Of a DNA stretch of 64,000 nucleotides, positions 1 through 64,000 are shown in pieces; within the stretch, counting starts at the first letter, position 1, and every line of letters starts with the position of its first letter. The position numbers and the translations under genes were made by a program. The DNA comes from an uncultured beta proteobacterium (lineage in GTDB: Bacteria > Pseudomonadota > Gammaproteobacteria > Burkholderiales > SG8-41). The notes beneath the pieces are model-generated. The model saw only the letters and a list, made by a program, of their open reading frames with translations. It did not search any database and was not told where the DNA came from. Where the stretch lies: positions 10,839 to 74,838 of the forward strand of contig CAWDIV010000001.1 in the NCBI GenBank assembly GCA_963802355.1, read 5' to 3'.

Positions 1-54
1 AGCAGTCGCCGGTACAACGGCGAACGCGACGACGATCACGCGGAGAATTTTCAT
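1..54 (-). CDS. 5' end of a gene running off the left edge; signal-peptide-like N-terminus MKILRVIVVAFAVVPATA
   Basis: ATG at 54-52 on the minus strand, hydrophobic start, open to the window edge. Only 18 codons are visible. Confidence 0.25.
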   Translation of the reverse strand, partial: MKILRVIVVAFAVVPATA

Positions 55-143
55 TGTGATGCGATCTGATCGTTGATGTGCTGCGCGCGATTATACCGAA
101 AACCGGCTGCCCGCAGCGCGCCGAGTTTGCCCCGCGTGACTCG

Positions 144-1919
144 ATGGCAGATAATCCTTCAGCGGTCCGTCCGGCGCAGCCATTATCGCAAGTAATGAAC
201 AAGAACTTGCACCGCTTCTTTCCGTTTCTTTCCTGGTTTCCGCTCAAGCGCACGACGCTGAGAGCCGACTTGATCGCCGGCATCAGTGTCGCCATGGTGC
301 TGGTGCCGCAATCCATGGCTTATGCGCAGCTTGCCGGCATGCCACCTTATTACGGCCTTTATGCGGCTTGCCTGCCGGTCATGATCGGTGCGATATGGGG
401 ATCCTCGCATCAGCTCGCCACCGGCCCGGTGGCGATGGTCTCCCTGCTAACCGGCTCGATGCTCGCCAGCTTCGCTGCGCCCGGCACCGACCAGTTCATC
501 GCGCTGGCGATCCTGCTCGCCCTGATGGTAGGCGTCATGGAACTCGCGCTGGGAATGCTCCGGCTGGGCGCAATCATCAACTTCCTGTCGCATCCCGTGA
601 TCGTCGGGTTCACCAACGCCGCGGCCATCATCATCGCCCTGTCACAACTCGACAAACTGCTGGGAGTTCCCGCCCGCCGCAGCGGCAGCTTTATCGCCGA
701 CGTCTGGGGACTATTGAGCCAGGCGGGGGACACACGCTTGCTCACGCTGCTCATGGGAATCGCAGCATTCGTGATCATGTGGCTCCTGCGCAGATACGCA
801 CCGCGCTGGCCTGGCGTGCTGATCGCGGTCGCCGTCACCACGCTGGCGAGCTGGCAGATCGGGTTCGAGAAGGCCGGCGGTGCTGTTGTAGGCACGATCC
901 CCCCAGGGCTACCAAAGCTTGCCATACCGCCGTTGAACGGTGAAACGATCATGTTGCTGCTGTCCACCGCGTTCGTGATCACGCTGGTGGGATTCATGGA
1001 GGCAATCTCGATCGCCAAAGCGATGGCAACCAAGACCAGGCAGCGCATAGATCCGAATCAGGAGCTGGTCGGCCAGGGGCTCGCGAATGTCGTCGGCAGC
1101 TTCTGCCAGTCGTTTCCCGTGAGCGGGTCGTTCTCGCGCTCGGCTGTCAACCTCTCCGCCGGCGCGGTTACGGGCATGTCTTCCGTAGTGACTGGGGTCA
1201 TCGTGCTCGCGACCCTGCTCGCTTTCACCTCGCTGTTGTATCACCTTCCGCAATCGGTGCTGGCCGCCATCATCATGATGGCGGTGGTCAACCTCGTTAA
1301 CCTAGACGCGATGCGTCACATCTGGAAGGCGCAGCGGCACGACGGCCTGGCGGCGGCTACGACATTTGCCGCAACCCTCATTTTGGCACCGAACCTCGAC
1401 GCCGGGATCCTGATCGGCGCCGCGCTCGCGATCGTGCTCTACCTCTACCGCACCATGCGCCCCCGCGTCGTGGTTCTCGGCCGACATGCTGACGGAACGC
1501 TGCGCGACGCCACAATGCACGATCTGTCGACCAGCAAGCACGTCATCGCCATCCGCTTTGATGGGTCGCTCTATTTCGCGAACGTGCCTTATTTCGAGGA
1601 TGCCGTGCTGGAGGAAGTCGCCCGCAATCCCGAGGCCCGCTATCTCCTGATCGTGGGCGACGGCATCAACGAGCTCGACGCTTCCGGTGAGGAAGTGATC
1701 CGCCACCTGGTGCAGCGGCTGCGCGACAGCGGCGTCACCCTGGTATTTTCTGGACTCAAGCACCAGGTGATGCAGGTGATGGAGCGCACCGGGTTGCGCG
1801 AGGTGGTCGGGACCGAAAATCTGTTCCGCACCGAAGACCTGGCCCTGGAAGCCATCCACTCGGCCATCGACGCCGGAAAGCTCCCGCCGGAAGACTTTCT
1901 CTTGAAACCGTTCCGATAG
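144..1919 (+). CDS. SulP family inorganic anion transporter with C-terminal STAS domain
   Basis: ORF 78..1919. It has the SulP signature region LIAGISVAMVLVPQSMAYAQLAGMPPYYGLYAA, many TM segments, and a STAS-like tail (VIAIRFDGSLYFANVPYFED...LIVGDGINELDASGEEV). The start is ambiguous (GTG 78, ATG 144, ATG 195). Confidence 0.9.
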   Translation: MADNPSAVRPAQPLSQVMNKNLHRFFPFLSWFPLKRTTLRADLIAGISVAMVLVPQSMAYAQLAGMPPYYGLYAACLPVMIGAIWGSSHQLATGPVAMVSLLTGSMLASFAAPGTDQFIALAILLALMVGVMELALGMLRLGAIINFLSHPVIVGFTNAAAIIIALSQLDKLLGVPARRSGSFIADVWGLLSQAGDTRLLTLLMGIAAFVIMWLLRRYAPRWPGVLIAVAVTTLASWQIGFEKAGGAVVGTIPPGLPKLAIPPLNGETIMLLLSTAFVITLVGFMEAISIAKAMATKTRQRIDPNQELVGQGLANVVGSFCQSFPVSGSFSRSAVNLSAGAVTGMSSVVTGVIVLATLLAFTSLLYHLPQSVLAAIIMMAVVNLVNLDAMRHIWKAQRHDGLAAATTFAATLILAPNLDAGILIGAALAIVLYLYRTMRPRVVVLGRHADGTLRDATMHDLSTSKHVIAIRFDGSLYFANVPYFEDAVLEEVARNPEARYLLIVGDGINELDASGEEVIRHLVQRLRDSGVTLVFSGLKHQVMQVMERTGLREVVGTENLFRTEDLALEAIHSAIDAGKLPPEDFLLKPFR

Positions 1920-1930
1920 AATAAGCGGCC

Positions 1931-2482
1931 ATGGGCAAGCGCCTGACCAAAATCTACACGCGCACCGGCGACGGCGGGACCACGGGCCTGGCCGACGGCT
2001 CGCGCGTCGCCAAGGACGCGCCCCGCATCGAGGCGATCGGCGCGGTGGACGAGCTGAACAGCCTCGTGGGCATGTTGCTGGCCGAGAAGCTGCCGCGAAA
2101 CCTGCGCGGCTGCTTGACCGACGTGCAGCATGACCTCTTCGATCTCGGTGGCGAGTTGAGCGTTCCGGGCCACGCCATCATGACCGAAGCACACATTACA
2201 CGGCTCGAAAAGCTGCTCGACCGCCTCAACGCCCGGCTGCCGCCGCTCAAGGATTTCGTTCTGCCAGGCGGATCGCGCGCTGCGGGCTGCGCGCACGTAG
2301 CGCGCGCCGTCTGCCGTCGCGCCGAGCGCCGCGTGGTGACGCTCGCCGGGAAGGAAACGGCCCCGCCGCTCGCGATGCGCTATCTGAATCGCCTGTCGGA
2401 CCTGTTGTTCGTGCTCGCCCGGGTGTTTAACCGGCGCACCCGCGGGGGTGATGTGTTGTGGCAGCAGGGTAAGAACCGGTGA
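1931..2482 (+). CDS. PduO-type ATP:cob(I)alamin adenosyltransferase
   Basis: N-terminus MGKRLTKIYTRTGDGGTTGLADGSRV...IEAIGAVDELNS is typical of the PduO/MMAB family. Length is 183 aa. Confidence 0.9.
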   Translation: MGKRLTKIYTRTGDGGTTGLADGSRVAKDAPRIEAIGAVDELNSLVGMLLAEKLPRNLRGCLTDVQHDLFDLGGELSVPGHAIMTEAHITRLEKLLDRLNARLPPLKDFVLPGGSRAAGCAHVARAVCRRAERRVVTLAGKETAPPLAMRYLNRLSDLLFVLARVFNRRTRGGDVLWQQGKNR

Positions 2483-3138
2483 GCGAAAGTTCCGGCAGCT
2501 CGGGAGATCGGGAGATCGGGAGCAGGAGGTCTGAGTCGAGCTCACGCCCTGACGCCCTCCCGCTCTCACGTCCGGCAGCTGACGCGCTGGCCGAGCGGCT
2601 GGCCGGCCTGTTAGCCCAGTGCGCAGTGAAAAACCAGCGTGCTTTTGCCGAGCTGTACACCCTTACCTCGGCGAAACTGTTTGGCGTCTCGTTACGTATA
2701 TTACGCAGGCAGGACTGGGCCGAAGAGGTGCTGCAGGAATGCTACGTCAGCATATGGACCCACGCCGGGGACTACGCTGCGACGAGGAGCGCGCCGCTTA
2801 CATGGATGACCAGCATCGTCCGCAACCGCTGTCTCGACTGGTTGCGCCGGCCGCAATCCGAGACCACCGGAGAGGAATACGAGATCGCGGTCGAGTCCTG
2901 GCAGGACGAGGCGGAGGGCCCGCTGGAACAGCTGATGGCAGCCGGTGAAGCCGGCGCGTTATCGCGCTGCCTCGCGCAACTGGAGCCAAAGCAGCGGCAG
3001 AGCATCGTGCTGGCCTTCTTCCACGGCCTGTCTCATTCGGAGCTGGCGAGCCACATGAAGCAGCCGCTCGGCACGGTCAAGACCTGGGTGCGGCGGGGAC
3101 TCGAGCGGCTGAAGGGCTGCCTGGCAGCCGCTGGGTGA
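2479..3138 (+). CDS. ECF-type RNA polymerase sigma-70 family factor
   Basis: Region 2 (AFAELYTLTSAKLFGVSLRILRRQDWAEEVLQECYVSIW) and region 4 HTH (LSHSELASHMKQPLGTVKTWVRRGLERLK). The GTG start overlaps the upstream stop (GTGA). Confidence 0.88.
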   Translation: MSESSGSSGDREIGSRRSESSSRPDALPLSRPAADALAERLAGLLAQCAVKNQRAFAELYTLTSAKLFGVSLRILRRQDWAEEVLQECYVSIWTHAGDYAATRSAPLTWMTSIVRNRCLDWLRRPQSETTGEEYEIAVESWQDEAEGPLEQLMAAGEAGALSRCLAQLEPKQRQSIVLAFFHGLSHSELASHMKQPLGTVKTWVRRGLERLKGCLAAAG

Positions 3139-3254
3139 ACGAGTGAACGGGTGAACGAGTGAACCCCCTCACCTCATCCCTCTCCCCCGGTAGACTGGGG
3201 AGAAGGTGCTTGTGGTTTTCACCCGTTCACTCGTTCACTCGTTCACTCGTTCAC
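3135..3254. repeat. Composite hairpin element: (GTGAACG)n arm, CCCTCTCCCCC..GGGGAGAAGG core, (CGTTCAC)n arm
   Basis: Left arm 3135-3164 is four GTGAAC(G/g)(A/G)G units. Right arm 3218-3254 is the complementary TTCAC(C/T)CG units. The core is itself palindromic. A homologous copy in opposite orientation lies at 6773-6890. Confidence 0.9.
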
Positions 3255-3264
3255 GGATTTTGGG

Positions 3265-3978
3265 ATGGCTAGGTACAAGAACCCGGAACTGCGCGACAGG
3301 CTGGCGGCCGAGTACGTGCTTGGCACGCTCACCTGGCGCGCCCGCTCGCGGTTCCAGTCGCTCATGCGCTACGACCGTGACCTGCGGCAGACTGTCGCTG
3401 ACTGGGAAGCGCGGCTCGTCCCCCTCGCTCTCGTCGCATCCGACATCGCGCCGCCGGCGCGCGTCTGGCGCGCGCTCGATCAACGCATCAGCCGCACGAC
3501 GGGCGTCCCCCGCTGGTGGGAAGGTCTCGCATTCTGGCGCACGCTTGCAGTCACGAGCGCTGCGTTCGTCCTGATACTGGCCACCGTGATCGGCGTCGCG
3601 CCACGGCCCGAGCCGCCCATGTCGACGGTGGCGGTCATGTCGGACGAGCGCGGACAGCCGGCGATGGTTGTCTCCTGGCCGCCGATGCAGGCCATGCGCG
3701 ATCCCCATATCCGGGTGAAGATCATGCAGGAACATCCGACCATGGCCCCGACCACTTCGTGGGAGCTGTGGATGTTGCCCGGCGGCAACGCCGCGCCCGT
3801 ATCGTTGGGACTTGTGAGCCTCGATCCCGTCCAAGTGATGAAGCTGCCGCCGGCGCTGGCCGGGAAAATGGCGGATGCGTGGGGCGTGGCCATGAGCATC
3901 GAGCCGGCAGGCGGGTCGCCCACCGGCGTGCCGACGGGGCCGGTGATCTTCAAGGGCCAGTGCGTTAGGATCTTGTGA
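3265..3978 (+). CDS. Anti-sigma factor, RskA-like (single TM, periplasmic C-terminal domain)
   Basis: Follows the ECF sigma gene. It has an N-terminal anti-sigma helix region (LAAEYVLGTL), a TM segment WRTLAVTSAAFVLILATVIGV, and the C-terminal motif AMSIEPAGGSPTGVPTGPVI. Confidence 0.8.
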   Translation: MARYKNPELRDRLAAEYVLGTLTWRARSRFQSLMRYDRDLRQTVADWEARLVPLALVASDIAPPARVWRALDQRISRTTGVPRWWEGLAFWRTLAVTSAAFVLILATVIGVAPRPEPPMSTVAVMSDERGQPAMVVSWPPMQAMRDPHIRVKIMQEHPTMAPTTSWELWMLPGGNAAPVSLGLVSLDPVQVMKLPPALAGKMADAWGVAMSIEPAGGSPTGVPTGPVIFKGQCVRIL

Positions 3979-4072
3979 GCCCACAAAATCCTGAAATGGG
4001 ACAGCGGGAAAGTATCGATTTCTACCTTCTGTATCCAGTATCCTGAATCCTTGATCGCGCCGCTCAGAAGCC

Positions 4073-4558
4073 ATGAAGAAACTCGCCGTCACCTTTCTCG
4101 TCGGTGCAATATGCGGCACAGCGGCGGGATTCGCTCTAGGCATTTTTGTCTACCCGTACATCTTTCTCGCCGACATCGTGGGCAAGGAGCAGGTGGAAAG
4201 CCCCGCTTCGAGGAAACTCGTGGCGAAGGGGGCTTTCATTCATGCGAACCCGAGCGATCCGATCCACCATGGAAAGGGGGGCGTGACGGTGTACCAGGAT
4301 CTCCTGCACCTGGAAGGCGACTTCGAGGTAGGGCCGGGACCCAAATTTCACGTCTATCTCGTGCCCGAGAAGAACGTCGTGCCCTCCACCAACGTCGCGA
4401 AAACCATGTACGTCGATCTCGGCCGGTTGAAGGCATTCAAAGGAAGCCAGAACTATCCGGTGCCCGCCGGCGTCGACCTCGCCAAGTACCCGAGCGTGGT
4501 GATCTGGTGCGAGCAGTTCGGGGTGCTGATTTCCCCCGCGGCGTTGAAATTCAACTGA
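4073..4558 (+). CDS. DM13 domain-containing membrane-anchored protein
   Basis: N-terminal TM segment, then GAFIHANPSDPIHHGKGGVTVYQ...GPGPKFHVYLVP...YPSVVIWCEQFGVLISPA, which resembles DM13. Confidence 0.6.
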   Translation: MKKLAVTFLVGAICGTAAGFALGIFVYPYIFLADIVGKEQVESPASRKLVAKGAFIHANPSDPIHHGKGGVTVYQDLLHLEGDFEVGPGPKFHVYLVPEKNVVPSTNVAKTMYVDLGRLKAFKGSQNYPVPAGVDLAKYPSVVIWCEQFGVLISPAALKFN

Positions 4559-4641
4559 CCGCTGAGACGCCGAGAAACCCAAGGGCAATCTAGCCGCCGA
4601 TTACGCCGATAACGCCGATAAGGAAAGGCGCAGGTAGAGTG

Positions 4642-4728
4642 TTCATCCTTCATCCTTCATCCTTCATCCTTCATCCTTCATCCATTCATCCTTCATCCTT
4701 CATCCTTCATCCTTCATCCTTCATCCTT
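4642..4728. repeat. Tandem heptanucleotide array, about 12.5 copies of TTCATCC (one variant copy, CCATTCA)
   Basis: Read directly at 4642-4728. It lies between convergent genes, and the last units encode the C-terminal residues (..EKDEG*) of the minus-strand GNAT gene. Confidence 0.95.
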
Positions 4729-5220
4729 CTCGGCGAGGCGACGCAGGGCGTCGCCTGTTAGCCGAAAGACGCTCCATTCCCGCACCGGTTCGGCGCCTAT
4801 GCCTCGATAAAACCGGATCGCGGGCTCGTTCCAGTCGAGTACCGACCAGTCCAGCCTCGCGCAACCGCGAGCAGTGGCTACACCCGCAACGTACGCCAGC
4901 AATCTCCGGCCCAGCCCGCGGCGGCGCCAGCGCGGCTCCACGAAGAGATCCTCGAGGTACAGGCCCGGCTGTCCTGCAAAGGTGGAGAAAACAGGGAAAA
5001 AGACCGCGAAGCCTGCAGCCTCCTCGCCGGCGCGCGCGATAACGACCTCGGCGGCGGGGCGCGGCCCGAAAAGCGATGTGCGAAGGGCCTCTTCGGTGGC
5101 AACGACCTTGTGCGAGAGCCGCTGGTACTCCGCGAGCGCCTTGATCATGCCAAGAATGACCGGCACGTCGCGCTCCGTCGCCGCCTCGATGCGAAAATCC
5201 GCTGGTGGTTGAAGACTCAT
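4714..5220 (-). CDS. GNAT family N-acetyltransferase (diamine/spermidine acetyltransferase-like)
   Basis: MSLQPPADFRIEAATERDVPVILGMIKALAEYQRL...EDLFVEPRWRRRGLGRRLLAYVAGVA shows the acetyl-CoA binding motif. ATG 5220 was chosen inside the longer ORF 4714..5280. Confidence 0.85.
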   Translation of the reverse strand: MSLQPPADFRIEAATERDVPVILGMIKALAEYQRLSHKVVATEEALRTSLFGPRPAAEVVIARAGEEAAGFAVFFPVFSTFAGQPGLYLEDLFVEPRWRRRGLGRRLLAYVAGVATARGCARLDWSVLDWNEPAIRFYRGIGAEPVREWSVFRLTGDALRRLAEKDEG

Positions 5221-5341
5221 TGCATTGATCATGACGTGAGTGTAGATCATCAACGTCTTGATCACGTTGAACGACGACACGTCCCGGCGCAGAATGACGG
5301 ATCACAAACCTCCATTCCGAACAACCATCGAAGGTAGGAAC

Positions 5342-5734
5342 ATGATCGACAAGCGCATCATCGGGACTTGGCGGCTCAAAAGCACGAAGGCCGTCGACGA
5401 CGACGGCAAGGTGCTGGCGCCCCCCTATGGACCGGCTCCCAACGGCGTGGTGTGCTTCCAGGCCAACGGGCGCATGTACTCCGTTCTGTGCGACGGCCGC
5501 GACGAACTGCCGCGCGGCGAGCCGCGGCAGTTCATGTCCTACGCCGGCAACTACACGTTCGACGGCACCACGCTTTCGACTCGCGTCGATGCCTCGTCGG
5601 ACGCAAGCCGGATCGGGGGCGACCAAGTACGCGACGTGCGCTTCGAGAACGGTGGCATGGTACTTGCGCCGCCGCGCCGGCTCTACGCCAGCGTGATGCA
5701 GCATCAGGAGCTGTTCTGGGAGCGCGTCGCCTAG
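5342..5734 (+). CDS. Lipocalin-like domain protein
   Basis: MIDKRIIGTWRLKSTKAVDDDGKVLAPPYGPAPNGVVCFQANGRMYSV...YAGNYTFDGTTLSTRVDAS is the typical lipocalin-like beta-barrel pattern. Confidence 0.6.
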   Translation: MIDKRIIGTWRLKSTKAVDDDGKVLAPPYGPAPNGVVCFQANGRMYSVLCDGRDELPRGEPRQFMSYAGNYTFDGTTLSTRVDASSDASRIGGDQVRDVRFENGGMVLAPPRRLYASVMQHQELFWERVA

Positions 5735-5885
5735 CGCGTCATGGCAGCGGACCCGGCCGAGCCAGACGCATCACCGCCCGGATGCATGAGCCAAAGCTTG
5801 CCAAGCTCCAAGGCGAGCGCATCATCGGGACTTGCGATCCGAGCAAATGCTCGAGAATTACGGCGTCACCGAATCGAATGGATCT

Positions 5886-6866
5886 TCATCGGCGGTTGCG
5901 TCTGACCTGCTCCAGCGCCGCGCACGCCACGCGGGCACCTTCCAAAATCCTTGGCGTCTGCCGCTGTATTAGATCCGGATTGACGTAGTGCGCCGGCAGC
6001 TCGCGCAGCGGTGGCAGGGCCGATGCGCGCCAGTGGGCGGCAAACTCCTTCTCACCACCTGCCGAGCCGCCACCCAATATCACCTCGGGTTTCGCCGCGA
6101 TGATCGCTTCGAGCGAGACCGTCGGGGTGAGCTGGGATACATCCGAGAACACGTTTTCTCCTCCGCAGAGCGCTATCACGTCGCTGATCATGTGGGCGCC
6201 GTTCACCGTCATGAACGGCTTCGCCCAGATCGCGTAGAACACGCGCACCTTCGGCGCTTTCGCATACCGCTCGCGCAGCTCCCGGATGCCTCGCTCGAAC
6301 TCTCCCGCCGCGCGCTCGGCTTCGGTCTGCATTCCCGCCAGCGCCCCGATCGCCCGCAGCACGCGGGGAATATCGGTCAGGCGGCGCGGCTCCGCGACGA
6401 AGACAGCGTATCCCAGCCGCTCGAGGCGCTCGAAATCGCCGGTCCGGTTGCCGCTCCTCCACGCGAGAACGAGGTCTGGGCGCAAAGCGACAATACGCTC
6501 GAGATCGACGCTCACCGCGTCTCCCACCTGCGCAATCTTTCGAGCTGCCGGCGGGAAATCGCTGTGGCGCGCGACGCCGACGAGGCGTCCTCCCGCTCCC
6601 ACGGCAAACGCCAGCTCCGCGAGGCTAGGCGCGATTGCCACGATACGGTGCGCCGGACCGGCAAGCGTTACGGTTTTACCTGCATCGTCGATAACGGACA
6701 CGGGCTGCGCGCCCACCGGCGCAGAAGCCAGGAGGACGGCAATCAAGCCGCAGATAAACGCAGGAAAGAACCGGGAACGGGTGAACGGGTGAACGGGTGA
6801 ACGGGAAAAAACATGGACGCCCTCTCCCCCGCTACCGGGGGAGAGGGACGGGGTGAGGGGGCTCAC
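5886..6866 (-). CDS. Periplasmic ABC-type substrate-binding protein, BtuF/FecB-like (cobalamin or siderophore binding family)
   Basis: RIVAIAPSLAELAFAVGAGGRLVGVARHSDFP...VSVDLERIVALRPDLVLAW. The annotated N-terminus runs into repeat 6773-6890, so the true start is probably further downstream. Confidence 0.75.
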   Translation of the reverse strand: MSPLTPSLSPGSGGEGVHVFSRSPVHPFTRSRFFPAFICGLIAVLLASAPVGAQPVSVIDDAGKTVTLAGPAHRIVAIAPSLAELAFAVGAGGRLVGVARHSDFPPAARKIAQVGDAVSVDLERIVALRPDLVLAWRSGNRTGDFERLERLGYAVFVAEPRRLTDIPRVLRAIGALAGMQTEAERAAGEFERGIRELRERYAKAPKVRVFYAIWAKPFMTVNGAHMISDVIALCGGENVFSDVSQLTPTVSLEAIIAAKPEVILGGGSAGGEKEFAAHWRASALPPLRELPAHYVNPDLIQRQTPRILEGARVACAALEQVRRNRR

Positions 6867-6890
6867 TCGTTCACCCGTTCACCCTGTCAC
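6773..6890. repeat. Second copy (inverted orientation) of the GTGAACG-arm / CCCTCTCCCCC-core hairpin element
   Basis: The reverse complement aligns with 3135-3254 across arms and core (CCCCCTCACC..CCCTCTCCCCCGGTAG..GGGGAGAGGG). Confidence 0.9.
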
Positions 6891-6941
6891 ATTTGAGGAG
6901 ATTGCCGGAACAACGATGGTGATCCGGGATCGCAGTACGGC

Positions 6942-7481
6942 TCAAACCCCTTCCAAATACTGCAGCAGCCGCGCGCTCGTCTGGCGCAGGCGACCGGAGA
7001 GCATCGACACCAGCTTCACGAGGATCTTGGATCCCAGGCTGGGGTGATCGAGAATGATTTTTGCCATGGCGTCGCGATGCAGCACGGCAAATACCGTCGG
7101 CTCGGTTGCGATGCAGGTGGCGAACCGCGGCTCTCCGTCGATCATGGACATCTCGCCCAGCGTCATGCCCGGGGTGACTGTGGTCATGTGCTGCTGATCT
7201 TGCCGCATCCCCTTCTTCAGGATATCGACGTAGCCTTCGACGATGAGCAGCATGAAGTCGCCGCCGTCGCCTTCCCGGATGATGGTCTCTCCCGGCTGCG
7301 CGCGGTAAACGATCATGTAACCGGCCAGCAGCGCGATGTCCTCGCGCGAGAACTCGGCGAAGAACAGCGATTTCCCGACCAGGCCGTAAATTTCGTCGGC
7401 GATCGCGATACCCTTGCCGACCCGCTCCAGATGCTGGAGGGCACCTTGATCGACGCTGGATCCCGGCAAATCTTCCGCCAT
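6942..7481 (-). CDS. Cyclic nucleotide-binding domain protein
   Basis: cNMP-binding fold pattern: GETIIREGDGGDFMLLIVEGYVDILK...TLGEMSMIDGEPRFATCIATEPTVFAVL. Confidence 0.8.
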   Translation of the reverse strand: MAEDLPGSSVDQGALQHLERVGKGIAIADEIYGLVGKSLFFAEFSREDIALLAGYMIVYRAQPGETIIREGDGGDFMLLIVEGYVDILKKGMRQDQQHMTTVTPGMTLGEMSMIDGEPRFATCIATEPTVFAVLHRDAMAKIILDHPSLGSKILVKLVSMLSGRLRQTSARLLQYLEGV

Positions 7482-7541
7482 ACCGTCCTCCTCAGGCCCG
7501 GTCTCGCGTCATGCCACTATATAACGGCACTGTCATGATCC

Positions 7542-8608
7542 CTATTCTGCCTGTGCCTTCAAACGCCGCTGGCGGACCGCGATCGAAAGCATGTCCAGCA
7601 CCTTGCGGCTTTCCTCCCAGGCCAGACAGCCGTCGGTGATACTCATGCCGTAAGTCAGTTCCTTGCCCGGGATCAGGTCTTGCCTTCCCCCCCTGAGATG
7701 GCTCTCGAGCATCATGCCGACGATGCGCTCGTCCCCGGCCGCGATCTGGCGCGCGACCTCCTCGCCCACCTCGGCCTGCTTCTCCGGCTTCTTGCTGCTG
7801 TTGCCGTGGCTGAAGTCGATCATGAGCCGGGCCGGTATACCGACTTCGGCCAGCGTCTTGCTGGCAGCATCCACGCTGGCGGCGTCGTAATTCGGCTTGC
7901 TTCCGCCGCGCAAGATGATGTGGCAATCTTCGTTACCGCTCGTGGATACGATGGCAGTATGACCGCCTTTGGTGACCGAGAGGAAGTGGTGCGGCGCCTG
8001 TGCTGCGCGGATCGCGTCCACCGCGATTCTCACGTTGCCGTCGGTTCCGTTCTTGAATCCGACCGGGCACGACAACCCCGACGCGAGCTCGCGGTGCACC
8101 TGGCTTTCGGTGGTGCGCGCGCCGATCGCGCCCCACGCCACCAGGTCCGCGATGTACTGGGGGGTGATCATGTCGAGAAACTCGCAGCCGACCGGCATTC
8201 CCATCTCGTTCAAGTCGAGCAGCAACTGGCGCGCGACGCGCAGGCCCTCATTGATGCTGAAGCTGCCGTCGAGCCTGGGATCGTTGATGAGCCCTTTCCA
8301 TCCCACAGTGGTGCGGGGCTTCTCGAAATAGACGCGCATGACCACCACCAGATCGGTTGCGAGAACGTCCTTCGCCTCCTTGAGCTTCCCGGCGTATCCT
8401 TGGCGGCCTTCACGTCATGGATGGAGCACGGCCCCATGACCACCAGCGCGCGGTCATCGGCTCCGTGCAGGATGCGATGGATGGCGTGCCGCGTTTCGTA
8501 CGTGGTTTCGGCGGCTTTGTCCGAGAGGGGGAATTCGCGCAGCAGGTGCGACGGCGGAACGAGTTCCTTGATCTCCAGCACACGAACGTCATCAGTCCGG
8601 TAATGCAT
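7542..8608 (-). CDS. Class I 3-deoxy-7-phosphoheptulonate (DAHP) synthase, AroF/G/H type; reading frame broken by one apparent 1-nt deletion near 8398
   Basis: N-terminal ORF 8210..8608 (..LVVMGPCSIHDVKAAK) and C-terminal ORF 7542..8348 (VVMRVYFEKPRTTVGWKGLINDP..) are in different frames. The junction AAGGATACGCCGGG should read AAG GAn TAC GCC GGG (KEYAG). Confidence 0.9.
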
Positions 8609-8647
8609 AACATCTAAAACCGTAAAATCAATGCATTATAGCAGCAT

Positions 8648-8734
8648 GTGAAGGTAAGCCGTGAGCAGGAAGCGGAAACAACGAACAGTAAAGCAGTCGC
8701 GCAGCGGGTGGACCATTACCGCTTACTGCTTACC
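8648..8734. repeat. Heptamer-arm hairpin element (GTAAGCG/GTGAGCA family)
   Basis: Left arm GTGAAGGTAAGCCGTGAGCAGGAAGCGG. Right arm CCGCTTACTGCTTACC. The same heptamer family occurs at 45976-46064. Confidence 0.75.
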
Positions 8735-8739
8735 GGATT

Positions 8740-10215
8740 TTAGACCGTGCCGCCAACGGTCAGGCCGTCTATCCGCAGCGTTGGCTGGCCGACACCAACC
8801 GGCACGCTCTGCCCTTCCTTGCCGCAGGTGCCGACGCCAGGATCGAGCGCCATGTCGTTGCCGATCATGGCCACCCGGGTGAGCGCGTCCGGACCATTGC
8901 CGATGAGGGTCGCGCCCTTCACCGGATAGGCGAGCTTGCCGTTCTCGATGATGTAGGCCTCCGACGCCGAAAACACGAATTTGCCGCTGGTGATATCCAC
9001 CTGGCCGCCGCCGAAGTTCACGGCGTATATGCCGTTATTGACCGACGCGATGATCTCCTCGCGCGACTTGTCGCCATTCAGCATATAGGTGTTGGTCATG
9101 CGCGGCATCGGAATGTGCGCGTAGGATTCGCGACGGCCGTTACCCGTCGGAGGGACGTTCATCAGCCGCGCGTTCAAGCTGTCCTGCATGTAGCTTTTGA
9201 GCACGCCATTCTCGATCAACACGTTGCGCTGCGTCGGATGGCCCTCGTCGTCGATGTTGAGCGAGCCGCGCCGGGTTGCGATCGTGCCGTCGTCCACGAC
9301 GGTCACTCCCGGTGCCGCGACGCGCTCGCCGATCCTTCCGCTGAAGGTGGATGTCCCCTTGCGGTTGAAATCGCCTTCGAGGCCGTGCCCGACCGCCTCG
9401 TGCAGCAGCACGCCCGGCCACCCGGGACCGAGCACCACGGTCATGGTACCCGCGGGGGCGGGCCTCGCTTCGAGATTGACGAGCGCCTGGTCCACCGCCT
9501 TCTTCGCGTAGTCCTGGAGCACCTCGTCGGTAAAGTACGCGTAATCGAACCGCCCACCGCCGCCGGAACTGCCCTGCTCGCGCCGGCCTTCCTGCTCCAC
9601 GATCACCTGCAACGAGAGCCGCGTGAGCGGCCGCACGTCGGCGGCCAGCACGCCGTCCGATCGCGCGATCAGGATGACTTCGTACTCCCCGGCAAGATAA
9701 GCCATGACCTGGGAGACGCGCGGGTCGAGAGAGCGCGCGCAACGCTCGATACGCTCGAGCAAGGCGACTTTAGCCCGATCATCGAGACTCGCCAGTGGGT
9801 CCTGGGGCACGTACAGGTTGTGACCTGCGCGGCGCGTTACGACCTGCGTGCGGCTCGTCTGACCCTGGCGCGCAATGGCGCGAGTGGCCTCCGCGGCGGA
9901 AGTGAGGGCCGCCAGGCTGATGTCATCCGAATAGGCGAATGCGGTTTTCTCGCCGGATAGCGCCCTGACACCAACACCCTGGTCGATGTTGAAGCTGCCC
10001 GATTTGACGATGCCCTCCTCAAGGCTCCAGGACTCGCTGCGGGTGTACTGGAAGTAGAGGTCTGCGTGATCCACCCGATGCGCCATGATTTGACCGAAAA
10101 CGGTCTCGAGGCGGTTGCCGTCGAGGGCGTAGGGGGCGAGCAACACCTCGTTCGCTGTCGCGAACGAGGTTTCAAGTTTCAAGTTTGAAGTTTGAAGTTT
10201 GGGTGCGTCGGTCAT
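8740..10215 (-). CDS. tldD: Metalloprotease TldD
   Basis: [35 protein letters not shown]...[18 protein letters not shown] (HExxxH-type TldD motif). Intact. The ATG at 10215 is preferred over the TTG at 10233. Confidence 0.93.
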
Positions 10216-10308
10216 AGCGCTAACGGGGGCCAAGTCAGGTGGGTAAATAAGAAAGATTGCGTCGATTGTCGGTTTTTCAACCTCAAACTTGAAACCTCAA
10301 ACTTGAAC
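10168..10308. repeat. Heptamer-arm hairpin element (GTTTCAA/GTTTGAA family) enclosing the tldD start region
   Basis: The left arm 10168-10203 lies inside the first codons of tldD. The right arm 10276-10308 (CAAACTTGAAAC units) is complementary. Confidence 0.8.
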
Positions 10309-11207
10309 TAGCACCGGTCCAGAGTCCGGTGAGTGAGCGCCGGCAGGCTCTGCCGCAGGCCGCGCAAATATTGCAGGTTGACGCCCGCCACCACCACGCC
10401 CGAGCCGCGCGGCAGACGGTCGAGCACTACTCCCCACGGGTCGACGATCATGCTGTCGCCGTGCGTTTCGCGCCCGTTCACGTGATAGCCGCCCTGCGCT
10501 GGAGCGAGCACGTAGGCGAGATTCTCGATCGCGCGCGCCCGGATCAGCGTTTCCCAATGCGCCTTGCCCGTGGTCTCGGTAAAGGCCGACGGCACGAGTA
10601 TGACGTCCACGTCCTTCATCGCGCGGTAGAGCTCGGGAAAGCGCAGGTCGTAACAGATTGAGGCGCCGAGGCGGGCGAATGGTGTATCGACCGTGACCAC
10701 GGCGCGGCCCGGCTCTATCGTGCGCTCTTCGGCGTAGCTCTCCTGCCCCATCTCGAATCCGAACAGGTGGATCTTGTCGTAGCGCGCGGCAAGCAGCCCC
10801 TTGTCGTCGTAGATGAGACAGCTGTTGCGCACTTTCCCGGCCGACTCGCATTCGAGGGGAACGGAGCCGCCGACGAGCCAGATCCCGTGCTTCTTCGCGG
10901 TCATCGAGAGAAAATCCTGGATCGGACCGCCTCCCTCCTTCTCGCGCACCGCCACCTTGTCGGTGTCCCGCATGCCCATGATGCCGAAATACTCGGGCAG
11001 CGCGACCAGCCTCGCGCCCTTGTCTACGGCCATCTCGATCAAGCGCCCCGCTTCCTGAAGATTGCCCTCGACGCTGGGCCCGGAAGCCATCTGCACGGCC
11101 GCGATACGCGTCACGCCGCTCTGCGGCGCCTGCGCCGACTTGCCTAAAGATGGACGGGGGCTCACGACGGATGAAGGATGAAGGATGAGGGCTGAGGGAT
11201 GATGCAA
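10308..11207 (-). CDS. Carbon-nitrogen hydrolase (nitrilase superfamily) protein
   Basis: RIAAVQMASGPSVEGNLQEAGRLIEMAVDKGARLVALPEYF...ICYDLRFPELY...VPSAFT. The N-terminal 30 aa overlap a GGATGAA repeat, so the start is uncertain. Confidence 0.88.
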   Translation of the reverse strand: MHHPSALILHPSSVVSPRPSLGKSAQAPQSGVTRIAAVQMASGPSVEGNLQEAGRLIEMAVDKGARLVALPEYFGIMGMRDTDKVAVREKEGGGPIQDFLSMTAKKHGIWLVGGSVPLECESAGKVRNSCLIYDDKGLLAARYDKIHLFGFEMGQESYAEERTIEPGRAVVTVDTPFARLGASICYDLRFPELYRAMKDVDVILVPSAFTETTGKAHWETLIRARAIENLAYVLAPAQGGYHVNGRETHGDSMIVDPWGVVLDRLPRGSGVVVAGVNLQYLRGLRQSLPALTHRTLDRC

Positions 11208-11229
11208 CTCGTCACTTCGTCACCAGTTT

Positions 11230-11604
11230 TTAGTCACGAGTCACTTCGATGCGCAGCAGCTCGGACGGCGTGAGATCGTTGCGCAGCAACACGTGATCCG
11301 CTTCGATCGCCAGGGAAATCAGCCACGCGCGCAGCTCTTCGGCTTGCACCAACGATTCCGGGCTCGTGCCGTGATGGACGATGAGGCGCCCGCCGGGACG
11401 GGCGAGCCACGCGATTACAGCCTGCCTTATCGCGAAGGGCTCCATGACTGCCGTGCCGCTGCGCGGCCGGTCCCACAGCTCGGCCGGAACCGTGAACGAC
11501 TGCGCGCAGGCCTGTGCCGAGGCGCCGAGCGCGATGGAGGCAAGTAGCAAGACCTTCACTGGATTTTCCTTTTTCTCCTGGTGCGGTCGCATTTGAATGC
11601 TCAT
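11230..11604 (-). CDS. Small secreted hypothetical protein
   Basis: Signal peptide VKVLLLASIALGASAQACAQ. Its ATG overlaps the yhdP-like stop (ATGA). Confidence 0.55.
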   Translation of the reverse strand: MSIQMRPHQEKKENPVKVLLLASIALGASAQACAQSFTVPAELWDRPRSGTAVMEPFAIRQAVIAWLARPGGRLIVHHGTSPESLVQAEELRAWLISLAIEADHVLLRNDLTPSELLRIEVTRD

Positions 11605-14600
11605 TGCGGTTTCTCACCCTCCGGTCCCGCCGCCTGGCGCTCGAGACGTGCGACATTGGGCTCGGCCCACGGACCGGTCACGGTGTATTCGTAGGAGACG
11701 AGCTGATCGAGCGGATCTTTCGAGTATTTTTTGCGCGAGAAAGGCCGCGACGCCGGCAATCGGGCCGCCGATCAGCGCGCCGGCGATCGAAACGCCGTCG
11801 CTCACGCTCGGGGAAACCCGTACGCGCAGCTTCTGCGTTTCGCGCGTTCAGATCAACCTCGCCCGCCATCACGATGCGCGCCGAAGGGCCCTGGATGCGG
11901 AAACTGTCGGTGCTCGCGATGCCGCGGTCGAATCTTGACCGCGCCGACGATGTCGTCAAACGCGAGCCCTTCGCTGAAGATGTCGCGGAAATCGAGCGTG
12001 ATCCGGCGCGGCAGCGCCTGCAGGCTCAGGATGCCGAGCAGCTTGCCGATGCCCGGGTCGAGCTTGATGAACTGGCCGCGTTCGAACCTCCAGCAGCAGT
12101 CCGCCCCGAGCGTCGGATAGTCGAAGTCGTAAGGCGCGCCCGTCCACGCGAGCGCGCCCTTCCAGCTTGGCCTTGCCGCGCCGCACGCCTTCCGGATAGC
12201 CCAGACGCGACAGTAATTTTCCGGCGTCTGGTGTATCGAGCCGCAGGCTGATCTGGGTGCGCTGCTCCACGAGGTCCGTCTGCCACAGCCCGTCCGCTGT
12301 GAAACGTCGCGTCGGGATTGGCGATACGCAGCTTTTCGATGCGCCAGCTCTCTCCCGTCGAGCTGGCATTCAATTCGAGGCGACCGAGCTGCTTGTCGTT
12401 CTTGACGAACTGTTCCGCGATGAGATCCACCGCCGGCAACTCGCGCAGCTTGACGCGGGTTTTAGACGCACCGGTGTCCGGCACGAAGTTGCCGGAATGG
12501 CGAGCGTCTTCATCCGCGCGACGAGCTTTGCCCGCCCCTGCGGGTCCCAGGCTGCATTGCCGTCCAGTTCCTTGCCCGCGACCGTGCCGCGCCATTGCCC
12601 GCCCTGTGCCGTGGCGTTGAGCGCGAGCTGATTGAAGCGCCGGCCAAAGAGATCCACCGTCTCGGCCTTGAGATCGACGCCGCCCCAATCGATGCGCGCA
12701 TCGGCACTGCCATCGCGCATCAGAGCGATCCAGCGGTCGAGATCCAGCGACTTCACGGACCCGCTCGACCCAGACGCCGTTTTTCTCGGGCTCCGCCGCG
12801 GCGCCACCGAAACGTACCGTGCCGCGGGTAATCGCCGAGCGCTTTCCCTCCATGCGCCGGGCGAACTGTGCGCTCACGATGTCACCGAATGCAACGCTCA
12901 GGCGATCCTGGTCTTTCCCGAGGGTCCGCCGCTCGAAGCGGAACGGAAGGGAGTCGGCCGCCGCTTTACCGAGGGGGGCCGGCAGATCTGCGGCAAGACC
13001 CTGCAGGCTGGATTCGATCACGACATCGGCCACGCGCTTGTGTACGGTGTAGTTCGCCCGCCAGTCGGTCGCGCCGCGCACATGTTGCAGCAACTGCTGT
13101 CCCGTCACCGTGCGGCGGATGTTTTCGGTGCTGATGCGCCCCTGGACCGCAATGAGTACGCCGGAATCACGCTGCGTGGTGGCGGAGATCGTGACCGGAC
13201 CGCCGGCGAAAGTGCCAGTGATCCCCTGCGCGCGCACGGTCGTTTTGGGTGAACTCGATGCGCCCGCTCGCCTGCTCGATCGGCGGCAGATCCGGGTCGG
13301 CAACGACGGTGTTGCCGGTGAACTGGTAGGCGCCCGCCACCTGGGTCTGATCCCTGGAGGCCGCAGGCAGGTGCAAATCCAGCTTGAGCGTCAGCCGGCC
13401 CGACCCTGTACCTGCCAGCCCTCGGTGAAATGATCGATCATGCCGATCACCGGGCTCTTATCGATGAACGCGAAGAATTCGCTGGTCGGCCCTTCCGCTT
13501 CTCCCGTCACCCGCAATATCTCTTCGGGGTTCTTAAGATCGGGAATCTCCGCGCGCACGTTCGACAGCCGCGCGCCGAGCACCGTGCCCTGCTGCGCATT
13601 GACCTCGAGGCGGCTCCCGCGGAACAGCACGTCGCCGGCGATGTGCTCGATCCTCGGCCATCCGTTCGCGTAGTCGAGCGTTCCGTCGGTCACCTTGGCC
13701 GTTACCTGGAATACGCCGGTCTTCCCGTCCGGAAACGGGAATTCGTTCAGATTGCCCTTGAGCCGCAGCGTCACCTCATTCGAGTGCCCGGAGAGAAACG
13801 CGACGTCGAGCCAATCGCGCGCGCGCTGGCCGACCTGCAACGGAATATAGCGGCTCACCGAGCGCGCGTCGGCCCGTGTCAGGCTGCCCGTGAGATCGAT
13901 ACTGCCGCGGGAATCACCGGCCGTCCGATAGTTGCCGACCAGCGCCCCCGCCACATGGGAGTTGGAGAAGGAAATGCTGTTCAGTCGCAACTCGGTTTCT
14001 CCACCGCCGCGCGCCCAACCGAGTTGAGCGGTCAGCACATCGAACTGGAGCGGCTCACGAAACACGAGCGGCATTTCGACGGTGGCGTTCTGGGTGTTCA
14101 ACTGGAGCGTGCCGCCGCGCTCGTTGCCTTCGAGGCTGCCGCTCACCCCTCTGAAGCCCGGTATCTTGCCCATGCCCTGCAAGGCGAGCCCGAAAAATCT
14201 TCCCTTCGCGCTGTACTCGCTCGGCTCGCGCCAGTCGCCGCTCCAGCGGACCTGCACGTCACCGATATGCCCTTTGGGCGAGAGCGTCGCCAACTGCTGG
14301 CGCGCTTCGGCCGGGAATGGCAGATGATCTGCAAGCACCACCAGGGGCGCGAGATCGAGCGCATTGACGTTGAGTTCGCCGCGCTCCGGACGCCCGCCGG
14401 CCGCCGGGGTGAACCGCAGCAGGAAATCCGTCGCAGGCAGCGCGAGCCCGCCGGTAGTGGTCATCTTCAGGCCCGAAGTCGTGACTTCGAAACTGGTAGC
14501 TGACATTTTCCAGCCGAGGCGCCCGGAAAGATCCGTCAGGTCGAGCTCGGACAGGTTTTTTTCGATTCGCGCGCGCACGTCGGCAAGCCGCACGTCGGCG

Positions 14601-15481
14601 ATCGCTTCGGTCAGCTGATTCTGGCTGAACGTGAGCCAGGTCCGCAGGCCGCCGCTGCCGCGCGGAAGTTCGATGGGAAATGGGACCCAGGTGCGCCACG
14701 CGGCGATATCGGCATAGTCGAGCGCCAGGTAGAGCTTCCCGTTCCACTCGGCAAGCGCCTTACCGTGGTGCCGGTCAGATCGCCGCGCACGTCGAGCGGT
14801 CCGGCCAGCTCCGCGGGGGGTACGGCGCGCAGACCGAACTTATGGTGGCCGCCGCTGATTAGTGATCTGCAGATTGACGTTCTTCAGCTCGAGCGGCGGC
14901 GCGCGGCGCAGCTCGTCGTGCCACACGATCGTGGCGTCCTGGATCTGTATGCGGCGCTGCTGCAGCAACCAGTCGGCAAAACCACCGCCGTCCTCCTCTC
15001 CCGTCACTTCCATGCCCGCCACCGAAAGCTTGCCGTCGGAATCGCGCCGGATATTCAGTGTAGGCGAATGAATTTCGAGCGCGTAGAACCTCAACTGCAA
15101 CGTCGGGATCGAGAGCCACGATAGCATGTGGTCGACGCGCGAGAGCACCAGGGCGGGGCGACCGGCCGCATCGTGTACCGTCACCTGTTCGAGGATCAAC
15201 TGTGGCCGCAATCCGTCCCAGTTGGCGCTGATTCTGCCGATGGTGATTTTCTGGCGGGCTTTCTCGCTGACTATGCCGGCGATGTCGTCCCGGTAGTGCT
15301 CGATGTTGGGGAGCACCCAGTAGCGCAATGCGAGCACTACGCCGGCAGCCGCCAAGACGGTGACAAGAACGCTCCAGGCAACAACGCGATAGACCCAATG
15401 CGTGCCGGTACGCAGCCATTTGAGCCTGACGGGTCGTGTCACGTTTTGCCTGATATCCGAAAAAATGCGATATTGAGTCAA
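11601..15481 (-). CDS. YhdP/AsmA2-like large envelope protein (DUF3971 family); reading frame interrupted by many frameshifts
   Basis: The N-terminal fragment 14840..15481 has a TM segment plus ISANWDGLRPQLILEQVTV. Fragments 13391..14593 and 12026..13303, 12370..12807, 11956..12369 follow. The C-terminal motif LAQKIL(K)DPLDQLVSYEYTVTGPWAEPNV is recovered only after a frame change near 11700. Confidence 0.8.
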
Positions 15482-15956
15482 GGCTTTACGTATTCTACCC
15501 CGATCTCGAGATGCAATCCCATAACGCAGTCGGATTTAGTCGAGCTTCACGTAACTTCGTTACGTCGCTCGACCCCTCCGCGCCAACCCTTCTCCCGAGC
15601 GGAGAGGATGCGCCGGAGCGTGGAGCAGGGATCGGCGAACGTGGAGCAGGGGCCCGCTCGCGGGATGCGACCGCGGAGGCGCACATTAGCACGCGGGTTA
15701 TCCGGCGCTTGCGTCCCGCTGCGGGGGGCCGGTGGAACGTGGAGCAGGGGCCCCGTTTTCGGGGATGCGACCGTGGAGCCGGCCATGAGCGCGTCGAGTC
15801 CGGCCCAATGCGCGTCTCCGGGGTCAGATCCCCAAGAAAATCCTTGGGGCCCCTCTTCCGCCCTACGACGCGCCATCCACGCACATTACGCTTGGAACCC
15901 GCTCCGCCCTCCGCGGGCGCCGTCGAGCGAGTCCGGATGTGTCACCCGGTTTCGCA

Positions 15957-18675
15957 ATGATCGACACGGCTGATGCCCTGATCGAACGGGCGGCGCAGCT
16001 CAGCCACTATGTGGAGAGGCTGGTTTCCGCCGAGGCGTCCCTGAAATGGGATACTCCGGTCGACCATGCGTTCAGCGCGGCGGAGATGCGTGCAGCGCTC
16101 GACGCGGACCACACGGGGGACGAAGCGACCCTCAAGCGTGCGCTGCGCACCCTCCGCAAGCGGGTCATGCTCAATCTCATCGCGCGTGACCTGGGCGGGG
16201 TCGCGTCGCTTGCAGAAGTGGTGAATAACACGACGGCGCTTGCCGAAGTCGCCATAGCTTACGCCCTGCCGCGGCTCGACGAGGGGCTTGCCGCGCATCA
16301 CGGTCGGCCGGTCGCCGCGACAAGCGGGCGCGTCCAGCAGCTGCACGTCGTCGGCATGGGCAAACTGGGCGGCGCGGAACTGAATGTCTCTTCGGATATC
16401 GACCTCATTTTTGTTTACCCCGAGGACGGCGAGACGACCGGCCCGCACCGGATCAGCAATCACGAGTATTTCACGCGGCTCGGGCGCAAGCTGATTGCGG
16501 TGCTATCCGAGATGACCGCCGATGGTTACGTGTTCCGCGTGGACATGCGATTGAGACCCTACGGAGATGGCGGCCCGCTGGTCTCGAGCTTCGAGATGCT
16601 GGAAAACTACTTTCGTCACTCAGGGCCGGGAGTGGGAGCGTTATGCCTGGATCAAGGGCCGCGCGCTGACCGGCGAACGCGGAGCCGAGCTCGAAGAGTT
16701 GGTAACACCGTTCGTCTACCGGCGCCATCTTGACTATAACGCCTTCGCCGCGCTGCGCGACTTGCACGGCCAGATCCGGCAGGAAGTGGAACGCCGGGAT
16801 ATCGCCGATAACATCAAGCTCGGCCCCGGTGGCATACGCGAGATCGAATTCATCGTGCAGGTGTTCCAATTGATCCGCGGCGGCCGCGAGCCGGCGCTGC
16901 GCGCCCGGCCGACGCTCGCGGTGCTCCCCCTCCTCGGGGCGCGCAAGCTGCTCAGCCCGCAGGCAGTCGAGGAGCTCACAGAGGCGTACGTGTTTCTACG
17001 CAACCTCGAGCATCGTCTGCAATACCTGGACGACCAGCAGACCCACGTCCTACCGCAACCGGATGCCGACCGAACGCTCATCGCGCAGGCGATGACGCTG
17101 CCCGATTATGGCGCGCTCTCCGGCGAGATCGAGGCTCACCGCCGGCGCGTAGCCCGTCATTTCCAGGACATCTTCGCCGCCTCATCCGACGCGGCGCATC
17201 CTCTCTCCCACCTGTGGCAGTTGACCGATGATGCGCCGAAGGTGGCCGCCGAGCTCGAGGCGCTGGGATACCGCCGGCCGCCTGCGATCGCCGAACGGCT
17301 GAAGACGATGCACACGAGCGGACGATATCGCGAGATGCCCGCCGCGAGCCAGGCGCGGCTCGACCGCCTCATTCCGCTCGCGATCGAAGCCGCGGCACCC
17401 GAGCGCGACCCGGACTCGGCGCTCGAGCGCGTGCTCGATCTGCTGGACGCGGTCAGCCGGCGCGGCTCTTATCTCGCGCTGCTCGAAGAGTACCCGCGCG
17501 CGTTGAAGCAGCTCGCGGCACTGATGAGCGCGAGCCCCTGGGTGGCGCAGTACCTGACCCAGCACCCGATCCTCCTCGACGAATTGCTGGACAACGCGCA
17601 CTCTCTACGCCGCGCCCGACTGGCCCGCAGCGGCCCGCCAGCTCGAAGCCCACCTCGCGGAAGCTGCGGGCGAAACCGAAAAGCAGATGGACGCGCTGCG
17701 GCACTTCAAACACGTGCACACCCTGCGCCTCATCGCGCAGGACCTGGCGGGAATCTTACCTCTCGAAACCCTGAGCGATCACCTGAGCGACCTGGCGTGC
17801 GCCATTCTGGCGCAGGTCCTGCGTCTCGCCTGGAAAACGGTGCGCCAGACTCATCGCGGCGAGCCGCGCTTCGCGGTGATTGCCTACGGGAAGCTCGGTG
17901 GCAAGGAGCTCGGCTACGCCTCGGACCTCGACCTCGTGTTTCTATACGACGATCCCGCTCCGGAAGCGGCCGAGAATTACGCGCGACTCGCGCAACGCAT
18001 GAACAACCTGCTTACCACCATGACGTCCGCCGGCGTGCTCTACGAGACGGACCTCCGGCTGCGGCCGGACGGCGCGGGCGGGCTGCTAGTGAGTCCGCTC
18101 GCGAGCTTCCGCGAATATCAGGCGCAGCACGCGTGGACGTGGGAGCACCAGGCGCTGTCGCGCGCGCGCTACGTCGCCGGCGACGGGACGATCGGAGAGG
18201 CATTCGAGGCGCTGCGCGTGACGGTTTTGCGCCAGCCGCGCAACCCGGCGGTGTTGCGCCGCGACGTGGCGCAAATGCGCCAGAAGCTGCTGGAAGCCCA
18301 TCCCAACCGTACCACGCGCTGTTCGACCTCAAACACGATCGCGGCGGCATCATCGATGTCGAATTTATCGTGCAGTACCTGGTCCTCGGCCATGCCCACC
18401 GGCACGCCGAGCTCACGGGTAACATCGGCAATCTCGCCCTGCTCAAGCTCGCGGCGCGGTTGGGATTGATCGCAGAGCCCCGCGCGCTGGCCGCCCACCA
18501 AGCCTATCGGCATTTCCGCCGGTTGCAGCACGCCCTGCGGCTGCAGGGAGAGAAATACGCTCGCATCGACCCGGGCTCCGTGGCGAGCGAGCGGCGGGCA
18601 GTGCAGGAACTATGGGAAAGCGTGATGGGGCGACGGGGCGGAGCGCGAGGTCGAATAAACATCAGCCATTTATGA
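15957..18675 (+). CDS. glnE: Bifunctional glutamine synthetase adenylyltransferase/adenylyl-removing enzyme; at least 3 frameshifts
   Basis: Fragments 15939..16733, 16567..18675 and 17687..18469 each carry GlnE motifs (GMGKLGGAELNVSSDIDLIFVY; AYGKLGGKELGYASDLDLVFLYD; GGIIDVEFIVQYLVL). Confidence 0.9.
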
Positions 18676-18694
18676 AATCAGTTAAGCGTTTGCG

Positions 18695-20005
18695 TCACTG
18701 CGCCCGCGCCGCCTCCTGCCCCTTGCGCCCCAGCAGACGGTAGGCGGCTAGCTCGCCCTTGCCCTTGACGGTCAGCGTTTGCGGGCCCTCGAAGTCGAAC
18801 AGGTGACGAACCCGCTTGTAAGTCGCGGTATCCACCAATATCGTGTTCGCTGCGGCCTCGGCGGTGACACGGCTCGCGATGTTGACCGTGTCGCCCCATA
18901 AGTCGTAGATGAACCTTTTCATTCCGATTACGCCGGCCACGACGGGGCCCGTCCCGATGCCGACGTGGATCTGCAGCCGCGCACGCTTGAACCCCGAGCG
19001 CGTATCCATGTACTGGCTCATATCGAGCGCCATGCCGCAGATGCTCTCCGTGTAGTCGCGGTGGTCCGGCCCGCCCTTGCCGTCGCCGTGATGCTCGCCG
19101 AGCCCACCCGCCACCATGTAGGCGTCCCCGATGGTTTTGATCTTTTCGAGGCCATGTTTCTCGGCGAGCCGATCGAACTGAGAGAACACCTCGTTCAGTA
19201 CCCCCACCATCAGGCGCGGTGACATTTCTTCCGCGAGCCGCGTGAAATTGATGATGTCTGCGAACATCACGGTCACGTCGGCAAAGCCGTCGGCGATGAT
19301 GCTGTGCTGCTGCTTCAGACGCTGCGCGATCGGGCCGGGCAGGATGTTGAGCAGCAGTCCTTCGGACTTCTCCTGCTCTTCCTTCAACTCTTGGTGCTGC
19401 TTGTTGATCTGCACCGACAGCTTGTCGCGCTGGCGGACGAAATAGCTGATGAGGAGATAGACGATGGTCGACATGCCGGCGAAATTGAGCGCGAAGAACA
19501 CTGCGATGCCCTGCATCGTCACGCCCGCCTCGACCCCTTCGGTAAGGTAATAGTCGAAAAACGCGGACAGCGCCGTCATCACGATATACGCGAAAAACCA
19601 CGGCAACGACTCGCGCGGACCCTGAAATATCATGACCCCCACCGGCGCGAGCAGCGCCCACAGCATCACGCCAGAGGAGCTGATGTAGCTGCCGATGCTC
19701 CACTGCATGATGAACGGGACGAACAGGAACAGGCTCGTCTGGATGAAACGGAACAGCGGGAAGTTGCCCTTCCAGAGGTAGAGCGCGAGCGATGCCGCGG
19801 ACAGGACCACGTACGCGAACGGCACCGTCGAGGAGAACCGGATGCCCATGGCCTGATAGATCGCGACCCACACCATCGCTGCGAACGCCATCAGACCGCT
19901 GGCGAAGATCAACAGCGTCTTGTTGAGCCTTTCCTGCTCGCTGTCGTGCTCGGAAATGACGCGCTGGCTCAGACTTCCCAGCCACGCGCGTAAATCACGC
20001 GCCAT
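18695..20005 (-). CDS. Membrane-bound adenylate/guanylate cyclase (class III) domain protein
   Basis: About six N-terminal TM segments, then the cyclase core VTVMFADIINFTRLAEE...LEKIKTIGDAYMVAGG...GIGTGPVVAGVIG. Intact, 436 aa. Confidence 0.88.
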   Translation of the reverse strand: MARDLRAWLGSLSQRVISEHDSEQERLNKTLLIFASGLMAFAAMVWVAIYQAMGIRFSSTVPFAYVVLSAASLALYLWKGNFPLFRFIQTSLFLFVPFIMQWSIGSYISSSGVMLWALLAPVGVMIFQGPRESLPWFFAYIVMTALSAFFDYYLTEGVEAGVTMQGIAVFFALNFAGMSTIVYLLISYFVRQRDKLSVQINKQHQELKEEQEKSEGLLLNILPGPIAQRLKQQHSIIADGFADVTVMFADIINFTRLAEEMSPRLMVGVLNEVFSQFDRLAEKHGLEKIKTIGDAYMVAGGLGEHHGDGKGGPDHRDYTESICGMALDMSQYMDTRSGFKRARLQIHVGIGTGPVVAGVIGMKRFIYDLWGDTVNIASRVTAEAAANTILVDTATYKRVRHLFDFEGPQTLTVKGKGELAAYRLLGRKGQEAARAQ

Positions 20006-20288
20006 TTGGTTTTCTTCCCCCTCGCTGGAATATTTGCAACCGACCGCAGTGCCGTGACGGCGTCGCCAACGAAAGTTGATTTTACTCAGTGCAAGCCGAG
20101 TTTGCTACCACCGGGTTACGACTTGCCATCCGCATTCACATGCCCGCGGCCGTGCCTTCGACAGCCTGGCAGCCTGTCGGACTTGAAGTTAAGACAGGCT
20201 GCTAAATGCAAAACCGCCCGCACTTGCCGCGGAGCGGGGTCCAGGACTGACAGGCTGTTAAAATGGCGGCTTTCGATGGAGCGCACTC

Positions 20289-21217
20289 ATGTCAATGGCT
20301 GATCGCGACGGGCACATCTGGTACGACGGGAAGCTCGTGCCCTGGCGCAGCGCCACGACACACGTGCTCACGCATACCCTGCATTACGGCATGGGCGTGT
20401 TCGAAGGCGTGCGCGCCTACAAGACAGCGAACGGCACCGCGATCTTCCGCCTTCGCGAGCACACCGATCGCCTCTTCCGCTCGGCGCACATCAACGGCAT
20501 GAAGATCCCGTACGACAAGCAGACGCTGGTCGAGGCGCAGAAGGAAGTCGTGCGCGCCAACAAGCTCGAATCCTGCTACATCCGTCCGATCGCGTTTTAC
20601 GGCTCCGAGGAGATGGGAGTGTCCGCCGAAGGGCGTAATCGTGCACGTCGCCATCGCCGCCTGGCCGTGGGGGGCCTATCTCGGGCCGGAAGCAATCGAG
20701 AACGGCATACGCGTCAAGACTTCGTCCTACGCGCGCCATCACGTCAACGTCACCATGTGCCGGGCGAAGTCAGTCGGCACCTACATGAATTCGATTCTCG
20801 CGCACCACGAGGCGACTCAGCACGGCTACGACGAGGCCCTGCTCCTCGACGTGGACGGCTTCGTCGCCGAAGGGCTCCGGAGAGAATATCTTCATCGTGA
20901 GCAACGGCACGCTCTACGAGCCGGAGCTCACTTCCGCGCTGGAAGGCATCACGCGCGACTCCGTCATCCGGCTCGCTGGCGATTTCGGCATACCGGTTGT
21001 CGCGAAGCGCATCACGCGCGATGAGGTATACGTGGCGGACGAGGCGTTCTTCACCGGCACCGCGGCCGAAGTTACGCCGATCCGGGAGCTGGACAACCGC
21101 GCCATCGGCAGCGGCAGGCGCGGCCCGATCACCGAGAAGCTGCAGAAGGCGTTTTTCGACTGCGTGCTGGGGAAGTCGGAGAAGTACCGCGACTGGCTGA
21201 CGCCGGTTGCCGCGTGA
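20289..21217 (+). CDS. ilvE: Branched-chain amino acid aminotransferase; 2 frameshifts (near 20635 and 20880)
   Basis: [35 protein letters not shown]..., [15 protein letters not shown] and [30 protein letters not shown] are spread over three frames. Confidence 0.9.
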
Positions 21218-21332
21218 ACGAGCGGCGGGGAACGGGCCCCTTCCGGTAGAGTCGCTCGGGGCCTTCCCGTTCCACCCGGCACCCCCGACATCACACGATC
21301 GAATCTTCTTTATGAAGACCGATAGGCTTTAT

Positions 21333-21532
21333 ATGTCGGAGCAGACCGTCAACAAGGCACGTCACATCGAGGTCACGGCGGCGACCTGCCGCTGCATTGC
21401 CCGATGCCGTCGATGATGCTGTGGAACTCGCATCCGCGCGTGTTCCTGCCGATCGAGAAGACCGGCGAAGAGCTATGCCCGTATTGCGGCACGCGGTATA
21501 CGCTCAAAGGCGGGCCAAAGGCGGGACACTAG
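21333..21532 (+). CDS. Small zinc-finger protein (CPYCG type); 1 frameshift
   Basis: MSEQTVNKARHIEVTA.. continues in another frame as PMPSMMLWNSHPRVFLPIEKTGEELCPYCGTRYTLKGGP. The span is 200 nt, not a multiple of 3. Confidence 0.6.
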
Positions 21533-21538
21533 TCCCGC

Positions 21539-21699
21539 GAAGGCACAAGGCACAAGGATGAAGGCAAAAGGTAACAGCATTCCGGTTACCTCGAGCCTCG
21601 CCTTCCAGCCTGATGGATTTCTGCAGAGAGGTGATCTGCCGCGCAACGCGGTGCCGTTTTTCGCCCTTTTGCCTTTTGCCTTTTGCCTTTTGCCTTCAT
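21539..21699. repeat. Heptamer-arm hairpin element (GGCACAA/GGCAAAA/GGATGAA family)
   Basis: Left arm GAAGGCACAAGGCACAAGGATGAAGGCAAAAGG. Right arm CCCTTTTGCCTTTTGCCTTTTGCCTTTTGCCTTCAT, which ends in the waaF ATG. Confidence 0.85.
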
Positions 21700-22740
21700 G
21701 AAGATCCTGGTCGTGGGTCCTTCCTGGATCGGCGACACGCGTCCTCGCGCAGCCGCTGTTCAGGATGCTGCACGCCCGCCACGCCTCCCTCGCGCTCGAT
21801 GTACTGGCGCCGCCTGGACGCTGCCTCTCCTCGAGCGCATGCCGGAGGTGCGGCACGCGATCGAAAATCCGGTCGGCCACGGCGAACTGCGGCTTGCTGA
21901 GCGGCGGCGGATCGCGCGCGAGCTCGCGCAAGGACGCTACGAGCAGCGCGTTCGTCCTGCCCAATTCCTTCAAGTCCGCGCTCATTCCCTTGCTCGCGGG
22001 CATCCGCGTGCGGACCGGCTACCTCGGGGAGCTGCGCTGGGGCCTGCTGAACGATGCGCGCCGGCTGGACGAGACAGCGGCTGCCGCAGATCGCCCAGCG
22101 TTATGCCGCGCTGGCGCTCGCTCGCGGCGAATGCGCTGCGAGCCCCGCCTGCCCGCTGCCCGGCGTTGCGCGTGGACGAGACACAGCGGCGCGCAACGCT
22201 TGCGCGGCTCGAGCTCGGCACGCAGACCGCCCAGTGGCGGCGTTGTGTCCGGGGGCGGAATACGGGCCGGCAAAGCGCTGGCCGGCGCGTCTATTTCGCA
22301 GCGCTCGCGCGGCGGCTCGCGAGCCAGGGCTTCGCCGTCTGGCTGGTCGGCTCCGCCAACGATGCGGCGACCGGCGCCGAGATCGACGCGCCTGCGTCCG
22401 GGCGCAGTGCCGCGATCTCTGCGGGCGCACCACCTCGCCGAGGCGATCGATGTGCTCGCCTCGGCGCGGCTCGTCGTGAGCAACGATTCCGGCCTCATGC
22501 ACGTGGCGGCGGCGCTCGGAAAGCCGCTCGTCGCGCTTTACGGCTCGAGCAGCCCGGCCTTTACCCCGCCGCTCGTCGCCGGAGGCCCGCATTCTGAAGC
22601 TCGATCTGCCGTGCAGCCCCTGCTTCAAGCGCGAGTGTCCGCTCGGCCACTTCAAGTGCATGGTGGACCTCACGCCCGAGCATGTCGTTGCGGCCATCGA
22701 GTCTGCTCGTGCCGTTCCGACTACCCATGTCACACCATGA
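21698..22740 (+). CDS. waaF: ADP-heptose:LPS heptosyltransferase II; several frameshifts
   Basis: [14 protein letters not shown].., [64 protein letters not shown] and [15 protein letters not shown] are recovered from different frames. Confidence 0.85.
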
Positions 22741-22763
22741 GAGAGCCTGCCCGTGTCCGGCAG

Positions 22764-23358
22764 GTGGACCCGACGGATTCTGGAAAAAAAGTCGGAACGG
22801 CACTAGAATCGCCTGACCTCAGCCTGTTTGTCAGAACCACACCCGACAAACTCTTCGCCCGTGTCCCGAAAGTCCTCGCGTACAAGAAGACACTGTTCCC
22901 GACTCCGCAGGACGCCGAGGCGGCATTCTACGAGGCGCTCACCAAGTGCGACCTGGAAGCGATGATGGCGGTGTGGGCCGACGACGACGACGTCTATTGC
23001 GTGCATCCGAACGGCGCGCGCATGACCGGCGTGGAGCAGGTGCGCGAATCGTGGCGGCAGATCTTCGCGAGCGGCCAGCGCCTGTCGTTCCGGCTGCGCG
23101 AGAGCCAGCAGTACGTGACAGGGAATGATGCTCTCCGTGCACAGCGTCTACGAGCATATCGCGGTCGTCGGCGAGCCGCGCGCGCGCGCGCCGGTCATCG
23201 CGACGAACATCTTCCTGCGCACCGAGCGCGGCTGGCGCATGGTCGCGCATCACGCTTCGCCGGCGCCTGTCGCGAGCGGTGCCGAGCGGCGCCGCGGCGG
23301 CCGCGCCCCCGAAGACGCTGCATTGATTTTCTGGCAGATGGTGACTGGTGATTCGTGA
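22764..23358 (+). CDS. NTF2-like (SnoaL/DUF4440-type) protein; 1 frameshift near 23125
   Basis: PQDAEAAFYEALTKCDLEAMMAVWADDDDVYCVHPNGARMTGVEQVRESWRQIF continues in ORF 23125..23358 (..ATNIFLRTERGWRMVAHHASP). The start is uncertain. Confidence 0.6.
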
Positions 23359-23447
23359 AAACCCGGAGTCAATGGAACGTGATCTGCCCTTTCTACCTAG
23401 CCCCTGGTCTCGAGCCCTGAATCTTGACCAACCTGAAGAGGAAGCAA

Positions 23448-24964
23448 ATGAGCACCACCGATTTCGGTAAACCTGACATCATCGTCGTCGGCGCGGGCAA
23501 CGCTGCCTGCTGCGCGGCGCTGGCCGCGCGCGAGAACGGCGCGAGCGTCATCATGCTCGAAGCGGCGCCGCTCGACGAATGCGGCGGCAACAGCCGCTAC
23601 ACCGCGCGGCTTGATGCGCGTGGTGTACAACGGCGTCGACGACCTGGCGCAGCTCATTCCCGACCTGACCGAGGAGGAGAAGAAGACCCACGATTTCGGC
23701 TCCTACACCGCCGAGGCACTACTACGACGACATGGGACGCATCACGCAGTACCGCACCGACCCCGATCTGTGCGAGATCCTGATCTCGCGCAGCTTCGAG
23801 ACCCTGGTGTGGCTGCGCAAGAAGGGCGTCAAATTCCAGGCGAGCTACGGCCGCCAGTCGTACAAGATCGACGACGGCAAGCGCTTCAAGTTCTGGGGCG
23901 GGCTTGCGGCCGAGACCTGGGGCGGGGGCGCGGGCCTGATCGATAACGAGCACAAGGCGTGCGGGCGCGAAGGCATCAGGATCTTCTACGAGACGCCGGC
24001 CATCGGCCTCATCACCGACGACGACGGCGTCGGTGCTCGGCGTGCGCGCAAAGCACGAGGGCAAGAACGTCGAGATCCGCAGCAAAGCGGTGGTGCTCGC
24101 GTGCGGCGGATTCGAATCGAACGCCGAGATGCGCGCGCGCTACCTCGGACCCGGGCTGGGACCTCGCCAAGGTGCGCGGCACGCGCTACAACACCGGGCT
24201 CGGCATCAAGATGGCGCTCGACGATCGGCGCGATGCCCTACGGCCACTGGTCGGGCTGCCACGCGGTGGGCTGGGACCGGAACGCGCCGCCATTCGGCGA
24301 CCTCGACGGTCGGCGACAGCTTCCAGAAGCACAGCTATCCCTGGGGCATCATGGTCAACGCGCGCGGCGAGCGCTTCGTGGACGAAGGCGCGGACTTCCG
24401 CAACTACACCTACGCGAAATACGGCCGCGTGGTGCTGGAGCAGCCCGGCATGTTCGCGTGGCAGATCTTCGACCAGAAGATCATCCCCATGCTGCGCGAC
24501 GAGTACCGCATCAAGCAGGTGACGAAGGTCAGCGCCGACACGCTGGAGGAGCTCGTGAAGAAGACTCGATGGCGTGGACGCGGAGCCTGCCTGCGCGAGA
24601 TCCGCGAGTACAACAAGGCGGTGCAGCACCGACAAGCCCGTTCAACATGGCGATCAAGGACGGACGCTGCACCACGGGCTTGAAGATCAACAAGACGAAC
24701 TGGGCGAACACCATCGAGGAGCCGCCGTTCGAGGGCTACGCAGTCACCTGCGGCGTCACCTTCAGCTTCGGCGGCGTGAAGATCACGCAACGACGGCGAA
24801 GTCGCAGGACACGGCCGGCAAACCCGATACCCGGGCTCTACGCCGCCGGCGAGCTGGTGGGCGGCATCTTCTATCACAACTACCCGGGCGGCACCGGCCT
24901 CACCTCCGGCGCGGTGTTCGGCAAGCTCGCCGGCACGGGCGCGGCGGCATACGTCAAGGGCTGA
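23448..24964 (+). CDS. tcuA: FAD-dependent tricarballylate dehydrogenase TcuA-like flavoprotein; many frameshifts
   Basis: The dinucleotide-binding N-terminus DIIVVGAGNAACCAALAARENGASVIMLE, then YTAEYYDDMGRITQYRTDP, AVVLACGGFESNAEMRARYLGPGWDL and GLYAAGELVGGIFYHNYPGGTGL are scattered over three frames. Confidence 0.75.
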
Positions 24965-24977
24965 CCCTCACGGCGGA

Positions 24978-26081
24978 GTGACCGCTGACCAGCTGGCCGG
25001 TGACTCGTTACTCCGCCTCGGCGCCGGCTACCCGCGCCGTGGTGGCTGCCGCGGCGGGCACGCGCAGACCATCTACGCCTCATTCTTTGCGCCGCGCCCC
25101 GCGGTCGCGTTACCGCCGCGAGCGTTGGGAAACGCCGGACGGCGATTTCATCGAACTCGACTGGTAGTCGAGATCGGGCGCTCGACGCGTCCCGTGTCGA
25201 CTAACGCGCCGCGAGCGGCGCGATCAGGATCCAGTGCCGCAGAACCGAGCCACAGAGAACGGCCCACTCGTTGCACTGTTCCACGGGCTGGAGGGAAGCT
25301 CACGCAGTCACTACGCGCTGGCACTCATGGCGGCCGTGAGGGATGCCGGCTGGCGCGGCGTCGTGGTCCACTTTCGCAGCTGCGGCGGAGAACCCAACCG
25401 GCTGCCGCGCTTCTATCATTCCGGCGACTGCGCGGAGATAGACTGGATCAGTGCGGCGGCTGCGCGGCGAAGCCCTGCGCACGCTATTCGCCGCGGGCGT
25501 TTCGCTCGGCGGCAACGCGCTGCTCAAGTGGCTTGGGCGAAACCGGCGCTTCCGCGGGCACCATCGTGAAACGAGCGGCAGCGGTGTCAGCGCCGGTCGA
25601 TCTGATGGCGGCGGGTGACGCTCTCGGACAAGGCTTCAATCTGTCTCTACGCACGCCATTTCCTCGCCACCCTGAATCCCAAGGCGCTCGAGAAGCCGCG
25701 CAGCATCCCGGCCTGTTCGATGCTGCGCGCGTGCGCTCGGCGCGCACGCTGCGCGAGTTCGACGACGTGGTTACCGCGCCGCTGCACGGATTTACCGGCG
25801 TGGACGACTACTGGACACGCGCGAGCAGCAAGCCATGGCTCTCGCGTATCGCTGTTCCGACACTCATGATCAACGCGCGCAACGATCCGTTCCTGCCATG
25901 CAGCGCCCTTCCGGCCCCGCATGAAGTTGCTCCAGCCGTAACGCTGGAGCAACCCGAGGCGGGCGGTCATGTGGGATTCGTGAGCGGGACGTTTCCGGGC
26001 AATCTGGGATGGATGCCGCGGCGCATCCTTAATTTTCTCGGCGCAATTTTCTCGGCGCCCCTGGCATCGAGGGATAGGTAA
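24978..26081 (+). CDS. Alpha/beta hydrolase (YheT-like); several frameshifts
   Basis: GGHAQTIY, LVALFHGLEGSSRSHYA, AGVSLGGNALLKWLGE (nucleophile elbow GxSxG) and PTLMINARNDPFLP..GGHVGF occur in different frames. Confidence 0.7.
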   Translation: MTADQLAGDSLLRLGAGYPRRGGCRGGHAQTIYASFFAPRPAVALPPRALGNAGRRFHRTRLVVEIGRSTRPVSTNAPRAARSGSSAAEPSHRERPTRCTVPRAGGKLTQSLRAGTHGGREGCRLARRRGPLSQLRRRTQPAAALLSFRRLRGDRLDQCGGCAAKPCARYSPRAFRSAATRCSSGLGETGASAGTIVKRAAAVSAPVDLMAAGDALGQGFNLSLRTPFPRHPESQGAREAAQHPGLFDAARVRSARTLREFDDVVTAPLHGFTGVDDYWTRASSKPWLSRIAVPTLMINARNDPFLPCSALPAPHEVAPAVTLEQPEAGGHVGFVSGTFPGNLGWMPRRILNFLGAIFSAPLASRDR

Positions 26082-26179
26082 ACGACATACCAGTACGCCG
26101 AGAAAATTAACCGCATGCGCGAGGCGCATGCGTGAGACAGTCAGATCGCATCCACAGGGGAAGAGATATAAGAAAAGAA

Positions 26180-26209
26180 GCCAGGCTCAAAGCCTGGCCC
26201 CCTTTTTTG
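26180..26209. terminator. Bidirectional Rho-independent terminator between convergent genes
   Basis: GCCAGGC-TCAAA-GCCTGGC stem-loop, followed by CCCCCTTTTTT on plus and preceded by AAGAAAAGAA (a T-run on minus). Confidence 0.75.
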
Positions 26210-26221
26210 GACCTTCCTTTT

Positions 26222-26971
26222 TCAGACCTTCCCTGAGCCGTCGGTCGGTCGTCCGCGGCGGCGCCGCAACAGCAACAAGCCGGGCATCCCAGCGAGTAAG
26301 AGCAGCAGCGTAGCCGGCGCCGGAACCACTTGAGCAGGGGTGATAAACAGGGGCAAAGAAAAGGCGACCGGTGTCACTGGATTCGGGACGACGTTTTCCG
26401 AAGGGCCGTCACCGTCGGGGACGATCACGGGGCTACCCGAATCGGTCGGAGTTGGACCAGGCGCGGGATTCTCGCTGAGAATAAAGGGTTGATCGGCAAT
26501 CGGGAGCGACGCGCCGCTCGGCGAAGTTGTGCCCGATCTGTTAAAGGCGCCGCCGCCGTTGACCGACGCGGCGCTGGACCCGAATGACTGCGCGCCGATC
26601 GAGCCGAGTGATGCGTCGTTCAGCGCCAGGAGACCGGCCGGCAGGCCATTTCCCGTGGCGTCCGCTGCCGCAGATCCGGCCCCGGGGGATCCATCGACGT
26701 CGGACGCCGCATCGACCAGCAACAGTTCCGTGCTCAAACCGAAGTCTGAGGCCGATCCGGCCGAGGCAGTATCGCCGGGAGAACTGATGTTCACCGCAGG
26801 CTGGTCAGGCGTAGCGCTCAGAACTCCGCTCAGGCCAACCAACTCGCCAAAACTGGGGCTTATACCCGAGAGGACAATGGCCAACGTGCCCGGCGAGATA
26901 CCGACGGATATCACGCCGACAAAGGCGCTTAATATTGCGCCGCGGACGACTTTCGACGGTGATCGGGCCAT
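26222..26971 (-). CDS. PEP-CTERM sorting domain protein
   Basis: C-terminus VPAPATLLLLLAGMPGLLLLRRRRG. N-terminal signal-like MARSPSKVVRGAILSAFVGVISVG. ATG 26971 is preceded by AAGGAGAGG. Confidence 0.85.
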   Translation of the reverse strand: MARSPSKVVRGAILSAFVGVISVGISPGTLAIVLSGISPSFGELVGLSGVLSATPDQPAVNISSPGDTASAGSASDFGLSTELLLVDAASDVDGSPGAGSAAADATGNGLPAGLLALNDASLGSIGAQSFGSSAASVNGGGAFNRSGTTSPSGASLPIADQPFILSENPAPGPTPTDSGSPVIVPDGDGPSENVVPNPVTPVAFSLPLFITPAQVVPAPATLLLLLAGMPGLLLLRRRRGRPTDGSGKV

Positions 26972-27049
26972 ACAACCTCTCCTTGAAAACAAAGAGTGTT
27001 CCTGACCCTCCCCTTCATCCGATAGATTGGATGAAACCTGTCAACATCC

Positions 27050-27068
27050 TAGCAAGAAAAGGGCCAGA
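27050..27068 (-). promoter_or_regulatory. Candidate sigma-54 (-24/-12) promoter for the PEP-CTERM gene
   Basis: The minus strand reads CTGGCCCTTTTCTTGCT (GG-N10-GC; consensus TGGCAC-N5-TTGC), about 60 nt upstream of the start region. Confidence 0.6.
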
Positions 27069-27139
27069 AAAATATATCTAAAATAATCATGCACTTAACT
27101 CTCAAAAGCCACGCCGCTCAAGTGGCGGCTGAAATCCAG

Positions 27140-27257
27140 TGTAAGATTTTTCGACAATTTTTCTTCGCTGGCGTGTCGCTGAGTAACTACAACATCAGAG
27201 TTTATCATTTAAATACAATATGTTATACGTTGCAGTGGGTGTAAGATTTCCCGACAA
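27140..27257 (-). promoter_or_regulatory. Two copies of an 18-nt conserved box (TGTAAGATTT(T/C)(T/C)CGACAA on plus), candidate enhancer sites
   Basis: Copies at 27140-27157 and 27240-27257. The same box occurs upstream of the other two PEP-CTERM genes (51664-51681, 62459-62476). Confidence 0.6.
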
Positions 27258-27323
27258 GGAAGTTTGCCCTCATCCGCCGCGGAGCGGGCTGTAGGCCTTG
27301 TTCATCATCCTGGAGTCTACAAC

Positions 27324-28700
27324 GTGTTTACGCTGCCTGGAGAAATTTTCAAGGCCTACGATGTTCGCGGCATAGTCGGCCGCACATTGACGCCGGAGAT
27401 CGTCGAGCAGATCGGCCGGGCGATCGGGTCGGAAGCGCTCGCGCGAGGCGGCGCGAAAATCGCCATCGGCTATGACGGCCGGCTGTCCGGCCCGAGGCTG
27501 GCCGCAGCCCTTGCCCGGGGCATACAAGCAACCGGCATCGATGTGATCGACGTCGGGCGCGTCACGACGCCGATGGTGTACTTCGCCGCGCAGCATTTGA
27601 AGACCGGCTCGGGCGTTGCCGTCACCGGCAGCCACAATCCGCCCGACTACAACGGGCTGAAGATCGTAGTCTGCGGTGAGACGCTCTCCGGCGAAGGAAT
27701 ACAGAAGCTGCGCCTCCGTATCGAGAACGGGGACCTCGCGCAAGGCGCGGGCAGCTTCGAGCGGCAAGATATTACCCGCGCTTACCTCGACCGCGTCATC
27801 GGCGATATCAAGCTCGCGCGGCCCATGAAGCTCGTCGTCGACTGCGGGAACGGCGTGCCGGGCGCATTCGCACCGGTGCTGTACCGCGGACTGGGATGCG
27901 AAGTCTTCGAGTTGTTCTGCGAGGTGGACGGCAACTTTCCCAATCACCATCCCGACCCGTCCCAGCCCGACAACCTGCGCGACGTCATGGCCGCCCTGCG
28001 CGAAGGAAAGGGAGAGCTGGGGTTCGCCTTCGACGGCGACGGCGATCGCCTCGGTGTCGTGACGCGTAACGGCAGGATCATCTATCCCGACCGCTTACTG
28101 ATGCTGTTCGCTGCCGATGTGCTGAAACGCCAGCCCGGGGCCGGCATCATCTTCGACATCAAGTCAACGCGCAACCTCGCGCCGTGGGTCAAGCAGCACG
28201 GCGGAACGCCCATCCTCTGGAAGACGGGGCATTCCCTCATCAAGAAAAAGCTCCAGGAAACCGGCGCGGCGCTTGCCGGAGAGATGAGCGGGCATTTCTT
28301 TTTCCGCGAGCGCTGGTACGGCTTCGATGACGCGCTGTATGCAGGTGCGCGGCTGCTCGAGATTCTCTCGCGAGAGAGCGATCCCGGCGCCGTGCTCGAA
28401 GCGCTGCCGGACGCGCTCAGCACGCCCGAGCTGCACATGAAGCTCACCGAGGGCGAGAACTACGCGCTGATCGACAAGCTGCGGCAGACAGCGAAGTTCG
28501 ACGGCGCGCGCGAAGTGATCACGATCGATGGTTTGCGGGTCGAATACCCGGACGGCTTCGGGCTGGCGCGGTCTTCCAATACGACACCGGTAGTCGTGCT
28601 GCGCTTCGAGGCGGATGACGAAGCGGCGTTGAAGCGTATCCAGGAAGATTTCCGGCGGGCGATTCTGGCTGTCAAGAAGGACGCAGCGCTGCCGTTCTAA
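27324..28700 (+). CDS. Phosphomannomutase/phosphoglucomutase (AlgC/ManB type)
   Basis: IFKAYDVRGIVG, active-site TGSHNPPDYNGLKI, FAFDGDGDRLGVV, GEMSGHFFF. Intact. The GTG 27324 start lies within ORF 27264..28700. Confidence 0.92.
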   Translation: MFTLPGEIFKAYDVRGIVGRTLTPEIVEQIGRAIGSEALARGGAKIAIGYDGRLSGPRLAAALARGIQATGIDVIDVGRVTTPMVYFAAQHLKTGSGVAVTGSHNPPDYNGLKIVVCGETLSGEGIQKLRLRIENGDLAQGAGSFERQDITRAYLDRVIGDIKLARPMKLVVDCGNGVPGAFAPVLYRGLGCEVFELFCEVDGNFPNHHPDPSQPDNLRDVMAALREGKGELGFAFDGDGDRLGVVTRNGRIIYPDRLLMLFAADVLKRQPGAGIIFDIKSTRNLAPWVKQHGGTPILWKTGHSLIKKKLQETGAALAGEMSGHFFFRERWYGFDDALYAGARLLEILSRESDPGAVLEALPDALSTPELHMKLTEGENYALIDKLRQTAKFDGAREVITIDGLRVEYPDGFGLARSSNTTPVVVLRFEADDEAALKRIQEDFRRAILAVKKDAALPF

Positions 28701-28767
28701 AGGCAGAAGGCAAAAGGCAAAAGTCTTATCAGAAAACCTTATGCCTTTTCCCTTGTGCCTTGTGCCT
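28700..28767. repeat. Heptamer-arm hairpin (GGCAAAA/GGCACAA family) acting as a convergent-gene terminator-like element
   Basis: AAGGCAGAAGGCAAAAGGCAAAAG ... CTTATGCCTTTTCCCTTGTGCCTTGTGCCT. The same heptamers occur at 21539-21699. Confidence 0.85.
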
Positions 28768-28772
28768 CTGGG

Positions 28773-29747
28773 TCAAGGCTTGCCCACCAGCCCTGCGTCT
28801 TTCATGAACTGCGCCATCTCGGGCTGGCGCTCCGCGAGATAGCGGGCGAAGGCAGCTCCGTTCAGGTACGTGTTCTCGAGCAGGCTGCGCGTAGCGTAGT
28901 CGGTCCAGACCGCGCTCCGGTGGACCTTTTCCAGCATCGCCTCGAGCACCGCAGCCGATTCCTTCGGGATGCCCGCGGGCGTCGCAAACCCGCGCCGCAC
29001 GCCGGATAGCAGGTCGAGCCCCTGCTCGCGTAAAGTCGGTATGGTGGGCGCGACGGCGAGACGTTTCTCGGCCGGCACGCCGAGCACACGCATTTTCTTC
29101 GCTTCCACGTGGCCCATGACCTCGCTCAGGTTCTCGGTCGTCGCATGGATGTGCCCGCCAAGCACCGAGAGCACCGCCTGCGAGCCCTTCATCGAGACCG
29201 TCTTGAAGCGCACCCCGGTGGCTTTTTCCAGTCGGTAGGCCAGGTAATGCCCGGTGCCGCCGAACGAGCCGAACCCGATTATGACGGAGCTGGGCTCGCG
29301 CTTCGCCGCCTCAACGAGGTCTGCGACTGTCGCATACGGGGAGTCCGCCCGCACCGTGAGCGCGTTCAAGTCCAGGCCGAGAGACGCGAGAGGAGTGAAC
29401 TTGTCGAGCCCGATGTCCAGGCCGCTGCGCAGCGGCGCAGTGAGCAGGACTGTGCTCGGAACGGCAAGCAGCGTGTGGGGATCGCCGCGTTTCGCCGCGA
29501 CGTAGCTGAACGCGATCGTGCCGCCGCCGCCGGCCTTGTTGGATACGACGAGCGGTTGAGGCAGCAGCTTTTCCTTCGTAATGACCTCGGCGACCGTCCT
29601 CGCAAAGAGGTCGCCGCCGCCACCCGCCGCCGTATGCACGACGAGCTCGACCGGCCGGGAGGGGTAAGCCTGCGCCCAGGCGCAGCCGGCGCCTGCCAGG
29701 GCGAGCGCCGCCGCCAGCCATCGGCCCCGGCGGCGTGCCCGCCTCAA
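28773..29747 (-). CDS. Tripartite tricarboxylate transporter substrate-binding protein (Bug/TctC family)
   Basis: Signal peptide, then AYPSRPVELVVHTAAGGGGDLFAR..NKAGGGGTIAF..GFGSFGGTGH, typical of the Bug family. Intact. Confidence 0.88.
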   Translation of the reverse strand: MRRARRRGRWLAAALALAGAGCAWAQAYPSRPVELVVHTAAGGGGDLFARTVAEVITKEKLLPQPLVVSNKAGGGGTIAFSYVAAKRGDPHTLLAVPSTVLLTAPLRSGLDIGLDKFTPLASLGLDLNALTVRADSPYATVADLVEAAKREPSSVIIGFGSFGGTGHYLAYRLEKATGVRFKTVSMKGSQAVLSVLGGHIHATTENLSEVMGHVEAKKMRVLGVPAEKRLAVAPTIPTLREQGLDLLSGVRRGFATPAGIPKESAAVLEAMLEKVHRSAVWTDYATRSLLENTYLNGAAFARYLAERQPEMAQFMKDAGLVGKP

Positions 29748-29758
29748 GTGAGTCCGGC

Positions 29759-31432
29759 TCAGGGACGGACCCGGGTGGCAAGCTCGAGCGGCGCGAGACT
29801 GCTGCGCGGCGCGGTCTGTTCGACGATCGCCACGAGATCGCGGAAAACGCCGGTCGAGCCGTGGCCGGCGGCGAAACGCTCGATATCGAGGTTGTGCTGC
29901 CGGACGCCTCGCACGAGCTCGATGTGCCCCTGGCTAGCCTTCTTCGGCAGGGGATCGCGCCCGGGACTCCAGATGTCCGTCACGAATCCAAGCTTGGCGT
30001 CCGGAATATAGGCGATCAGCGTTCCGGTCGAGTGCGAATGCTCGATGTAGTAGGCGCCGACCTGGCGTTTGCCGTCCGAGATGATGTGCTTGTCCGCGAC
30101 CTCGATAATGGTGGCCTTGCGCGGCTTCGCCGAGAGCTCGTCGGGAATTGCGGTGTGCTTCGCGCTGAACATCCGCGCGAAATGGTCCTTGCTACCCTTG
30201 CCGACGATCACCGTCGCGCCTTCCGCCACGAAGGTGCGCGCGCCATTGGCGTGATCCCAGTGGTGGTGCGACATGATGAGATACCTGACCGGCTTTTTGT
30301 ACTTCGCCTTGGCGGCATCGATGGCCCAGCGCGACTGCATTTCGCTGATCGGCGCGTCGTAGGCGATGAGATACTTGTTCATCTCCACGAACATGTTGTT
30401 GTGGGAGCCACCCTGGCTCATGCTCACCCCCGGCGCGATGTCCACCAGCGTGAGGCCCGATGATTTTTCGGGATCGAACGACAGCTCGTCGGTGTCCCGG
30501 AACGCGCCCCACAGCACGCGGCGCTCGACCCACTGGTACGGCACGTGACCCATCGCAGGCAGGATGCGCCGCGCCCGGGCTTCGGGGGAGATGGCGAATC
30601 GCTCGGCCGGGATGGCGGCGTTGACGGCAACCTTGCTGACGTCGGCCTTGCCCGTCGGCTTGCCATCGAGCTCCCATGCGAGCTGGTGTGCGAATTGCAC
30701 GCCGTTCACCGGCCGCCAGTCGGACAGGATGAGATCGTAGTTGAGGTCGCCCCGGATGGGCTCGGTATCGAGGCTTCTGACCCGCGCCGGCAGGCCGGTC
30801 GCAGGGTCGAACATCACCGTGAAAGTATAGCGGCTCACGTCATAGCGGACCGCAGGGAGCTTTTTGCCACCCACCGTCTGATCGGGCAGCGCGGTCAAAG
30901 CCTTCGGGTCCGATTTCATGTCCAGCACGAGCAGGGGCGAAGCGCGCTGCTGCTCGCGCAGGAAGCTCGCGAGCCGGATGCCCGACATCGTATGCTGGTT
31001 CGTCTTGAGGCTTTGCGGCGTGCGATTGTTGACGCCGGTGTTGACGCCGTCGACGATGCCCACGCCGTCGGAGTAGATCTCGCTGTACTTGAAGTTGACG
31101 CCGCCCCCGCCGACCTTGGTCCGGTCCCAATCCACCCGCGCGGCCTTCGACCCGAAATCGCGGGCGATCACGATATTCGAGTCGCCCGTGGGACGGGCGT
31201 CTCCACCGGCTTGGTAGTTCGACTGCGGTTCCCAATGCTGCGCGCGTACGGTCATGACGACCGTCTTGACCTGGCGCACCGCGTTTTCCCCGCCCATCGC
31301 CTCGACTGCGCGATTCACGGTATCGAGCGCCTTGTTCGAGGCGCCCGAGGCCGCAACGCAAGTGAAGCCAGATATCAGGATCAGTACAGCTCTCAAGAAC
31401 ATTGCCATCGCATCCTCCCTCTTCCGTCTCAA
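29759..31432 (-). CDS. Secreted MBL-fold metallo-hydrolase with a roughly 250-aa N-terminal beta-rich domain (paralog 1)
   Basis: HxHxDH motif LIMSHHHWDHANGARTF. Signal peptide. Full-length similarity to 32295..33881. Confidence 0.8.
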   Translation of the reverse strand: MRRKREDAMAMFLRAVLILISGFTCVAASGASNKALDTVNRAVEAMGGENAVRQVKTVVMTVRAQHWEPQSNYQAGGDARPTGDSNIVIARDFGSKAARVDWDRTKVGGGGVNFKYSEIYSDGVGIVDGVNTGVNNRTPQSLKTNQHTMSGIRLASFLREQQRASPLLVLDMKSDPKALTALPDQTVGGKKLPAVRYDVSRYTFTVMFDPATGLPARVRSLDTEPIRGDLNYDLILSDWRPVNGVQFAHQLAWELDGKPTGKADVSKVAVNAAIPAERFAISPEARARRILPAMGHVPYQWVERRVLWGAFRDTDELSFDPEKSSGLTLVDIAPGVSMSQGGSHNNMFVEMNKYLIAYDAPISEMQSRWAIDAAKAKYKKPVRYLIMSHHHWDHANGARTFVAEGATVIVGKGSKDHFARMFSAKHTAIPDELSAKPRKATIIEVADKHIISDGKRQVGAYYIEHSHSTGTLIAYIPDAKLGFVTDIWSPGRDPLPKKASQGHIELVRGVRQHNLDIERFAAGHGSTGVFRDLVAIVEQTAPRSSLAPLELATRVRP

Positions 31433-31441
31433 TCTGGATTA

Positions 31442-31921
31442 TCAATTCCCCACGAGCGTCGCCAATTGCGAATACGGCGCAGGCGATCCGTGGCCGTGAG
31501 CGAACAGCTCTGGATTGCTCTTGACGCTGAACTGCGTGCGCGTCGCAGAATCGATGCCGCTCACGTAGCCGAGTCCGTCGGACACGATCTCGCTATAGTT
31601 CTGGAGCAGCGGCTTGGGCGTGCGCACGACCTTGCGCTCCCAGTCGATGCGGGCCGCGCCGGCCGTGAGGTCGCGCTGGACGAAGAATTTGGACTCGCTG
31701 CCCTGCCGCGATTCCGCTTCCTTGCCCGGCGTGAGCGAGGACTCGATCTCGTACACGATGTTGCTGCCGCGGATAGCGACAGTCTTCAACTCGCCGAGCG
31801 CGGCTTCGCCTCCCATCGCCTCCACCGCTCGCGCGACAGGGTTCTGGGCAGATGCCGCGATTGCGGGTTGGTACCAGAAGCTGACCACCAGGAACAGCGC
31901 GATCCTGAATGAAATTGTCAT
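31442..31921 (-). CDS. Truncated paralog of the MBL-fold proteins: N-terminal domain start fused to the C-terminal tail, with no MBL core
   Basis: The N-terminus NPVARAVEAMGGEAALGELKTVAIRG parallels NRAVEAMGGENAVRQVKTVVMTV and NRALDAMGGAESYARVKTITVKG. The C-terminus FAHGHGSPAPYSQLATLVGN parallels FAAGHGVVADYAPLAALAGN. Confidence 0.55.
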   Translation of the reverse strand: MTISFRIALFLVVSFWYQPAIAASAQNPVARAVEAMGGEAALGELKTVAIRGSNIVYEIESSLTPGKEAESRQGSESKFFVQRDLTAGAARIDWERKVVRTPKPLLQNYSEIVSDGLGYVSGIDSATRTQFSVKSNPELFAHGHGSPAPYSQLATLVGN

Positions 31922-31956
31922 GACGTCCTCCTTTTTGTTTCCCAGTGCCACCAGTG

Positions 31957-32292
31957 CTACCGCCGGTTGGGATTGAGCGAGCCCCTGTTGTAGTCCTTGT
32001 CTCCCGGCATGATGCAACGCCCAAACCCGAGCAGACCACCCTGCGATCCCGCCGGACAGCCCTGATTTTCGGGATGCTGCTCGGCGACTTTCCGCGCCGC
32101 AGCAGCCTTCTGCGGGTTGACGTACTCCCAGCGGCCGTTGGGATGGAGGAGGACGCGATCGCCTTGGGCGGTCGTGGCCTCGACAGCCGCGCCCACCGGC
32201 TCGGCACTGGCGGCGATTCCTGATGCGGCCAGCCAGAGCAAAACGGTCGCCTGAGCGGCCGACCTGCTCCAGAGGCTTTCGTGGCAAGACAC
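31957..32292 (-). CDS. Small secreted hypothetical protein
   Basis: GTG start 2 nt after the upstream stop. Signal peptide LWSRSAAQATVLLWLAASGIAASA. The remainder of the long ORF 31957..33018 is an antisense shadow. Confidence 0.45.
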   Translation of the reverse strand: MSCHESLWSRSAAQATVLLWLAASGIAASAEPVGAAVEATTAQGDRVLLHPNGRWEYVNPQKAAAARKVAEQHPENQGCPAGSQGGLLGFGRCIMPGDKDYNRGSLNPNRR

Positions 32293-32294
32293 TG

Positions 32295-33881
32295 CTAGTT
32301 CCCCGCCAACGCGGCGAGCGGCGCGTAATCCGCCACGACGCCGTGACCGGCCGCGAACCGGGTCGGCGCGATGCCCGCCTTTTTCACCGCGCTGGCCAGC
32401 GCAGCGAGCGGCGAGGTGATCTTTTCCGGCAGCTTGGGCCCGGGGCTCCAGATATCGGTTACGTAGCCGATCCGAGCGTCGGCGACGTAGCCGATCAGGT
32501 AGGCGGAGGAATGCGGATTCTCGATGAGGTGCGCGGAGACTTCCCGCTTGCCGTCGTTGAACACGTGCTTGTCGGCGACTTCGATGATCCGCGTGCCGGA
32601 GAGGTCGCGGGTTGCCGCGAGATCGGGATTGCGCGTGTAAGGCGCGGCCAACACCTTGCGGTAATGCGCGCCGGCGCCCTGCCCCACGACCAGAGTGGCG
32701 CCTTGCGCGGCGTATGCGCGTATGCCGCCCGCGTGATCCATGTGATGGTGGGTAAGGACCACGAACCGGATCGGCTTGCCCGGATATTTCGCCTGTGCCG
32801 CCGCGATCGTCCAGTTCGACTGCCCGTCGGTCACTGGCGCATCGAACACGATGAGGTAATCGCTCATTTCCACGATCAGGCTGTGGTGCGTTCCACCGGC
32901 CTGGTGCTGCACGCCCGGCGCGATTTCGTTCAAGCGCAGGCTGGAAGTCGCGCGCGTGTCGAAGCTCACGTTGTCGGAATCCATGTAAGTGCCGATGAAC
33001 TGGCGTCGCAAGATCCACTGGTACGGCACGTTTCCGGTCGCCGGTTTCGCGGCCCCGGTCTTGAGCTCGGCGGGCACGTCGAACCTGGACGCTTGGACCG
33101 ATGGGTTGACCGTCACTTCCGTCAACTTGACTTCAGTGATGACCCGACCGTTCAGCTCGTATTTCTGGCTGGCAGGGACCCGGATGCCGCCCATGCTGGT
33201 CCAGTCGGAAAGCACCACGTCGTAGTTCACGTCGCCCCACATGTTGTCGTAATCGAGCGTGCGGACGCGCGCGGGCAGCCCGGTCTGCGGATCGAACAGC
33301 ACGGTATATGTGTAAGCGCCGGCGTTGTAGTTCACCGCCTGATACGTAACGCCCCCGATGGCGATGTCCGGACTACCGCTCAGCTTGTCCGGACTGTTGC
33401 GCATTTCCAAAAGAAGGAGCGGTGACACCCGGCGCAGTTCCCGCTGGGTGGCGGTAAGCCGCAGGCCGGACATCGAGTGCGCCGGAGATTTCATCTTCGC
33501 AGCCTGACTGTTGAGGGCATTTGCTTCCCTGCCGATCACGTAACCGGCCTCCGGTGTGACGATCTCGCTGAACGTGAATGTGCGAGGCGCCGGATAGGCG
33601 AAGTTCTTCACCCAGTCGGTCCGCACGGAGCGCGTCGCGTAGTCGGCGACCGTTTCGAAATTCGCATCGTTCGCATGTCGCATTTCGCCGCCCGGCGTGT
33701 GGGACTGCTCGGGCTCCCACTGCTTCCAGTTGCCCTTCACGGTGATGGTCTTCACCCTGGCGTACGATTCCGCGCCCCCCATGGCGTCGAGCGCGCGGTT
33801 GACGAGGTTCTGCGGCGGCTGCACCGTCGCACAGGAACCCATGGCCAAAGACAGAAAGAGCACCCAGAGAACGCGTTTCAT
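32295..33881 (-). CDS. Secreted MBL-fold metallo-hydrolase with N-terminal domain (paralog 2)
   Basis: VVLTHHHMDHAGGIRAY. Lipoprotein-like signal LSLAMGSC. Intact, 528 aa. Confidence 0.8.
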   Translation of the reverse strand: MKRVLWVLFLSLAMGSCATVQPPQNLVNRALDAMGGAESYARVKTITVKGNWKQWEPEQSHTPGGEMRHANDANFETVADYATRSVRTDWVKNFAYPAPRTFTFSEIVTPEAGYVIGREANALNSQAAKMKSPAHSMSGLRLTATQRELRRVSPLLLLEMRNSPDKLSGSPDIAIGGVTYQAVNYNAGAYTYTVLFDPQTGLPARVRTLDYDNMWGDVNYDVVLSDWTSMGGIRVPASQKYELNGRVITEVKLTEVTVNPSVQASRFDVPAELKTGAAKPATGNVPYQWILRRQFIGTYMDSDNVSFDTRATSSLRLNEIAPGVQHQAGGTHHSLIVEMSDYLIVFDAPVTDGQSNWTIAAAQAKYPGKPIRFVVLTHHHMDHAGGIRAYAAQGATLVVGQGAGAHYRKVLAAPYTRNPDLAATRDLSGTRIIEVADKHVFNDGKREVSAHLIENPHSSAYLIGYVADARIGYVTDIWSPGPKLPEKITSPLAALASAVKKAGIAPTRFAAGHGVVADYAPLAALAGN

Positions 33882-34198
33882 AAGACCCCCTTTGCTCGCG
33901 TATCGATCTGTTGACTATTTCCAAAAATTCGGTTCGTAGGCGACCAGAATGGTGGGTGAACAGTCTATCTCGGGCGGAAATTCCGCGCCACATGCCCGCA
34001 TGCCCGCCGCAATTATCCACCTACCAAGTCGCAACCCCATCGATCGCGGCGGGCATAATCTGCGCCGAAACAAGCGCCTGCGGGAGCTTACCGGGCCGGG
34101 TACCCGCAGCCTGCGCCATGGAGAGGAGGAGCGGCCGCGACACGTTACAGGCAGCCCCGTTTGCGGGAGCGACCGCAAACCCCCCCAATACCTGAATG

Positions 34199-36914
<2,716 letters not shown>

Positions 36915-37024
36915 TCAAAATCCGAATGATTTCTCATTTTAGATTCCGCCGGTGGAATTAATCCAGGGCAGGCGCCAGTTCAATGCGGATTGTCCGCTCC
37001 GTTCCGGCCATGGACGACCGGAAT

Positions 37025-37375
37025 CTAGCGCAACCGCTTCGTTTCCTCCACCCGCAGCCCGAGCGACGTGCCGCCGACGATCACCACGCTCTTCACGATA
37101 CCCTTGAGCGCGACGTCGGAATTCTCGGCCGGCACCGCACTTTCCGTCACCACCGGCGATTTCAGCCGTTTCATCCTGCAAGACGTTACGCCTTCAGGCC
37201 AAGCAGCTCGCAGCGTCCCTTTGGCGCGGCCCTTCAACTGTGACCTCTTACCCTCGAACTGGCCCGGCGCCGACGTGATCTCCCTGACCGGTGTATAGCC
37301 GAATGGCAGGTAGTCGCAGCCGGCCATGCTTGTGGCCGCCATCGCAAGTGCAACAGTAACCGTTCTGAATGTCAT
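37025..37375 (-). CDS. Small lipoprotein (OB-fold-like); probably 2-3 internal frameshifts
   Basis: Lipobox AMAATSMAGC. The middle segment reads better as ..ELLGLKAYVLQDETAEI.VVTESAVPAE using the neighbouring frames (37130-37200). Confidence 0.5.
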   Translation of the reverse strand: MTFRTVTVALAMAATSMAGCDYLPFGYTPVREITSAPGQFEGKRSQLKGRAKGTLRAAWPEGVTSCRMKRLKSPVVTESAVPAENSDVALKGIVKSVVIVGGTSLGLRVEETKRLR

Positions 37376-37512
37376 GGTCCGAGTGATGGCCGATACGGGA
37401 TTCGGGATCGAGCTTCGGCAAGGTGAAGACGGCCGCTGCCAATCCGCGGTTCCTCATTCATCACTCGTCACGCATCAGCATCTCGTATCCCGCATCTCAT
37501 CATCACTCATCA

Positions 37513-37990
37513 CTACCCTTGATCACCTTGAAGATCACGTCCAGCTCGAATCCCCGCCCCTGAAGGAACCGGACCTGACGTGCGCGTTCTGCCGCGCCGT
37601 CGGTAGCCTTCCGAACTTGCGGCGCCATACCGCCGCGCCGCTTCCAGCTCGCCTTCCTTCAGCTCCGGCAGCACCGCGGCTACCGCTTCCTCGGAAACGC
37701 CCTGGTCGCGCAGGTCTCGCTCGATTCTCCGGGCGCCGAACCGGCTGCGGCGCGTGTACCAGCTGCTCGCAACGCGCGTCTCGGAGAGCCAGCCGCGCGC
37801 CTCGAGCTCGTCGAGCAAGGCTTCGATCTCGCCAGGATCGGCGTCACGGCGGCAAGCTTACGCGCAAGCTCGCGGCGGGTATGCTCGCGCCGCGCGAGCA
37901 GCTTCAGCGCCCGCGCCCGCAGGCTGTCGCCCGACGCGACGGCTCTCTGGTCCGCCGCCCTCGTCGCTTCGCCCGCCTGTGCCTTTTCGC
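37513..37990 (-). CDS. recX: RecA regulator RecX; frameshifted, boundaries approximate
   Basis: [25 protein letters not shown] (frame of 37680..048) continues as [43 protein letters not shown] (frame of 37513..818). Confidence 0.75.
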
Positions 37991-37999
37991 TGCTTCCTT

Positions 38000-39052
<1,053 letters not shown>

Positions 39053-39078
39053 GTATGGTTTCCTTTTTTATGGACGGG

Positions 39079-39399
39079 AATGAAGGGATACCCCTCATGC
39101 TCCCTGGAACCTATCTCAACCATAGGCACGTGTGCGACGGAGGCGATGTGGGATGCAGTTCGAGGAGGAGAGCCCGCAGCAATATGTCGATATTGCAAGG
39201 GCTCCCGACGAACGAAATGCGCCCAGAGCGCCCCGTCCCTTCGGGTTGCGGCCAGGACGGGCGGCTGCGTTGTTGCCCGGCTTATCGACAGGCTGTCTCC
39301 TGAATTTGATTCAGGAGGCAGCCCGGCCTGCGCCGTGCGCCTCGCATCCATCCCGTCCTGGCCACAACGCATCACGCGCCTATGGTTGAGATAGGTTCC
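39079..39399. repeat. Copy 1 of a roughly 300-320 nt stem-closed structured element (candidate ncRNA or non-autonomous mobile element)
   Basis: About 95% identical to 47190-47486. It has a 22-nt terminal complement (39106-39127 / 39378-39399), a 12-nt internal long-range complement, and several hairpins. No ORF is conserved between the copies. Confidence 0.85.
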
Positions 39400-39781
39400 G
39401 GTTAGCAGCTGTTTCGTCAATGATCGAAACAGCCTGATTAAAGTAGGCCCGTATTTTAAACTACCCCTGCCGCCATCACGTGCTTTCATGCATCAAAGGT
39501 TTAAACGCGCGGCGCGAATTTTCAGTTGACTTCGTCGGCCACATCAGCGTCTTGGTACCACAAAGTGACTACTAACGTGACCGCCGACGGTTACCCAGAT
39601 CTGACCAAGCATAGGACTGGGGTAGAGCCCTCGGCCTAAAGCACCTCAGGGGATCGCGAGAGATTGATCTCGGCACCGACTAACTTCCGAAGAATGCGTT
39701 ACTCCTCAGGCCTTCGCGACGCTCAAATGACCCTAGAAGTCACTCTGCATCCATTACGGTCGGGTAATGAACCTGCAACTC

Positions 39782-40096
39782 TCATAGGCGCTCGATCGGC
39801 TGCGCTCGGACTACCAGCTCCTGCTGGGCAAACCGGCGCTCGAGGTCTCCCCGAAACCGTTCCCACCATGCGCGGTCAAGCTCCTCGACCATCACTTCGT
39901 AGACGACGATGTCGTCGCGCGCCGCCCGCCCGCCGTCGTCGCTCCACAGTCCTTCAGCCGGCGCGCGGGTGTACGCAGTGAATCCGCCGAACCGCTCCGC
40001 GAGCTCGCCGCGGACCGCCGCGTAGTGTGAAGCGGGAAACGGCTTCCCGGCGTTGTTGTAAACCGGTAGAAGAAGCTGGACGAGGTATGCGGACAT
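39782..40096 (-). CDS. Hypothetical protein (104 aa)
   Basis: ATG 40096 is preceded by AGGAGAA and starts 8 nt after the GNAT stop. MSAYLVQLLLPVYNNAGKPFPASHYAAVRGELAERFGGFTAY. Confidence 0.6.
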   Translation of the reverse strand: MSAYLVQLLLPVYNNAGKPFPASHYAAVRGELAERFGGFTAYTRAPAEGLWSDDGGRAARDDIVVYEVMVEELDRAWWERFRGDLERRFAQQELVVRAQPIERL

Positions 40097-40106
40097 ATTG
40101 TTCTCC

Positions 40107-40598
40107 TCATAGCAGCGTTTGCCAGAAGCCGACGTCGACCCACTGATCGAACTTGCGCCCCACCTGCGGAAAGTGGGCGACCTTGTTGAACCCGCACTTT
40201 TCGTGGAACGCGACGCTGCCCGGATTGGGGAGCGCAATGCAGCCGATGACCGCGTGTACGGCTTGCCGCCGCAGCGCCTCCAGCAAGGCCATGTACAGCG
40301 GAAAGCCGACGCCCGATCCCGTCGCGTCTCTGCGCACGTACACGGTGCTCTCCACCGTACGATCGTACGCCGCCCGCGACCGCCAGCGCGTCGCGTAAGC
40401 GTATGCCACGACAACCTGCTCCGACTCGGCGACGAGCCACGGATACGCTCCGGCGGTATCCCTGATGCGCGCACCCATGTCCGGCACGGAAACGGGCTCC
40501 TGCTCGAAGGTGACGACGGTATCGGTTACGTAGTGGTTGTAGATTCCGCAGATCGCCTGCGCGTCGGCCTCGGTGACCTTGCGAATGGCGGTTTTCAA
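40107..40598 (-). CDS. GNAT N-acetyltransferase, phosphinothricin/methionine-sulfoximine acetyltransferase-like
   Basis: IRKVTEADAQAICGIYNHYVTDTVVTFEQEPVSVPDM..PWLVAE..VESTVYVRRDATGSGVG..SVAFHEKCGF. The TTG start at 40598 overlaps the upstream stop. Confidence 0.85.
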   Translation of the reverse strand: MKTAIRKVTEADAQAICGIYNHYVTDTVVTFEQEPVSVPDMGARIRDTAGAYPWLVAESEQVVVAYAYATRWRSRAAYDRTVESTVYVRRDATGSGVGFPLYMALLEALRRQAVHAVIGCIALPNPGSVAFHEKCGFNKVAHFPQVGRKFDQWVDVGFWQTLL

Positions 40599-40861
40599 CG
40601 CGCCCGGGGCTTCCGCACGAAAGGATTGAGCTTGTCGATATCGGCTTGCACCTGCTCGCGGCTGCGCTCGTACACGATCTCCCGGCCCATCACCGAACCG
40701 GCGTATGCGAGCCCGTTGCGGGTCGGCGACAGCGTGCACTTGACGCTGTGTATACCTTCACCGAGCACCACTTCGATATGTTCGGCGCGCTTGTTGAGCA
40801 CCACGACGTCCAGTGTCTGCCTCGTTTCGGTGACACGTACTGTTATCTTCTCCGTATTCAT
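40595..40861 (-). CDS. Hypothetical small protein (88 aa), translationally coupled to the GNAT gene
   Basis: ORF with the ATG at 40861. Its stop overlaps the downstream TTG start. No recognisable motif. Confidence 0.5.
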   Translation of the reverse strand: MNTEKITVRVTETRQTLDVVVLNKRAEHIEVVLGEGIHSVKCTLSPTRNGLAYAGSVMGREIVYERSREQVQADIDKLNPFVRKPRAR

Positions 40862-40907
40862 TTTCTCACCGCCTTGTAATTCGGGACTGTTATCGCGCTA
40901 TTAGCAG

Positions 40908-41390
40908 TTAGCTAATCGTTGGTGTTCCAGCGAGCAGCGCGAGCACGCCTTTCAACGCATGCTCCACCGAATGCCGCCGCACGGCCTCGCGGTCGCCGGG
41001 AAATCGCACCGTCTCCGCTACGGGCGCGGTCCCCTTGGCGCCCCAAGCCAGGCACACGGTGCCTACTGGCTTCTCAGGAGTGCCCCCACTCGGGCCGGCG
41101 ACGCCGCTTACGGCAACGGCGATTTGCGCGTGACTATGTGCGAGCGCGCCCCGCACCATCTCGAGCACCACCTCTTCCGACACCGCGCCGTGCTTTTCCA
41201 GCGTCATATCCTGCACGCCCAGCATTTCGCGCTTGGATATGTAGGTGTACGTGACAAAGCCGCGCTCGAACCACTCCGAGCTGCCCGGCACCATGGTGAT
41301 AGCCTCGGCGACCCACCCGCCGGTGCACGACTCGGCCGTCGCCAGCATCAGCTTGCGGCTCTTCAACTCGGCGCCCACCTGCTCTGCCAA
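40908..41390 (-). CDS. pncC: CinA C-terminal domain protein / nicotinamide-nucleotide amidohydrolase PncC
   Basis: LATAESCTGGWVAEAITMVPGSSEWFERGFVTY..AVAVSGVAGPSGG. The longer ORF start (41531) runs through a repeat; the TTG at 41390 was chosen. Confidence 0.85.
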   Translation of the reverse strand: MAEQVGAELKSRKLMLATAESCTGGWVAEAITMVPGSSEWFERGFVTYTYISKREMLGVQDMTLEKHGAVSEEVVLEMVRGALAHSHAQIAVAVSGVAGPSGGTPEKPVGTVCLAWGAKGTAPVAETVRFPGDREAVRRHSVEHALKGVLALLAGTPTIS

Positions 41391-41396
41391 CCGGTA

Positions 41397-41560
41397 GAGA
41401 TCGAGTGTCGAGTGTCGAGTGTCGAGTGTCGATGGGCGTCTACGCCTGGCATCTGGTTTCCGTTTGGCGCTTCCAGCGTTCTGCCTCCTGCTCTTTCTCT
41501 TCATTCCTCGTCCCTCGTCACGCGCAGCCAATCACTCGACACCCGGCACTCGTCCCTCTG
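41397..41560. repeat. Heptamer-arm hairpin element (GTGTCGA family)
   Basis: Left arm GAGA(TCGAGTG)x4 TCGA at 41397-41432. A partial complement TCACTCGACACCCGGCACTCG lies at 41532-41552. Confidence 0.7.
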
Positions 41561-41565
41561 CCCGG

Positions 41566-42066
41566 TCACTCAATAATCGTTTTCGCGATAGCGAACACCA
41601 GCAGCGTATAAAACACCACCACCAGGTCATCGAGCATGACGCCAAAGCCGTTCTTGAACGTGCGCTCGTAATAGCGGATAGGCGGCGGCTTGAGGATATC
41701 AAACAGGCGGAACAGCAGGAATGCCAAAGCCTGCCAGAGCAGCGTCGCCGGGATGAAGAACAGCACGAGCAGGAACGCGACCACCTCGTCCCACACCATG
41801 CCGCCATAGTCCGCAACACCTATTGCCTGTCCCGTCACTTCGCATGCCCAGACACCGAGCGCGAATAACGCGGCCACTACCAGGAGAAACTCGAGCGCCC
41901 CGAGCCACGGCGCCATCAGCCAGTAGAGCGGCAGCGCGAGCAGCGTGCCCATCGTCCCCGGCGCCAGCGGTACGAGCCCAGCCCCGCCCCCGAACGCGAT
42001 GAAATGGGCCGGATGGCGCAGCAGGAAGCGCCACGACGGACGCAGAACGAGACCGGTGCTAGACAT
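41566..42066 (-). CDS. pgpA: Phosphatidylglycerophosphatase A
   Basis: HPAHFIAFGGGAGLVPLAPGTMGTLLALPLY...GVADYGGMVWDEVVAF..FRLFDILKPPPI. Confidence 0.9.
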   Translation of the reverse strand: MSSTGLVLRPSWRFLLRHPAHFIAFGGGAGLVPLAPGTMGTLLALPLYWLMAPWLGALEFLLVVAALFALGVWACEVTGQAIGVADYGGMVWDEVVAFLLVLFFIPATLLWQALAFLLFRLFDILKPPPIRYYERTFKNGFGVMLDDLVVVFYTLLVFAIAKTIIE

Positions 42067-42132
42067 TACAACGGCGCACGAAACTACAAGGATACCCCGC
42101 TGGCGGGAAACCGGTGCCGTATCCCGCGGTAT

Positions 42133-42381
42133 TCAATGCCGCCCTTCCGCAGTTGCCAGCAGTCCAAACGCGACCGCGGCAGCCACGACGAACGGCGCGA
42201 ACGCGTGCAAATCAAACCCGAGCACCAGCACCCATCCTGCTCCAAAGACTGCGAGGACGCCCAGCGCTTCGGTCGCGCGCTGCGCGATGGTGGGGCGGCG
42301 CGACAGCAGCAAGGCGAGTATGGCGACGACGACGAACAGGACCCGCCAGACCAGGCCACCGAGGTTCAATTCCATGAGCAT
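42133..42381 (-). CDS. Small integral membrane protein (82 aa, about 3 TM)
   Basis: Hydrophobic throughout (LVWRVLFVVVAILALLL; LGVLAVFGAGWVLVLGF; FVVAAAVAFGLLA). Confidence 0.5.
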   Translation of the reverse strand: MLMELNLGGLVWRVLFVVVAILALLLSRRPTIAQRATEALGVLAVFGAGWVLVLGFDLHAFAPFVVAAAVAFGLLATAEGRH

Positions 42382-42435
42382 CCTCCGTCGGGTTATTGGG
42401 ACTGCCCTTTAGACAAGCCCGATACGGTCGGCGGT

Positions 42436-43203
42436 TCACCCTGCCATGGTGGGAACTTCTGCGACAATTTGCTTACGCCGGCGGAGCATGAGATAGATGA
42501 AAAATATCCCGAGCGCAGCCAGCAGGTGCTTCAGCGTGTGCCCGCTCATCGCTTGCGCCGTGAGCGCGTATATCTCTCGGTCCTGGAATTCGGCGACCTT
42601 AGCCAGGAGATACGCTGCGAGCGCGTACGCGAGGTATGCCCGATGCGTATATCTCCGCGGATACGCCAGCAGCACAAAAACGATGGCAAGAAGCGGGGCG
42701 GCTTGGCACCAGACGTAAACCCGCAGGTCATCCGTGTAGCCCCACCACGCGACGCTCGCGATTCCCACCGCGACCGCCGGCGCGAGGATGGCGCGCTCAG
42801 CGCCGGCTCCCAGGTGCTCGGTCAAGAGCGCCGAGAACAACGCCATGAACGCAAGCATGATCGGCAACCGGTCCCACACCAGCGTTTCATTGTTCGGCGT
42901 CCAGTGGTAATAGGCGGAGCCGAAGAAAACGAGTGTCACACCCAGGAAAAAGACCGTCCACGATCGTGTCGCTCCGGACGCTGACCTCCCGAAACAGAAC
43001 ACCAGCCCTGCGATGCCGATCAGCAGGAAGGCAAGATTGGACAAGACGTTTTGGAAGCTGGGGATGCCCCACCAGGCCCGATCGTCGGCGAGGGCATGAA
43101 ACGCCAGATCCTGGGATATGGGCGGCCTCGTCAGGATCAAGGCGAGCGGAGCAAGCACGACCGCCGTCAACGCCCACTCGCGCCAGTGGCGCGTCGGAGT
43201 CAT
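42436..43203 (-). CDS. Ceramidase-like (alkaline phytoceramidase family) membrane protein
   Basis: Seven TM segments with GSAYYHWTPNNETLVWDRLPIMLAF and SGHTLKHLLAA, resembling bacterial ceramidase-domain proteins. Confidence 0.6.
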   Translation of the reverse strand: MTPTRHWREWALTAVVLAPLALILTRPPISQDLAFHALADDRAWWGIPSFQNVLSNLAFLLIGIAGLVFCFGRSASGATRSWTVFFLGVTLVFFGSAYYHWTPNNETLVWDRLPIMLAFMALFSALLTEHLGAGAERAILAPAVAVGIASVAWWGYTDDLRVYVWCQAAPLLAIVFVLLAYPRRYTHRAYLAYALAAYLLAKVAEFQDREIYALTAQAMSGHTLKHLLAALGIFFIYLMLRRRKQIVAEVPTMAG

Positions 43204-43227
43204 GCGTCAAGCCTCGACAATCACGGG

Positions 43228-43521
43228 TTACGGGTGATTGTCGTAGCCATCGGAATTCGGCCCGACGCCGGCGCCCGGCCGTATTTTCAAAGCCAGATAA
43301 TCCGCGAGCCCTTCACGCAGGGTGTGGCTATGGAAACGCCAGGTAAAGAGGTGGGCCATCTCGTGTATGTAAGTCTCGACGCGCCCGCCGGATGCCGCCA
43401 GCTGAGCCTGTTGGACGATCTGCTGGTCGCTCACAACACGCCCGCGCTGCGCCCAGGCGCTCGAGCCTGCTGCGACAATCGCGAACAGAGAAATGCTCAG
43501 GGCGAGGGCTCGTTGCGGCAT
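43228..43521 (-). CDS. Small secreted protein with an HExxH motif
   Basis: Signal peptide MPQRALALSISLFAIVAAGSSAWA, then ETYIHEMAHLFTW. Confidence 0.5.
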   Translation of the reverse strand: MPQRALALSISLFAIVAAGSSAWAQRGRVVSDQQIVQQAQLAASGGRVETYIHEMAHLFTWRFHSHTLREGLADYLALKIRPGAGVGPNSDGYDNHP

Positions 43522-43532
43522 ACGTCTACCGA

Positions 43533-44504
43533 TTATTTGAAGTGCTCATAGCCTTCGCGCGGCAGCGCCAGCGGATTCCCGGTGTCGCCGAGAACGAACA
43601 CCAGCGAGCCCATGCGGCGCGGACGAACGATGCTGCCGATGCGCGTCAGCTTGATTCGATGGCGCAGCGACAGTGACGCCATGGCACCGCGCCGCGTGCG
43701 GCTGGCCGTGAAGCACAACTCGTAGTCGTCGCCCCCGGCGAGCAACGCCGCCAGGGCCGCCGGTCGCGGCAGGCATCTTTCCATCGCCGGCGAACGCGGC
43801 ACCCGAGCGAGCTCCACGACCGCAGCCACGCCGGAGCGCTCGCAGATATGGCCAAGGTCGGCAATGATCCCGTCCGAAATATCTATCGCGCTGCGCGCGA
43901 TGCCGCGCAGCGCCATACCCAGAGCAACGCGCGGAATGGGCGTGTTTAACCTGGTTTCCAGAAGGGCGCGGTCGCGCCGCGCCAGCTGCACCCGCCCGTT
44001 GATCGACGCAAGCGCGAGGGCCGCGTTGCCGAGCATGCCCGAAACCCAGACATCATCCCCGACCCGGGCGCCGTCGCGCCGGAGCGCAGTGCCGGAGGGC
44101 ACCTCGCCCAGGATCTGCACGCAGATTGCGAGCGGCCCCTTGGTGGTATCGCCGCCGACGAGGTCTACGCGATGGCTGCGCGCGAGGCGCATGAATCCGT
44201 GGACGAAAGCGGCGAGCCAGCGGGTGTCGACGCGCGGCAGCGCAAGCGCAAGCGTCACCCAACGCGGTGCCGCACCCATCGCCGCCATGTCGGAAAGATT
44301 GACCGCGAGCGCCTTATGCCCGAGTTTTCCGGGGTCGGAGTGGGGAAAGAAATGGCGGCCGGCGACGAGCATATCGGCGGATACCGCGAGATCCATGCCG
44401 CGGCGCACCCGCACCAGCGCCGCGTCGTCTCCCACGCCCAATACCGCGCTGCGCGCCGGATGAGTGAAGAAGCGTCTGATCAGCTCGAATTCGGTGAGCG
44501 CCAT
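43533..44504 (-). CDS. thiL: Thiamine-phosphate kinase
   Basis: MALTEFELIRRFF..GVGDDAALV..VSADMLVAGRHF..ALAVNLSDMAAMGA..LVGGDTT. Confidence 0.92.
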   Translation of the reverse strand: MALTEFELIRRFFTHPARSAVLGVGDDAALVRVRRGMDLAVSADMLVAGRHFFPHSDPGKLGHKALAVNLSDMAAMGAAPRWVTLALALPRVDTRWLAAFVHGFMRLARSHRVDLVGGDTTKGPLAICVQILGEVPSGTALRRDGARVGDDVWVSGMLGNAALALASINGRVQLARRDRALLETRLNTPIPRVALGMALRGIARSAIDISDGIIADLGHICERSGVAAVVELARVPRSPAMERCLPRPAALAALLAGGDDYELCFTASRTRRGAMASLSLRHRIKLTRIGSIVRPRRMGSLVFVLGDTGNPLALPREGYEHFK

Positions 44505-44571
44505 ATCCGCGTTGGGGAAACGGATTTCTCGGCTTGGCTTCCAGTCACTTGAGGGTTCAGTCGCGTGTGCG

Positions 44572-44847
44572 CTATTTCTGGCTTCGGGCTTGATTGCTGG
44601 TCCCGCTCTGACCGGCTCTCCGACGCGCCAGATCCTCCTCCCATTTTTTCCTCATCGCGCGCGGGAAGTAGAAGTTCACCGCCGCGAACACGAGGAAGAC
44701 GATCGCCAGCCAGGTCACGTTCTCCGGCGGCAGAAAGCTCGGGCCCTCGATCAAGACGTAGAGCCCGAAAAAGGCGTTGAGGATGCCCGCCACGTAGAAC
44801 ATGATGATGCGGTTCCTGAGACGTGTGTCCATCTGCTCGATACTCAC
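44572..44847 (-). CDS. Small membrane protein (91 aa, 2 TM)
   Basis: IIMFYVAGILNAFFGLYVLI and WLAIVFLVFAAVNFYF, with a basic C-terminal tail. Confidence 0.5.
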   Translation of the reverse strand: MSIEQMDTRLRNRIIMFYVAGILNAFFGLYVLIEGPSFLPPENVTWLAIVFLVFAAVNFYFPRAMRKKWEEDLARRRAGQSGTSNQARSQK

Positions 44848-44850
44848 GGA

Positions 44851-45276
44851 TCACCTCTCCGGCTTTTCGGTCGCGCGCAGCTGCGCGGCCAGCTTGTCGA
44901 GCACCCCGTTTACATACTTATGGCCGTCCGTGCCGCCGTAGCTCTTCGCCAGTTCCACCGCCTCGTTGATAACGACGCGGTACGGCACTTCGGGACGATG
45001 CTTCAGCTCGTAGCCCGCGAGCAGCAGGATACCGCGCTCGACGGGACTCAGCTGCGAGAACCCGCGGTCGAGGTACGGCGCGATCTCGTGCTCGAGGACC
45101 GGAGCGGCTGCGACCGTTCCGTCGAGCAGCGTCTTGAAGTATTCCGCGTCTATCTTGTCGAATCCCTGCGCCTCGCCGAGCTGGCGGGCGATGGTCGCGG
45201 CATCTGTCCCCGCGAGCTGCCACTGGTAGAGTCCCTGCAACGCAAACTCGCGGGACCGCCTCCGGCTGGTTTTCAT
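44851..45276 (-). CDS. nusB: Transcription antitermination factor NusB
   Basis: RRRSREFALQGLYQWQLAG...VERGILLLAGYELKHRPEVPYRVVINEAVELAKSYG. Confidence 0.93.
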   Translation of the reverse strand: MKTSRRRSREFALQGLYQWQLAGTDAATIARQLGEAQGFDKIDAEYFKTLLDGTVAAAPVLEHEIAPYLDRGFSQLSPVERGILLLAGYELKHRPEVPYRVVINEAVELAKSYGGTDGHKYVNGVLDKLAAQLRATEKPER

Positions 45277-45297
45277 CGCCTGTCAAGAACCAAAGCA

Positions 45298-45481
45298 GCC
45301 ACAGAGGACATAGAGTTCACAGAGGAAACCACCCCACCTTGCGCTCGTGGAGGGCGAAGCCGCTTTCAACCGGAAAAATCTCCTTCCCCTCACGGAGGGA
45401 GGGCCGCGCAGCACGCCAGGGGGCCTTGAGATGGGGGTGGTGCTCATTCGATCTCTCTGTGTTCTCTGTGATCTCTGTGGC
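45298..45481. repeat. Long composite hairpin element with CACAGAG heptamer arms
   Basis: GCCACAGAGGACATAGAGTTCACAGAGGAAACC (45298-45330) against ATCTCTCTGTGTTCTCTGTGATCTCTGTGGC (45451-45481). Nested inner complements are CCACCCCACC/GGGGGTGGTG and CCTTCCCCTCAC/GGAGGGAGGG. Confidence 0.85.
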
Positions 45482-45495
45482 TATTGTTTTTTTGC

Positions 45496-45966
45496 TTACT
45501 CGATTCGCTTCAGAAGGTTGGCCATTTCGATCGCCGCCAGCGCGCAATCTTCGCCTTTCTGCGTCATGCGCGCGAGCGCCTGGGCTTCGTCGCCGGTCGT
45601 CAAAATGCCATTGGCGATCGGGACCCCGGTATCGAGCGCGACCGTGGTGATACCGCTCGCGGATTCGTTCGAGACTATCTCGAAATGATAGGTCTCACCC
45701 CGAATCACCGCTCCGAGCGCGATCAGGGCGTGGAATTTTCCGGTGTTCGCCATTTTCTGCAACGCCAGCGGAATCTCGAGCGCGCCCGGCACCGAAACGA
45801 CTTGGAGATCAGACTGGCTCACGCCGTGCTTCGCAAGCGCCGCAATACAACTCGATAGCAATCCCTCGCCGACGTCCAGGTTGAAGCGACCCATGACGAT
45901 GCCGATCCGCAGGCCGGTCCCGCGCAGATCGGGCTCGAGCTCGTCGATGTCTTTGTTGCGCGCCAT
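45496..45966 (-). CDS. ribH: 6,7-dimethyl-8-ribityllumazine synthase
   Basis: [51 protein letters not shown]. Confidence 0.93.
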
Positions 45967-45975
45967 TTCAAATCC

Positions 45976-46064
45976 GTGAGCGGTAAGCGGTGAGCAGTGA
46001 GCAGTCGGCTAAGAGCGTCGGGATGCGAAGTTTACCGCTTACTGCTTACCGCTTACTGCTTACC
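45976..46064. repeat. Heptamer-arm hairpin element (GTAAGCG/GTGAGCA family) between ribH and ribBA
   Basis: GTGAGCGGTAAGCGGTGAGCAGTGAGCAG (45976-46004) against TACCGCTTACTGCTTACCGCTTACTGCTTACC (46033-46064). The right arm supplies the last codons of ribBA. Confidence 0.88.
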
Positions 46065-47171
46065 TGGTTGAAGATAGCCAGTGATCTCCAGCCCGAAACC
46101 CGCCATGCTGGGCATGCGGCGCGGCTGAGCCATCAGCCGCATCTTCCTGACCTTGAGATCCCTCAGGATTTGCGCGCCTATGCCGTAGTTCCGGAGCACG
46201 ACGGCGGGCGTGGAGTGCACCTCGCGCGGACGCGGCCGCGCGCGCTCCAGCAGCTCCTGCGCGGTTTCCGGCCGGTGCAGGAGGACGATCACGCCGCACT
46301 CGGCGCGCGCGATGGTGGCAAGCGCGTCGTTGAAGTTCCAGGAATGGCTGGTGCTGCTCACGTCGAGGATGTCGATTACCGAGATGGGCTCGTGCACTCG
46401 CACCAGCACTTCCCGGTCCGGCACCGGCTTGCCTTTCACCAGCGCCAGGTGCGTCTCCTGTCCGATGCGGTCGCTGTAGACGAACAGGCGCAGCCGCCCG
46501 TGCACGGTCTCGATCTCGCGCTCGGCGACCCGTGTCACGAGCGACTCGTTGCGGCCCCGGTACTGAATGAGATCCGTGATCGTGCCGATCTTCAGCTTGT
46601 GCCGCGCCGCGAACTCGATGAGATCAGGCAGCCGCGCCATTTCACCATCTTCCTTCAGGACTTCGCAGATGACGGCTGCGGGCGCCACCCCGGCCAGCCG
46701 GGCAAGATCGCAGCCCGCTTCGGTATGACCGGCCCGTACCAGTACACCGCCGTCCTGTGCCATGAGCGGGAAGATGTGGCCCGGCTGAACCAAGTCCTCC
46801 GGCCGGGCATCAGCGCGGATTGCGACCTGCACGGTGCGCGCGCGATCGGTCGCTGAAATGCCCGTCGTGACACCCTCCGCTGCTTCGATCGAGACGGTGA
46901 AGTTCGTGCCGAGCGGCGAGCGGTTGTTGATCACCATCTGCGGAAGATTCAATTGGCGGCACTTCTCCGCGGTCAGCGTGAGGCAGATGAGCCCCCGCCC
47001 GTAACGGGCCATGAAGTTGATCGCCTCGGGCGTGACGAACTCGGCGGCGATCAGCAGGTCGCCCTCGTTCTCACGGTCTTCCTCGTCTACCAGTACGACC
47101 ATCCGGCCGGCGCCAAGATCGGCGATGAGGTCGGAAATGGGGCTGATCGCCGTGTCTGGGCGCGAGCTCAT
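46053..47171 (-). CDS. ribBA: Bifunctional 3,4-dihydroxy-2-butanone-4-phosphate synthase / GTP cyclohydrolase II
   Basis: [41 protein letters not shown] (RibB), then [12 protein letters not shown]...HLALVKG (RibA-like half). The ATG 47171 lies within ORF 46053..47189. Confidence 0.92.
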
Positions 47172-47189
47172 GGCTAAGGTAACTAACAA

Positions 47190-47486
47190 AATGAGGGGAT
47201 ACTCCCCTCATGCTCCCTGGAATCTATCTCAACCATAGGCACTTGTGCGACGGAGGCGACGTGGGATGCAGTTCGAGGAGGAGAGCCCGCAGCAATATGT
47301 CGATATTGCAAGGGTTCCCGACGAAGAAATGCGCCCAGATCGCCCCGTCCCTTCGGGTTGCGGCCAGGACGGGCGTCTGCGTTGTTGCCCGGCTTGACCA
47401 TATCGACATATGGCCTGCACCGTGCGCCTAGCATCCATCCCGTCCTGGCCACAACGCATCACGCGCCTATGGTTGAGATAGGTTCC
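47190..47486. repeat. Copy 2 of the stem-closed structured element
   Basis: Aligns with 39079-39399 apart from one hairpin swap. Terminal complement 47219-47240 / 47465-47486; 12-nt helix 47362-47373 / 47439-47450. Confidence 0.85.
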
Positions 47487-47693
47487 GATCAGGGCGCCTA
47501 TCCTTCATTTTGATAGGCGCTATAAATAAAAACGGACAGGATACAGGATATAACCCCCTGTTCCATAACGTGTCTGGGATTTTTCTGAGCCGGGATGTCG
47601 CCATCGCTGCCGTCGCAGGAACTACCTGAGGGCACCCCGCTCTATGCTGGCACACTGGTTATTGTCCGGGGTCGTATGCTACAACTTGACAGC

Positions 47694-48116
47694 ATGAGCG
47701 CAAAGACGCAATCACCAATGCCATACAGTCGCGCCGGGAAACCCGCGTACTGGCTGGCGGGCCTTGCCTTCTGGGCGACCGCAAGCGCTGCGATGGCGGC
47801 GGCGCCCAAGGAAGCCATCGTCACGCGCGAAATGCAGGATATTTACCGGATTGGCATGGAACGGTCTGGCAGCGGAACGACCTACATCAGGACCAAGAAC
47901 TGCAATGAGAACGTGTACGGCGATCGCGTCAGCCTGAAGCTCAATATCAGCATAAGAGGCGGCAACATGATCTTCCGTAACGGCCGGGTTTGCACTATCG
48001 ACCGGTTCTTGAGGGAAGTTGATCCCAACCGGTTGGACGTCGAGGACTTTCCGGCCGGGTCGGATGTGCTCGACGTGGTTCCTAAAGGAAGCAAACCCCA
48101 ACCGCCTGGACGTTGA
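47694..48116 (+). CDS. Hypothetical secreted protein
   Basis: MSAKTQSPMPYSRAGKPAYWLAGLAFWATASAAMAAAP looks like a signal peptide. This is the first gene of the lower-GC region. No recognisable domain. Confidence 0.45.
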   Translation: MSAKTQSPMPYSRAGKPAYWLAGLAFWATASAAMAAAPKEAIVTREMQDIYRIGMERSGSGTTYIRTKNCNENVYGDRVSLKLNISIRGGNMIFRNGRVCTIDRFLREVDPNRLDVEDFPAGSDVLDVVPKGSKPQPPGR

Positions 48117-49839
48117 CGAGCTAGCCCGCATGTTTCACCAGTGTTGAACTCGCGCAAGTCCCACATGCGGGCTGACTAAATTTTGGGCAGAAGGACAGCG
48201 TCGAGCGACACTGTCCCCTACTCCAGCTGGTGCGAGTCTCAGGGCAGTGAGGTCTTGCGACCCCACAGTGAACTCGGTGCCTATTGCCGGAGGGCATTAG
48301 CGTTCGAGAGACGCTCGACGTAACGTGCGATTAGGTTGATGCACCACCTAAGGAACTGATAAACATTACGTTTTTGTTCTATAAGCTCGAAATACCGTCA
48401 GATATACCGTCAACAAGCCGCAGTGCTAGGTCGTAAGCCGCGCGGAGAAGAACCGGCGATCAAGGAAGACCATGTCGCGCGGCCTGCCGTCGGCGGGAAA
48501 CAAGGCAGACGGCGCCGCAAAGCCCCGGGCCTGGAAGGAGCGAGGATGACCGACTAGTCGGAGTCTTTGATCGTAAACGCGAACGTAGATGGTGGCGAAA
48601 AAGGTTCTTCTGACCCTGCCTCTCGGTTATCAGGTGCTCGCCGATGTACGAGGTAGCGACGAGGACAGTGGGTCAGGCGTCAAGAACTGCCGGAACGCAA
48701 AGAGGTCGACTGACCACGGTAGCGAGACGCCGGTCCTGGGCGGCCGTGCAAAAGGCGGCGGAAATGAAAAAATCGAATATAGCTTAAGCTCGTGATGTGG
48801 CAGCCGCCGCCTGCGCGGTTGCCCGTGTCCTTCTCGCCGGCACCGCAGCCGCGAAAGCTGGATGTAATCAGCCTCAATGCCGATGATGCGGCGGACAATC
48901 CGTTCGGTTTCCCCGATGCGGATAACATGACCTACATTGCCGGCTTCGTAAGTTCACTACCTGCCTTTTACCCCCCCATAATTTCTTCATGTCGACTGCG
49001 GGCATCGTTCTGGATCGATCACCGGTGCCGAAGTCAGGCTTTTCATTCCAAGAAGCGGCTTGACACCAGCACCGGACCCCACAGAAACCTACACGCTGTT
49101 CGATGTATCAACACCGTATCTCGTTCTTGATCGCAGGGGAGCCGCCGAGGATGATATCGACTACAAGGAGTTCGGGTCGGGCGTGGCTGAACGGGCGCCA
49201 TAGATGCCCGAGGTCCGTCTAGGGATCGACTTCTTGAACGACGGCATGTTGTTGAAAATGATCGAACTGCAGTTCGGCAGATCTGGGGCGGATCTCGACG
49301 AGCCGGATCTGTTGCGCGATCGCGGTGGCTGGCAGCCCTAGTCCCGGCGGTCAAGCAACGATTTCGTCTTCAGATTCATTTTTACGCCTACGGACAGAAA
49401 CGAGTCGGTCTTCGAGCATCTGCCGTTCCCGCGCTGCCACGGTTGGCGGTGGGTGTGCGAGGACCATCCCATGGCCGCGTGGGCTGCTGATGGCAGCGGA
49501 TGTGAAATCGAGGGATGCGGCGGCGCTGGCGCGGCCTGCTTATGCAATCCAGAGGCGAAGATGCCTCCCGGTTTTCAATTGATCGCCGGGGAAGACGGGC
49601 CATCAGGATGAAACGCCGCGAAGTAGTTGGACTGCAGCCACCCACCCGGAGAAATTGGCGTGGCTCAACCGTCAGGCGATCGATCCGATGGACCCGGCGC
49701 AGATCCGCAATGTCGCCGCGCTCCTGCACACGAATGACGCGCGAATCTTCGACGAGATCAGGGAAGTGGGGACGAAAGTGCGGAGATATTCGCGAGTGGC
49801 TGGTGGGGAACCAGACGAAGAAGGGGCGGCGCTAGCCCT

Positions 49840-49944
49840 TCAAGACCGCCTCCAGTTCCTCGGCCTCCGCTCCATCAGATAAACTGTAATCGCGCAGCCC
49901 ACGACAAGCAGGACCAAGCCTACAATCAAAAGCACTTCGAGCAT
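49840..49944 (-). CDS. Candidate 34-aa hydrophobic peptide MLEVLLIVGLVLLVVGCAITVYLMERRPRNWRRS
   Basis: The ATG is preceded by AGGGAGGGAAC (strong SD). It has one TM helix plus a basic tail. Its 3' part overlaps the end of plus-strand ORF 49655..49882. Confidence 0.35.
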   Translation of the reverse strand: MLEVLLIVGLVLLVVGCAITVYLMERRPRNWRRS

Positions 49945-50598
49945 GTTCCCTCCCTACGGTCCGGACTTTTTTAAGCGATCCTAGACCTGTTCCTCTATCG
50001 ACTCGGGCCGAAGATTTCACCCTCATTCCTAGAAGCAAAATTCGTGCCGAAACAAAAAAATAACATTCCAATCACTGGCTTCCAAAATAATCAGTCGGTT
50101 AACTCGGTAACGCGTGCGCTGCGATGGTTTTGGCCCTCCCTGGTTGGCCTCGGAAGTGTCGAAACATCCGCCACCCCGCTATTCCTTCATCGCGCTCCCC
50201 GGCTCGCGCAGCTCACGATGGCACGACTCGGCATCACCGCGCGAGCAATACAGCGCGGCCGCGCGCGGTGACTGACGACGACGCTGCTGCTCGAGATCAA
50301 GCGCCTGCATGGCGTCCTGGTGCGGGCCCACGAGCTCACCGGGACGATGCACGACGGCGCTGACCGCGCGCGACAGCCGATCGAGCGCCGCTCGAGCTGC
50401 TCGAGCTCGACAAAAAGCACGAGCTTGCGCGGTTACAAGCTTCTCGCGAAGGCGGGCCACCAAGATGAAACGTCGCGACGTGATGGGATGCAGCCGCCAA
50501 CGTAAGAGCGCATGGCGTGGCTCGACCGCCAAGCGATCAAGAACCCGATCTCGAATCGGCTCGGATGTCTGGGTTACCAACGAGACAGAGGAATAGCC

Positions 50599-50832
50599 AT
50601 GAGGCCAACTTTCAAGCGATACGTGGAGTTTTATTCCTTCAAGGGAGAACCTAAGTTGGTGAAGGAGCTTCGGTCTAGTCATAGTCGCACCGGGTTCATT
50701 TATACCGTTGAGGACTGCTGCGACGTTTGCAACGCCGAGGGCGTCGTGATTGCCATGGACAGCAGTGAGGGTGAGCATGGCCCGCTGCATATCTGTTGTC
50801 AGTGTGTTACCAAGGCGGTGAAGAATCGCTAG
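50599..50832 (+). CDS. Small Cys-rich hypothetical protein (77 aa; CC-x2-C ... CC-x-C)
   Basis: The ATG is preceded by AGAGGAA. MRPTFKRYVEFYSFKGEPKLV..EDCCDVCNAEG..GPLHICCQCVTKAV. Confidence 0.4.
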   Translation: MRPTFKRYVEFYSFKGEPKLVKELRSSHSRTGFIYTVEDCCDVCNAEGVVIAMDSSEGEHGPLHICCQCVTKAVKNR

Positions 50833-51132
50833 TTCGCTTCATGCGAGCTGCGTCGTCGAGAGGCCGGAGGAGATGACCACTGTCTTTCTCCTCGAAAAAC
50901 CACAAGACGACGGGCGGCCCCCATACCGCGGTATTTCAGGCACTAGATCACCGCTTAATCAATGGCTTGCGTAATGCGGTAAGGAAAAGGTATGGAACAG
51001 GAATGTCCCTGAGAGGCAGCTAAACGGTCCCAGGAACGCGCCGGCGGAGGGAGGATCCAAGCATAGTGGCTGCCAGCAAGATAAAAAATCCCCAGTATCG
51101 CCCATGCCTTCTCGGATAGCTCCGGTTAAACA

Positions 51133-51477
51133 ATGGTGGTGCATCATAAACAACGCGGGTTGCTAGGTCGCAGGGTGGATGATCGGTGGGGCGTATGCGG
51201 CCAGTACGAAACGCCGGTCGCGTTCTGGCAAATGCTGAAGGATGATTATTTGCCCGTAAAGGTGTCGGGCTATGTCTGCGTGCCGACGACTGAGCTTGTT
51301 GCGCTCGATTTAGAGAGTCCTCCCATCATCGAGGAAGTTACCGAAGAAATTGGTCCAGTGGATCTGGCAGTGGATCTGGAATTGATTCCCGACGACTTGT
51401 TGTCCCTCGATGGCGAGAGTCCTCCTATCATCGGGGACTTACCGTCAAGTCGCTACTATTCGTTAAGGCGTGCGTAA
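51133..51477 (+). CDS. Hypothetical acidic protein with an internal ESPPII repeat
   Basis: 114-aa ORF. LDLESPPIIEEV and LDGESPPIIGDL repeat within it. It is followed 14 nt later by the MKRHEVIG small ORF. Confidence 0.35.
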   Translation: MVVHHKQRGLLGRRVDDRWGVCGQYETPVAFWQMLKDDYLPVKVSGYVCVPTTELVALDLESPPIIEEVTEEIGPVDLAVDLELIPDDLLSLDGESPPIIGDLPSSRYYSLRRA

Positions 51478-51490
51478 AATACACGCCAGG

Positions 51491-51655
51491 ATGAAACGCC
51501 ATGAAGTTATCGGGCTGCTTGCAGCGATCCTGAACGTCAACATCGGCCGGCTCAGCGATGCCATTGCAGCAGCCGGGCCCATGGTCAGGGACATTCGCAA
51601 GCACTTGGCGGAGATGCCGCGGGCAAAGCCGCCGAGTCGTTTCAGGCGGCGGTAG
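51491..51655 (+). CDS. Small (54 aa) protein MKRHEVIGLLAAILNVNIGRLSDAI..., the only in-frame member of a three-copy module
   Basis: ATG 51491. Related starts occur at 49608 and 50465 (MKRREVVGL, MKRRDVMG), both with frame breaks. Possibly HTH-like (inference only). Confidence 0.35.
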   Translation: MKRHEVIGLLAAILNVNIGRLSDAIAAAGPMVRDIRKHLAEMPRAKPPSRFRRR

Positions 51656-51663
51656 CAAAATCG

Positions 51664-51681
51664 TTGTCGGAAAATTTTACA
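51664..51681 (+). promoter_or_regulatory. Conserved 18-nt box (TTGTCGGAAAATTTTACA in gene orientation) upstream of a PEP-CTERM gene
   Basis: Reverse complement of the box seen at 27140, 27240 and 62459. It lies 65 nt upstream of the -24 element. Confidence 0.6.
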
Positions 51682-51744
51682 CTTCCAGATCGCAGCGAAT
51701 CGCCGGGACGCCTAAGAAGATGATTTTATTGCATTGCCATTGTC

Positions 51745-51761
51745 AGGCACGAGTCATGCTT
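51745..51761 (+). promoter_or_regulatory. Candidate sigma-54 promoter
   Basis: CAGGCACGAGTCATGCTT (GG-N10-GC), about 50 nt upstream of ATG 51809. Confidence 0.6.
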
Positions 51762-51808
51762 ATTTTCCCCTCTGTTCTTTGACAGGCTCGTTTTGAGGGG
51801 GGATTCTA

Positions 51809-52468
51809 ATGAGCAATCGATTTCGCACAGCGGTAAGGCGGTCGGCAATGGCGCTGCTGGTGGTGGGGATGGGCTTGGCAAGCAGCGCGTCCGCCATTCT
51901 GCTCGACCGCGGGCCGGACATGGTCTACGACACGGTGCTCGACATCACCTGGACGCGGCAGGCGGGTGACGGTGTCGCGCGGAATTGGGCAGACGCGAAT
52001 GCCTGGGCAGCCGGCCTGGTGTTCGGCGGTTTCTCGGACTGGCGCTTGCCTTGGGCGAGCGTGAGCGCGGGTGCTGGGCCCATCACCACGTTGACTTTTG
52101 GGCAACCCTGCACGGGAGCGGGTGGAGCGGACGAAGTCGGGTGCCGCGACAACGAGATGGCCTACATGTTCTACTACAACCTGGACGGGACATTCGGGAG
52201 CCCTGAGACCGGCACCCAGACCGCGGTCGGCGGCGAAGTGCTCACAGGCATTCAGACCCTCTACTGGTCCGGCACGGAGTTTGATTCCGCCATCGTGTGG
52301 GACTTCCTCTTCCTCAATGGCAACCAGTTCAACGTCGGCAAGAGCCTCAACTTCGTCGCGTGGGCTGTTCGTCCGGGCGATGTAGCCGCCGTGCCCGAAC
52401 CGGGTAGCTTGCTGCTGTTAGGGCTCGGCGCGGTAGGGTTGGGCTGGTCGCGTCGGCGCAAGTCCTGA
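51809..52468 (+). CDS. PEP-CTERM sorting domain protein with a DUF1566 (Lcl C-terminal)-like domain
   Basis: Signal peptide, then NWADANAWAAGLVFGGFSDWRLPW, and C-terminus VPEPGSLLLLGLGAVGLGWSRRRK. Confidence 0.85.
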   Translation: MSNRFRTAVRRSAMALLVVGMGLASSASAILLDRGPDMVYDTVLDITWTRQAGDGVARNWADANAWAAGLVFGGFSDWRLPWASVSAGAGPITTLTFGQPCTGAGGADEVGCRDNEMAYMFYYNLDGTFGSPETGTQTAVGGEVLTGIQTLYWSGTEFDSAIVWDFLFLNGNQFNVGKSLNFVAWAVRPGDVAAVPEPGSLLLLGLGAVGLGWSRRRKS

Positions 52469-53258
52469 GCAGCCCAGTTTCGGCAGGGTTTTCTTTTAAG
52501 CCCTCATCTCGCTCCGCACTCGCACTATTTCTCTTCTGGCTTCAGTCGGCGCGTAGTGAACTTGGCCGCATCGCGGAACATCGTAGTGCAACCCTTGCAT
52601 TGGTAAGCCTGCGTCCAACGTAGAACCCCTTCCCTTGTTCTCGATGTAGACCTGCGAGAACTCGTCGGCGCCGCAGATAGGGCAAATAAAGGGGATGCGT
52701 GACGCCGTATTGCCCATAGCTGTATAAGCATACAGTCACGACCTATTCCGACTCAAGTCTTACAGACCCCATTTTCAGTCATTCAAAGTGACATGTTGAG
52801 CAGCCCTAATTAAGATAGGCCGAGGTCATGCGAATGGAGGTGTAGAAAAAGCCAATATGTCGCGTTCAAAAAAGCAGAACGGTCAGCAACCTGACGCCAC
52901 TACGCTAATAACCCACCCAATTGGCGCTACGTTCTTCCCCGCGCAATCCATCGGCGCCATCGAGGCGTACTTGACCAGATGGAACGGGACATCCTGAACG
53001 CCCCCGCCCAGGGAGACCACGAGAGCTGCGATCCTTGACGGTCAAGCCCGACGTGACGCTGCCTGACGTTCCCGAGACCGGCGTGTACGGGTCGAGCGGA
53101 AGCGGAGGCTGCATTAGCGCTGTTTTCGACCCGCAATTATCCGGTTGCATTGAATGGCCGCTTCCTGAAACTCGAATGGCTGGTTTCGGGAAACGTGACT
53201 GCCCGTGATCGACCCTAACCCGCCACTCAGGTTTCCCGAAACCGGTCACTCGCGTCGT

Positions 53259-54248
53259 TTACTCGATTACCTTGTCCGCACGCGCCAGGATCGACTGCGG
53301 GATCGTGATGCCCAGCGCCTTGGCGGTCTTTAGGTTCACCACCAGCTCGAACTTGGTCGGCTGCTCGACGGGAAGGTCTGCAGGTTTCGCTCCCTTGAGT
53401 ATCTTGTCTACGAAATAGGCGGCACGCTTGAAGTACTTCGTTAGATCAGGTCCATAGCTCATGAGGGCTCCCGCTTCTGCGAATTGGGAGGGTGCGCTCA
53501 TTGTTGGTAGTCGTTGCGCCAAGGCGAGCCGAGCTAATTGCGCTCGGTTTCTAACTAAAAGGGGTGTGTGGGCAAGAACTACGGCGTCTACCTGTTTTTT
53601 TCGCGCCAGACTGAATGCTCGCTCGATATCGTCGGCATTGTCGATCTTGATCGGCTCGACTTCTAAACCGAGTTTGCGAGCGGCGGCCTGCAGATCATCG
53701 GATTGAAGGACCCCTCCTGGGTTGGTGCTCTCCCACATTATGGCCAGCCTTCGCATTCTCGGGAGCACCTCTTTGAATAACTCAACTTCTTTGCCCGCAA
53801 GCTCCACGACTTGATCCGTCATACCCGTTAGATTGCCACCTGGGCGCGCGAGACTTGCGACCAGACCGCTCCGCAGCACATCTGACGCAACTGCCACGAC
53901 GATAGGTATGCTAGTGGTTGCCGCTTTGACGATTTGTGCGGCCTGGAGCCCGTGGGTGACGATGACGTCAACCTTGAGGCGGACCAATTCGGTGGCAAGC
54001 ATCGTTCGTCGCTCGGCGCTTCCTTCCGTCCACCGTACCTCGATAGTGATATTGCGCCCATCAACATAGCCTAGTTCGGCCATAGCTTCGCGAAATGGCT
54101 CGAAAGAATCGGCCGCGCGTTGGGCTGCTGTCCCGTCACCAAGGTAGCCAATGCGCCAGACTCTGGATTGTTGCTGCGAAAAAGACGCTAGCGGCGCCGC
54201 GAGCGCGCCTGCGCCGAGCACAATGATCAGTTTGCGGCGATTGTTCAT
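53259..54248 (-). CDS. ABC-transporter-type substrate-binding protein, ABC_sub_bind family, orphan (paralog a)
   Basis: MNNRRKLIIVLGAGALAAPLASFSQQ..VWRIGYL..VDVIVTHG..YFVDKILKGAKPADLPVEQPTKFELVVNLKTAKALGITIPQSILARADKVIE. Confidence 0.88.
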   Translation of the reverse strand: MNNRRKLIIVLGAGALAAPLASFSQQQSRVWRIGYLGDGTAAQRAADSFEPFREAMAELGYVDGRNITIEVRWTEGSAERRTMLATELVRLKVDVIVTHGLQAAQIVKAATTSIPIVVAVASDVLRSGLVASLARPGGNLTGMTDQVVELAGKEVELFKEVLPRMRRLAIMWESTNPGGVLQSDDLQAAARKLGLEVEPIKIDNADDIERAFSLARKKQVDAVVLAHTPLLVRNRAQLARLALAQRLPTMSAPSQFAEAGALMSYGPDLTKYFKRAAYFVDKILKGAKPADLPVEQPTKFELVVNLKTAKALGITIPQSILARADKVIE

Positions 54249-54479
54249 TCCCCCTCCCAATCCGCACGGCTATTATGCTCGCTTACCCCAAGGACAGCAG
54301 GCCGCGAGTCCAACGGGGGAGTGTCACAGACGACCGGTTTTGGCCGGCTACGGCCTGCTGCCGGCAGATTCCAATTTTCCAGATAGCGGCCGTTGCCGGA
54401 CAGACGTAATCGGTAGAGTCGAGATGTGGCGCGGTGGCGGTAGGTTCGGTTTGTCTGTTGCCGCCCCTTTCGTCTGGCG

Positions 54480-55138
54480 GTGCCCGAGTAACCTCGCCGT
54501 AGCTCCGTTTCCACATCCCGCTCATCGAACCGGACATGCAGATCTCCCGCATCCGGCTCTCGGACAAGACATCACGCCTGCTTGCGCGTGCAACGCCCTC
54601 TGCGGTTTCTGAACCCTGTCGGAGTTGATAGGGTTGTCCCAATCTCCAGGTCCCTCACCACGTCTTGCGTCAGCCTTGAACTGAGGCCCCTTCCCTCCAT
54701 CGGCGTTACCCGACTTCAGCGGTACTATGAGCCTCTCCGAGATCCCAAGGCGCCCGGCCTGTCCCTCGCGGGCATCCGGTTGATCGTCCCTGATCGCGCC
54801 TCGGGACTTCCCGTGTTGCGTGCGCTTTCCTGGTGTGCATGCTGTCGCCACTGCCCCGGCGCAGCAACCGGGCTGACTGCTTCGCTCATTCACCCAGTCG
54901 TATCAACCTTCCCCGAAAGGGTTGTCGGGTCGGCCTGCGCATCGACCTTTTCGAGGTTTGCTCAGCGTTCACTCACGTTACGGCCTGCACACTCGCCAAG
55001 TCACCTATATGTGACCCTCTGCACCGAAGGCTTCAGCCACTTCGTTACCTCCATGACTGCTCCGATTGCTTCCGGCTGGAGCCGTTGCCGGGTGGGCCTT
55101 ACACCCACTGGAAAGCGCCGCCTTGTCACGGCGCACAC
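54480..55138 (-). mobile_element. ORF-less (IEP-deleted) group II intron remnant
   Basis: The minus strand starts GTGTGCGCCGTGAC (GUGYG-type 5' end at 55138/55136). Domain V GAGCCGGAUGCGGGAGAUCUGCAUGUCCGGUUC lies at 54527-54559 (AGC triad, 2-nt bulge, GAGA loop). A relic of the maturase N-terminus ([18 protein letters not shown]) lies at 54581-54633. The 3' end is approximate. Confidence 0.7.
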
Positions 55139-55182
55139 CCGTTGCGGTCAGTCGTTGTTCTCGATAGCGGACATTGCCGTGG

Positions 55183-56238
55183 TCACTCAATCACCTTGTC
55201 GGCGCGCACGAGAATCGTGTTTGGAATTGTGATCCCGAGCGCCTTGGCCGTCTTCAGATTCACCACCAGCTCGATCCTCGTCGGCTGCTCGATCGGCATG
55301 TCGGCCGGCTTCGCGCCCTTGAGAATCCGGTCGACGTAGTAGGCGGCACGGCGGTAACTTGCCGACTCGTCAACCCCGTAGCTCAGCAAGGCACCTGCGT
55401 CAGCCCACTCCCCGACACTGCCGATGGCCGGCCAGCGTTGCTCCTGCGCAAACTTCACGATGCGCCGCCGCTCGGTGTGGAAAACACCCGGGCTCGGCAT
55501 CACGACGAGCGCTTGCGCGCCTTCCTTCGCCAGGCGCGCCAGGGCGGGCTCGATCTCTTCCGGACGAGCCACCTCGGCGATCCGTGCCTCCACCGAGTAT
55601 TGCGATACGGAGCGATGCATGTTTGCCAGAAGCGGGACAAGATTCGCGGAGGTGGTATCGACCAGAAAGCCGATGCGCCGCAGCCTGGGCGCCGCGGCGA
55701 GCAGCAGCTCCAGGTATTTCTCGGAGACGTCGCTCGTCAAACTGGCGATCCCAGTGACCATGCCGCCGGGCCGCGCGAGGCTTGTCGCCAGTCCCGCGAC
55801 GACCGGATTGCCGCCGATCACGACGACGGGCGTCCTGGGCGCGGCCTTGGTGGCGGCTCTTGCTGCCGGTGTCGGCACGGCAACAATGACCGCCGCTCGC
55901 TTCGCCGCCAGTTCGTCGGCCAGTGCTGGCAGACGGTCCATCCGGCCGTCCGCCCAGCGCTCTTCGATCACGACCTGGGACCCCTCCTTCATGCCTAGCG
56001 CGGCGAGCCCCTCCCTGAATGCGGCATGCAAATGCCCATTCCCCTCGCGCGGGCGCGCGTTCAGGAGACCGATCAAGACCGGCATCTGCGTTGTCTGTGC
56101 TCGCGCCGCACCCGTCCACGCGAGCGCGGGGCACGCCGCTGCCGCGAGGAGAAACGCCCGGCGCGTTGAACGGCACGCAGTGTCCGTTCGAACGCGACGA
56201 CGTAAACCGGCACGCCAGTGTCCAGGTTTACGGTTCAC
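55183..56238 (-). CDS. ABC_sub_bind family substrate-binding protein (paralog b)
   Basis: Ends ..YYVDRILKGAKPADMPIEQPTRIELVVNLKTAKALGITIPNTILVRADKVIE. The GTG start overlaps the stop of paralog c (GTGA). Confidence 0.85.
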   Translation of the reverse strand: MNRKPGHWRAGLRRRVRTDTACRSTRRAFLLAAAACPALAWTGAARAQTTQMPVLIGLLNARPREGNGHLHAAFREGLAALGMKEGSQVVIEERWADGRMDRLPALADELAAKRAAVIVAVPTPAARAATKAAPRTPVVVIGGNPVVAGLATSLARPGGMVTGIASLTSDVSEKYLELLLAAAPRLRRIGFLVDTTSANLVPLLANMHRSVSQYSVEARIAEVARPEEIEPALARLAKEGAQALVVMPSPGVFHTERRRIVKFAQEQRWPAIGSVGEWADAGALLSYGVDESASYRRAAYYVDRILKGAKPADMPIEQPTRIELVVNLKTAKALGITIPNTILVRADKVIE

Positions 56239-57225
56239 TCGATCACCCGGTCCGCGCGCACCAGGATGGACTGCGGGATCGTGATTCCGAGCGCTTTGGC
56301 GGTTTTCATGTTGACCACCAGCTCGAACCTGGTCGGCTGCTCGATGGGAAGATCACTCGGCTTTGTGCCCTTGAAAATCCGGTCCACGTAGTAGGCGGCG
56401 CGGCGCCAATTGTCTACTTGATTTGACGCGTAGCCCATCAGAATCCCGCGCTGCACGTGTGGCAAATTGATCGAAGCAGACGGCAGCCGATGCTTCACCG
56501 CCAGTTCCGCGATCTGGTGCATTTGCTGGGTGAAAAGGTTGCCGCCCGCAACGATCACCGCACGTACGTTCTCCCGGTTCATTCGGGAAAATGCGTCTTC
56601 GATTTCCACTGCGTTCCCCGCCTGCATCGGCAGGATCGTTACGCCCGCCTTCTGCGCTGCTGGCTGATAACTATTCATGACGTTGATGGAGCCGGGGCTG
56701 GCTGGGTCATACAGGACGGCCGCACGATTGAGCTTGGGCATGATGCCCAGCAGGATTTCCAGATTTTTGGACCCGAGTTCGCCAGTGAGGTCCGTGAGCC
56801 CGGTGATGTTGCCGCCAGGCCGCGCCAGACTCTTGACGAGGCCAGTTGCGACCGGATCAGAGACGCCCAGCATGACGATTGGAATGGCAGTGGTTGCTTT
56901 CTGCACCGCACTCGCACTGGGTGTCCCGCTTGCCACGATGACGTCCACTTTCAGCCGCACCAGTTCCGCCGCAAGGCCCGGTAAGCGCTCTGCCTTGCCC
57001 TTCGGCGAAGCGCCACTCGATGACGAGGTTTTTTCCCTCGACATAGCCAAGGTCCTTCAACCCTCGCAGAAAACCGTCACGTAGGTCTGAATCCACTTGG
57101 GTGAACTCAGCCGGCACCCTGAGAGCCCCGACCCGCCAGATTTTGCCCTCTTGCTGCGCGAACGCCGCCCGCGGCGCAAGCGCAGCGGCGCCGAACGCGA
57201 TGAGCAGATCGCGACGTCTGTTCAC
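56235..57225 (-). pseudogene. ABC_sub_bind family paralog c, split by one frameshift near 57000
   Basis: The N-terminal ORF 56857..57225 (MNRRRDLLIAFGAAALAPRAAFAQQEGKIWRVG..) and the C-terminal ORF 56235..57050 (..RLPGLAAELVRLKVDVIVASG..ADRVIE) are in different frames. Confidence 0.8.
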
Positions 57226-58244
57226 TCGATCACCCTGTCGGCACGCACCAGTATCGACTGCGGGATCGTGAGGCCGAGCGCCTTGGCGGTCTTCATGTTG
57301 ACCACCAGCTCAAACTTCGTGGGCTGCTCGATTGGCAGGTCGGCGGGCTTGGCTCCCTTTAAGATCTTGTCCACGAAATATGCGACGCGCCGGTAGCTCT
57401 CCGCTTGGACCGTCCCGTAGGACATGAGGCCACCGGCCTCTACAGCGATTCTGCTGCCGTACACCGACGGTAACCGGCTTTTTATCGCAAAGCCCGCGAT
57501 CCGTTTTACGTTAGCACCTAATAACTGGCCCCCGCCGGACACATAGAGTCCATCCGGGCGCTGCTTGTTTAGCGCAGCGAATACCTTCTCGAAATCGTCC
57601 GCATCTCGTACCTCCCAAGGCTGAACGGTCAACCCCAGCGCACGCGCCGCGACAGGGAGAACCTCTTTCACTTCGCGTGTAGTGCCCGGAATTGTCGGGT
57701 CGTAGAGAACCGCGACACGGGCAACTTTGGGAACGGCTTCTTTGAGCAGCTCCAGCCGCTTCCCGCCTAGCTTTGGGCCAAGGTTTGTAATGCCGGTGAC
57801 GTTGGCGCCGGGACGGGCAAGGCTTTCAACAAAGCCTGCCTCAACAGGATCGGGCCCAGCGCCCACCATAATGATGGGAATCGTCTTGGTCGCATTCTTA
57901 GCCGCCTGGGTAGTGGTCCCTCCTGCTGAAACGATGAGATCAACCTTGAGACCCACCAGCTCGGCGGCAAGCTCAGGGAGCCGATCGCGCTTCCCCTCCG
58001 CATATCGGTACTCGATGTCGATGTTTTGTCCTTCGATGTAGCCAAGCTCGCGCAGAGCCAGCCGAATCGCCTCGGCACGGGTGGACTCACTAGCTGAATC
58101 GAGCGGCGATAAATGCCCTATCAGCGGGACTTTCTTCGGCTGCTGCGCTGACGCAGAATAGCAAAGCGCAAAGAGCATGGCGCAAAGAGTAAGGATTGTG
58201 ATTTTTCCCTGTCGAGTAGACATCGAAATGTCTCCTTTAGGCAT
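57222..58244 (-). CDS. ABC_sub_bind family substrate-binding protein (paralog d)
   Basis: ..KVPLIGHLSP..VDLIVSAGG..YFVDKILKGAKPADLPIEQPTKFELVVNMKTAKALGLTIPQSILVRADRVIE. Its stop overlaps the start of paralog c. Confidence 0.88.
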   Translation of the reverse strand: MPKGDISMSTRQGKITILTLCAMLFALCYSASAQQPKKVPLIGHLSPLDSASESTRAEAIRLALRELGYIEGQNIDIEYRYAEGKRDRLPELAAELVGLKVDLIVSAGGTTTQAAKNATKTIPIIMVGAGPDPVEAGFVESLARPGANVTGITNLGPKLGGKRLELLKEAVPKVARVAVLYDPTIPGTTREVKEVLPVAARALGLTVQPWEVRDADDFEKVFAALNKQRPDGLYVSGGGQLLGANVKRIAGFAIKSRLPSVYGSRIAVEAGGLMSYGTVQAESYRRVAYFVDKILKGAKPADLPIEQPTKFELVVNMKTAKALGLTIPQSILVRADRVIE

Positions 58245-58580
58245 GCTTTGTATTCTCTGTTAGGGGCTCACGATTAGAGCATGTTACGCGATCTGGATTG
58301 CACGCCGGCTCTGGCATCGATTCGGATTTAAGTCTCGAATGTCTGGGAATAACTCTACAGGTTGCCCGTAACGTGGAATGGCCGGTTATGGCCGAACAGC
58401 GCCAGATGCACCCGACCCCTAGATTTCCGGGTAGCAGTCGTTCGTCAGCCGCGTCTATCGACCGAAGCGGACGCTTAATGGCCCGAGTTAAGCCGCGCTG
58501 CGAAGCTACCGGCAACGCGTGCTAGCGTAGCGCGAGTACGGCGGCTGACGCCATGAAGCGGCGTCGGCTTGAACGAATTG

Positions 58581-58922
58581 TTAGGCACTAGGCTTCGGCT
58601 TAAGTTTGCCTCGGAACCTCTGCTTCTCGTTTACCGAATACGTGGCCTCACCTTGGTGCTCCCACCACTCATAAGATCCGGAAACGTATCGTGCGCCTGA
58701 TGCGGAAACGGCTTGCGACAAGACCTTGGTAGTGCCATCGGTGAACGTCAGCGTAACCGTGCCATTGTCGCGGTAGTCGGCGCGGATGGTTTGCCCAGAA
58801 TCCGAGACGAACACACCCGATCCTACAACCGAAGCCGCAGGCTGGAGAGTTCTCACTGAGGCGCACGAAGCTGAGCCAGTAAGAATCAATAGAGCCATAA
58901 GCGAGTCGCGGAAGACTTTCAT
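58581..58922 (-). CDS. MliC-like lipoprotein (C-type lysozyme inhibitor family)
   Basis: Lipobox LILTGSASC, then IRADYRDNGTVTLTFTDGTTKVLSQAVSASGARYVSGSYEWWEHQGEATY. Confidence 0.65.
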   Translation of the reverse strand: MKVFRDSLMALLILTGSASCASVRTLQPAASVVGSGVFVSDSGQTIRADYRDNGTVTLTFTDGTTKVLSQAVSASGARYVSGSYEWWEHQGEATYSVNEKQRFRGKLKPKPSA

Positions 58923-59343
58923 GCTGGTGCCTAACGTATAGTGAACTTCTGAAATGCAGCCTATTATGGCGCAGGAATATCGAAATAGGCTGCGAGGAAA
59001 AACGACCGAGTGACCGCTTCTGGCCGACTGTGGCCGGTTGCGTCTGCATCTCGAATTTCCAGATAGCCGTCGTTCGCGGCAAAAAAAATCGAACCGCTTC
59101 AAAGCTGCCGGTGCCGAAGGCCAGCACGCGACCCAAGCCTGTCATTCGGATAGACCAAATCACGGGCTCATAGGAGGGTTTCGAAAAATCTGTCGAGAAT
59201 CCAATTCGTGATGCCGTGGTTGGTGCGCAACTTATGGCCGTTGATCGCGTTGGTGGTATTCTGTGCAACGGGGCCAATGATCCCCAGACACTATACGCGG
59301 CCCGTGCCGCCCGAAGCGCTGCTTATCAGGAGAGGGAACCACG

Positions 59344-59835
59344 ATGAAAACGAAACGTGTATTCACGAGTTTCTTTGTGCTGGCTGTATTGTTTGCTGCC
59401 GTCTCGCCAGTATTTTCGCAAGAATCTCCACCACCGTCTGACAAAGCAAAACAGGTTGTTGCCCTCGTCGATAAGGCTGCGGCGCTCGTCACCAGCAAAG
59501 GGAAGGAGGCCGCGTTCACCGAGTTCAGAAAGAAAGGAAGCGAGTGGTTTTTCGATGACCTATACCTTTTCGCGTACGATTTGGATCTAAACACATTGCT
59601 TGTTGCCGCTTTTCCCAAGAACGAGGGGAGCAACCACACGGGCAGGAAAGATGCGAACGGCAAGGTATTTCACACCGAGTTTGTAAAAGTAGTCCAATCC
59701 AAGGGGTCGGGGTGGGTGGATTACATGTTCCCCAAACCAGGGCAAACCGAACCATCGCGGAAATGGGGCTACGTGAAGGCCGTGAGTATAGATGGAGTTC
59801 CCGGCTTTGTCGGCGCGGGTTTCTACCCCGAGTGA
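59344..59835 (+). CDS. Secreted single Cache-like (sCache_2-type) domain protein
   Basis: Signal peptide, then KGKEAAFTEFRKKGSEWFFDDLYLFAYDLD..GSGWVDYMFPKPG..KWGYVKAV..FVGAGFY. Confidence 0.7.
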   Translation: MKTKRVFTSFFVLAVLFAAVSPVFSQESPPPSDKAKQVVALVDKAAALVTSKGKEAAFTEFRKKGSEWFFDDLYLFAYDLDLNTLLVAAFPKNEGSNHTGRKDANGKVFHTEFVKVVQSKGSGWVDYMFPKPGQTEPSRKWGYVKAVSIDGVPGFVGAGFYPE

Positions 59836-59901
59836 GGCATAACCGCGCCCTTGATATAAGCCGTCACAAGCAAGCGTAAACTCGGCAGCGATCACAAGAA
59901 G

Positions 59902-59924
59902 GTGCGCGTCGCACGGGTTTTTTT
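59902..59924 (+). terminator. Rho-independent terminator candidate
   Basis: GTGCG-CGT-CGCAC followed by GGGTTTTTTT, 67 nt downstream of the Cache gene stop. Confidence 0.5.
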
Positions 59925-60038
59925 GTGTTCGTGAGCCAACTTGTGATATAGCTTATGGGTAACTCACGGACGCCCGCTTTTTGGCCGGTAAGCGACCTAC
60001 ATGGTCAGTTTCCGAGCCGAAGCTGCCATTCTCGCCCG

Positions 60039-60301
60039 TTACTCGATCACCCGGTCCGCGCGCACCAGGATCGACTGCGGGATCGTGATGCCGAGCGCCT
60101 TGGCGGGTTTCATATTGATCACCAGCTCCCGCAGACCTGCCCGCAGTGCGTCCACCCGGGCCGCAGAACCAAAACTGAAGCGGAAACCGTGGCGAGGAAC
60201 CCGATGCGCCAGATCTTGCCCGGCTGCTGGGCGAACCCGCCCAGCGACGCCGTGAACACGCCCGCGCCAAGCGCGACGAGAGGTTTGCGGCGATTGTTCA
60301 T
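60039..60301 (-). pseudogene. Internal-deletion relic of an ABC_sub_bind paralog (about 60 N-terminal codons joined to the last 27 codons)
   Basis: MNNRRKPLVALGAGVFTASLGGFAQQPGKIWRIGFL.. and ..ALRAGLREL|VINMKPAKALGITIPQSILVRADRVIE, with one frame change. It keeps the conserved leader upstream. Confidence 0.75.
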
Positions 60302-60635
60302 TTCCCCCCAATCCGCGCGCCTATTATGCTCGCTTAAGCCAGGGACGGCACACCGGCGAGTCATTGCCAAAAAGGGACTTGTCCCAACGAACGACTGCTT
60401 TTGGCCGGTCTGAGCCAACTGCCGGCAAGTCTCAATTTCCGCCATACCGGCCGTTGGCGAACTCCCGCAGTCGACCGAACCGGACGTTGGGAAATGAGCT
60501 TGGCCTGCTTAACGACCGAGTTGAGCGGCTGGCCACGATGACCGTGCCGCGGTAAGGCGCGGCCCACGAGGCATCCCGGTCCGCTCCAACGTGTTGTTAG
60601 GCGTTACGCTTCCCTTTCATTCTGTGGCCTCCCGG

Positions 60636-60962
60636 CTACCGATTGCCGTCGTCATTGGCTGCGCCAAGGGCCTTCACCGCGACTGCGGCCAGCAGTGCGG
60701 TGAACAGCACGCCGCATACCCCGATAAGGATTGCGAGCGTGCGTGCCAGCAGCGTCTTCGGGGCAAGATCGCCATAGCCGATCGTGAGACCGGATACAAA
60801 AGCAAAGTAGAGCGACTCCTGTATCGACCAGCCTTCACGCAGCCCGACGACGAGGCCTAGGGCGATCATCAGTCCGATCAGGCCAGACAGGATCGGCCAC
60901 ACCACGCGCAGCCCGGCAACGAGTCCGGCGGCGAAGTTGCGTCTCATCGTGCGCGCATCCAT
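60636..60962 (-). CDS. Minimal two-TM potassium channel family protein
   Basis: Selectivity filter TIGYGD flanked by two TM helices (LRVVWPILSGLIGLMIALGLVV; LAILIGVCGVLFTALLAAV). The start could be 61001, 60962 or 60947. Confidence 0.75.
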   Translation of the reverse strand: MDARTMRRNFAAGLVAGLRVVWPILSGLIGLMIALGLVVGLREGWSIQESLYFAFVSGLTIGYGDLAPKTLLARTLAILIGVCGVLFTALLAAVAVKALGAANDDGNR

Positions 60963-61100
60963 GGGGCCTCCGAGATAGTCATCGTCGCGATCCAAGCCCA
61001 CGTGTGGCCGTCGCTCGAATCGAGCGGCAAGCGGCTAGTACCAGCAAGATACGCTCAATGTGTCGGAACGTCTGGTCTGGCTACTTCAGTGACCGCTTCT

Positions 61101-61248
61101 GGCCGAGGCTGTGTGAAAACGGATTTTGACGCTAATTTTGAGGGTCGTGAGACCATTACCCGAGTGCCGATCGTCGATCCTAGCGCGTCTAATAGCCTCG
61201 ATAATTTTCTCGGACCTTCAATTTCCGAGTTTTCACACAGCCTCGGCC
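61101..61248. repeat. Small inverted-repeat element: 20-bp perfect IR flanking 108 bp
   Basis: GGCCGAGGCTGTGTGAAAAC (61101-61120) and GTTTTCACACAGCCTCGGCC (61229-61248). It is flanked by GACCGCTTCT and GGTCCGCGACCG, as in the leader-motif copies. Confidence 0.75.
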
Positions 61249-61348
61249 GGTCCGCGACCGTCGGGTCGCCGGCGCAGACTTCCTGAAAGCTGCCGTTAGT
61301 AGCCGCTATCGAGCCGATCTATTGACCCTGCCCGAGAGAGGCAACTGG

Positions 61349-61606
61349 CTACCTGATCCTCCGCTCGATCAGCGCATCGAGCAGCCCGAGCACCACAGGC
61401 CCGAGCTTCCATACCTCGTTTTCATCAATCGCGCCGAGACTGCCCTGCGTGATCCCGAGCGCGAGCTGCTGCAAGGTCCTCCTCTCGGCGGAATCTGGTG
61501 GCATTGCCGCGCAGTGTTGATGGATCGCGCGCAACGGATCGACGCTTGGCGCCGGCAATAGCCGCTCCCTGCGGCGGATTTCAACAAGAAGGTGGGCAAG
61601 TTCCAT
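61349..61606 (-). CDS. Hypothetical protein (85 aa)
   Basis: MELAHLLVEIRRRERLL... ORF. No recognisable motif. Confidence 0.35.
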   Translation of the reverse strand: MELAHLLVEIRRRERLLPAPSVDPLRAIHQHCAAMPPDSAERRTLQQLALGITQGSLGAIDENEVWKLGPVVLGLLDALIERRIR

Positions 61607-61665
61607 CCTCACAGGACAAAAGAAAAGGCCCGCGCGGCGGGCCAAAAACTCCTCCGAGGTTCTAG

Positions 61666-62294
61666 CTATCTCCTACGACGGCTCCAAACCAAACCAGCGA
61701 GGCCGATGAATGCGAGAGCGAGGGATGCTGGCTCCGGTATCACCGTGACGCTAAAGCTATCGAAGCTGAAGCCGTTTCCAGCCTGGTAAGCGAGATTGAT
61801 GGACTGTCCAACGGGCACGGTATTGTTGCTGATGAAGTTATAGACATCGAGCGCAGGAGCCGTCGGGTTCAATGTGATTGCGCCGAAGCCATCGATGGTG
61901 AGTAACGCTAGATCGCCAGTGGTCGCCCCCGTAAAGAGCGATAACACGATTTGATCGAGCCGGACGGGGACGTTGAAGATAATGCTGACGGACTCAAGTC
62001 CGAGGAGGTTGTCTATCAGACTCGTTTCGTCGCCCGTCCCGGGAGCGTTTACCCCAAACCCGCTTGCAGCCGTCGTATTGAGGATGCCGATATTAGCCGT
62101 GAGAGTCGCTGTGATGCCGTCGACTGTCAGCGAGAACGACGACGCCTCATCCACCGCTTCGACCGCTGCACTGCCCGCGAGTTGAAAGAGAGTGGCCTGG
62201 GCGGAAGGCGCGGTGCTTATGGCCAATATGATACACCGGCAGTAAGACCCAGTATGTGCACAGCCGCCAAGAATAGCGATTTCGCTTTCGTCAT
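61666..62294 (-). CDS. PEP-CTERM sorting domain protein; signal peptide separated from the body by one frameshift near 62228
   Basis: C-terminus VIPEPASLALAFIGLAGLVWSRRRR. The upstream ATG 62294 (SD GGGGGAG) encodes MTKAKSLFLAAVHILGLTAGVS in another frame and joins ..LAISTAPSAQA. Confidence 0.8.
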
Positions 62295-62378
62295 TGCTCC
62301 CCCTGATTGCGTGATTTCCCGGATGTTGTCGGAAAATTTGACAGAATGCCCCTTCCCGACCGCTTTTGACGGAGTCGA

Positions 62379-62395
62379 AGCAATATGCACGCCTA
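62379..62395 (-). promoter_or_regulatory. Candidate sigma-54 promoter
   Basis: The minus strand reads AGGCGTGCATATTGCTT (GG-N10-GC), about 85 nt upstream of ATG 62294. Confidence 0.5.
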
Positions 62396-62458
62396 ACGAC
62401 TCAAACCACTGAAACGAAAGAGATTAAGGGGCTGCTCTCCGTATCATCAACCTCGGCA

Positions 62459-62476
62459 TGTAAAGTTTCCCGACAA
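62459..62476 (-). promoter_or_regulatory. Conserved 18-nt box (TGTAAAGTTTCCCGACAA on plus) upstream of a PEP-CTERM gene
   Basis: Same orientation and distance (about 65-80 nt from -24) as at the other two PEP-CTERM genes. An extra inverted copy, TTGTCGGAAAATTTGACA, lies at 62326-62343. Confidence 0.55.
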
Positions 62477-62568
62477 TGTACTCATGTTCCAATGCGGATG
62501 ATTGTCGGATATCGCCACCCGCAATGCTGCTGGCAAGACTCCTCCTACCTCTCTGCCAACATCGCCGG

Positions 62569-63039
62569 ATGAGGCCGGCTGCGTTCTTCCTTGCGTTGTC
62601 CTTGGTAGGCGCAGCCCATGCCGAGACAATCACCGGCCGCGTAGTCTCGATCGCCGACGGCGATACCCTCACGGTGTTGGTGGCACAGCGTCAGGTGAAG
62701 GTCAGGCTTGCCGACATCGATGCTCCAGAGAACAAGCAACCGTTCGGCACCCGCTCCCGGCAATCACTGGCCGCGCTGTGCTTCCAGAAGGATGCCCGGC
62801 TCGAGACCGCCGGCCAAGATCGCTACGGCCGCACTATCGCCACCGTCCAATGCGCCGGCACAGATGCGAATGCGGAGCAGGTGCGCCAGGGCATGGCCTG
62901 GGTCTTTGAGAGATACGCCCGACCGGATTCGCCGCTATACACCATCCAGAACGAGGCTAAGGCCGCAGGGCGTGGCTTGTGGCGCGATCCCAATCCGGTC
63001 TCGCCGTGGGAGTGGCGGGCGCAGAAGCGCGTCAAATAG
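62569..63039 (+). CDS. Secreted thermonuclease (staphylococcal nuclease, SNase) family protein
   Basis: Signal peptide MRPAAFFLALSLVGAAHA, then GRVVSIADGDTLTVL..VRLADIDAPE..DRYGRTIA..GMAWVFERY. Confidence 0.88.
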   Translation: MRPAAFFLALSLVGAAHAETITGRVVSIADGDTLTVLVAQRQVKVRLADIDAPENKQPFGTRSRQSLAALCFQKDARLETAGQDRYGRTIATVQCAGTDANAEQVRQGMAWVFERYARPDSPLYTIQNEAKAAGRGLWRDPNPVSPWEWRAQKRVK

Positions 63040-63232
63040 TCCCCTCATCGGGAGGATGGCGTTGTCGGTTGTCATCACCTTGACTATAGCTCGCTTCCGC
63101 CACTTAGCGACTGGCATACTGGACCATATCGTCCCCGATCATGCCACTCGAACCCCATGACGCACGCGCGCGTGCAAGAGATTCACCAAGATCAGCGCGT
63201 TCTAAGACAAGCCGCCTGATCCCCGCCTGTTC

Positions 63233-63541
63233 TCAGGACGCTAGTTCTGGACGGCTGGCTTCCGCTTGCCTTCGTTCTGAGATTGCCCGCAATGTATCCG
63301 ACAAGCTGGTGTTGTCCGTCAGCGAAGCCTCGATACTCTGGTGCGGTCTGCCCCATCCACGATCCAGCAACGCTGATGCGGCCGCCACTTGTGCGCTATG
63401 AGAGGCTTCCTTGTTGCCCATTACCCTAACAAGCGTTTCGATTGCCGCATCGGTATGCTGGCGCGCAATCTCACGGATTTCACCTAGTCCACTTGGACGC
63501 CCGCCAGGGTTGCCACTTTCACCTTTTTCCCATTTCGCCAC
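63233..63541 (-). CDS. DUF5681-like protein (phage/plasmid associated)
   Basis: N-terminal KGESGNPGGRPSG motif is characteristic of DUF5681. Confidence 0.55.
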   Translation of the reverse strand: MAKWEKGESGNPGGRPSGLGEIREIARQHTDAAIETLVRVMGNKEASHSAQVAAASALLDRGWGRPHQSIEASLTDNTSLSDTLRAISERRQAEASRPELAS

Positions 63542-63600
63542 GTCTCACCCCTTTCAAGCGTGCAGCAGCGTACCAGTTTACTGTAGCGCCGGACCCCGCG

Positions 63601-63999
63601 TTAATGCACCGTCCCGCTGTGCCGGTCCAACAGTTCCAGGAACAGCACGCCGTCCCACTTTTCTCGAGGGACGCGCAGCTCGCACGTCGCCCGCCCACGG
63701 ATCGCGAGCGCCACGATGACGGCCTCAGGGTCCGCTTGCGTATCGGTCAGGACGGCGTACCGTGCGCCGGGTTGCGCGTCCAGCATCGCAAGCAACCGTC
63801 GCCGCCGGGCTTCGGCAGCCGAATCTCCAAGAGTGTGTGCGGACAGCGCCGTTAGCAACTCGGCCTTGTGTGCCCGGATCAGGTCGCGTAAATCGTCCGT
63901 GAGCGCGGCACGTGGTTCAGCCCACACGCGACCATCGGGCAACGGTTTCAGCCTAATACCAGCGGCCGCCAAGCGCATCATCACCTCAGGAGCGCCCAT
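63601..63999 (-). CDS. Hypothetical protein, mobile-element-like; may extend beyond the window edge
   Basis: ORF to the edge. RLAAAGIRLKPLPDGRVWAEPRAALTDDLRDLIRAHKAELLTAL resembles N-terminal modules seen in phage/ICE replication or primase-associated proteins (recollection only). Confidence 0.35.
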   Translation of the reverse strand: MGAPEVMMRLAAAGIRLKPLPDGRVWAEPRAALTDDLRDLIRAHKAELLTALSAHTLGDSAAEARRRRLLAMLDAQPGARYAVLTDTQADPEAVIVALAIRGRATCELRVPREKWDGVLFLELLDRHSGTVH

Positions 64000-64000
64000 C

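Follow-up and report, generated by a model that had tools for sequence, protein, structure and literature searches.

The segments preceding recA and ribBA in the window, the 64,000-nt stretch of DNA from an uncultured beta proteobacterium analyzed here, are best read as two recent insertions of a small hairpin-forming repeat. The segment upstream of recA is probably a copy of a non-autonomous, non-coding mobile repeat, that is, a palindromic element of the MITE-like or REPIN-like type. Its MITE-like family is best read as undescribed and as originating from uncultured soil Burkholderiales; homologues of RibBA and RecA placed the window itself in an uncultured Burkholderiales/Betaproteobacteria lineage. 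The mobile-repeat reading follows from the repetition of the element, the empty sites in relatives, derivatives reduced to the termini, mixed orientation and the lack of coding capacity.

An earlier sequence-only reading had implied that recA and ribBA are preceded by a functional RNA of a new class. This reading was not upheld, as the element was found at other loci and in mini and core forms, and the orthologous sites of relatives were empty. A MITE-like insertion accounts for the odd gap of ~1 kb upstream of recA and for the structure at recA and ribBA without a new RNA class.

Anatomy of the element in the window

A search of the window with nhmmer, based on the family alignment, yielded exactly two copies of the element (Table 1). 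Both had been noticed in the sequence-only reading, as a 321-nt segment starting at 39079 and as a second copy at 47190-47486, 18 nt from the ribBA ATG. Their presence was borne out, but their extents had been underestimated: the insertion at recA spans approximately 39079-39445 and includes an additional promoter-side hairpin, and the copy at ribBA occupies approximately 47178-47537, with its gene-proximal end only ~6-8 nt from the ATG. The identity between the copies, previously given as ~95%, was 96-97% within three collinear blocks but only 86.7% overall with gaps counted, because the tip of one arm is a 45-nt segment at recA but a 20-nt hairpin at ribBA. Some of the small indels between element copies may stem from assembly indel errors.

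Table 1. Positions of the two element copies, their parts and the adjacent genes in the window
Feature	Position	Strand	Remarks
recA	37858..39052	-	at least 3 single-base insertions break the frame
Long-form element, recA copy	39079..39445	-	~367 nt, ends ± ~3 nt; nhmmer E = 6e-102
Gene-proximal hairpin, recA copy	39080..39098	-	ATGAGGGG-TAT-CCCTTCAT; predicted fold -18.1 kcal/mol; no U-run after it
Inner terminal inverted repeat, left arm, recA copy	39106..39127	+	exact 22-mer
Variable tip of arm 2	39284..39328	.	45-nt near-perfect palindrome in the recA copy
Inner terminal inverted repeat, right arm, recA copy	39378..39399	-	exact 22-mer
Promoter-proximal hairpin, recA copy	39408..39433	-	GCTGTTTCG / CGAAACAGC; fold z = -4.0; within the insertion
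Conserved -10-like TAAAAT of the recA upstream block	39453..39458	-	7 nt from the insertion
ribBA	46053..47171	-	DHBP synthase and GTP cyclohydrolase II domains, intact
Long-form element, ribBA copy	47178..47537	-	~355 nt, ends ± ~5 nt; nhmmer E = 1e-113
Gene-proximal hairpin, ribBA copy	47191..47211	-	followed by TTTGTTAGTT; terminator scan 9 pairs, 5 G-C, T-rich tail
Inner terminal inverted repeat, left arm, ribBA copy	47219..47240	+	22-mer, 1 mismatch
Inner terminal inverted repeat, right arm, ribBA copy	47465..47486	-	22-mer
Promoter-proximal hairpin, ribBA copy	47494..47520	-	GCGCCTATC / GATAGGCGC; loop holds the outer inverted-repeat motif CAAAATGA

The inner terminal inverted repeat is the 22-mer GGAACCTATCTCAACCATAGGC, which was matched four times in the window and not once in 100 dinucleotide shuffles. 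The perfect 22-nt pairing of the ends, which corresponds to the terminal inverted repeats of a MITE, was located in the recA copy exactly where it had been proposed, and it was found to extend to 35 nt at 89% complementarity. The other features proposed for this copy were also recovered from the sequence: the long-range complement as the arm 39245-39261/39352-39368, the hairpin GAGCCC..GGGCTC at 39170-39204, and the C(UUCG)G loop as CCTTCGG at 39237-39246. The terminal repeat is itself a small imperfect palindrome, CCTAT-N7-ATAGG. The terminal-repeat sequence that would bound a DDE transposase or flank a RAYT gene reads (G)GAACCTATCTCAACCATAGGC.

In the long form of the element, the nearly perfect inner inverted repeat of 22-29 bp is accompanied by weaker outer repeats, each with a small hairpin, and the interior consists of two long hairpin arms with swappable tips. 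The 20-nt hairpin that forms the tip of arm 2 in the ribBA copy (47396-47415) recurs in copies L004, L009, L010 and L011 from other loci, described below. Arm tips are replaceable in further copies as well, L010 having a different arm 1 tip and L001 a different arm 2.

In the ribBA and L011 copies, the outer flanks are inverted repeats of each other, with an alignment score of 28 compared to ~14.4-15 ± 3.0 in shuffles, a value reached by 1 of 500 shuffles for ribBA and by 0 of 500 for L011. The ribBA copy carries the motif CAAAATGA at either end, and L011 likewise carries CAGAATGA. As a whole, the long form therefore amounts to a single large imperfect palindrome. For the recA copy, the outer inverted repeat was not significant against shuffles. 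An inverted loop of the recA promoter-side hairpin was considered as well; the alignment with L011 indicated divergence only.

For both strands, the predicted fold is Y-shaped, two long arms branching from a closing stem of ~30 bp, at a folding energy of about -210 kcal/mol (z = -12.6 and -12.9 against shuffles for the two strands). This interior is far more structured than that of a typical MITE, with arm tips swapped for other hairpins, and it could reflect selection on folded RNA or on single-stranded DNA.

The element was considered non-coding in the sequence-only reading, and the protein search agreed with this view. In six-frame translation, employed as a concatenated protein query, the frames were broken by stops, and no relative was obtained among 5.8 billion proteins. 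With forms of 49-367 nt and no conserved ORF, the element has the size and the lack of coding capacity of a MITE.

Rfam 15 was searched with the whole window at the gathering score, and with both copies and three other loci at E ≤ 10. No family was obtained for the element, the best values being E = 0.26-5, with scores far short of the gathering values, so its claimed absence from known RNA families was sustained for both copies. The sole Rfam match of the window was a group II intron domain at 54973-55110. A D5-like group II intron hairpin at GAGCCC..GGGCTC was rejected on account of its 3x2 internal loop, its GUCG loop and the absence of an Rfam match. An FMN riboswitch before ribBA was likewise rejected, as there was no Rfam match and relatives have only 46-59 nt at this place.

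Copies at other loci and empty sites in relatives

Among 185,579 representative genomes, the scan revealed one further copy (L001), at the end of a MAG contig, and the exact inverted repeat occurred in only 1 of the 185,579. The scan of JGI metagenome contigs yielded nine true matches and one chance match (L002-L011). L003 and L007 are two contigs of one locus. In total, the element is represented by 10 copies at 9 distinct loci, L003 and L007 sharing one: 2 in the window, 1 in the MAG and 7 on soil metagenome contigs. The BLASTN-type check for further copies, suggested in the earlier reading, thus found them on MAG and soil metagenome contigs in unrelated contexts. Of the eight copies outside the window, five break off where their contig stops, which would be anticipated if the repeat is present in many copies.

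Three forms were distinguished. The long form (~355-367 nt) comprises the recA and ribBA copies, L011 and L001; on one side it carries ~40 nt with the hairpin ATGAGGGG-AGT-ATCCCCTCAT followed by TTTGTTACC, and on the other CCTGAT(C/T)G and another hairpin. The core-only form (~270-294 nt) extends from GAACC to GGTTC, with unrelated flanks. L004 is a complete core-only copy; L002, L006 and L010 are core-only at their single visible end, each being cut by a contig end, and in L009, which is truncated in the same way, the opposite end alone is visible. The mini forms (49-57 nt) keep the termini only: L005 consists of the two inverted repeats, which form a 49-nt hairpin, and L003/L007 displays an internal deletion between two CAAC motifs (microhomologies).

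The copies elsewhere occupy loci that are unrelated to one another, and adjacent genes are seen in either orientation. L011 lies between the stop of a 262-aa gene and another gene, antisense to both and 22 nt from the ATG of the latter, which we take to be putatively bactofilin-like from its translated N-terminus alone. L001 is convergent with its neighbouring gene, presumably a BON-domain gene as read from translation alone. The mini forms lie between convergent genes, and the L003/L007 element abuts a stop codon. The same orientation relative to both genes, pointed out earlier, is correct for the window but does not hold as a rule, with two copies in sense and two antisense overall.

At recA, empty orthologous sites were observed in L018 and L019 (98% RecA identity, same gene order) and in L020-L027, where 142-181 nt separate the DUF6607 gene from recA and no element is present. 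After removal of 39082-39445 from the window, the remainder aligned with the L018/L019 relatives, including the block GCGTCAACT..GCGCGTTT..GGCAGG.GGT.GTTTAAAATACG.

At ribBA, only 46-59 nt were found between the gene and a divergent small gene in L012-L014, L016, L018 and L019. The closest relative, L015 (93% RibBA identity), shares with the window the upstream sequence ...ATGGAACAG(G/A)GGGTT(A/G)TATCCTGTAT(C/T)CT; its ATG follows ~18 nt on, and the window holds ~355 extra nt at this position. The empty site of L015 and the short intergenic regions of the other relatives thus identify the ribBA copy as an insertion, which sequence comparison places after the stretch common to the window and L015 and ahead of the start codon of ribBA. 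From the comparisons at both genes, the promoter-side hairpins of the two copies therefore belong to the insertions. An exact look-up of the window's own RibBA gave no record.

Altogether, empty orthologous sites at recA or ribBA were present in L012-L016 and L018-L027, and nhmmer detected no copy of the element in ~190 kb of DNA from the relatives. Multiple copies, unrelated loci and the coexistence of filled and empty sites are all features of MITEs. A gene-specific cis-regulatory leader of recA or ribBA was rejected, since the element is absent upstream of these genes in all relatives and is antisense in L011 and L001.

Certain inconsistencies in the assembly were noted. As read, the recA ORF (37904-39052) loses its frame beyond codon 78; the true frame is resumed in 37858-38817, and further 1-nt insertions occur near 38112-38118; alaS is also split in the window. 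In short-read relatives, both genes are intact (362 aa for recA and 872 aa for alaS), and the long-read-style assemblies L018 and L019 exhibit similar gene breaks. The frameshifts in recA and alaS are most likely assembly indel errors.

The many single-base indels of the window (at least three in recA, and the split alaS), shared in kind by the contig_ assemblies L018 and L019, could lead one to regard the copies themselves as artefacts of error-prone long-read assembly, arising from fold-back chimeric reads or mis-joined repeats. Such an origin is extremely improbable, as the same termini and internal order were found in independent metagenome assemblies of several samples and in the MAG, and the sequence flanking each window copy could be aligned cleanly with that of relatives on either side. 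The element itself is no artefact; independent assemblies carry it.

A mobile repeat of this kind would be moved in trans by a transposase that recognises its inverted repeats. No transposase with matching ends was found among the window ORFs at 30-64 kb, in agreement with the earlier statement that none is adjacent. BLAST of the element and of its terminal repeat against PLSDB plasmids returned nothing beyond chance (E = 0.9 matches inside a gene), and the same queries gave no match among INPHARED phages. A scan of viral contigs for the terminal repeat was also without a match, and the repeat sequence was not found in a full-text literature search.

Target-site duplications were not consistent across copies. 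The candidates, of 2-3 bp, were CCG/CCG (L011), CC (recA), CCG/CCT or CCT/CCT (ribBA) and CTA/CTA (L004), chosen after the fact and with boundaries uncertain by a few nucleotides; L005 and L007 had none. A TA duplication as in IS630/mariner fitted loosely at the recA and ribBA copies, but not at L011 or L001, and was discarded. Two further candidates were also rejected: an integron attC or XerCD dif-like site, the motifs of which are absent as judged from the sequence and the features of these families, and an IS200/IS605-derived PATE, as the element has long terminal inverted repeats and no tetranucleotide is shared at the upstream junctions.

The form of the termini raises the question of an oversized REPIN, in which two inverted REP-like units (CCTAT-N7-ATAGG) with extra hairpins in the spacer would be moved as single-stranded DNA by a Y1/HUH tyrosine transposase, with a single-copy RAYT gene located elsewhere in the genome. 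Each 22-nt terminal repeat is a small imperfect palindrome as this would require, and the two units form one hairpin in L005, which is exactly a 49-nt REP doublet. The absence of a firm target-site duplication and the nested hairpins, with stems more conserved than loops, also point in this direction, as do the G.T wobbles and the energy of the minus strand. The conserved wobbles number five on the minus and two on the plus strand, and the minus strand is lower in free energy by 0.3-15 kcal/mol; however, the difference in wobbles is not significant. Moreover, neither a RAYT nor a Y1 transposase was present among the ORFs scanned in the window (30-64 kb) or at the loci, and no GTAG/CTAC tetranucleotide was conserved next to the palindrome, the ends reading (A/G)GAACC. 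Movement as an oversized REPIN is considered unlikely.

Structural constraint and possible effects on recA and ribBA

Covariation was evaluated in an alignment of eight sequences with 104 pairs. Pairing was retained in 96.9% of the cells, and 78 of the 104 pairs were invariant. Two-sided changes were observed in 4 of 104 pairs, compared to 1.3 ± 1.0 in shuffles, and 11 of 500 shuffles reached the observed number. The covariation that the sequence-only reading had named as a check was found at these four pairs, with so many others invariant that the outcome comes close to no support.

Core stems vary less than loops (20% and 46% of columns, respectively; Fisher p = 1.8e-4). Between the recA copy and L011, the promoter-side hairpin differs by one compensatory change from T-A to C-G and by one added pair. 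Changes that preserve the hairpins were also seen elsewhere, with CCATAT/ATATGG against CCCTAT/ATAGGG and GAGCCC/GGGCTC against GAACCC/GGGTTC. The conservation of the stems is compatible with constraint on the folded form, and it fits self-templating palindromic DNA equally well; neither strand is singled out as the functional one.

The upstream region of recA contains a TAAAAT box that is conserved in the window, in L018 and L019 and in L020-L027. It is shared by three related lineages, in which it is located 31-32 nt before the ATG. The insertion begins ~7 nt after this box and ends before the AAGGAA Shine-Dalgarno sequence. Comparison of these sequences shows the recA copy as an insertion between a conserved promoter-like box and the ribosome-binding site. 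Given this position, recA most likely gained a structured leader; if TAAAAT is the -10 box, its mRNA would most likely start just before the element and carry a structured leader of ~390 nt.

Two alternatives had been offered earlier, namely a structured recA leader or a regulatory or promoter function of the element. The first is favoured by the TAAAAT block upstream of the insertion; the sigma-70 promoter scan called no site within either copy. A TTGAGA hexamer in the terminal repeat had no -10 partner at 16-18 nt, as judged by eye from the sequence.

In the absence of mismatches or with up to one mismatch, no CTGT-N8-ACAG box was found in 39053-40110, which confirmed the earlier claim that recA lacks such a box upstream. 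The only perfect box of the window lies at 52720-52735. None of the relatives has a CTGT-N8-ACAG (LexA) box upstream of recA either, and because of this the missing LexA/SOS box is ancestral in the clade and not due to the insertion.

On the sense strand of the ribBA copy, the last hairpin and the following TTTGTTAGTT were called a terminator-like site by the terminator scan, so an intrinsic terminator is predicted there. By sequence, the same hairpin with its T-run recurs in L001 and L011. The recA copy has the tail TCCCGTCC in place of the U-run, and the scan calls no site there. This tail is best explained as native flank, in which case the recA copy lacks the last ~8 nt of the element. The predicted fold closes the element on itself and leaves the Shine-Dalgarno region of recA unpaired.

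These observations allow a mechanism to be outlined. The element would be co-transcribed with recA and ribBA as a self-contained Y shape, leaving the start region unpaired, with presumably little effect on translation initiation. In sense orientation, its last hairpin and U-run may act as an attenuating terminator, which is intact before ribBA and has no U-run at recA; partial termination could accordingly be expected before ribBA. The effects of Correia elements have been reported to operate via promoters, terminators and RNase III processing, and by analogy with them RNase III could plausibly cleave the closing duplex of ~30 bp. On balance, expression would probably be dampened or left unchanged, as opposed to being under dedicated regulation.

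A functional structured RNA, be it a mobile leader or attenuator module acting in cis or a gene for a non-coding RNA that relies on host promoters and its own terminator, is quite improbable. The palindromic nature of the DNA would in that case merely follow from the structure of the RNA. It would be in keeping with the extreme folding z-scores, with the sense orientation of both window copies and their terminal hairpins (with a U-run at ribBA, L001 and L011), with the insertion ~7 nt after the -10-like box of recA, and with the hairpin-preserving changes and the unpaired Shine-Dalgarno sequence. However, the two strands do not differ in how well they fold, L011 and L001 run antisense to their neighbours, and no internal promoter was found. 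The core-only and mini forms have no terminator and are located at stop codons or where two genes converge, the orthologous sites of all relatives are devoid of the element, and with 78 of 104 pairs invariant covariation says little.

A more speculative variant, which we regard as having little chance of being correct, treats the long form as a transposable leader cassette. Selected as RNA or single-stranded DNA, it would land within a few nucleotides of transcription starts, perhaps by targeting the melted promoter bubble or an AT-rich -10 region. It would borrow the host promoter, fold into an insulated Y-shaped domain and, through its own terminator hairpin, place a movable attenuator or processing site before housekeeping genes, recA and ribBA among them. 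Its signatures would be the A/G variant that matches between the outer repeats of each copy (CAAAATGA in ribBA, CAGAATGA in L011), the tip swaps that preserve hairpins and the loss of the U-run before recA.

Read as a mobile repeat, the element has several practical implications. Annotators should expect a repeat in this lineage at which short-read assemblies break, and the missing SOS box of recA need no longer be attributed to the insertion. The two insertions also provide natural test cases in which a highly structured segment of ~360 nt separates a core gene's start codon from its promoter region, one of them with a terminator-like hairpin. They could be used to probe how much leader structure is tolerated, and whether the repeat is processed (e.g., by RNase III) or attenuates transcription.

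Comparison with known mobile repeats

Bacterial MITEs consist of terminal inverted repeats around a core without a transposase; they are usually shorter than 200 bp, reach up to ~400 bp, form long stem-loops and are often located 5' of genes (PMC3184786). The element described here would add to them a MITE-like family of unusual size and branched structure, found in uncultured soil Burkholderiales.

The Correia elements of Neisseria (CREE/NEMIS), the classic MITE of betaproteobacteria, resemble it in being non-coding, in their terminal inverted repeats of ~22-26 bp and long hairpin, in their frequent position 5' of genes and in their presence or absence between related genomes; Correia elements are co-transcribed with genes (PMC3184786), as the element here presumably is. 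In contrast, Correia elements measure 104-157 bp and have a TA target duplication and an IHF site, whereas the element here is 270-367 nt long, with a Y-shaped interior and outer hairpins; it has no sequence similarity to them, and neither a TA duplication nor a promoter was found.

The REPIN/RAYT system shares with the element the small inverted palindromic terminal units, the 49-nt doublet (L005), the lack of a clear target duplication and the intergenic location. REPINs are, however, ~70-150 nt long with a short spacer, compared to a spacer of ~220-250 nt with nested hairpins here, for which neither a RAYT gene among the scanned ORFs nor a GTAG/CTAC motif was found.

ERIC/IRU and SPRITE are imperfect palindromes in transcribed intergenic regions with size variants due to indels (PMC3184786); the element is likewise an imperfect palindrome with size variants, in intergenic regions that are presumably transcribed. 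The pneumococcal SPRITE resembles a terminator, similar to the gene-proximal hairpin and U-run of the element (PMC3184786). Both groups belong to other taxa, are much shorter (ERIC ~127 bp) and have no sequence similarity to it.

The cyanobacterial MaeMITE differs in phylum and sequence, and those families are linked to insertion sequences, a link not seen for the element here. Its size of 150-435 bp is nevertheless comparable, so bacterial MITEs of ~400 bp do exist (PMC3184786, Table 1).

Sequence upstream of ribBA and recA

In three related contigs without the element (L012, L018 and L019), the motif GGTTGTAGCATA was located 3–6 nt before the ribBA start codon, and this proximity suggests, at the sequence level, a leaderless ribBA mRNA in these relatives. 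The same motif was found 25 nt before the ATG in contig L016, which also lacks the element. In the window, about 510 nt separate this upstream motif from ribBA, the intervening DNA consisting of approximately 160 nt of extra sequence and the element.

The ribBA copy of the element carries the outer inverted-repeat motif CAAAATGA at both ends, and the copy on soil metagenome contig L011 carries CAGAATGA at both ends. The motif was thus the same within each copy but different between copies; with only these two copies compared, the within-copy match could result from pairing of the ends or from their concerted evolution.

Upstream of recA in contigs L018 and L019, which share the gene order of the window, a VanY gene separates cinA from GNAT, and a DUF6607 gene separates GNAT from recA. 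Both genes are missing from the window, where their position is taken by a 104-aa ORF without a Pfam match and a non-coding stretch of approximately 330 nt with a lower G+C content.

Reading frames of recA and alaS

At least three single-base insertions were observed in recA, and alaS was split into two overlapping ORFs. Since both genes are intact in the short-read assemblies of relatives, the frame breaks are probably long-read assembly errors, judging from these sequences, and not pseudogenes.

The RecA of related contig L017 (P0121, 459 aa) contains an internal tandem duplication of approximately 100 residues, with GEMGDSHMGLQ...GISRE present twice. This duplication is probably an assembly artefact.

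LexA-type box, group II intron match and repeats

No CTGT-N8-ACAG sequence was found at recA, either in the window or in any relative. The sole exact occurrence within the window was a perfect LexA-type box, CTGTATAAGCATACAG, directly upstream of a small ORF whose product begins MGNTASRIPFICPICGADEF.

A tandem array of about 15 TTCATCC heptamers was also observed.

The single Rfam match in the window was group II intron domain D1-D4 (RF02003, 103.5 bits). Because neither a reverse-transcriptase ORF nor a D5-D6 match was detected near it, the intron may be ORF-less or decayed. Two paralogous ABC substrate-binding genes flank the match. Direct-repeat families D1 and D2 correspond to four to five tandem paralogous ABC_sub_bind (PF04392) genes, which share 71–81% DNA identity.

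Coordinates of the features described (window positions unless a contig is named)
Feature	Position	Strand	Detail
Heptamer array	4628-4740		
alaS	34199-36899		
recA	37858-39052		
recA insertion 1	near 38818-38822		surplus G in TCCGGTG
recA insertion 2	near 38112-38118		surplus A in GAGCAATCC
recA insertion 3	few codons after insertion 2		surplus G in GGCGAAG
104-aa ORF	39782-40096	minus	
Region with ORF and non-coding DNA	39446-40107		
Outer motifs, ribBA copy	47183-47197 / 47502-47516		
GGTTGTAGCATA	47680-47692		
GGTTGTAGCATA, L012	~9985-9997		
GGTTGTAGCATA, L018	~2838-2851		
LexA-type box	52720-52735		
Small ORF	ATG at 52716	minus	
ABC_sub_bind genes	53240-60130		
RF02003 match	54973-55110	minus	
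RecA gene, L017	1737-3116

Follow-up and report, generated by a model that had tools for sequence, protein, structure and literature searches.

The 64,000-nucleotide stretch of DNA analyzed here (the window), from an uncultured soil betaproteobacterium, raises the question of what fills the gaps between its genes with hairpins whose arms are arrays of short tandem units, and whether anything in the cell maintains or reads them. An earlier note, made from the letters alone, had described these hairpins and suggested that a mechanism keeps their arms complementary or that a reader recognizes their geometry. The hairpins are real and occur far above chance, and a clade of uncultured Burkholderiales from soil and sediment typically carries them. 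They appear to be a rapidly evolving and partly mobile version of a repeat type known from cyanobacteria and Xanthomonas.

Hairpins with tandem-repeat arms in the window

A search of the window with our own detector returned 18 arrays with a period of 6-10 nt compared to 0.55 per shuffle (20 shuffles), and seven strict loci composed of an array plus its complement compared to none in the shuffles. A TRF run on the window also recovers tandem arrays, and an inverted-repeat scan placed paired arms at 3135/3225, 6789/6850, 10178/10284, 21539/21665, 41403/41533, 45297/45455 and 45971/46034. The content described in the earlier note was present at every coordinate that it listed. The single architecture it assigned to at least ten loci stands far above chance, but consists of nine loci in which an array is accompanied by its complement 20-130 nt away and two further loci with single arrays (Table 1); the latter, at 4642-4729 and 11169-11204, had correctly been given as single-orientation arrays. 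The arrays show head-to-tail short units beyond chance, a mainly noncoding location and copy-number change between relatives of the slippage kind, as in LSSR and STRR sequences, in which a unit of 5-11 nt, mostly 7 nt, is present at least three times, and inverted arrays lie near each other in convergent order and fold as stem-loops, as in repeats of the STRR and Xanthomonas type.

The claim that hairpins occupy nearly every gap was too wide, as only about 11 of the approximately 21 gaps of at least 50 nt between 1 and 47 kb of the window are filled. All window arrays with a period of 7-9 nt, belonging to at least seven unit families, lie in gaps or overlap gene ends. The hairpins are mostly intergenic, as claimed, but some extend into coding sequence or cover start or stop codons: the ribBA stop codon (46053-46055, - strand) falls inside an arm of the 45976 hairpin, the GT9 ATG at 21697 overlaps the last unit of the 21539 hairpin, and the 3' arm of the 10168 hairpin (10168-10202) lies inside tldD (ATG at 10215-10213), where it forms codons 5-16. 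Additionally, a TAA stop codon overlaps the first unit of the 28700 hairpin, and the TGA stop of the sigma gene is the TGA of the first unit in the 3135 element. Their reported location inside operon-like gene strings was borne out for the ECF sigma-anti-sigma, pgpA-cinA, CN-hydrolase-tldD-aroG and ribBA-ribH-nusB strings.

Table 1. Repeat features of the window and the anchor gene ribH, with minimum free energies (MFE, kcal/mol) and z-scores against dinucleotide shuffles.
Feature	Position	Strand	Description	MFE	z
GTGAACGR element	3135..3254	.	8-nt unit, arms of ~4 units; gap from the ECF sigma to the anti-sigma (RskA) gene	-75.5	-8.6
Nested REP-like loop module	3165..3206	+	CCCCTCACC-nn-CCCTCTCCCC-loop-GGGGAGA
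TTCATCC x12.4 single-orientation array	4642..4729	.	without complementary partner
GTGAACGR element, second copy	6773..6890	.	inverted relative to the 3135 copy; between cNMP-binding and periplasmic-binding-protein genes	-80.8	-8.2
GTRAGCR hairpin, decayed	8648..8734	.	tldD stop to aroG promoter-like region	about -25	-0.3 (on par with shuffles)
GTTTSAA hairpin	10168..10308	.	starts at CN-hydrolase stop codon	-34.5	-3.0
GGATGAA x ~5, then TCGTCAC x2	11164..11226	.	second unit different and non-complementary
GGCAMAA / TTKTGCC hairpin	21539..21699	.	upstream of GT9 heptosyltransferase gene	-60.3	-3.8
GGCAMAA hairpin	28700..28767	.	fills 72-nt gap between convergent pgm-like and tctC genes	-29.2	-3.9
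GTGTCGA x4.6 array with degenerate complementary right arm	41397..41560	.	between pgpA and cinA
CACAGAG-locus hairpin	45298..45481	.	ribH stop to nusB start; TRF period 9
ribH (lumazine synthase)	45496..45966	-	PF00885 in homologs; flanked by two hairpins
GTRAGCR / YGCTYAC hairpin	45976..46064	.	ribBA-ribH gap; 7-nt unit, arms of 4.3 and 4.7 units	-40.3 (sense, -)	-4.9

Split open reading frames in the window (aroG and a class IV aminotransferase) suggest indel errors, and the earlier note had itself raised the possibility of an assembly artefact. However, the same hairpin architecture, together with several homologous hairpins, is present in independent MEGAHIT, SPAdes, JGI, Logan and long-read assemblies of different technologies and different samples, because of which an assembly or sequencing artefact is excluded with near certainty.

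The GTGAACGR elements at 3135 and 6773 align end to end on opposite strands, inner module included, and both GTGAACGN elements of the window carry the nested module in common. Among 22 metagenomic GTGAACGN hairpins, about 10 also contain the module, in one orientation or the other, and it was found free-standing in other genomes. Although terminator-like, it was rejected as an oriented terminator because four copies are sense and three antisense relative to the genes.

Unit composition, folding and arm complementarity

The earlier note took the 7-nt period to be conserved and the unit to be a different heptamer at each locus, with a sequence that is not conserved. The period varies: it is 7, 8 or 9 nt in the window (8 nt at the GTGAACGR loci, 9 nt at the CACAGAG locus) and 11-12 nt in relatives, and outside the GTGAAC type 18 hairpins have 7-nt, four have 8-nt and three have 9-nt units. 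In several arrays, two units alternate to give an exact dimer of 14 or 16 nt. Unit families recur, with GTGAACGR, GTRAGCR, GGCAMAA and GGATGAA each occurring twice in the window, and unit sequence is far from free. GTGA/TCAC was found in 29 of 62 clade arrays compared to 5.1 +/- 2.2 in unit-shuffled controls, a roughly six-fold enrichment, and TGA in 41 of the 62 compared to 13.5 expected. With a unit period of 7 or 8 nt, TGA falls in all three reading frames, and 5' arms contain stop codons more often than 3' arms do. The arms also have a polarity, with the order GTGA...TCAC at 26:1 in GTGAACGN hairpins and a purine-rich 5' arm in 19 of 26 hairpins of the other families. Arrays without a complementary partner make up 40 of 67, and non-complementary array pairs like the one at 11164 occur in the relatives L081 and L210 as well.

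Folding of the window hairpins is summarized in Table 1; the + strand of the 45976 hairpin reaches an MFE of -58.2 kcal/mol. No consistently better-folding strand was found, as the antisense strand folds better in six and the sense strand in two of eight co-directional window cases and the split over all loci is 30:22. Rfam searches at the gathering score and at E<=1 gave no match to any hairpin, the only matches being to group II introns elsewhere in the window. A terminator and promoter scan called no intrinsic terminator at any hairpin; a sense-strand U-run is absent in most hairpins, and the window loops are 20-130 nt long. Pfam scans of 30 window ORFs, including those of the lower-GC right-hand third, revealed no transposase or RAYT, and no GTAG or CGTC tag is conserved at the ends of the elements, whose stems are tandem 7-9-mers from many families.

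Several other classes were considered. In integrons, attC core sites (RYYYAAC ... GTTRRRY) lie on either side of promoterless cassettes that share one orientation; this assignment was rejected on the basis of arms that do not fit the core sites and flanking genes that are conserved core genes in conserved synteny. CRISPR and iterons were dropped, as were CRP-type or two-component binding sites, with which the spacing is not compatible, and repeats of the G-quadruplex type, since the majority of units are not G-rich.

Whether the two arms are held complementary was examined in the best-sampled family at its only freely varying site, the eighth position of GTGAACGN. Across 25 hairpins, 25 of 68 pairs at this position are Watson-Crick compared to 27.8 +/- 3.8 by chance, with A.C (19) and G.T (15) among the remaining pairs, and pair-preserving covariation was not found at this site. 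As pairing is at the chance level, nothing here indicates that complementarity is actively maintained, and the GTGAACGN arms appear to be homogenized separately. Strongly asymmetric arms, with 2 versus 15 or 7 versus 3 units (L179, L198 and L103 among the cases), likewise speak against the maintaining mechanism or geometry reader proposed earlier. One arm carries an eight-unit run of a variant unit with no complement on the other arm, and adjacent arrays of mutated units were found in which GTGAACGG is followed by GTGATGGG, GTGAGCGG or GTGTGAGG.

Turnover and dispersal among relatives

An exact look-up of the window's RibH protein gave no record. Relatives were found using ribH as an anchor. 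Those with 88-99% identical flanking proteins showed rapid turnover of gap contents, the same gap being empty, occupied by a homologous hairpin with other unit numbers, or occupied by an unrelated unit family. The sigma-anti-sigma gap, for example, is filled by GTGAACGR in the window, by AACAGGATT in L208 and, in L210, by a pair of arrays that do not complement each other. At the riboflavin locus, the 45298 hairpin has arms of about three units each of the 9-nt repeat CACAGAGNN and its complement (28-nt inverted-repeat arms, 82% complementary) and a loop of about 130 nt that houses an extra insertion with 9-bp inverted ends. Comparison by eye of the ribH-nusB hairpins identified homologs in L082 and L084 without the loop insertion and an extra hairpin in the L082 gap; in L081, with a 99% identical RibH, the gap is empty (27 nt). 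The neighboring ribBA-ribH gap contains a decayed homolog of the 45976 hairpin in L084 and unrelated arrays in L081 and L082, amounting to three unrelated unit types across genomes.

The CN-hydrolase-tldD-aroG locus provides similar examples. The decayed 8648 hairpin has an intact homolog in L205 (TldD 99% identical; MFE -59.3, z -8.8) with two more units on the left and one more on the right (4+3 versus 2+2), and the tldD-aroG gap is without a hairpin in L207 (5 nt) and L208 (28 nt). Divergence is faster in the arms, which are 76-78% identical, than in the DNA around them (tldD coding sequence, 96.4%; flanking UTR, 87.5%). In the CN-hydrolase-tldD hairpin, CGA in L207 corresponds to CAA in the window on both sides, with L205 intermediate, a change compatible with compensatory evolution.

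Some families are dispersed. AACAGGATT elements occupy non-orthologous gaps in L082, L208 and L210, and the two in L208 have arm irregularities in common but different loops. GGACGCCAA is present in three copies in L176 and L199, the L199 copies again sharing arms and not loops. Whole-length homology of the MITE type was observed throughout the 3135/6773 pair, whereas the L208 and L199 copies are alike in the arms only. No consistent direct repeat indicative of target-site duplication flanks the more than 20 elements inspected, and no clean empty/filled site pair showing the arrival of an element was found among the sites compared.

Origin of the elements and comparison with known systems

With moderate confidence, we interpret the hairpins as SSR-derived palindromes that belong to the LSSR/STRR type, behave in a REP/MITE-like manner and are shaped by slippage, inverted duplication and occasional copying. 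Each element consists of an array of 7-9-nt units and its inverted copy, the 5' arm usually purine-rich and often with GTGA, around a variable loop that readily takes further insertions. The comparative patterns suggest that replication slippage creates, expands, contracts and homogenizes each arm independently, and that the complementary arm arises by inverted duplication through intrastrand template switching, a source of hairpins (PMC8794818), or by copying of the whole element. Some families would then be copied to new gaps in a MITE- or REPIN-like manner, and CpG-type transitions and decay would erode the elements, so that complementarity would be a legacy of origin and not something maintained or read by a cell component. 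Elements spanning from stop to start codon are presumably co-transcribed with their operons. Most copies are probably near-neutral, and the effect, if any, is most likely generic and REP-like, a 24-35 bp intercistronic stem-loop that would either block exonucleases or be a substrate of RNase III. Several observations stand against this interpretation. The strict arm order and GTGA enrichment are not predicted by undirected slippage and template switching, and suggest that selection, biased seeding or a sequence-specific agent is involved. Across genomes, unrelated families repeatedly fill the same gaps, and such gaps could need a hairpin. The lack of a clean empty/filled site pair and of a visible target-site duplication, and the two-sided change in the CN-hydrolase-tldD hairpin, also count against it.

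Strict non-autonomous mobile elements (MITE/REPIN-like), copied whole by an enzyme encoded elsewhere, such as a single-strand transposase of the IS200/IS605 type or a RAYT-like one that recognizes the GTGA-type arm or the hairpin, would make slippage secondary noise. Dispersed near-identical copies with common arm irregularities in one genome, the fixed arm order, AACAGGATT at non-orthologous gaps, presence/absence polymorphism between close relatives, nested insertions targeting loops, and the lack of target-site duplication, as in IS200/RAYT systems, all agree with such copying. However, considering that the tested window ORFs include no transposase or RAYT, that the GTAG/CGTC tag is absent, that copies share arms and not loops, that many arrays are partnerless, and that binding sites of ordinary transposases are longer than head-to-tail units of 7-9 nt, this origin is possible but doubtful; the many unit families would also call for many enzymes or one of low specificity. 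In a further proposal that we regard as quite unlikely, an undescribed sequence- or structure-specific agent, for example a single-strand transposase or nuclease nicking GTGA-type units, would account for the polarity, GTGA core and re-occupation of gaps, with slipped, periodic stems priming their own extension and copying. If true, the hairpins would carry mobile DNA of a new, self-expanding class with simple-sequence-repeat ends.

Selection could instead act on the elements as RNA or translation signals that terminate or insulate transcription, serve as RNase III or exonuclease-barrier sites by which genes of one operon are expressed differentially, or stop ribosomes in all three frames where the element begins or ends. 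A 24-35 bp stem is of sufficient length for RNase III, the hairpins span from 0-15 nt past the upstream stop to 0-45 nt before the next start, and the TGA enrichment in all frames, the excess of stop codons in 5' arms and the repeated filling of the same gaps fit such roles; for cyanobacteria, a role in transcript stability or in translational coupling has been proposed (PMC2670836). This is nevertheless unlikely in view of a sense strand that folds no better than the antisense, a variable site without covariation, the general lack of U-tracts, the absence of terminator calls, empty gaps in close relatives without visible compensation, the persistence of decayed copies (8648; L084), and the approximately one-third of families whose unit lacks a stop codon. 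A nucleoid-associated or regulatory protein binding convergent GTGA/TCAC repeats would explain the enriched core and its fixed orientation, but is very unlikely given that about half of the arrays lack GTGA, the 7-9 bp spacing is off the helical repeat, loops range from 20 to 220 nt, unit families are freely replaced at the same gap, and no candidate protein was identified.

To our knowledge, the cause of the over-representation of tandem heptamers in scattered bacterial lineages is not known, and this clade offers unusually clean material, with dozens of hairpins in conserved synteny. Because its relatives span a graded range of identities, from 88 to 99%, single events of slippage, inverted duplication and copying can be reconstructed. 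The elements remodel gene ends, providing stop codons, new C-terminal tails and an N-terminal TldD peptide, and their stems inside the sigma/anti-sigma and riboflavin operons could affect expression. Metagenome assemblies are visibly fragmented by the elements. If the polarity and GTGA bias are enzymatic, the hairpins would define small mobile DNA of a new kind; otherwise, they are a good natural system in which to measure how mutation alone builds long hairpins.

The earlier note rightly set the elements apart from single-consensus REP or ERIC families, as many unit families were found. They resemble REP/BIME/REPIN sequences as extragenic palindromes often located between cistrons and near stops, with a hairpin doublet unit, and as multicopy targets of nested insertion without target-site duplication (PMC3116915, PMC3733652). 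REPs, however, are defined in each family by a single imperfect-palindrome consensus of 20-40 nt, with a GTAG or CGTC tag and an associated RAYT gene, whereas the stems here are tagless tandem 7-9-mers. Like MITEs (Correia/NEMIS, ERIC), the elements are small, noncoding and dispersed, with terminal inverted repeats and presence/absence polymorphism. Unlike MITEs, they have no target-site duplication or known parent IS, and their arms are conserved while the interior is not, these arms being internally tandem-repetitive and length-variable. The TAACTGA repeats of Beggiatoaceae, cyanobacteria and Bacteroidetes are intergenic heptamer arrays with three-frame stop codons, placed just upstream of start codons or overlapping upstream ORF ends, but they have one fixed heptamer in nearly always direct arrays, with only one inverted case in 170 sets (PMC4679880).

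The statement that this is not a described repeat class did not survive, as precedents are provided by long SSRs (PMC4679880), Xanthomonas repeats (PMC4692102) and, in the account cited here, cyanobacterial STRR (PMC2670836). Long SSRs with 5-11-nt units, as summarized from Mrazek et al. 2007 in PMC4679880 and PMC4692102, are heptamer-dominated, mostly noncoding and enriched in scattered genomes including Burkholderia, and polymerase slippage was proposed as their source (Mrazek et al. 2007 per PMC4679880). They are direct arrays, and in those summaries the paired inverted layout and dispersed element families lie outside the description. The Xanthomonas GGGAATC repeat forms 70-75 convergent array pairs per genome that are stem-loop-capable (Rehm et al. 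2015, PMC4692102), and the arrays are not at the same genes in two closely related species (PMC4692102). Intergenic tandem heptamers in convergent neighboring arrays are shared with the present elements; Xanthomonas has one G-rich consensus with G-quadruplex potential, whereas many mostly not G4-prone families of 7-9 nt occur here. Finally, the STRR come from another phylum and have AT-rich units, and the 8-9 nt periods, GTGA core, arm polarity, nested REP-like modules and turnover are absent from the STRR descriptions cited here. The cited account nonetheless places hairpin-forming tandem heptamers inside operons at hupS-hupL, and, like the elements of this clade, the STRR it describes are tandem 7-bp units of several families per genome, intergenic including within operons, and hairpin-capable (PMC2670836).

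Tandem-array hairpins in the window

These arrays and hairpins are real, numerous and characteristic of the lineage. Short-period arrays were recovered by TRF at every locus listed in an earlier note on this DNA, and an inverted-repeat scan found a paired partner for most of them. A simple detector counted 18 arrays of period 6-10 in the window versus 0.55 per shuffle, and seven strict array-plus-complement loci versus none in 20 shuffles. Folding was strong at most window loci, the 8648-8734 hairpin being no better than its shuffles. The window has 62.5% G+C and a slightly negative GC skew (-0.023). The claim of hairpins in nearly every gap was too generous, only about 11 of about 21 gaps of at least 50 nt being occupied between 1 and 47 kb.

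Consistent with the operon-like placement described earlier, eight of the nine paired loci lie between co-directional genes. In most cases the element starts 0-15 nt past the upstream stop codon, and it ends 0-45 nt ahead of the next start codon. The location is not purely intergenic, since arms overlap or touch the ends of tldD and of the sigma factor, pgm-like, ribBA and GT9 genes. The first unit includes or abuts the stop codon of the sigma-factor, pgm-like and ribBA genes, the final unit overlaps the GT9 start codon, and codons 5-16 of tldD (ATG at 10215-10213) form the 3' arm of its hairpin. The N-terminal 16 residues of TldD (10168-10215, minus strand) are partly encoded by a tandem heptamer arm. 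This arm has five units in each of three genomes, but its unit sequence varies and the peptide with it; the window's peptide differs from the SELETRNSKLET of a 99% relative. The aroG and aminotransferase genes, each split into two ORFs, represent either assembly frameshift errors or pseudogenes.

Table. Coordinates of hairpins and other features in the window (gene context from Pfam)
Feature	Position (strand)	Context or description	MFE (kcal/mol)	z
Hairpin	3135	ECF sigma and RskA anti-sigma	-75.5	-8.6
Hairpin	6773	cNMP-binding and periplasmic binding protein	-80.8	-8.2
Hairpin	8648-8734	tldD and aroG		-0.3
Hairpin	10168-10308	CN-hydrolase and tldD	-34.5	-3.0
Hairpin	21539	upstream of GT9 heptosyltransferase	-60.3	-3.8
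Hairpin	28700	convergent pgm-like and tctC	-29.2	-3.9
Hairpin	41397	pgpA and cinA		
Focal hairpin	45298-45481	beside ribH; about three 9-nt units per arm, 130-nt centre		
Focal hairpin	45976-46064	other side of ribH; GTRAGCR, 4.3 and 4.7 units; ribBA stop codon within arm	-40.3	-4.9
ribH	45496-45966 (-)	between the two focal hairpins		
Single arrays	4642-4729; 11169-11204			
Inner module	3165-3206 (+); 6820-6860 (-)			
Loop insertion	45335-45450	ribH-nusB; about 115 nt, 9-bp inverted ends CACCACCCC / GGGGTGGTG		
Adjacent unrelated non-complementary arrays	11164-11226	also at L081 965-1070 and L210 19270-19450		
aroG	7542-8608 (-)	two ORFs		
Class IV aminotransferase	20289-21217 (+)	two ORFs		
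Terminator-like hairpin, then T-run	47191-47211 (-)	directly upstream of ribBA		
27-nt inverted repeat	47219-47486	arms 214 nt apart		
32-nt inverted repeat	53170-53255	81% complementary, arms without tandem units		
Four tandem ABC transporter substrate-binding paralogues (PF04392)	53259-58244 (-)	lower-GC region (59%)		
Group II intron RNA domains	54482-55110 (-)	RF02003 D1-D4, 103 bits; RF00029, 39 bits; no obvious intron-encoded protein ORF; between paralogous ABC_sub_bind genes		
Perfect 20-nt inverted repeat	61101-61248	108-nt spacer, arms without tandem units		

At the RNA level, neither an Rfam family match nor a terminator pattern was found at the hairpins, and no FMN riboswitch upstream of ribBA was matched in Rfam. 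Stems of this length suffice as RNase III substrates or exonuclease barriers. The plus strand folds better in eight of nine window hairpins whatever the gene strand, mostly owing to a pair of loci where that strand forms 6-8 G.U pairs, and in co-directional contexts the antisense strand is the better folder in six of eight. Across 52 hairpins from all loci the split is 30:22. A putative tie between this plus-strand excess and the replication strand is possible.

Unit families and their dispersal

The units are neither uniformly heptameric nor particular to each locus, as had been proposed. Periods of 7, 8 (GTGAACGR) and 9 (CACAGAGNN) were found, TRF showed several arrays to be exact dimers (14 or 16 nt) in which two units alternate, and the window has two occurrences each of GTGAACGR, GTRAGCR, GGCAMAA and GGATGAA. 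Nor is an arbitrary unit sequence supported: families recur and units are biased toward GTGA/TGA. In a set of 62 arrays taken, without ascertainment by pattern, from the window and from its RibH and TldD relatives, 29 contained GTGA/TCAC, versus 5.1 +/- 2.2 expected after shuffling each unit, and 41 contained TGA, versus 13.5; TAG enrichment was absent from the same arrays. The closest RibH and TldD matches came from MAGs of uncultured soil and sediment Burkholderiales/Betaproteobacteria.

When metagenomes were scanned for three GTGAACGN units, 120 loci were recovered, of which 67 arrays, in contigs of at least 55% G+C, could be evaluated for a partner within 280 nt. A complementary partner was present for 27 (26 ordered GTGAAC...GTTCAC, one reversed); placement of the purine-rich GTGA-type array on the 5' side, 26:1 here, was 19:7 in other families. 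The 40 partnerless arrays often adjoin arrays of mutated units (GTGATGGG, GTGAGCGG or GTGTGAGG), a signature of in-place mutation and re-expansion. Among metagenome loci L085-L204, 26 of the GTGAACGN arrays from GC-rich contigs have a contig end no more than 200 nt away, and such repeats seem to break short-read assemblies.

Whole elements also recur. Those at 3135 (+) and 6773 (-) align end to end, including an inner module, CCCCTCACC-nn-CCCTCTCCCC-loop-GGGGAGAGGG, which is GC-rich, REP-like and often followed by a T-rich run. This module is present in about 10 of 22 metagenomic hairpins in either orientation, and it also occurs at L055, L070, L165 and L203; its direction with respect to genes varies (four sense, three antisense). 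It also stands free in other betaproteobacterial genomes and is therefore a separate REP-like element inserting into loops. In the relative L208, two near-identical AACAGGATT elements occupy the CN-hydrolase-tldD and sigma/anti-sigma gaps, sharing arm irregularities and differing in their loops; L082 and L210 carry diverged copies. Three GGACGCCAA elements in L176, from the same broad uncultured betaproteobacterial group, and L199 have unrelated centres.

Arm complementarity and turnover in relatives

The earlier note took the matching arms to imply active maintenance or a reader of geometry. No evidence for either was found: pairing at position 8 is at the shuffled level and arms can be unequal. 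This position of GTGAACGN varies freely (5' arm R, 3' arm Y), and 68 in-register pairs from 25 hairpins comprised 25 Watson-Crick, 19 A.C, 15 G.T and 9 other combinations, versus 27.8 +/- 3.8 Watson-Crick pairs with partners shuffled. Each arm is homogenised on its own; metagenome locus L142 has A at position 8 in all three 5' units and C in all three 3' units. Arm lengths can be very unequal (2 versus 15, 7 versus 3 units), and L103 carries an eight-unit run of a variant unit without complement on the opposite arm. The only change that looks two-sided is CGA to CAA in the CN-hydrolase-tldD hairpin, where L205 is intermediate; it may come from parallel hot-spot mutation, because the sites that vary are CpG-type transitions (CCCG/CTCG, TCGA/TCAA).

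Orthologous gaps show rapid turnover. The ribH-nusB gap holds a homologous CACAGAK hairpin in the window, L082 (RibH 96%, with an additional AACAGGAT hairpin) and L084 (RibH 88%), and is empty (27 nt) in L081 (RibH 99%). The window's loop insertion is missing from the L082 and L084 hairpins; folded alone, it was no better than shuffles. The ribBA-ribH gap contains the GTRAGCR hairpin in the window, its decayed homologue in L084, a weak hairpin of 8-nt units in L082 and GGGACTA x4 with a non-complementary 14-nt array in L081, and the RibBA C-terminal tail and stop codon differ in each of the four genomes. Between tldD and aroG, L205 (TldD 99%) has a GTRAGCR hairpin of 4+3 units (MFE -59.3, z -8.8), of which the window keeps a 2+2-unit remnant; L206 and L210 carry other arrays, and L207 (5 nt) and L208 (28 nt) none. 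Between sigma and anti-sigma, the window has GTGAACGR, L208 has AACAGGATT and L210 has a pair of non-complementary arrays. Window versus L205 identity is 96.4% without gaps in tldD coding sequence, 87.5% in the UTR and only 76-78% in the arms. Since gaps hold adjacent non-complementary arrays (for example, GGGACTA x4 beside CAGTCACGNNTCAY x3.5), arrays can arise without a hairpin partner.

Origin and relation to known repeats

The polarity and GTGA/TGA bias might stem from arrays being seeded through a duplication at the TGA stop codon upstream, from selection favouring three-frame stop codons at the element edge, or from a fixed element structure inherited through copying by a putative enzyme, each of which is possible. 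Polymerase slippage has been proposed as the cause of long simple-sequence repeats (Mrazek 2007, as cited in PMC4679880 and PMC4692102), and hairpin stems can arise in one step via template switching (PMC8794818). Given the polarity, the GTGA core and the way the elements disperse, involvement of a specific enzyme keeps a modest probability.

The suggestion of an undescribed repeat class does not hold, because precedents exist. Heptamer-dominated long simple-sequence repeats occur in Burkholderia, Xanthomonas, cyanobacteria and actinobacteria (Mrazek 2007, as cited in the same two papers). Each Xanthomonas genome carries 70-75 pairs of convergent GGGAATC arrays, unconserved between close species (PMC4692102), and cyanobacterial short tandemly repeated repetitive (STRR) heptamers form hairpins within operons, such as hupS-hupL (PMC2670836). 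The architecture has thus been described before, though it is uncurated, and these hairpins are best filed with repeats of the long simple-sequence (LSSR)/STRR type, as a variant that partly behaves like REP or MITE elements.

Follow-up and report, generated by a model that had tools for sequence, protein, structure and literature searches.

Two copies of a long palindromic sequence stand upstream of recA and ribBA in DNA from an uncultured beta proteobacterium (Burkholderiales, SG8-41), and the question that they raise is what keeps their fold intact: the function of an RNA, transcribed from one strand or the other, or the needs of a mobile DNA that folds upon itself. The stretch of DNA analysed, here called the window, is 64,000 nucleotides long, and it holds two copies in these 64 kb, referred to as copy 1 (upstream of recA) and copy 2 (upstream of ribBA). 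An earlier note had described several of their features from the letters alone, and the positions it gave for the differences at 47223 and 47315, for the hairpins at 47398-47413, 39291-39323 and 47191-47211, and for the hairpins on the distal side of each copy all proved correct.

The folded core and its pairing

Each copy is built around a core that can fold back along its whole length. The parts that matter for the pairing are the following.

47220..47485: core of copy 2, a 266-nt foldback element, GAATC...GGTTC (nhmmer, family alignment, MFE)
47220..47248: left terminal inverted repeat with its extension, the 5' half of stem P1, pairing with 47456-47485
47249..47349: internal arm P2 (helices 2-5), with the apical hairpin GCAATAT-GTCG-ATATTGC
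47357..47455: internal arm P3 (helices 8-12), with the tip hairpin CCATAT-CGAC-ATATGG (47398-47413)
47456..47485: right terminal inverted repeat with its extension, the 3' half of P1 (repeat pattern and pairing test)
39107..39398: core of copy 1, 292 nt (nhmmer E=1.4e-88; terminal repeats match perfectly)
39291..39323: 33-nt palindrome, in copy 1 only, which stands for most of the P3 tip hairpin and keeps the loop-side ATCGACA

The terminal inverted repeats, of 22 nt, form a closing stem P1 of about 29 bp around two long arms of imperfect palindromes and a mini-hairpin; the whole makes a three-way junction whose tips are exchangeable. The repeats are perfect in copy 1 and carry one mismatch in copy 2 (T at 47223), and their pattern is matched four times in the window against an expectation of none. 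The copy 2 core, which fits the family profile at E=2.4e-96 (nhmmer), has a predicted minimum free energy of -146 kcal/mol in the plus and -150 kcal/mol in the minus sense; the fold z-scores are -9.6 and -11.1, respectively. Across the family the core measures about 264-268 nt, with a span of 264-332 nt given for the element, and its ends read (R)GAACCTATCTC...GAGATAGGTTC(Y), with an uncertainty of one base per side: the comparison with an intact ApbA homologue described below gives an insert of 264 nt (AACC...GGTT), and comparisons with the flanking repeat fit 266 nt (GAACC...GGTTC). The core is not coding, as several frames are open yet hold stops in some copies, and the products of these spurious ORFs are 67-93% identical, with non-conservative changes.

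Copies, some full and others partial or deleted, were met at twelve further loci in soil metagenomes and one MAG, at sites that are unrelated (L001-L010, from genome and metagenome scans, with L013, L014 and L017; L003 and L007 are one locus). At least 11 further clusters, at 50% identity, consist of spurious ORFs that read through the element, and a six-frame protein query for extra copies gave four matches. When these further copies were checked for substitutions that disrupt helices, the pairing was found to be kept, by two-sided changes: 98.0% of cells are paired family-wide, and ten pairs show changes of both partners, where shuffles give 3.8±1.2 (none of 500 comes to ten) and slid controls 3 at most. 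Helix 1, that is P1, comprises 28 pairs with 98% of cells paired, and in 3 of these pairs both sides have changed. A 3-nt patch within the terminal repeats exists in three variants that co-vary perfectly on both arms, the repeats being CAACCATAGG/CCTATGGTTG, CAATAGTAGG/CCTACTATTG (L013, L017) and CAATAATAGG/CCTATTATTG (L014).

Between the two window copies themselves, once the swapped hairpin is left aside, there are 11 differences, and these can be said to avoid stems because the 68 unpaired nucleotides take 7 of them and the 198 paired nucleotides 4 (binomial estimate ~0.009). The earlier note had held that the differences preserve pairing, which is right in so far as stems are avoided but goes too far for the stem differences proper: those at 47223 and 47315 do give a T-G pair each, and are the only ones that fit the plus sense, whereas that at 47419 (A-C) is a wobble on the minus strand only and that at 47243 (T-C) breaks the pair on both strands. 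Better borne out is its view that structure is kept while hairpin sequence is replaced, which the family supports through both tip replacements and changes on both sides. At three positions hairpin tips have given way to unrelated hairpins. The P2 tip is unrelated in L009, L006 and L014, the P3 tip shows a two-sided change (CCATAT/ATATGG vs CCCTAT/ATAGGG), and eight other copies have GACC(C/A)TATCGACATA(G/T)GGCC at the P3 tip where copy 1 has its 33-nt palindrome, a sequence with no second occurrence in the window and the fetched loci. No known transposition chemistry explains the replacement of tips, and selection on an RNA fold would also fit it, which tells against the mobile-repeat reading preferred below.

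The flanking repeat H, empty sites and insertion sites

Both cores lie within longer blocks, whose outer parts belong to a second repeat, H, of about 100 nt, in which a small central palindrome stands between hairpins A and B.

47175..47534: whole block of copy 2 (left H module, core, right H module), between the ribBA ATG (47171, minus strand) and conserved upstream sequence
47177..47219, minus strand: left module of H in copy 2, including hairpin A (47191-47211; terminator scan)
47486..47534: right module of H in copy 2, with the linker CGATCAG, hairpin B (47495-47522) and a short tail
39068..39449: whole block of copy 1, upstream of recA (ATG 39052, minus strand), delimited by local alignment to L016
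39080..39098, minus strand: hairpin A of copy 1, with one G.U in the minus sense and no U tract behind it
39399..39449: right module of H in copy 1, with hairpin B (39408-39433) and a tail

H exists independently of the core. A coreless H is present at L013 555-645, with its left module at 559-591, and a degenerate H-like sequence at L016 19665-19775. The left module adjoins the core in L001 and L010 too, and when GAACC...GGTTC is removed the flanks of the composites are collinear with this L013 copy of H. Four loci have the core at one and the same point of the H central palindrome, in identical orientation. Copy 2 has the most diverged right module, which is collinear with hairpin B of copy 1, of L010 and of the H without a core in L013. 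This bears on two suggestions of the earlier note. The hairpins on the distal side of the copies, which it had called non-homologous, are so only in part, those of copy 1, L010 and L013 being alignable and differing by compensatory changes; and its idea that the element inserts next to hairpins survives in modified form, the core lying in H at a fixed place between its two hairpins. A LexA box considered in hairpin B was dropped, the spacing being CTGT-N16-ACAG and not N8.

The H+core block is missing at the same positions in close relatives. At L011, whose RibBA is 93% identical, the alignment runs to ...TCATGGC and resumes at GAAAGAATACAGGAT, leaving 12 nt against ~360 nt in the window, and the ribBA-upstream block is absent from L012 and L016 as well. 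Likewise, the syntenic L016 (RecA 97% identical) has 11 nt against 382 nt between window positions 39023-39067 and 39450-39481, as judged by local alignment of the recA upstream regions, where a MAFFT global alignment was misleading. Another locus, L015, belongs to an unrelated organism and took no part in the comparison. The core also moves alone, without H, into unrelated sites that include coding sequence. H-less cores with clean ends at the terminal repeats occur in L004, L009, L002, L006, L014 and L017; at L013 5469-5734 a core splits an ApbA/PanE gene and brings in a stop codon; and deletion derivatives that keep the termini alone are found in L005, L007 and L003.

These observations bear on the possibility that H and core are a single unit of about 370 nt that moves together, with the coreless H and the H-less cores as products of decay or excision. 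Such a unit would account for the identical insertion point and orientation of the core within H in 4 of 4 composites, and for the absence of the whole block from relatives at both window loci. It is harder to reconcile with the window copies, whose cores are ~96% identical outside the swapped tip and whose B modules are only ~50% alike, with the cleanly ended H-less cores at six or more unrelated sites, or with the grouping of the composites L010 and L001 with the H-less L004 at diagnostic core positions; this explanation is thus unlikely, though it deserves to be kept in mind. The shared position and orientation in all four composites would also fit one ancient insertion of the core followed by movement of the composite, a point against the reading preferred below.

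No target-site duplication of fixed length was found, as the flanks differ in 7 of the 7 copies for which both are known, and the intact homologue P0245 (...GWGRTVGCVVSTISVNL) compared with L013 (...GWGKTVGCM[core]STISVNL) gives a net insertion of 264 nt; the result draws on few sites and one empty-site comparison at the protein level. The frame arithmetic of ApbA (net +264 nt) rules out a TA duplication of the IS630-like or Correia/ERIC type, a 2-nt core as in IS110-like elements or serine recombinases, and a 3-bp duplication of CTA, for which L004 alone gives an example. TA stands beside the core on one side at most. Left flanks read CTAG (three times), GTAG, CCAG (three times), TGAG, AAAG and CTGG/CAGG, and right flanks CT.. 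or CC.., so that the flanks look like a symmetric RG^CY and not a one-sided target.

An ordinary MITE, derived by internal deletion from an IS with a DDE transposase and moved by cut-and-paste through its 22-nt terminal repeats, its internal palindromes being incidental, would suit much of this. The element has terminal inverted repeats that are perfect, is small, lacks coding capacity, occurs at many loci and shows insertion polymorphism; its deletion derivatives keep just the termini, CTA stands on both sides of L004, and TA or CTAG lies beside one end in several copies. Yet no duplication of fixed length is common to the seven copies with both flanks, the net gain of 264 nt in ApbA leaves no room for a 266-nt element together with a duplication of 2-4 nt, and recognition of each end by a protein separately does not need the co-variation of the 3-nt patch in its three variants. 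Nor was an IS with the core termini (AGAACCTATCTCAA) found in the window, in 163 kb of loci, in PLSDB plasmids, among genome and metagenome pattern matches or in the literature, and an origin of this kind is accordingly judged distinctly improbable. PLSDB plasmids had no match to the whole element or the terminal repeat, a literature search with the terminal-repeat sequence returned nothing, and neither did an IMG/VR scan with the conserved junction block.

Strand and the leaders of recA and ribBA

If the fold served an RNA, one strand ought to be preferred, and the earlier note had argued from the two T-G pairs that this was the plus strand. Its claim finds no support in the copies taken together: wobble-type changes across ten copies number about 6 on the plus and about 7 on the minus strand, the RNAalifold consensus is -139.4 kcal/mol (plus) vs -142.8 kcal/mol (minus) and hence no better in the plus sense, and there remain the minus-only wobble at 47419 and the break at 47243. 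Wobbles cannot in any case name the strand, because a transition in a Watson-Crick pair always leaves a wobble when read on one of the two strands, and caution is needed wherever the transcribed strand is to be identified from wobble differences between two copies of a palindrome. Nothing shows a plus-strand regulatory RNA, which would moreover be antisense to recA and ribBA and have no terminator. The scheme of the earlier note, with selection for an RNA of the plus strand or for structured DNA and with the flanking hairpins as no more than targets for insertion, can claim two of the four stem differences (47223 and 47315) and is scarcely credible.

More generally, compensatory changes are common across REPIN hairpins, which act at the level of DNA (PMC3116915), so that compensatory change alone does not point to RNA and is to be expected of DNA-level hairpin elements as well. 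The element is oriented in both directions relative to neighbouring genes and lies once within coding sequence; a dedicated cis-regulatory RNA is therefore disfavoured, and the fixed strand and position relative to a gene that would be expected of a cis-regulatory leader are not seen. Rfam 15 holds no family for the element (whole window at the gathering score; 47100-47600 at E up to 10), the best matches on it having E >= 1.8. The only match at gathering score in the window is a group II intron, located elsewhere than the element. A group I or II intron was rejected as an identity for the element, there being no Rfam match, the wrong ends, and both orientations in intergenic DNA, and a retron was rejected in that no reverse transcriptase is adjacent.

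Hairpin A of copy 2, with 9 pairs, was scored terminator-like on the minus strand by the terminator scan and is followed in that sense by TTTGTTAGTT (the UUUUGUU tail) at a distance of 19 nt from the ribBA ATG (47171), as the earlier note had rightly pointed out; hairpin A of copy 1 was not reported by the scan. One further feature of the recA region is relevant here.

39453..39458, minus strand: -10-like hexamer TAAAAT, just outside the insert and conserved with L016 (CGTATTTTAAAC in both)

This hexamer may serve as part of a promoter, to judge from its sequence and conservation, and if it is used, recA transcripts would read through the whole block of copy 1; a consensus scan gave no full sigma-70 site at the recA region, and no promoter-like site was seen in either region. 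The reading frame of recA shows an apparent frameshift around 38820, either genuine or an error of assembly. In the minus sense each copy appears to separate the likely promoter of its gene, recA or ribBA, from the start codon, and both mRNAs would then be expected to bear a very stable structured leader of ~370 nt (the predicted fold of the block is approximately -150 to -190 kcal/mol), which in ribBA would close with a hairpin that resembles a terminator, 19 nt from the AUG. The two blocks thus offer a testable case of interference by a mobile repeat with core genes.

It could be supposed from this that the element is a functional structured RNA of the minus strand, a mobile riboregulator, leader or small RNA, with hairpin A as terminator or attenuator on recA and ribBA. 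Both window copies are co-oriented with, and directly upstream of, a start codon; hairpin A with its UUUUGUU scores as a terminator; invariant G.U pairs number five in the minus sense vs two in the plus; the minus-sense fold is as good or better in 7 of 7 full copies, a weak result in that these copies are not independent; and covariation and hairpin-for-hairpin replacement are what an RNA would show. The same arrangement fails elsewhere, however: the sense in which hairpin A resembles a terminator runs antisense to neighbouring genes at L010 and L001 and at the L013 H that has no core, the core of L013 lies within a coding sequence, copy 1 is without a U tract, promoter-like sites and an Rfam family are wanting as described, and recA and ribBA of close relatives do without the element. 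A role of this sort is therefore quite improbable, somewhat more so than descent from an ordinary MITE.

A probable mobile foldback element and the known repeats

What remains is a reading in terms of DNA. The element is probably a copy of an undescribed mobile DNA repeat, palindromic, non-coding and non-autonomous, that uncultured soil Burkholderiales carry: a MITE/REPIN-like foldback nested in H and likely to be mobilised as a folded single strand. It would be moved, folded as a single strand or as a cruciform, by an enzyme acting in trans that makes no duplication, the likeliest kind being HUH/RAYT-like or another hairpin-directed recombinase; insertion would favour G^C at the tips of palindromes; and the formation of the hairpin, not an RNA product, would be what selection or templated repair maintains. 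Screening for transposase domains found none in ten ORFs of the window between 48 and 64 kb and none in the fetched loci, and the lack of a partner transposase there counts against this mobile-repeat reading.

A bolder proposal goes further, to an undescribed class of mobile DNA that depends on a single strand or cruciform, with a three-way-junction foldback, duplication-free insertion at palindrome tips, homing to a second small repeat, a co-varying 'address' patch in the terminal stem, exchangeable hairpin tips and an unlinked hairpin-specific enzyme, or else to a fold that is the scaffold of a mobile non-coding RNA working with such an enzyme; this is a minority view, offered tentatively. 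If the general picture of a mobile repeat holds, a large, multi-armed and duplication-free foldback joins the short list of hairpin-dependent non-autonomous repeats in bacteria, and its nesting in H at one fixed nucleotide gives a handle for an enzyme search by co-occurrence across Burkholderiales genomes.

Among the known systems, Correia/NEMIS elements of Neisseria and ERIC/IRU elements of enterobacteria are 100-300 nt long, with long terminal repeats, and occupy intergenic leaders, where their transcripts fold into long hairpins and neighbouring mRNAs can be affected in stability or termination. The present element resembles them in size class, long terminal repeats, leader location and hairpin folding; they differ in that they duplicate TA and form a single long hairpin, whereas the element has no consistent duplication and a three-way junction, and there is no sequence similarity between them (plasmids, literature). 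The BIMEs of E. coli, the RIMEs of rhizobia and the Rickettsia palindromic elements (RPEs) are modular palindromes with nested repeats, the last occasionally within genes; they show no sequence relation to the element, and RPEs are in frame and translated, whereas the L013 insertion adds a stop codon.

Insertion sequences that home to hairpins (IS1397 and ISKpn1 in the loops of BIMEs, IS1111/IS110-type elements in REP or attC) choose a fixed point of a palindromic repeat, as the core does at the tip of the central palindrome of H, and IS110-type elements leave little or no duplication. These are, however, autonomous and protein-coding, those of the IS110 type are without long perfect terminal repeats, and no such gene is linked to the element. 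PATEs, derived from IS200/IS605, are likewise small, non-coding, hairpin-dependent and free of duplication, but the ends of IS200/IS605 are dissimilar subterminal hairpins without terminal inverted repeats, whereas the ends of the element are perfectly complementary; and IS200/IS605 insert 3' of one fixed tetra- or pentanucleotide, whereas the flanks here look symmetric (RG^CY).

The comparison with the REPIN/REP-RAYT system remains. REPINs are about 70-110 nt long with a short spacer, and are present in tens to hundreds of copies per genome beside a single RAYT gene (PMC3116915, PMC8266576). The element, at 264-332 nt, has two extra long internal arms; it was met twice in 64 kb, which is far below a typical REPIN population and speaks against a REPIN-like reading, and no RAYT was seen in the ten ORFs of 48-64 kb. 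It is, on the other hand, non-coding and non-autonomous as REPINs are, its conserved termini are inverted and fold into a hairpin, compensatory changes mark the hairpins of both (for REPINs, PMC3116915), a target-site duplication is lacking in each, and dependence on a single-stranded hairpin is presumed for both.

Insertions upstream of recA and ribBA

A sequence of about 300 nt is present twice in the window, as seen when both regions were read and aligned, each time upstream of a minus-strand gene. The coordinates assigned to it in the earlier note were all correct, including those of the hairpins, and comprise, together with the block and core limits:

39052, minus strand: ATG of recA, downstream of copy 1
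39068-39449: block upstream of recA, 382 nt
39107-39398: core of copy 1, 292 nt
39291-39323: 33-nt palindrome in copy 1
39408-39433: distal hairpin of copy 1
47171, minus strand: ATG of ribBA, downstream of copy 2
47175-47534: block upstream of ribBA, about 360 nt
47191-47211: hairpin A, on the gene side of copy 2
47220-47485: core of copy 2, 266 nt
47398-47413: small hairpin in copy 2, swapped for the palindrome of copy 1
47495-47522: distal hairpin of copy 2

The blocks upstream of recA and ribBA are, on comparison with related loci, insertions. Locus L016, which shares synteny with the window (ribBA-ribH-nusB-thiL-pgpA-cinA ... recA; RecA 97% identical), has 11 nt upstream of recA in place of 382 nt, and its intergenic region upstream of ribBA is short. 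At the latter position L011 (RibBA 93% identical) has 12 nt, and L012 likewise lacks the block. In L013 the core splits an ApbA/PanE-type gene of the ketopantoate reductase family (L013 5082-6398). The gene call at this split, P0121, is a chimera of 292 aa whose first 72 residues are element-encoded, and similar chimeric or spurious ORFs are found in public protein databases (P0122-P0124, P0265-P0365).

The core begins with (R)GAACCTATCTC and ends with GAGATAGGTTC(Y). Its terminal 22-nt sequence, GCCTATGGTTGAGATAGGTTCC, has four matches in the window, forming two inverted pairs where none is expected, and on both strands the region folds far better than its shuffles (z = -9.6 for plus, -11.1 for minus). 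The window also holds a tandem heptamer, (TTCATCC)n, of about 16 units at 4628-4740. The consensus fold of the core is a three-way junction. Its closing stem (P1) of about 29 bp, formed by the terminal repeats and an extension of them, encloses two long arms, P2 on the left and P3 on the right, with a mini-hairpin, CC-TTC-GG, between them. Copy 1 is longer because of its extra palindrome, and the L014 core reaches 332 nt because of a 68-nt insert (L014 902-969) in the P2 arm, built of further small hairpins (GGTCGC-TTC-GCGACC and GCAACGGC-GGAA-GCCGTTGC); P0123 and P0365 point to further nested inserts in comparable positions. Although more than one frame is open through the core, some copies carry stops and the "proteins" vary non-conservatively, so it is non-coding.

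No Rfam family matches the element, and searches of IMG/VR, the PLSDB plasmids and the literature gave no match. A pattern scan of species-representative genomes yielded one partial copy, in the metagenome-assembled genome L001, and a metagenome pattern scan yielded nine soil loci; further loci were recovered through spurious ORFs that read through the element. Pooled, the loci fall into these classes:

Full cores (n=7): copy 1, copy 2, L010, L004, L013, L017, L014
Contig-end partial copies (n=5): L001, L002, L006, L008, L009
Deletion derivatives, palindromes with little beyond the two termini: L005 (50 bp; 756-803) and L007 (46 bp; 1100-1142), which is the same locus as L003 (12769-12804)

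The L007 deletion lies between two CAAC direct repeats. At least 11 further ORF clusters (50% identity) in public data read through the element, which makes the family broader and more varied than exact-pattern scans suggest. Going by the names on the closest RibBA and RecA homologues, the host belongs to the uncultured Burkholderiales/Betaproteobacteria.

The insertion point and the flanking repeat H

At both genes the window-specific blocks exceed the core, and include hairpin A on the gene side and a distal hairpin B. Hairpin A with a linker, GCTCCC(T/A)G, adjoins the core in copy 1, copy 2, L001 and L010, and is absent from L004, L009, L002, L006, L013, L014 and L017; in these the core has clean ends that abut unrelated sequence. 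A coreless version of this second repeat, H, lies at L013 555-645, with a small palindrome (CCCCTGAATCAGGGG) between its A and B hairpins; once GAACC...GGTTC is removed from the composites of H and core, their flanks align with it collinearly and free of gaps. The earlier suggestion of insertion next to hairpins can thus be recast: within a three-hairpin repeat of about 100 nt, the core occupies a single fixed position at the central palindrome's tip. The distal hairpins had also been called non-homologous, which is only partly right: the B hairpins from copy 1, L010 and L013 can be aligned with one another and show compensatory changes (GCTG...CAGC versus GCCG...CGGC), while that of copy 2 is the outlier. 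A degenerate H-like sequence without a core occurs at L016 19665-19775. It overlaps an ECF sigma-factor gene at its stop codon and 3' end, and in minus sense its A-type hairpin would be the terminator of that gene; one possibility is that gene 3' ends gave rise to H modules or are provided by them.

Core orientation is identical in all four composites, as would be expected if the composite moved as one unit. Outside the swapped tip the window cores share about 96% identity, against a likeness of about 50% between their B modules, as would fit independent homing of the core into H. We lean towards independent homing.

Among the seven copies with both sides known, no fixed-length direct repeat is shared by the flanks. 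Left flanks mostly end in AG (CTAG three times, GTAG, CCAG three times, TGAG, AAAG), with GG in the composites, and right flanks mostly begin with CT or CC; the pattern is suggestive of a target with the symmetric form RG^CY, or else of an outermost pair that varies. The N-terminal part of the ApbA protein in L013 stops at ...GWGKTVGCM and its C-terminal part picks up at (S)STISVNLTGPG, where an intact homologue (75% identical) reads GWGRTVGCVVSTISVNL. For two codons to be kept between GC and STIS, the net insertion must be 264 nt (AACC...GGTT or its one-base-shift equivalent), which rules out a 266-nt insert combined with a 2-4-nt duplication. Comparison with H agrees with 266 nt and no duplication, leaving the core ends uncertain by one base on each side; judging from these junctions, no target base is duplicated on either length.

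Conservation of pairing and the question of strand

The core helices are clearly being kept, as far as alignment of the seven full copies can tell. Standard pairs occupy 98.0% of 693 cells, the covariation score is 0.087 versus 0.042, and there are 10 two-sided pair changes against 3.8±1.2 in shuffles (0/500 reach 10) and at most 3 in slid-partner controls, a count that overstates independent events because the copies are closely related. Covariation is clearest in a patch of 3 nt within the terminal repeats, where the two arms change in concert:

Variants of the terminal patch (left arm / right arm)
Window copies, L004 and others: CAACCATAGG / CCTATGGTTG
L013, L017: CAATAGTAGG / CCTACTATTG
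L014: CAATAATAGG / CCTATTATTG

Translated ORFs imply still more patch variants. Also in the terminal stem, a potential compensatory change is divided between two copies from metagenome Ga0184627: L010 has its left half (A>C) and L004 its right half (T>G), with a mismatch left in each. Other two-sided changes include GC/GU/AU in P2 and CCATAT/ATATGG versus CCCTAT/ATAGGG at the P3 tip. Moreover, tips have been swapped for unrelated hairpins at two core positions, P3 (copy 1) and P2 (L009, L006, L014), and arguably hairpin B has been replaced in the same way. The two-sided changes and tip replacements bear out the view that structure is kept while sequence changes. Between the window copies 7 of the 11 differences outside the swapped tip are unpaired, and the paired four comprise T-G, T-C, T-G and A-C, the T-C being a break.

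T47223 and T47315 do form T-G pairs in the predicted fold, as proposed, and had been taken to mark the plus strand as RNA. They weigh little, since every transition in a Watson-Crick pair produces a wobble in one of the two strands. Single changes of the wobble type, counted over ten copies, number about 6 for the plus strand and about 7 for the minus; the consensus fold has an energy of -139.4 kcal/mol in plus sense and -142.8 kcal/mol in minus sense, and the minus-sense fold is equal or better in 7/7 copies, by 0.3-14.3 kcal/mol. Neither these figures nor the four paired differences single out a strand, and a bias, if there is one, would run opposite to that proposed. An RNA role for the core seems unlikely and is not needed. 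Compensatory change across the hairpin has also been described in REPINs, which are DNA-level elements (PMC3116915).

Neighbouring genes, mobility and affinities

Both window composites are in minus sense, co-directional with and very close to the downstream gene, the block being separated from the ATG by about 5 nt at ribBA and by about 15-27 nt at recA. The core is also just upstream of genes in L014, P0122 and P0123. Hairpin A, read in its terminator sense, runs antisense to the neighbouring genes in L010, in L001 and in the L013 H that has no core; these varied orientations, and a core inside L013 coding sequence, imply no fixed regulatory geometry. In copy 2 hairpin A is terminator-like, as had been noted: it retains the UUUUGUU tail and is scored as a terminator, at a distance of 19 nt from the ribBA AUG; the recA copy has lost the U tract. 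No promoter-like site was predicted in the recA or ribBA region. Immediately outside the recA insert lies CGTATTTTAAAC (TAAAAT in minus sense), conserved with L016, a candidate recA -10 element; if so, recA transcripts would start at the block edge and read through the whole block. Directly downstream of copy 1, recA has a +1 frameshift at about codon 78 (38815-38825, minus strand; CTGTCCGGTGATCGC versus CTGTCGGTCATCGC in L016), either an assembly error or a real pseudogene. It splits the ORF into pieces of 94 and 319 aa, and the contig's own call is a truncated RecA of 315 aa (P0125). In L015, from an unrelated organism of lower G+C, a 459-aa RecA (1737-3116) with two separate RecA_N Pfam matches may carry an insertion; it adjoins Tn3-family transposase fragments.

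No transposase domain was found in ten ORFs from window 48-64 kb, and no partner enzyme there. Other features of this part of the window are:

51809-52468 and 61666-62226: two small PEP-CTERM proteins
53259-58244: tandem array of four ABC_sub_bind (PF04392) paralogues
54973-55110, minus strand: full-length Rfam group II intron D1-D4-4 match (103.5 bits), inside the array
62476-63039: SNase-domain protein

No reverse-transcriptase ORF was noticed near the intron match, which may be a fragment or an ORF-less intron. The PEP-CTERM and SNase genes lie in the lower-G+C right-hand part (0.58-0.61 versus 0.63-0.65 elsewhere).

Comparison of the loci shows a non-coding foldback repeat, inserted at many unrelated sites, whose pairing is kept up to and including its termini. 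We do not regard it as a novel riboregulator or as a structured-RNA discovery. The explanation we prefer, and consider probable as a whole, is a mobile foldback repeat mobilised in trans, with helices kept at the DNA level. The core would move as a folded single strand or cruciform, through an enzyme that leaves no duplication, perhaps HUH/RAYT-like or another hairpin-directed recombinase; its helices would be kept by selection for a hairpin substrate or by hairpin-templated repair, and deletion derivatives would arise by slippage. The single-strand step, taken alone, is a more tentative proposal. Such a family could be useful for REP/REPIN/MITE biology, with a possible concrete effect on two core genes.

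The element lies outside every named family. REPINs, the closest in working, share inverted conserved ends, a hairpin, compensatory change and absence of duplication, but differ in size and architecture. MITEs are alike in terminal repeats, size and lack of coding capacity, yet a target duplication, the defining feature of classical MITEs, is missing here. Hairpin-homing insertion sequences choose their targets in a similar way, whereas this element encodes nothing. Given this mixed fit, it is filed as a palindromic non-autonomous bacterial repeat.
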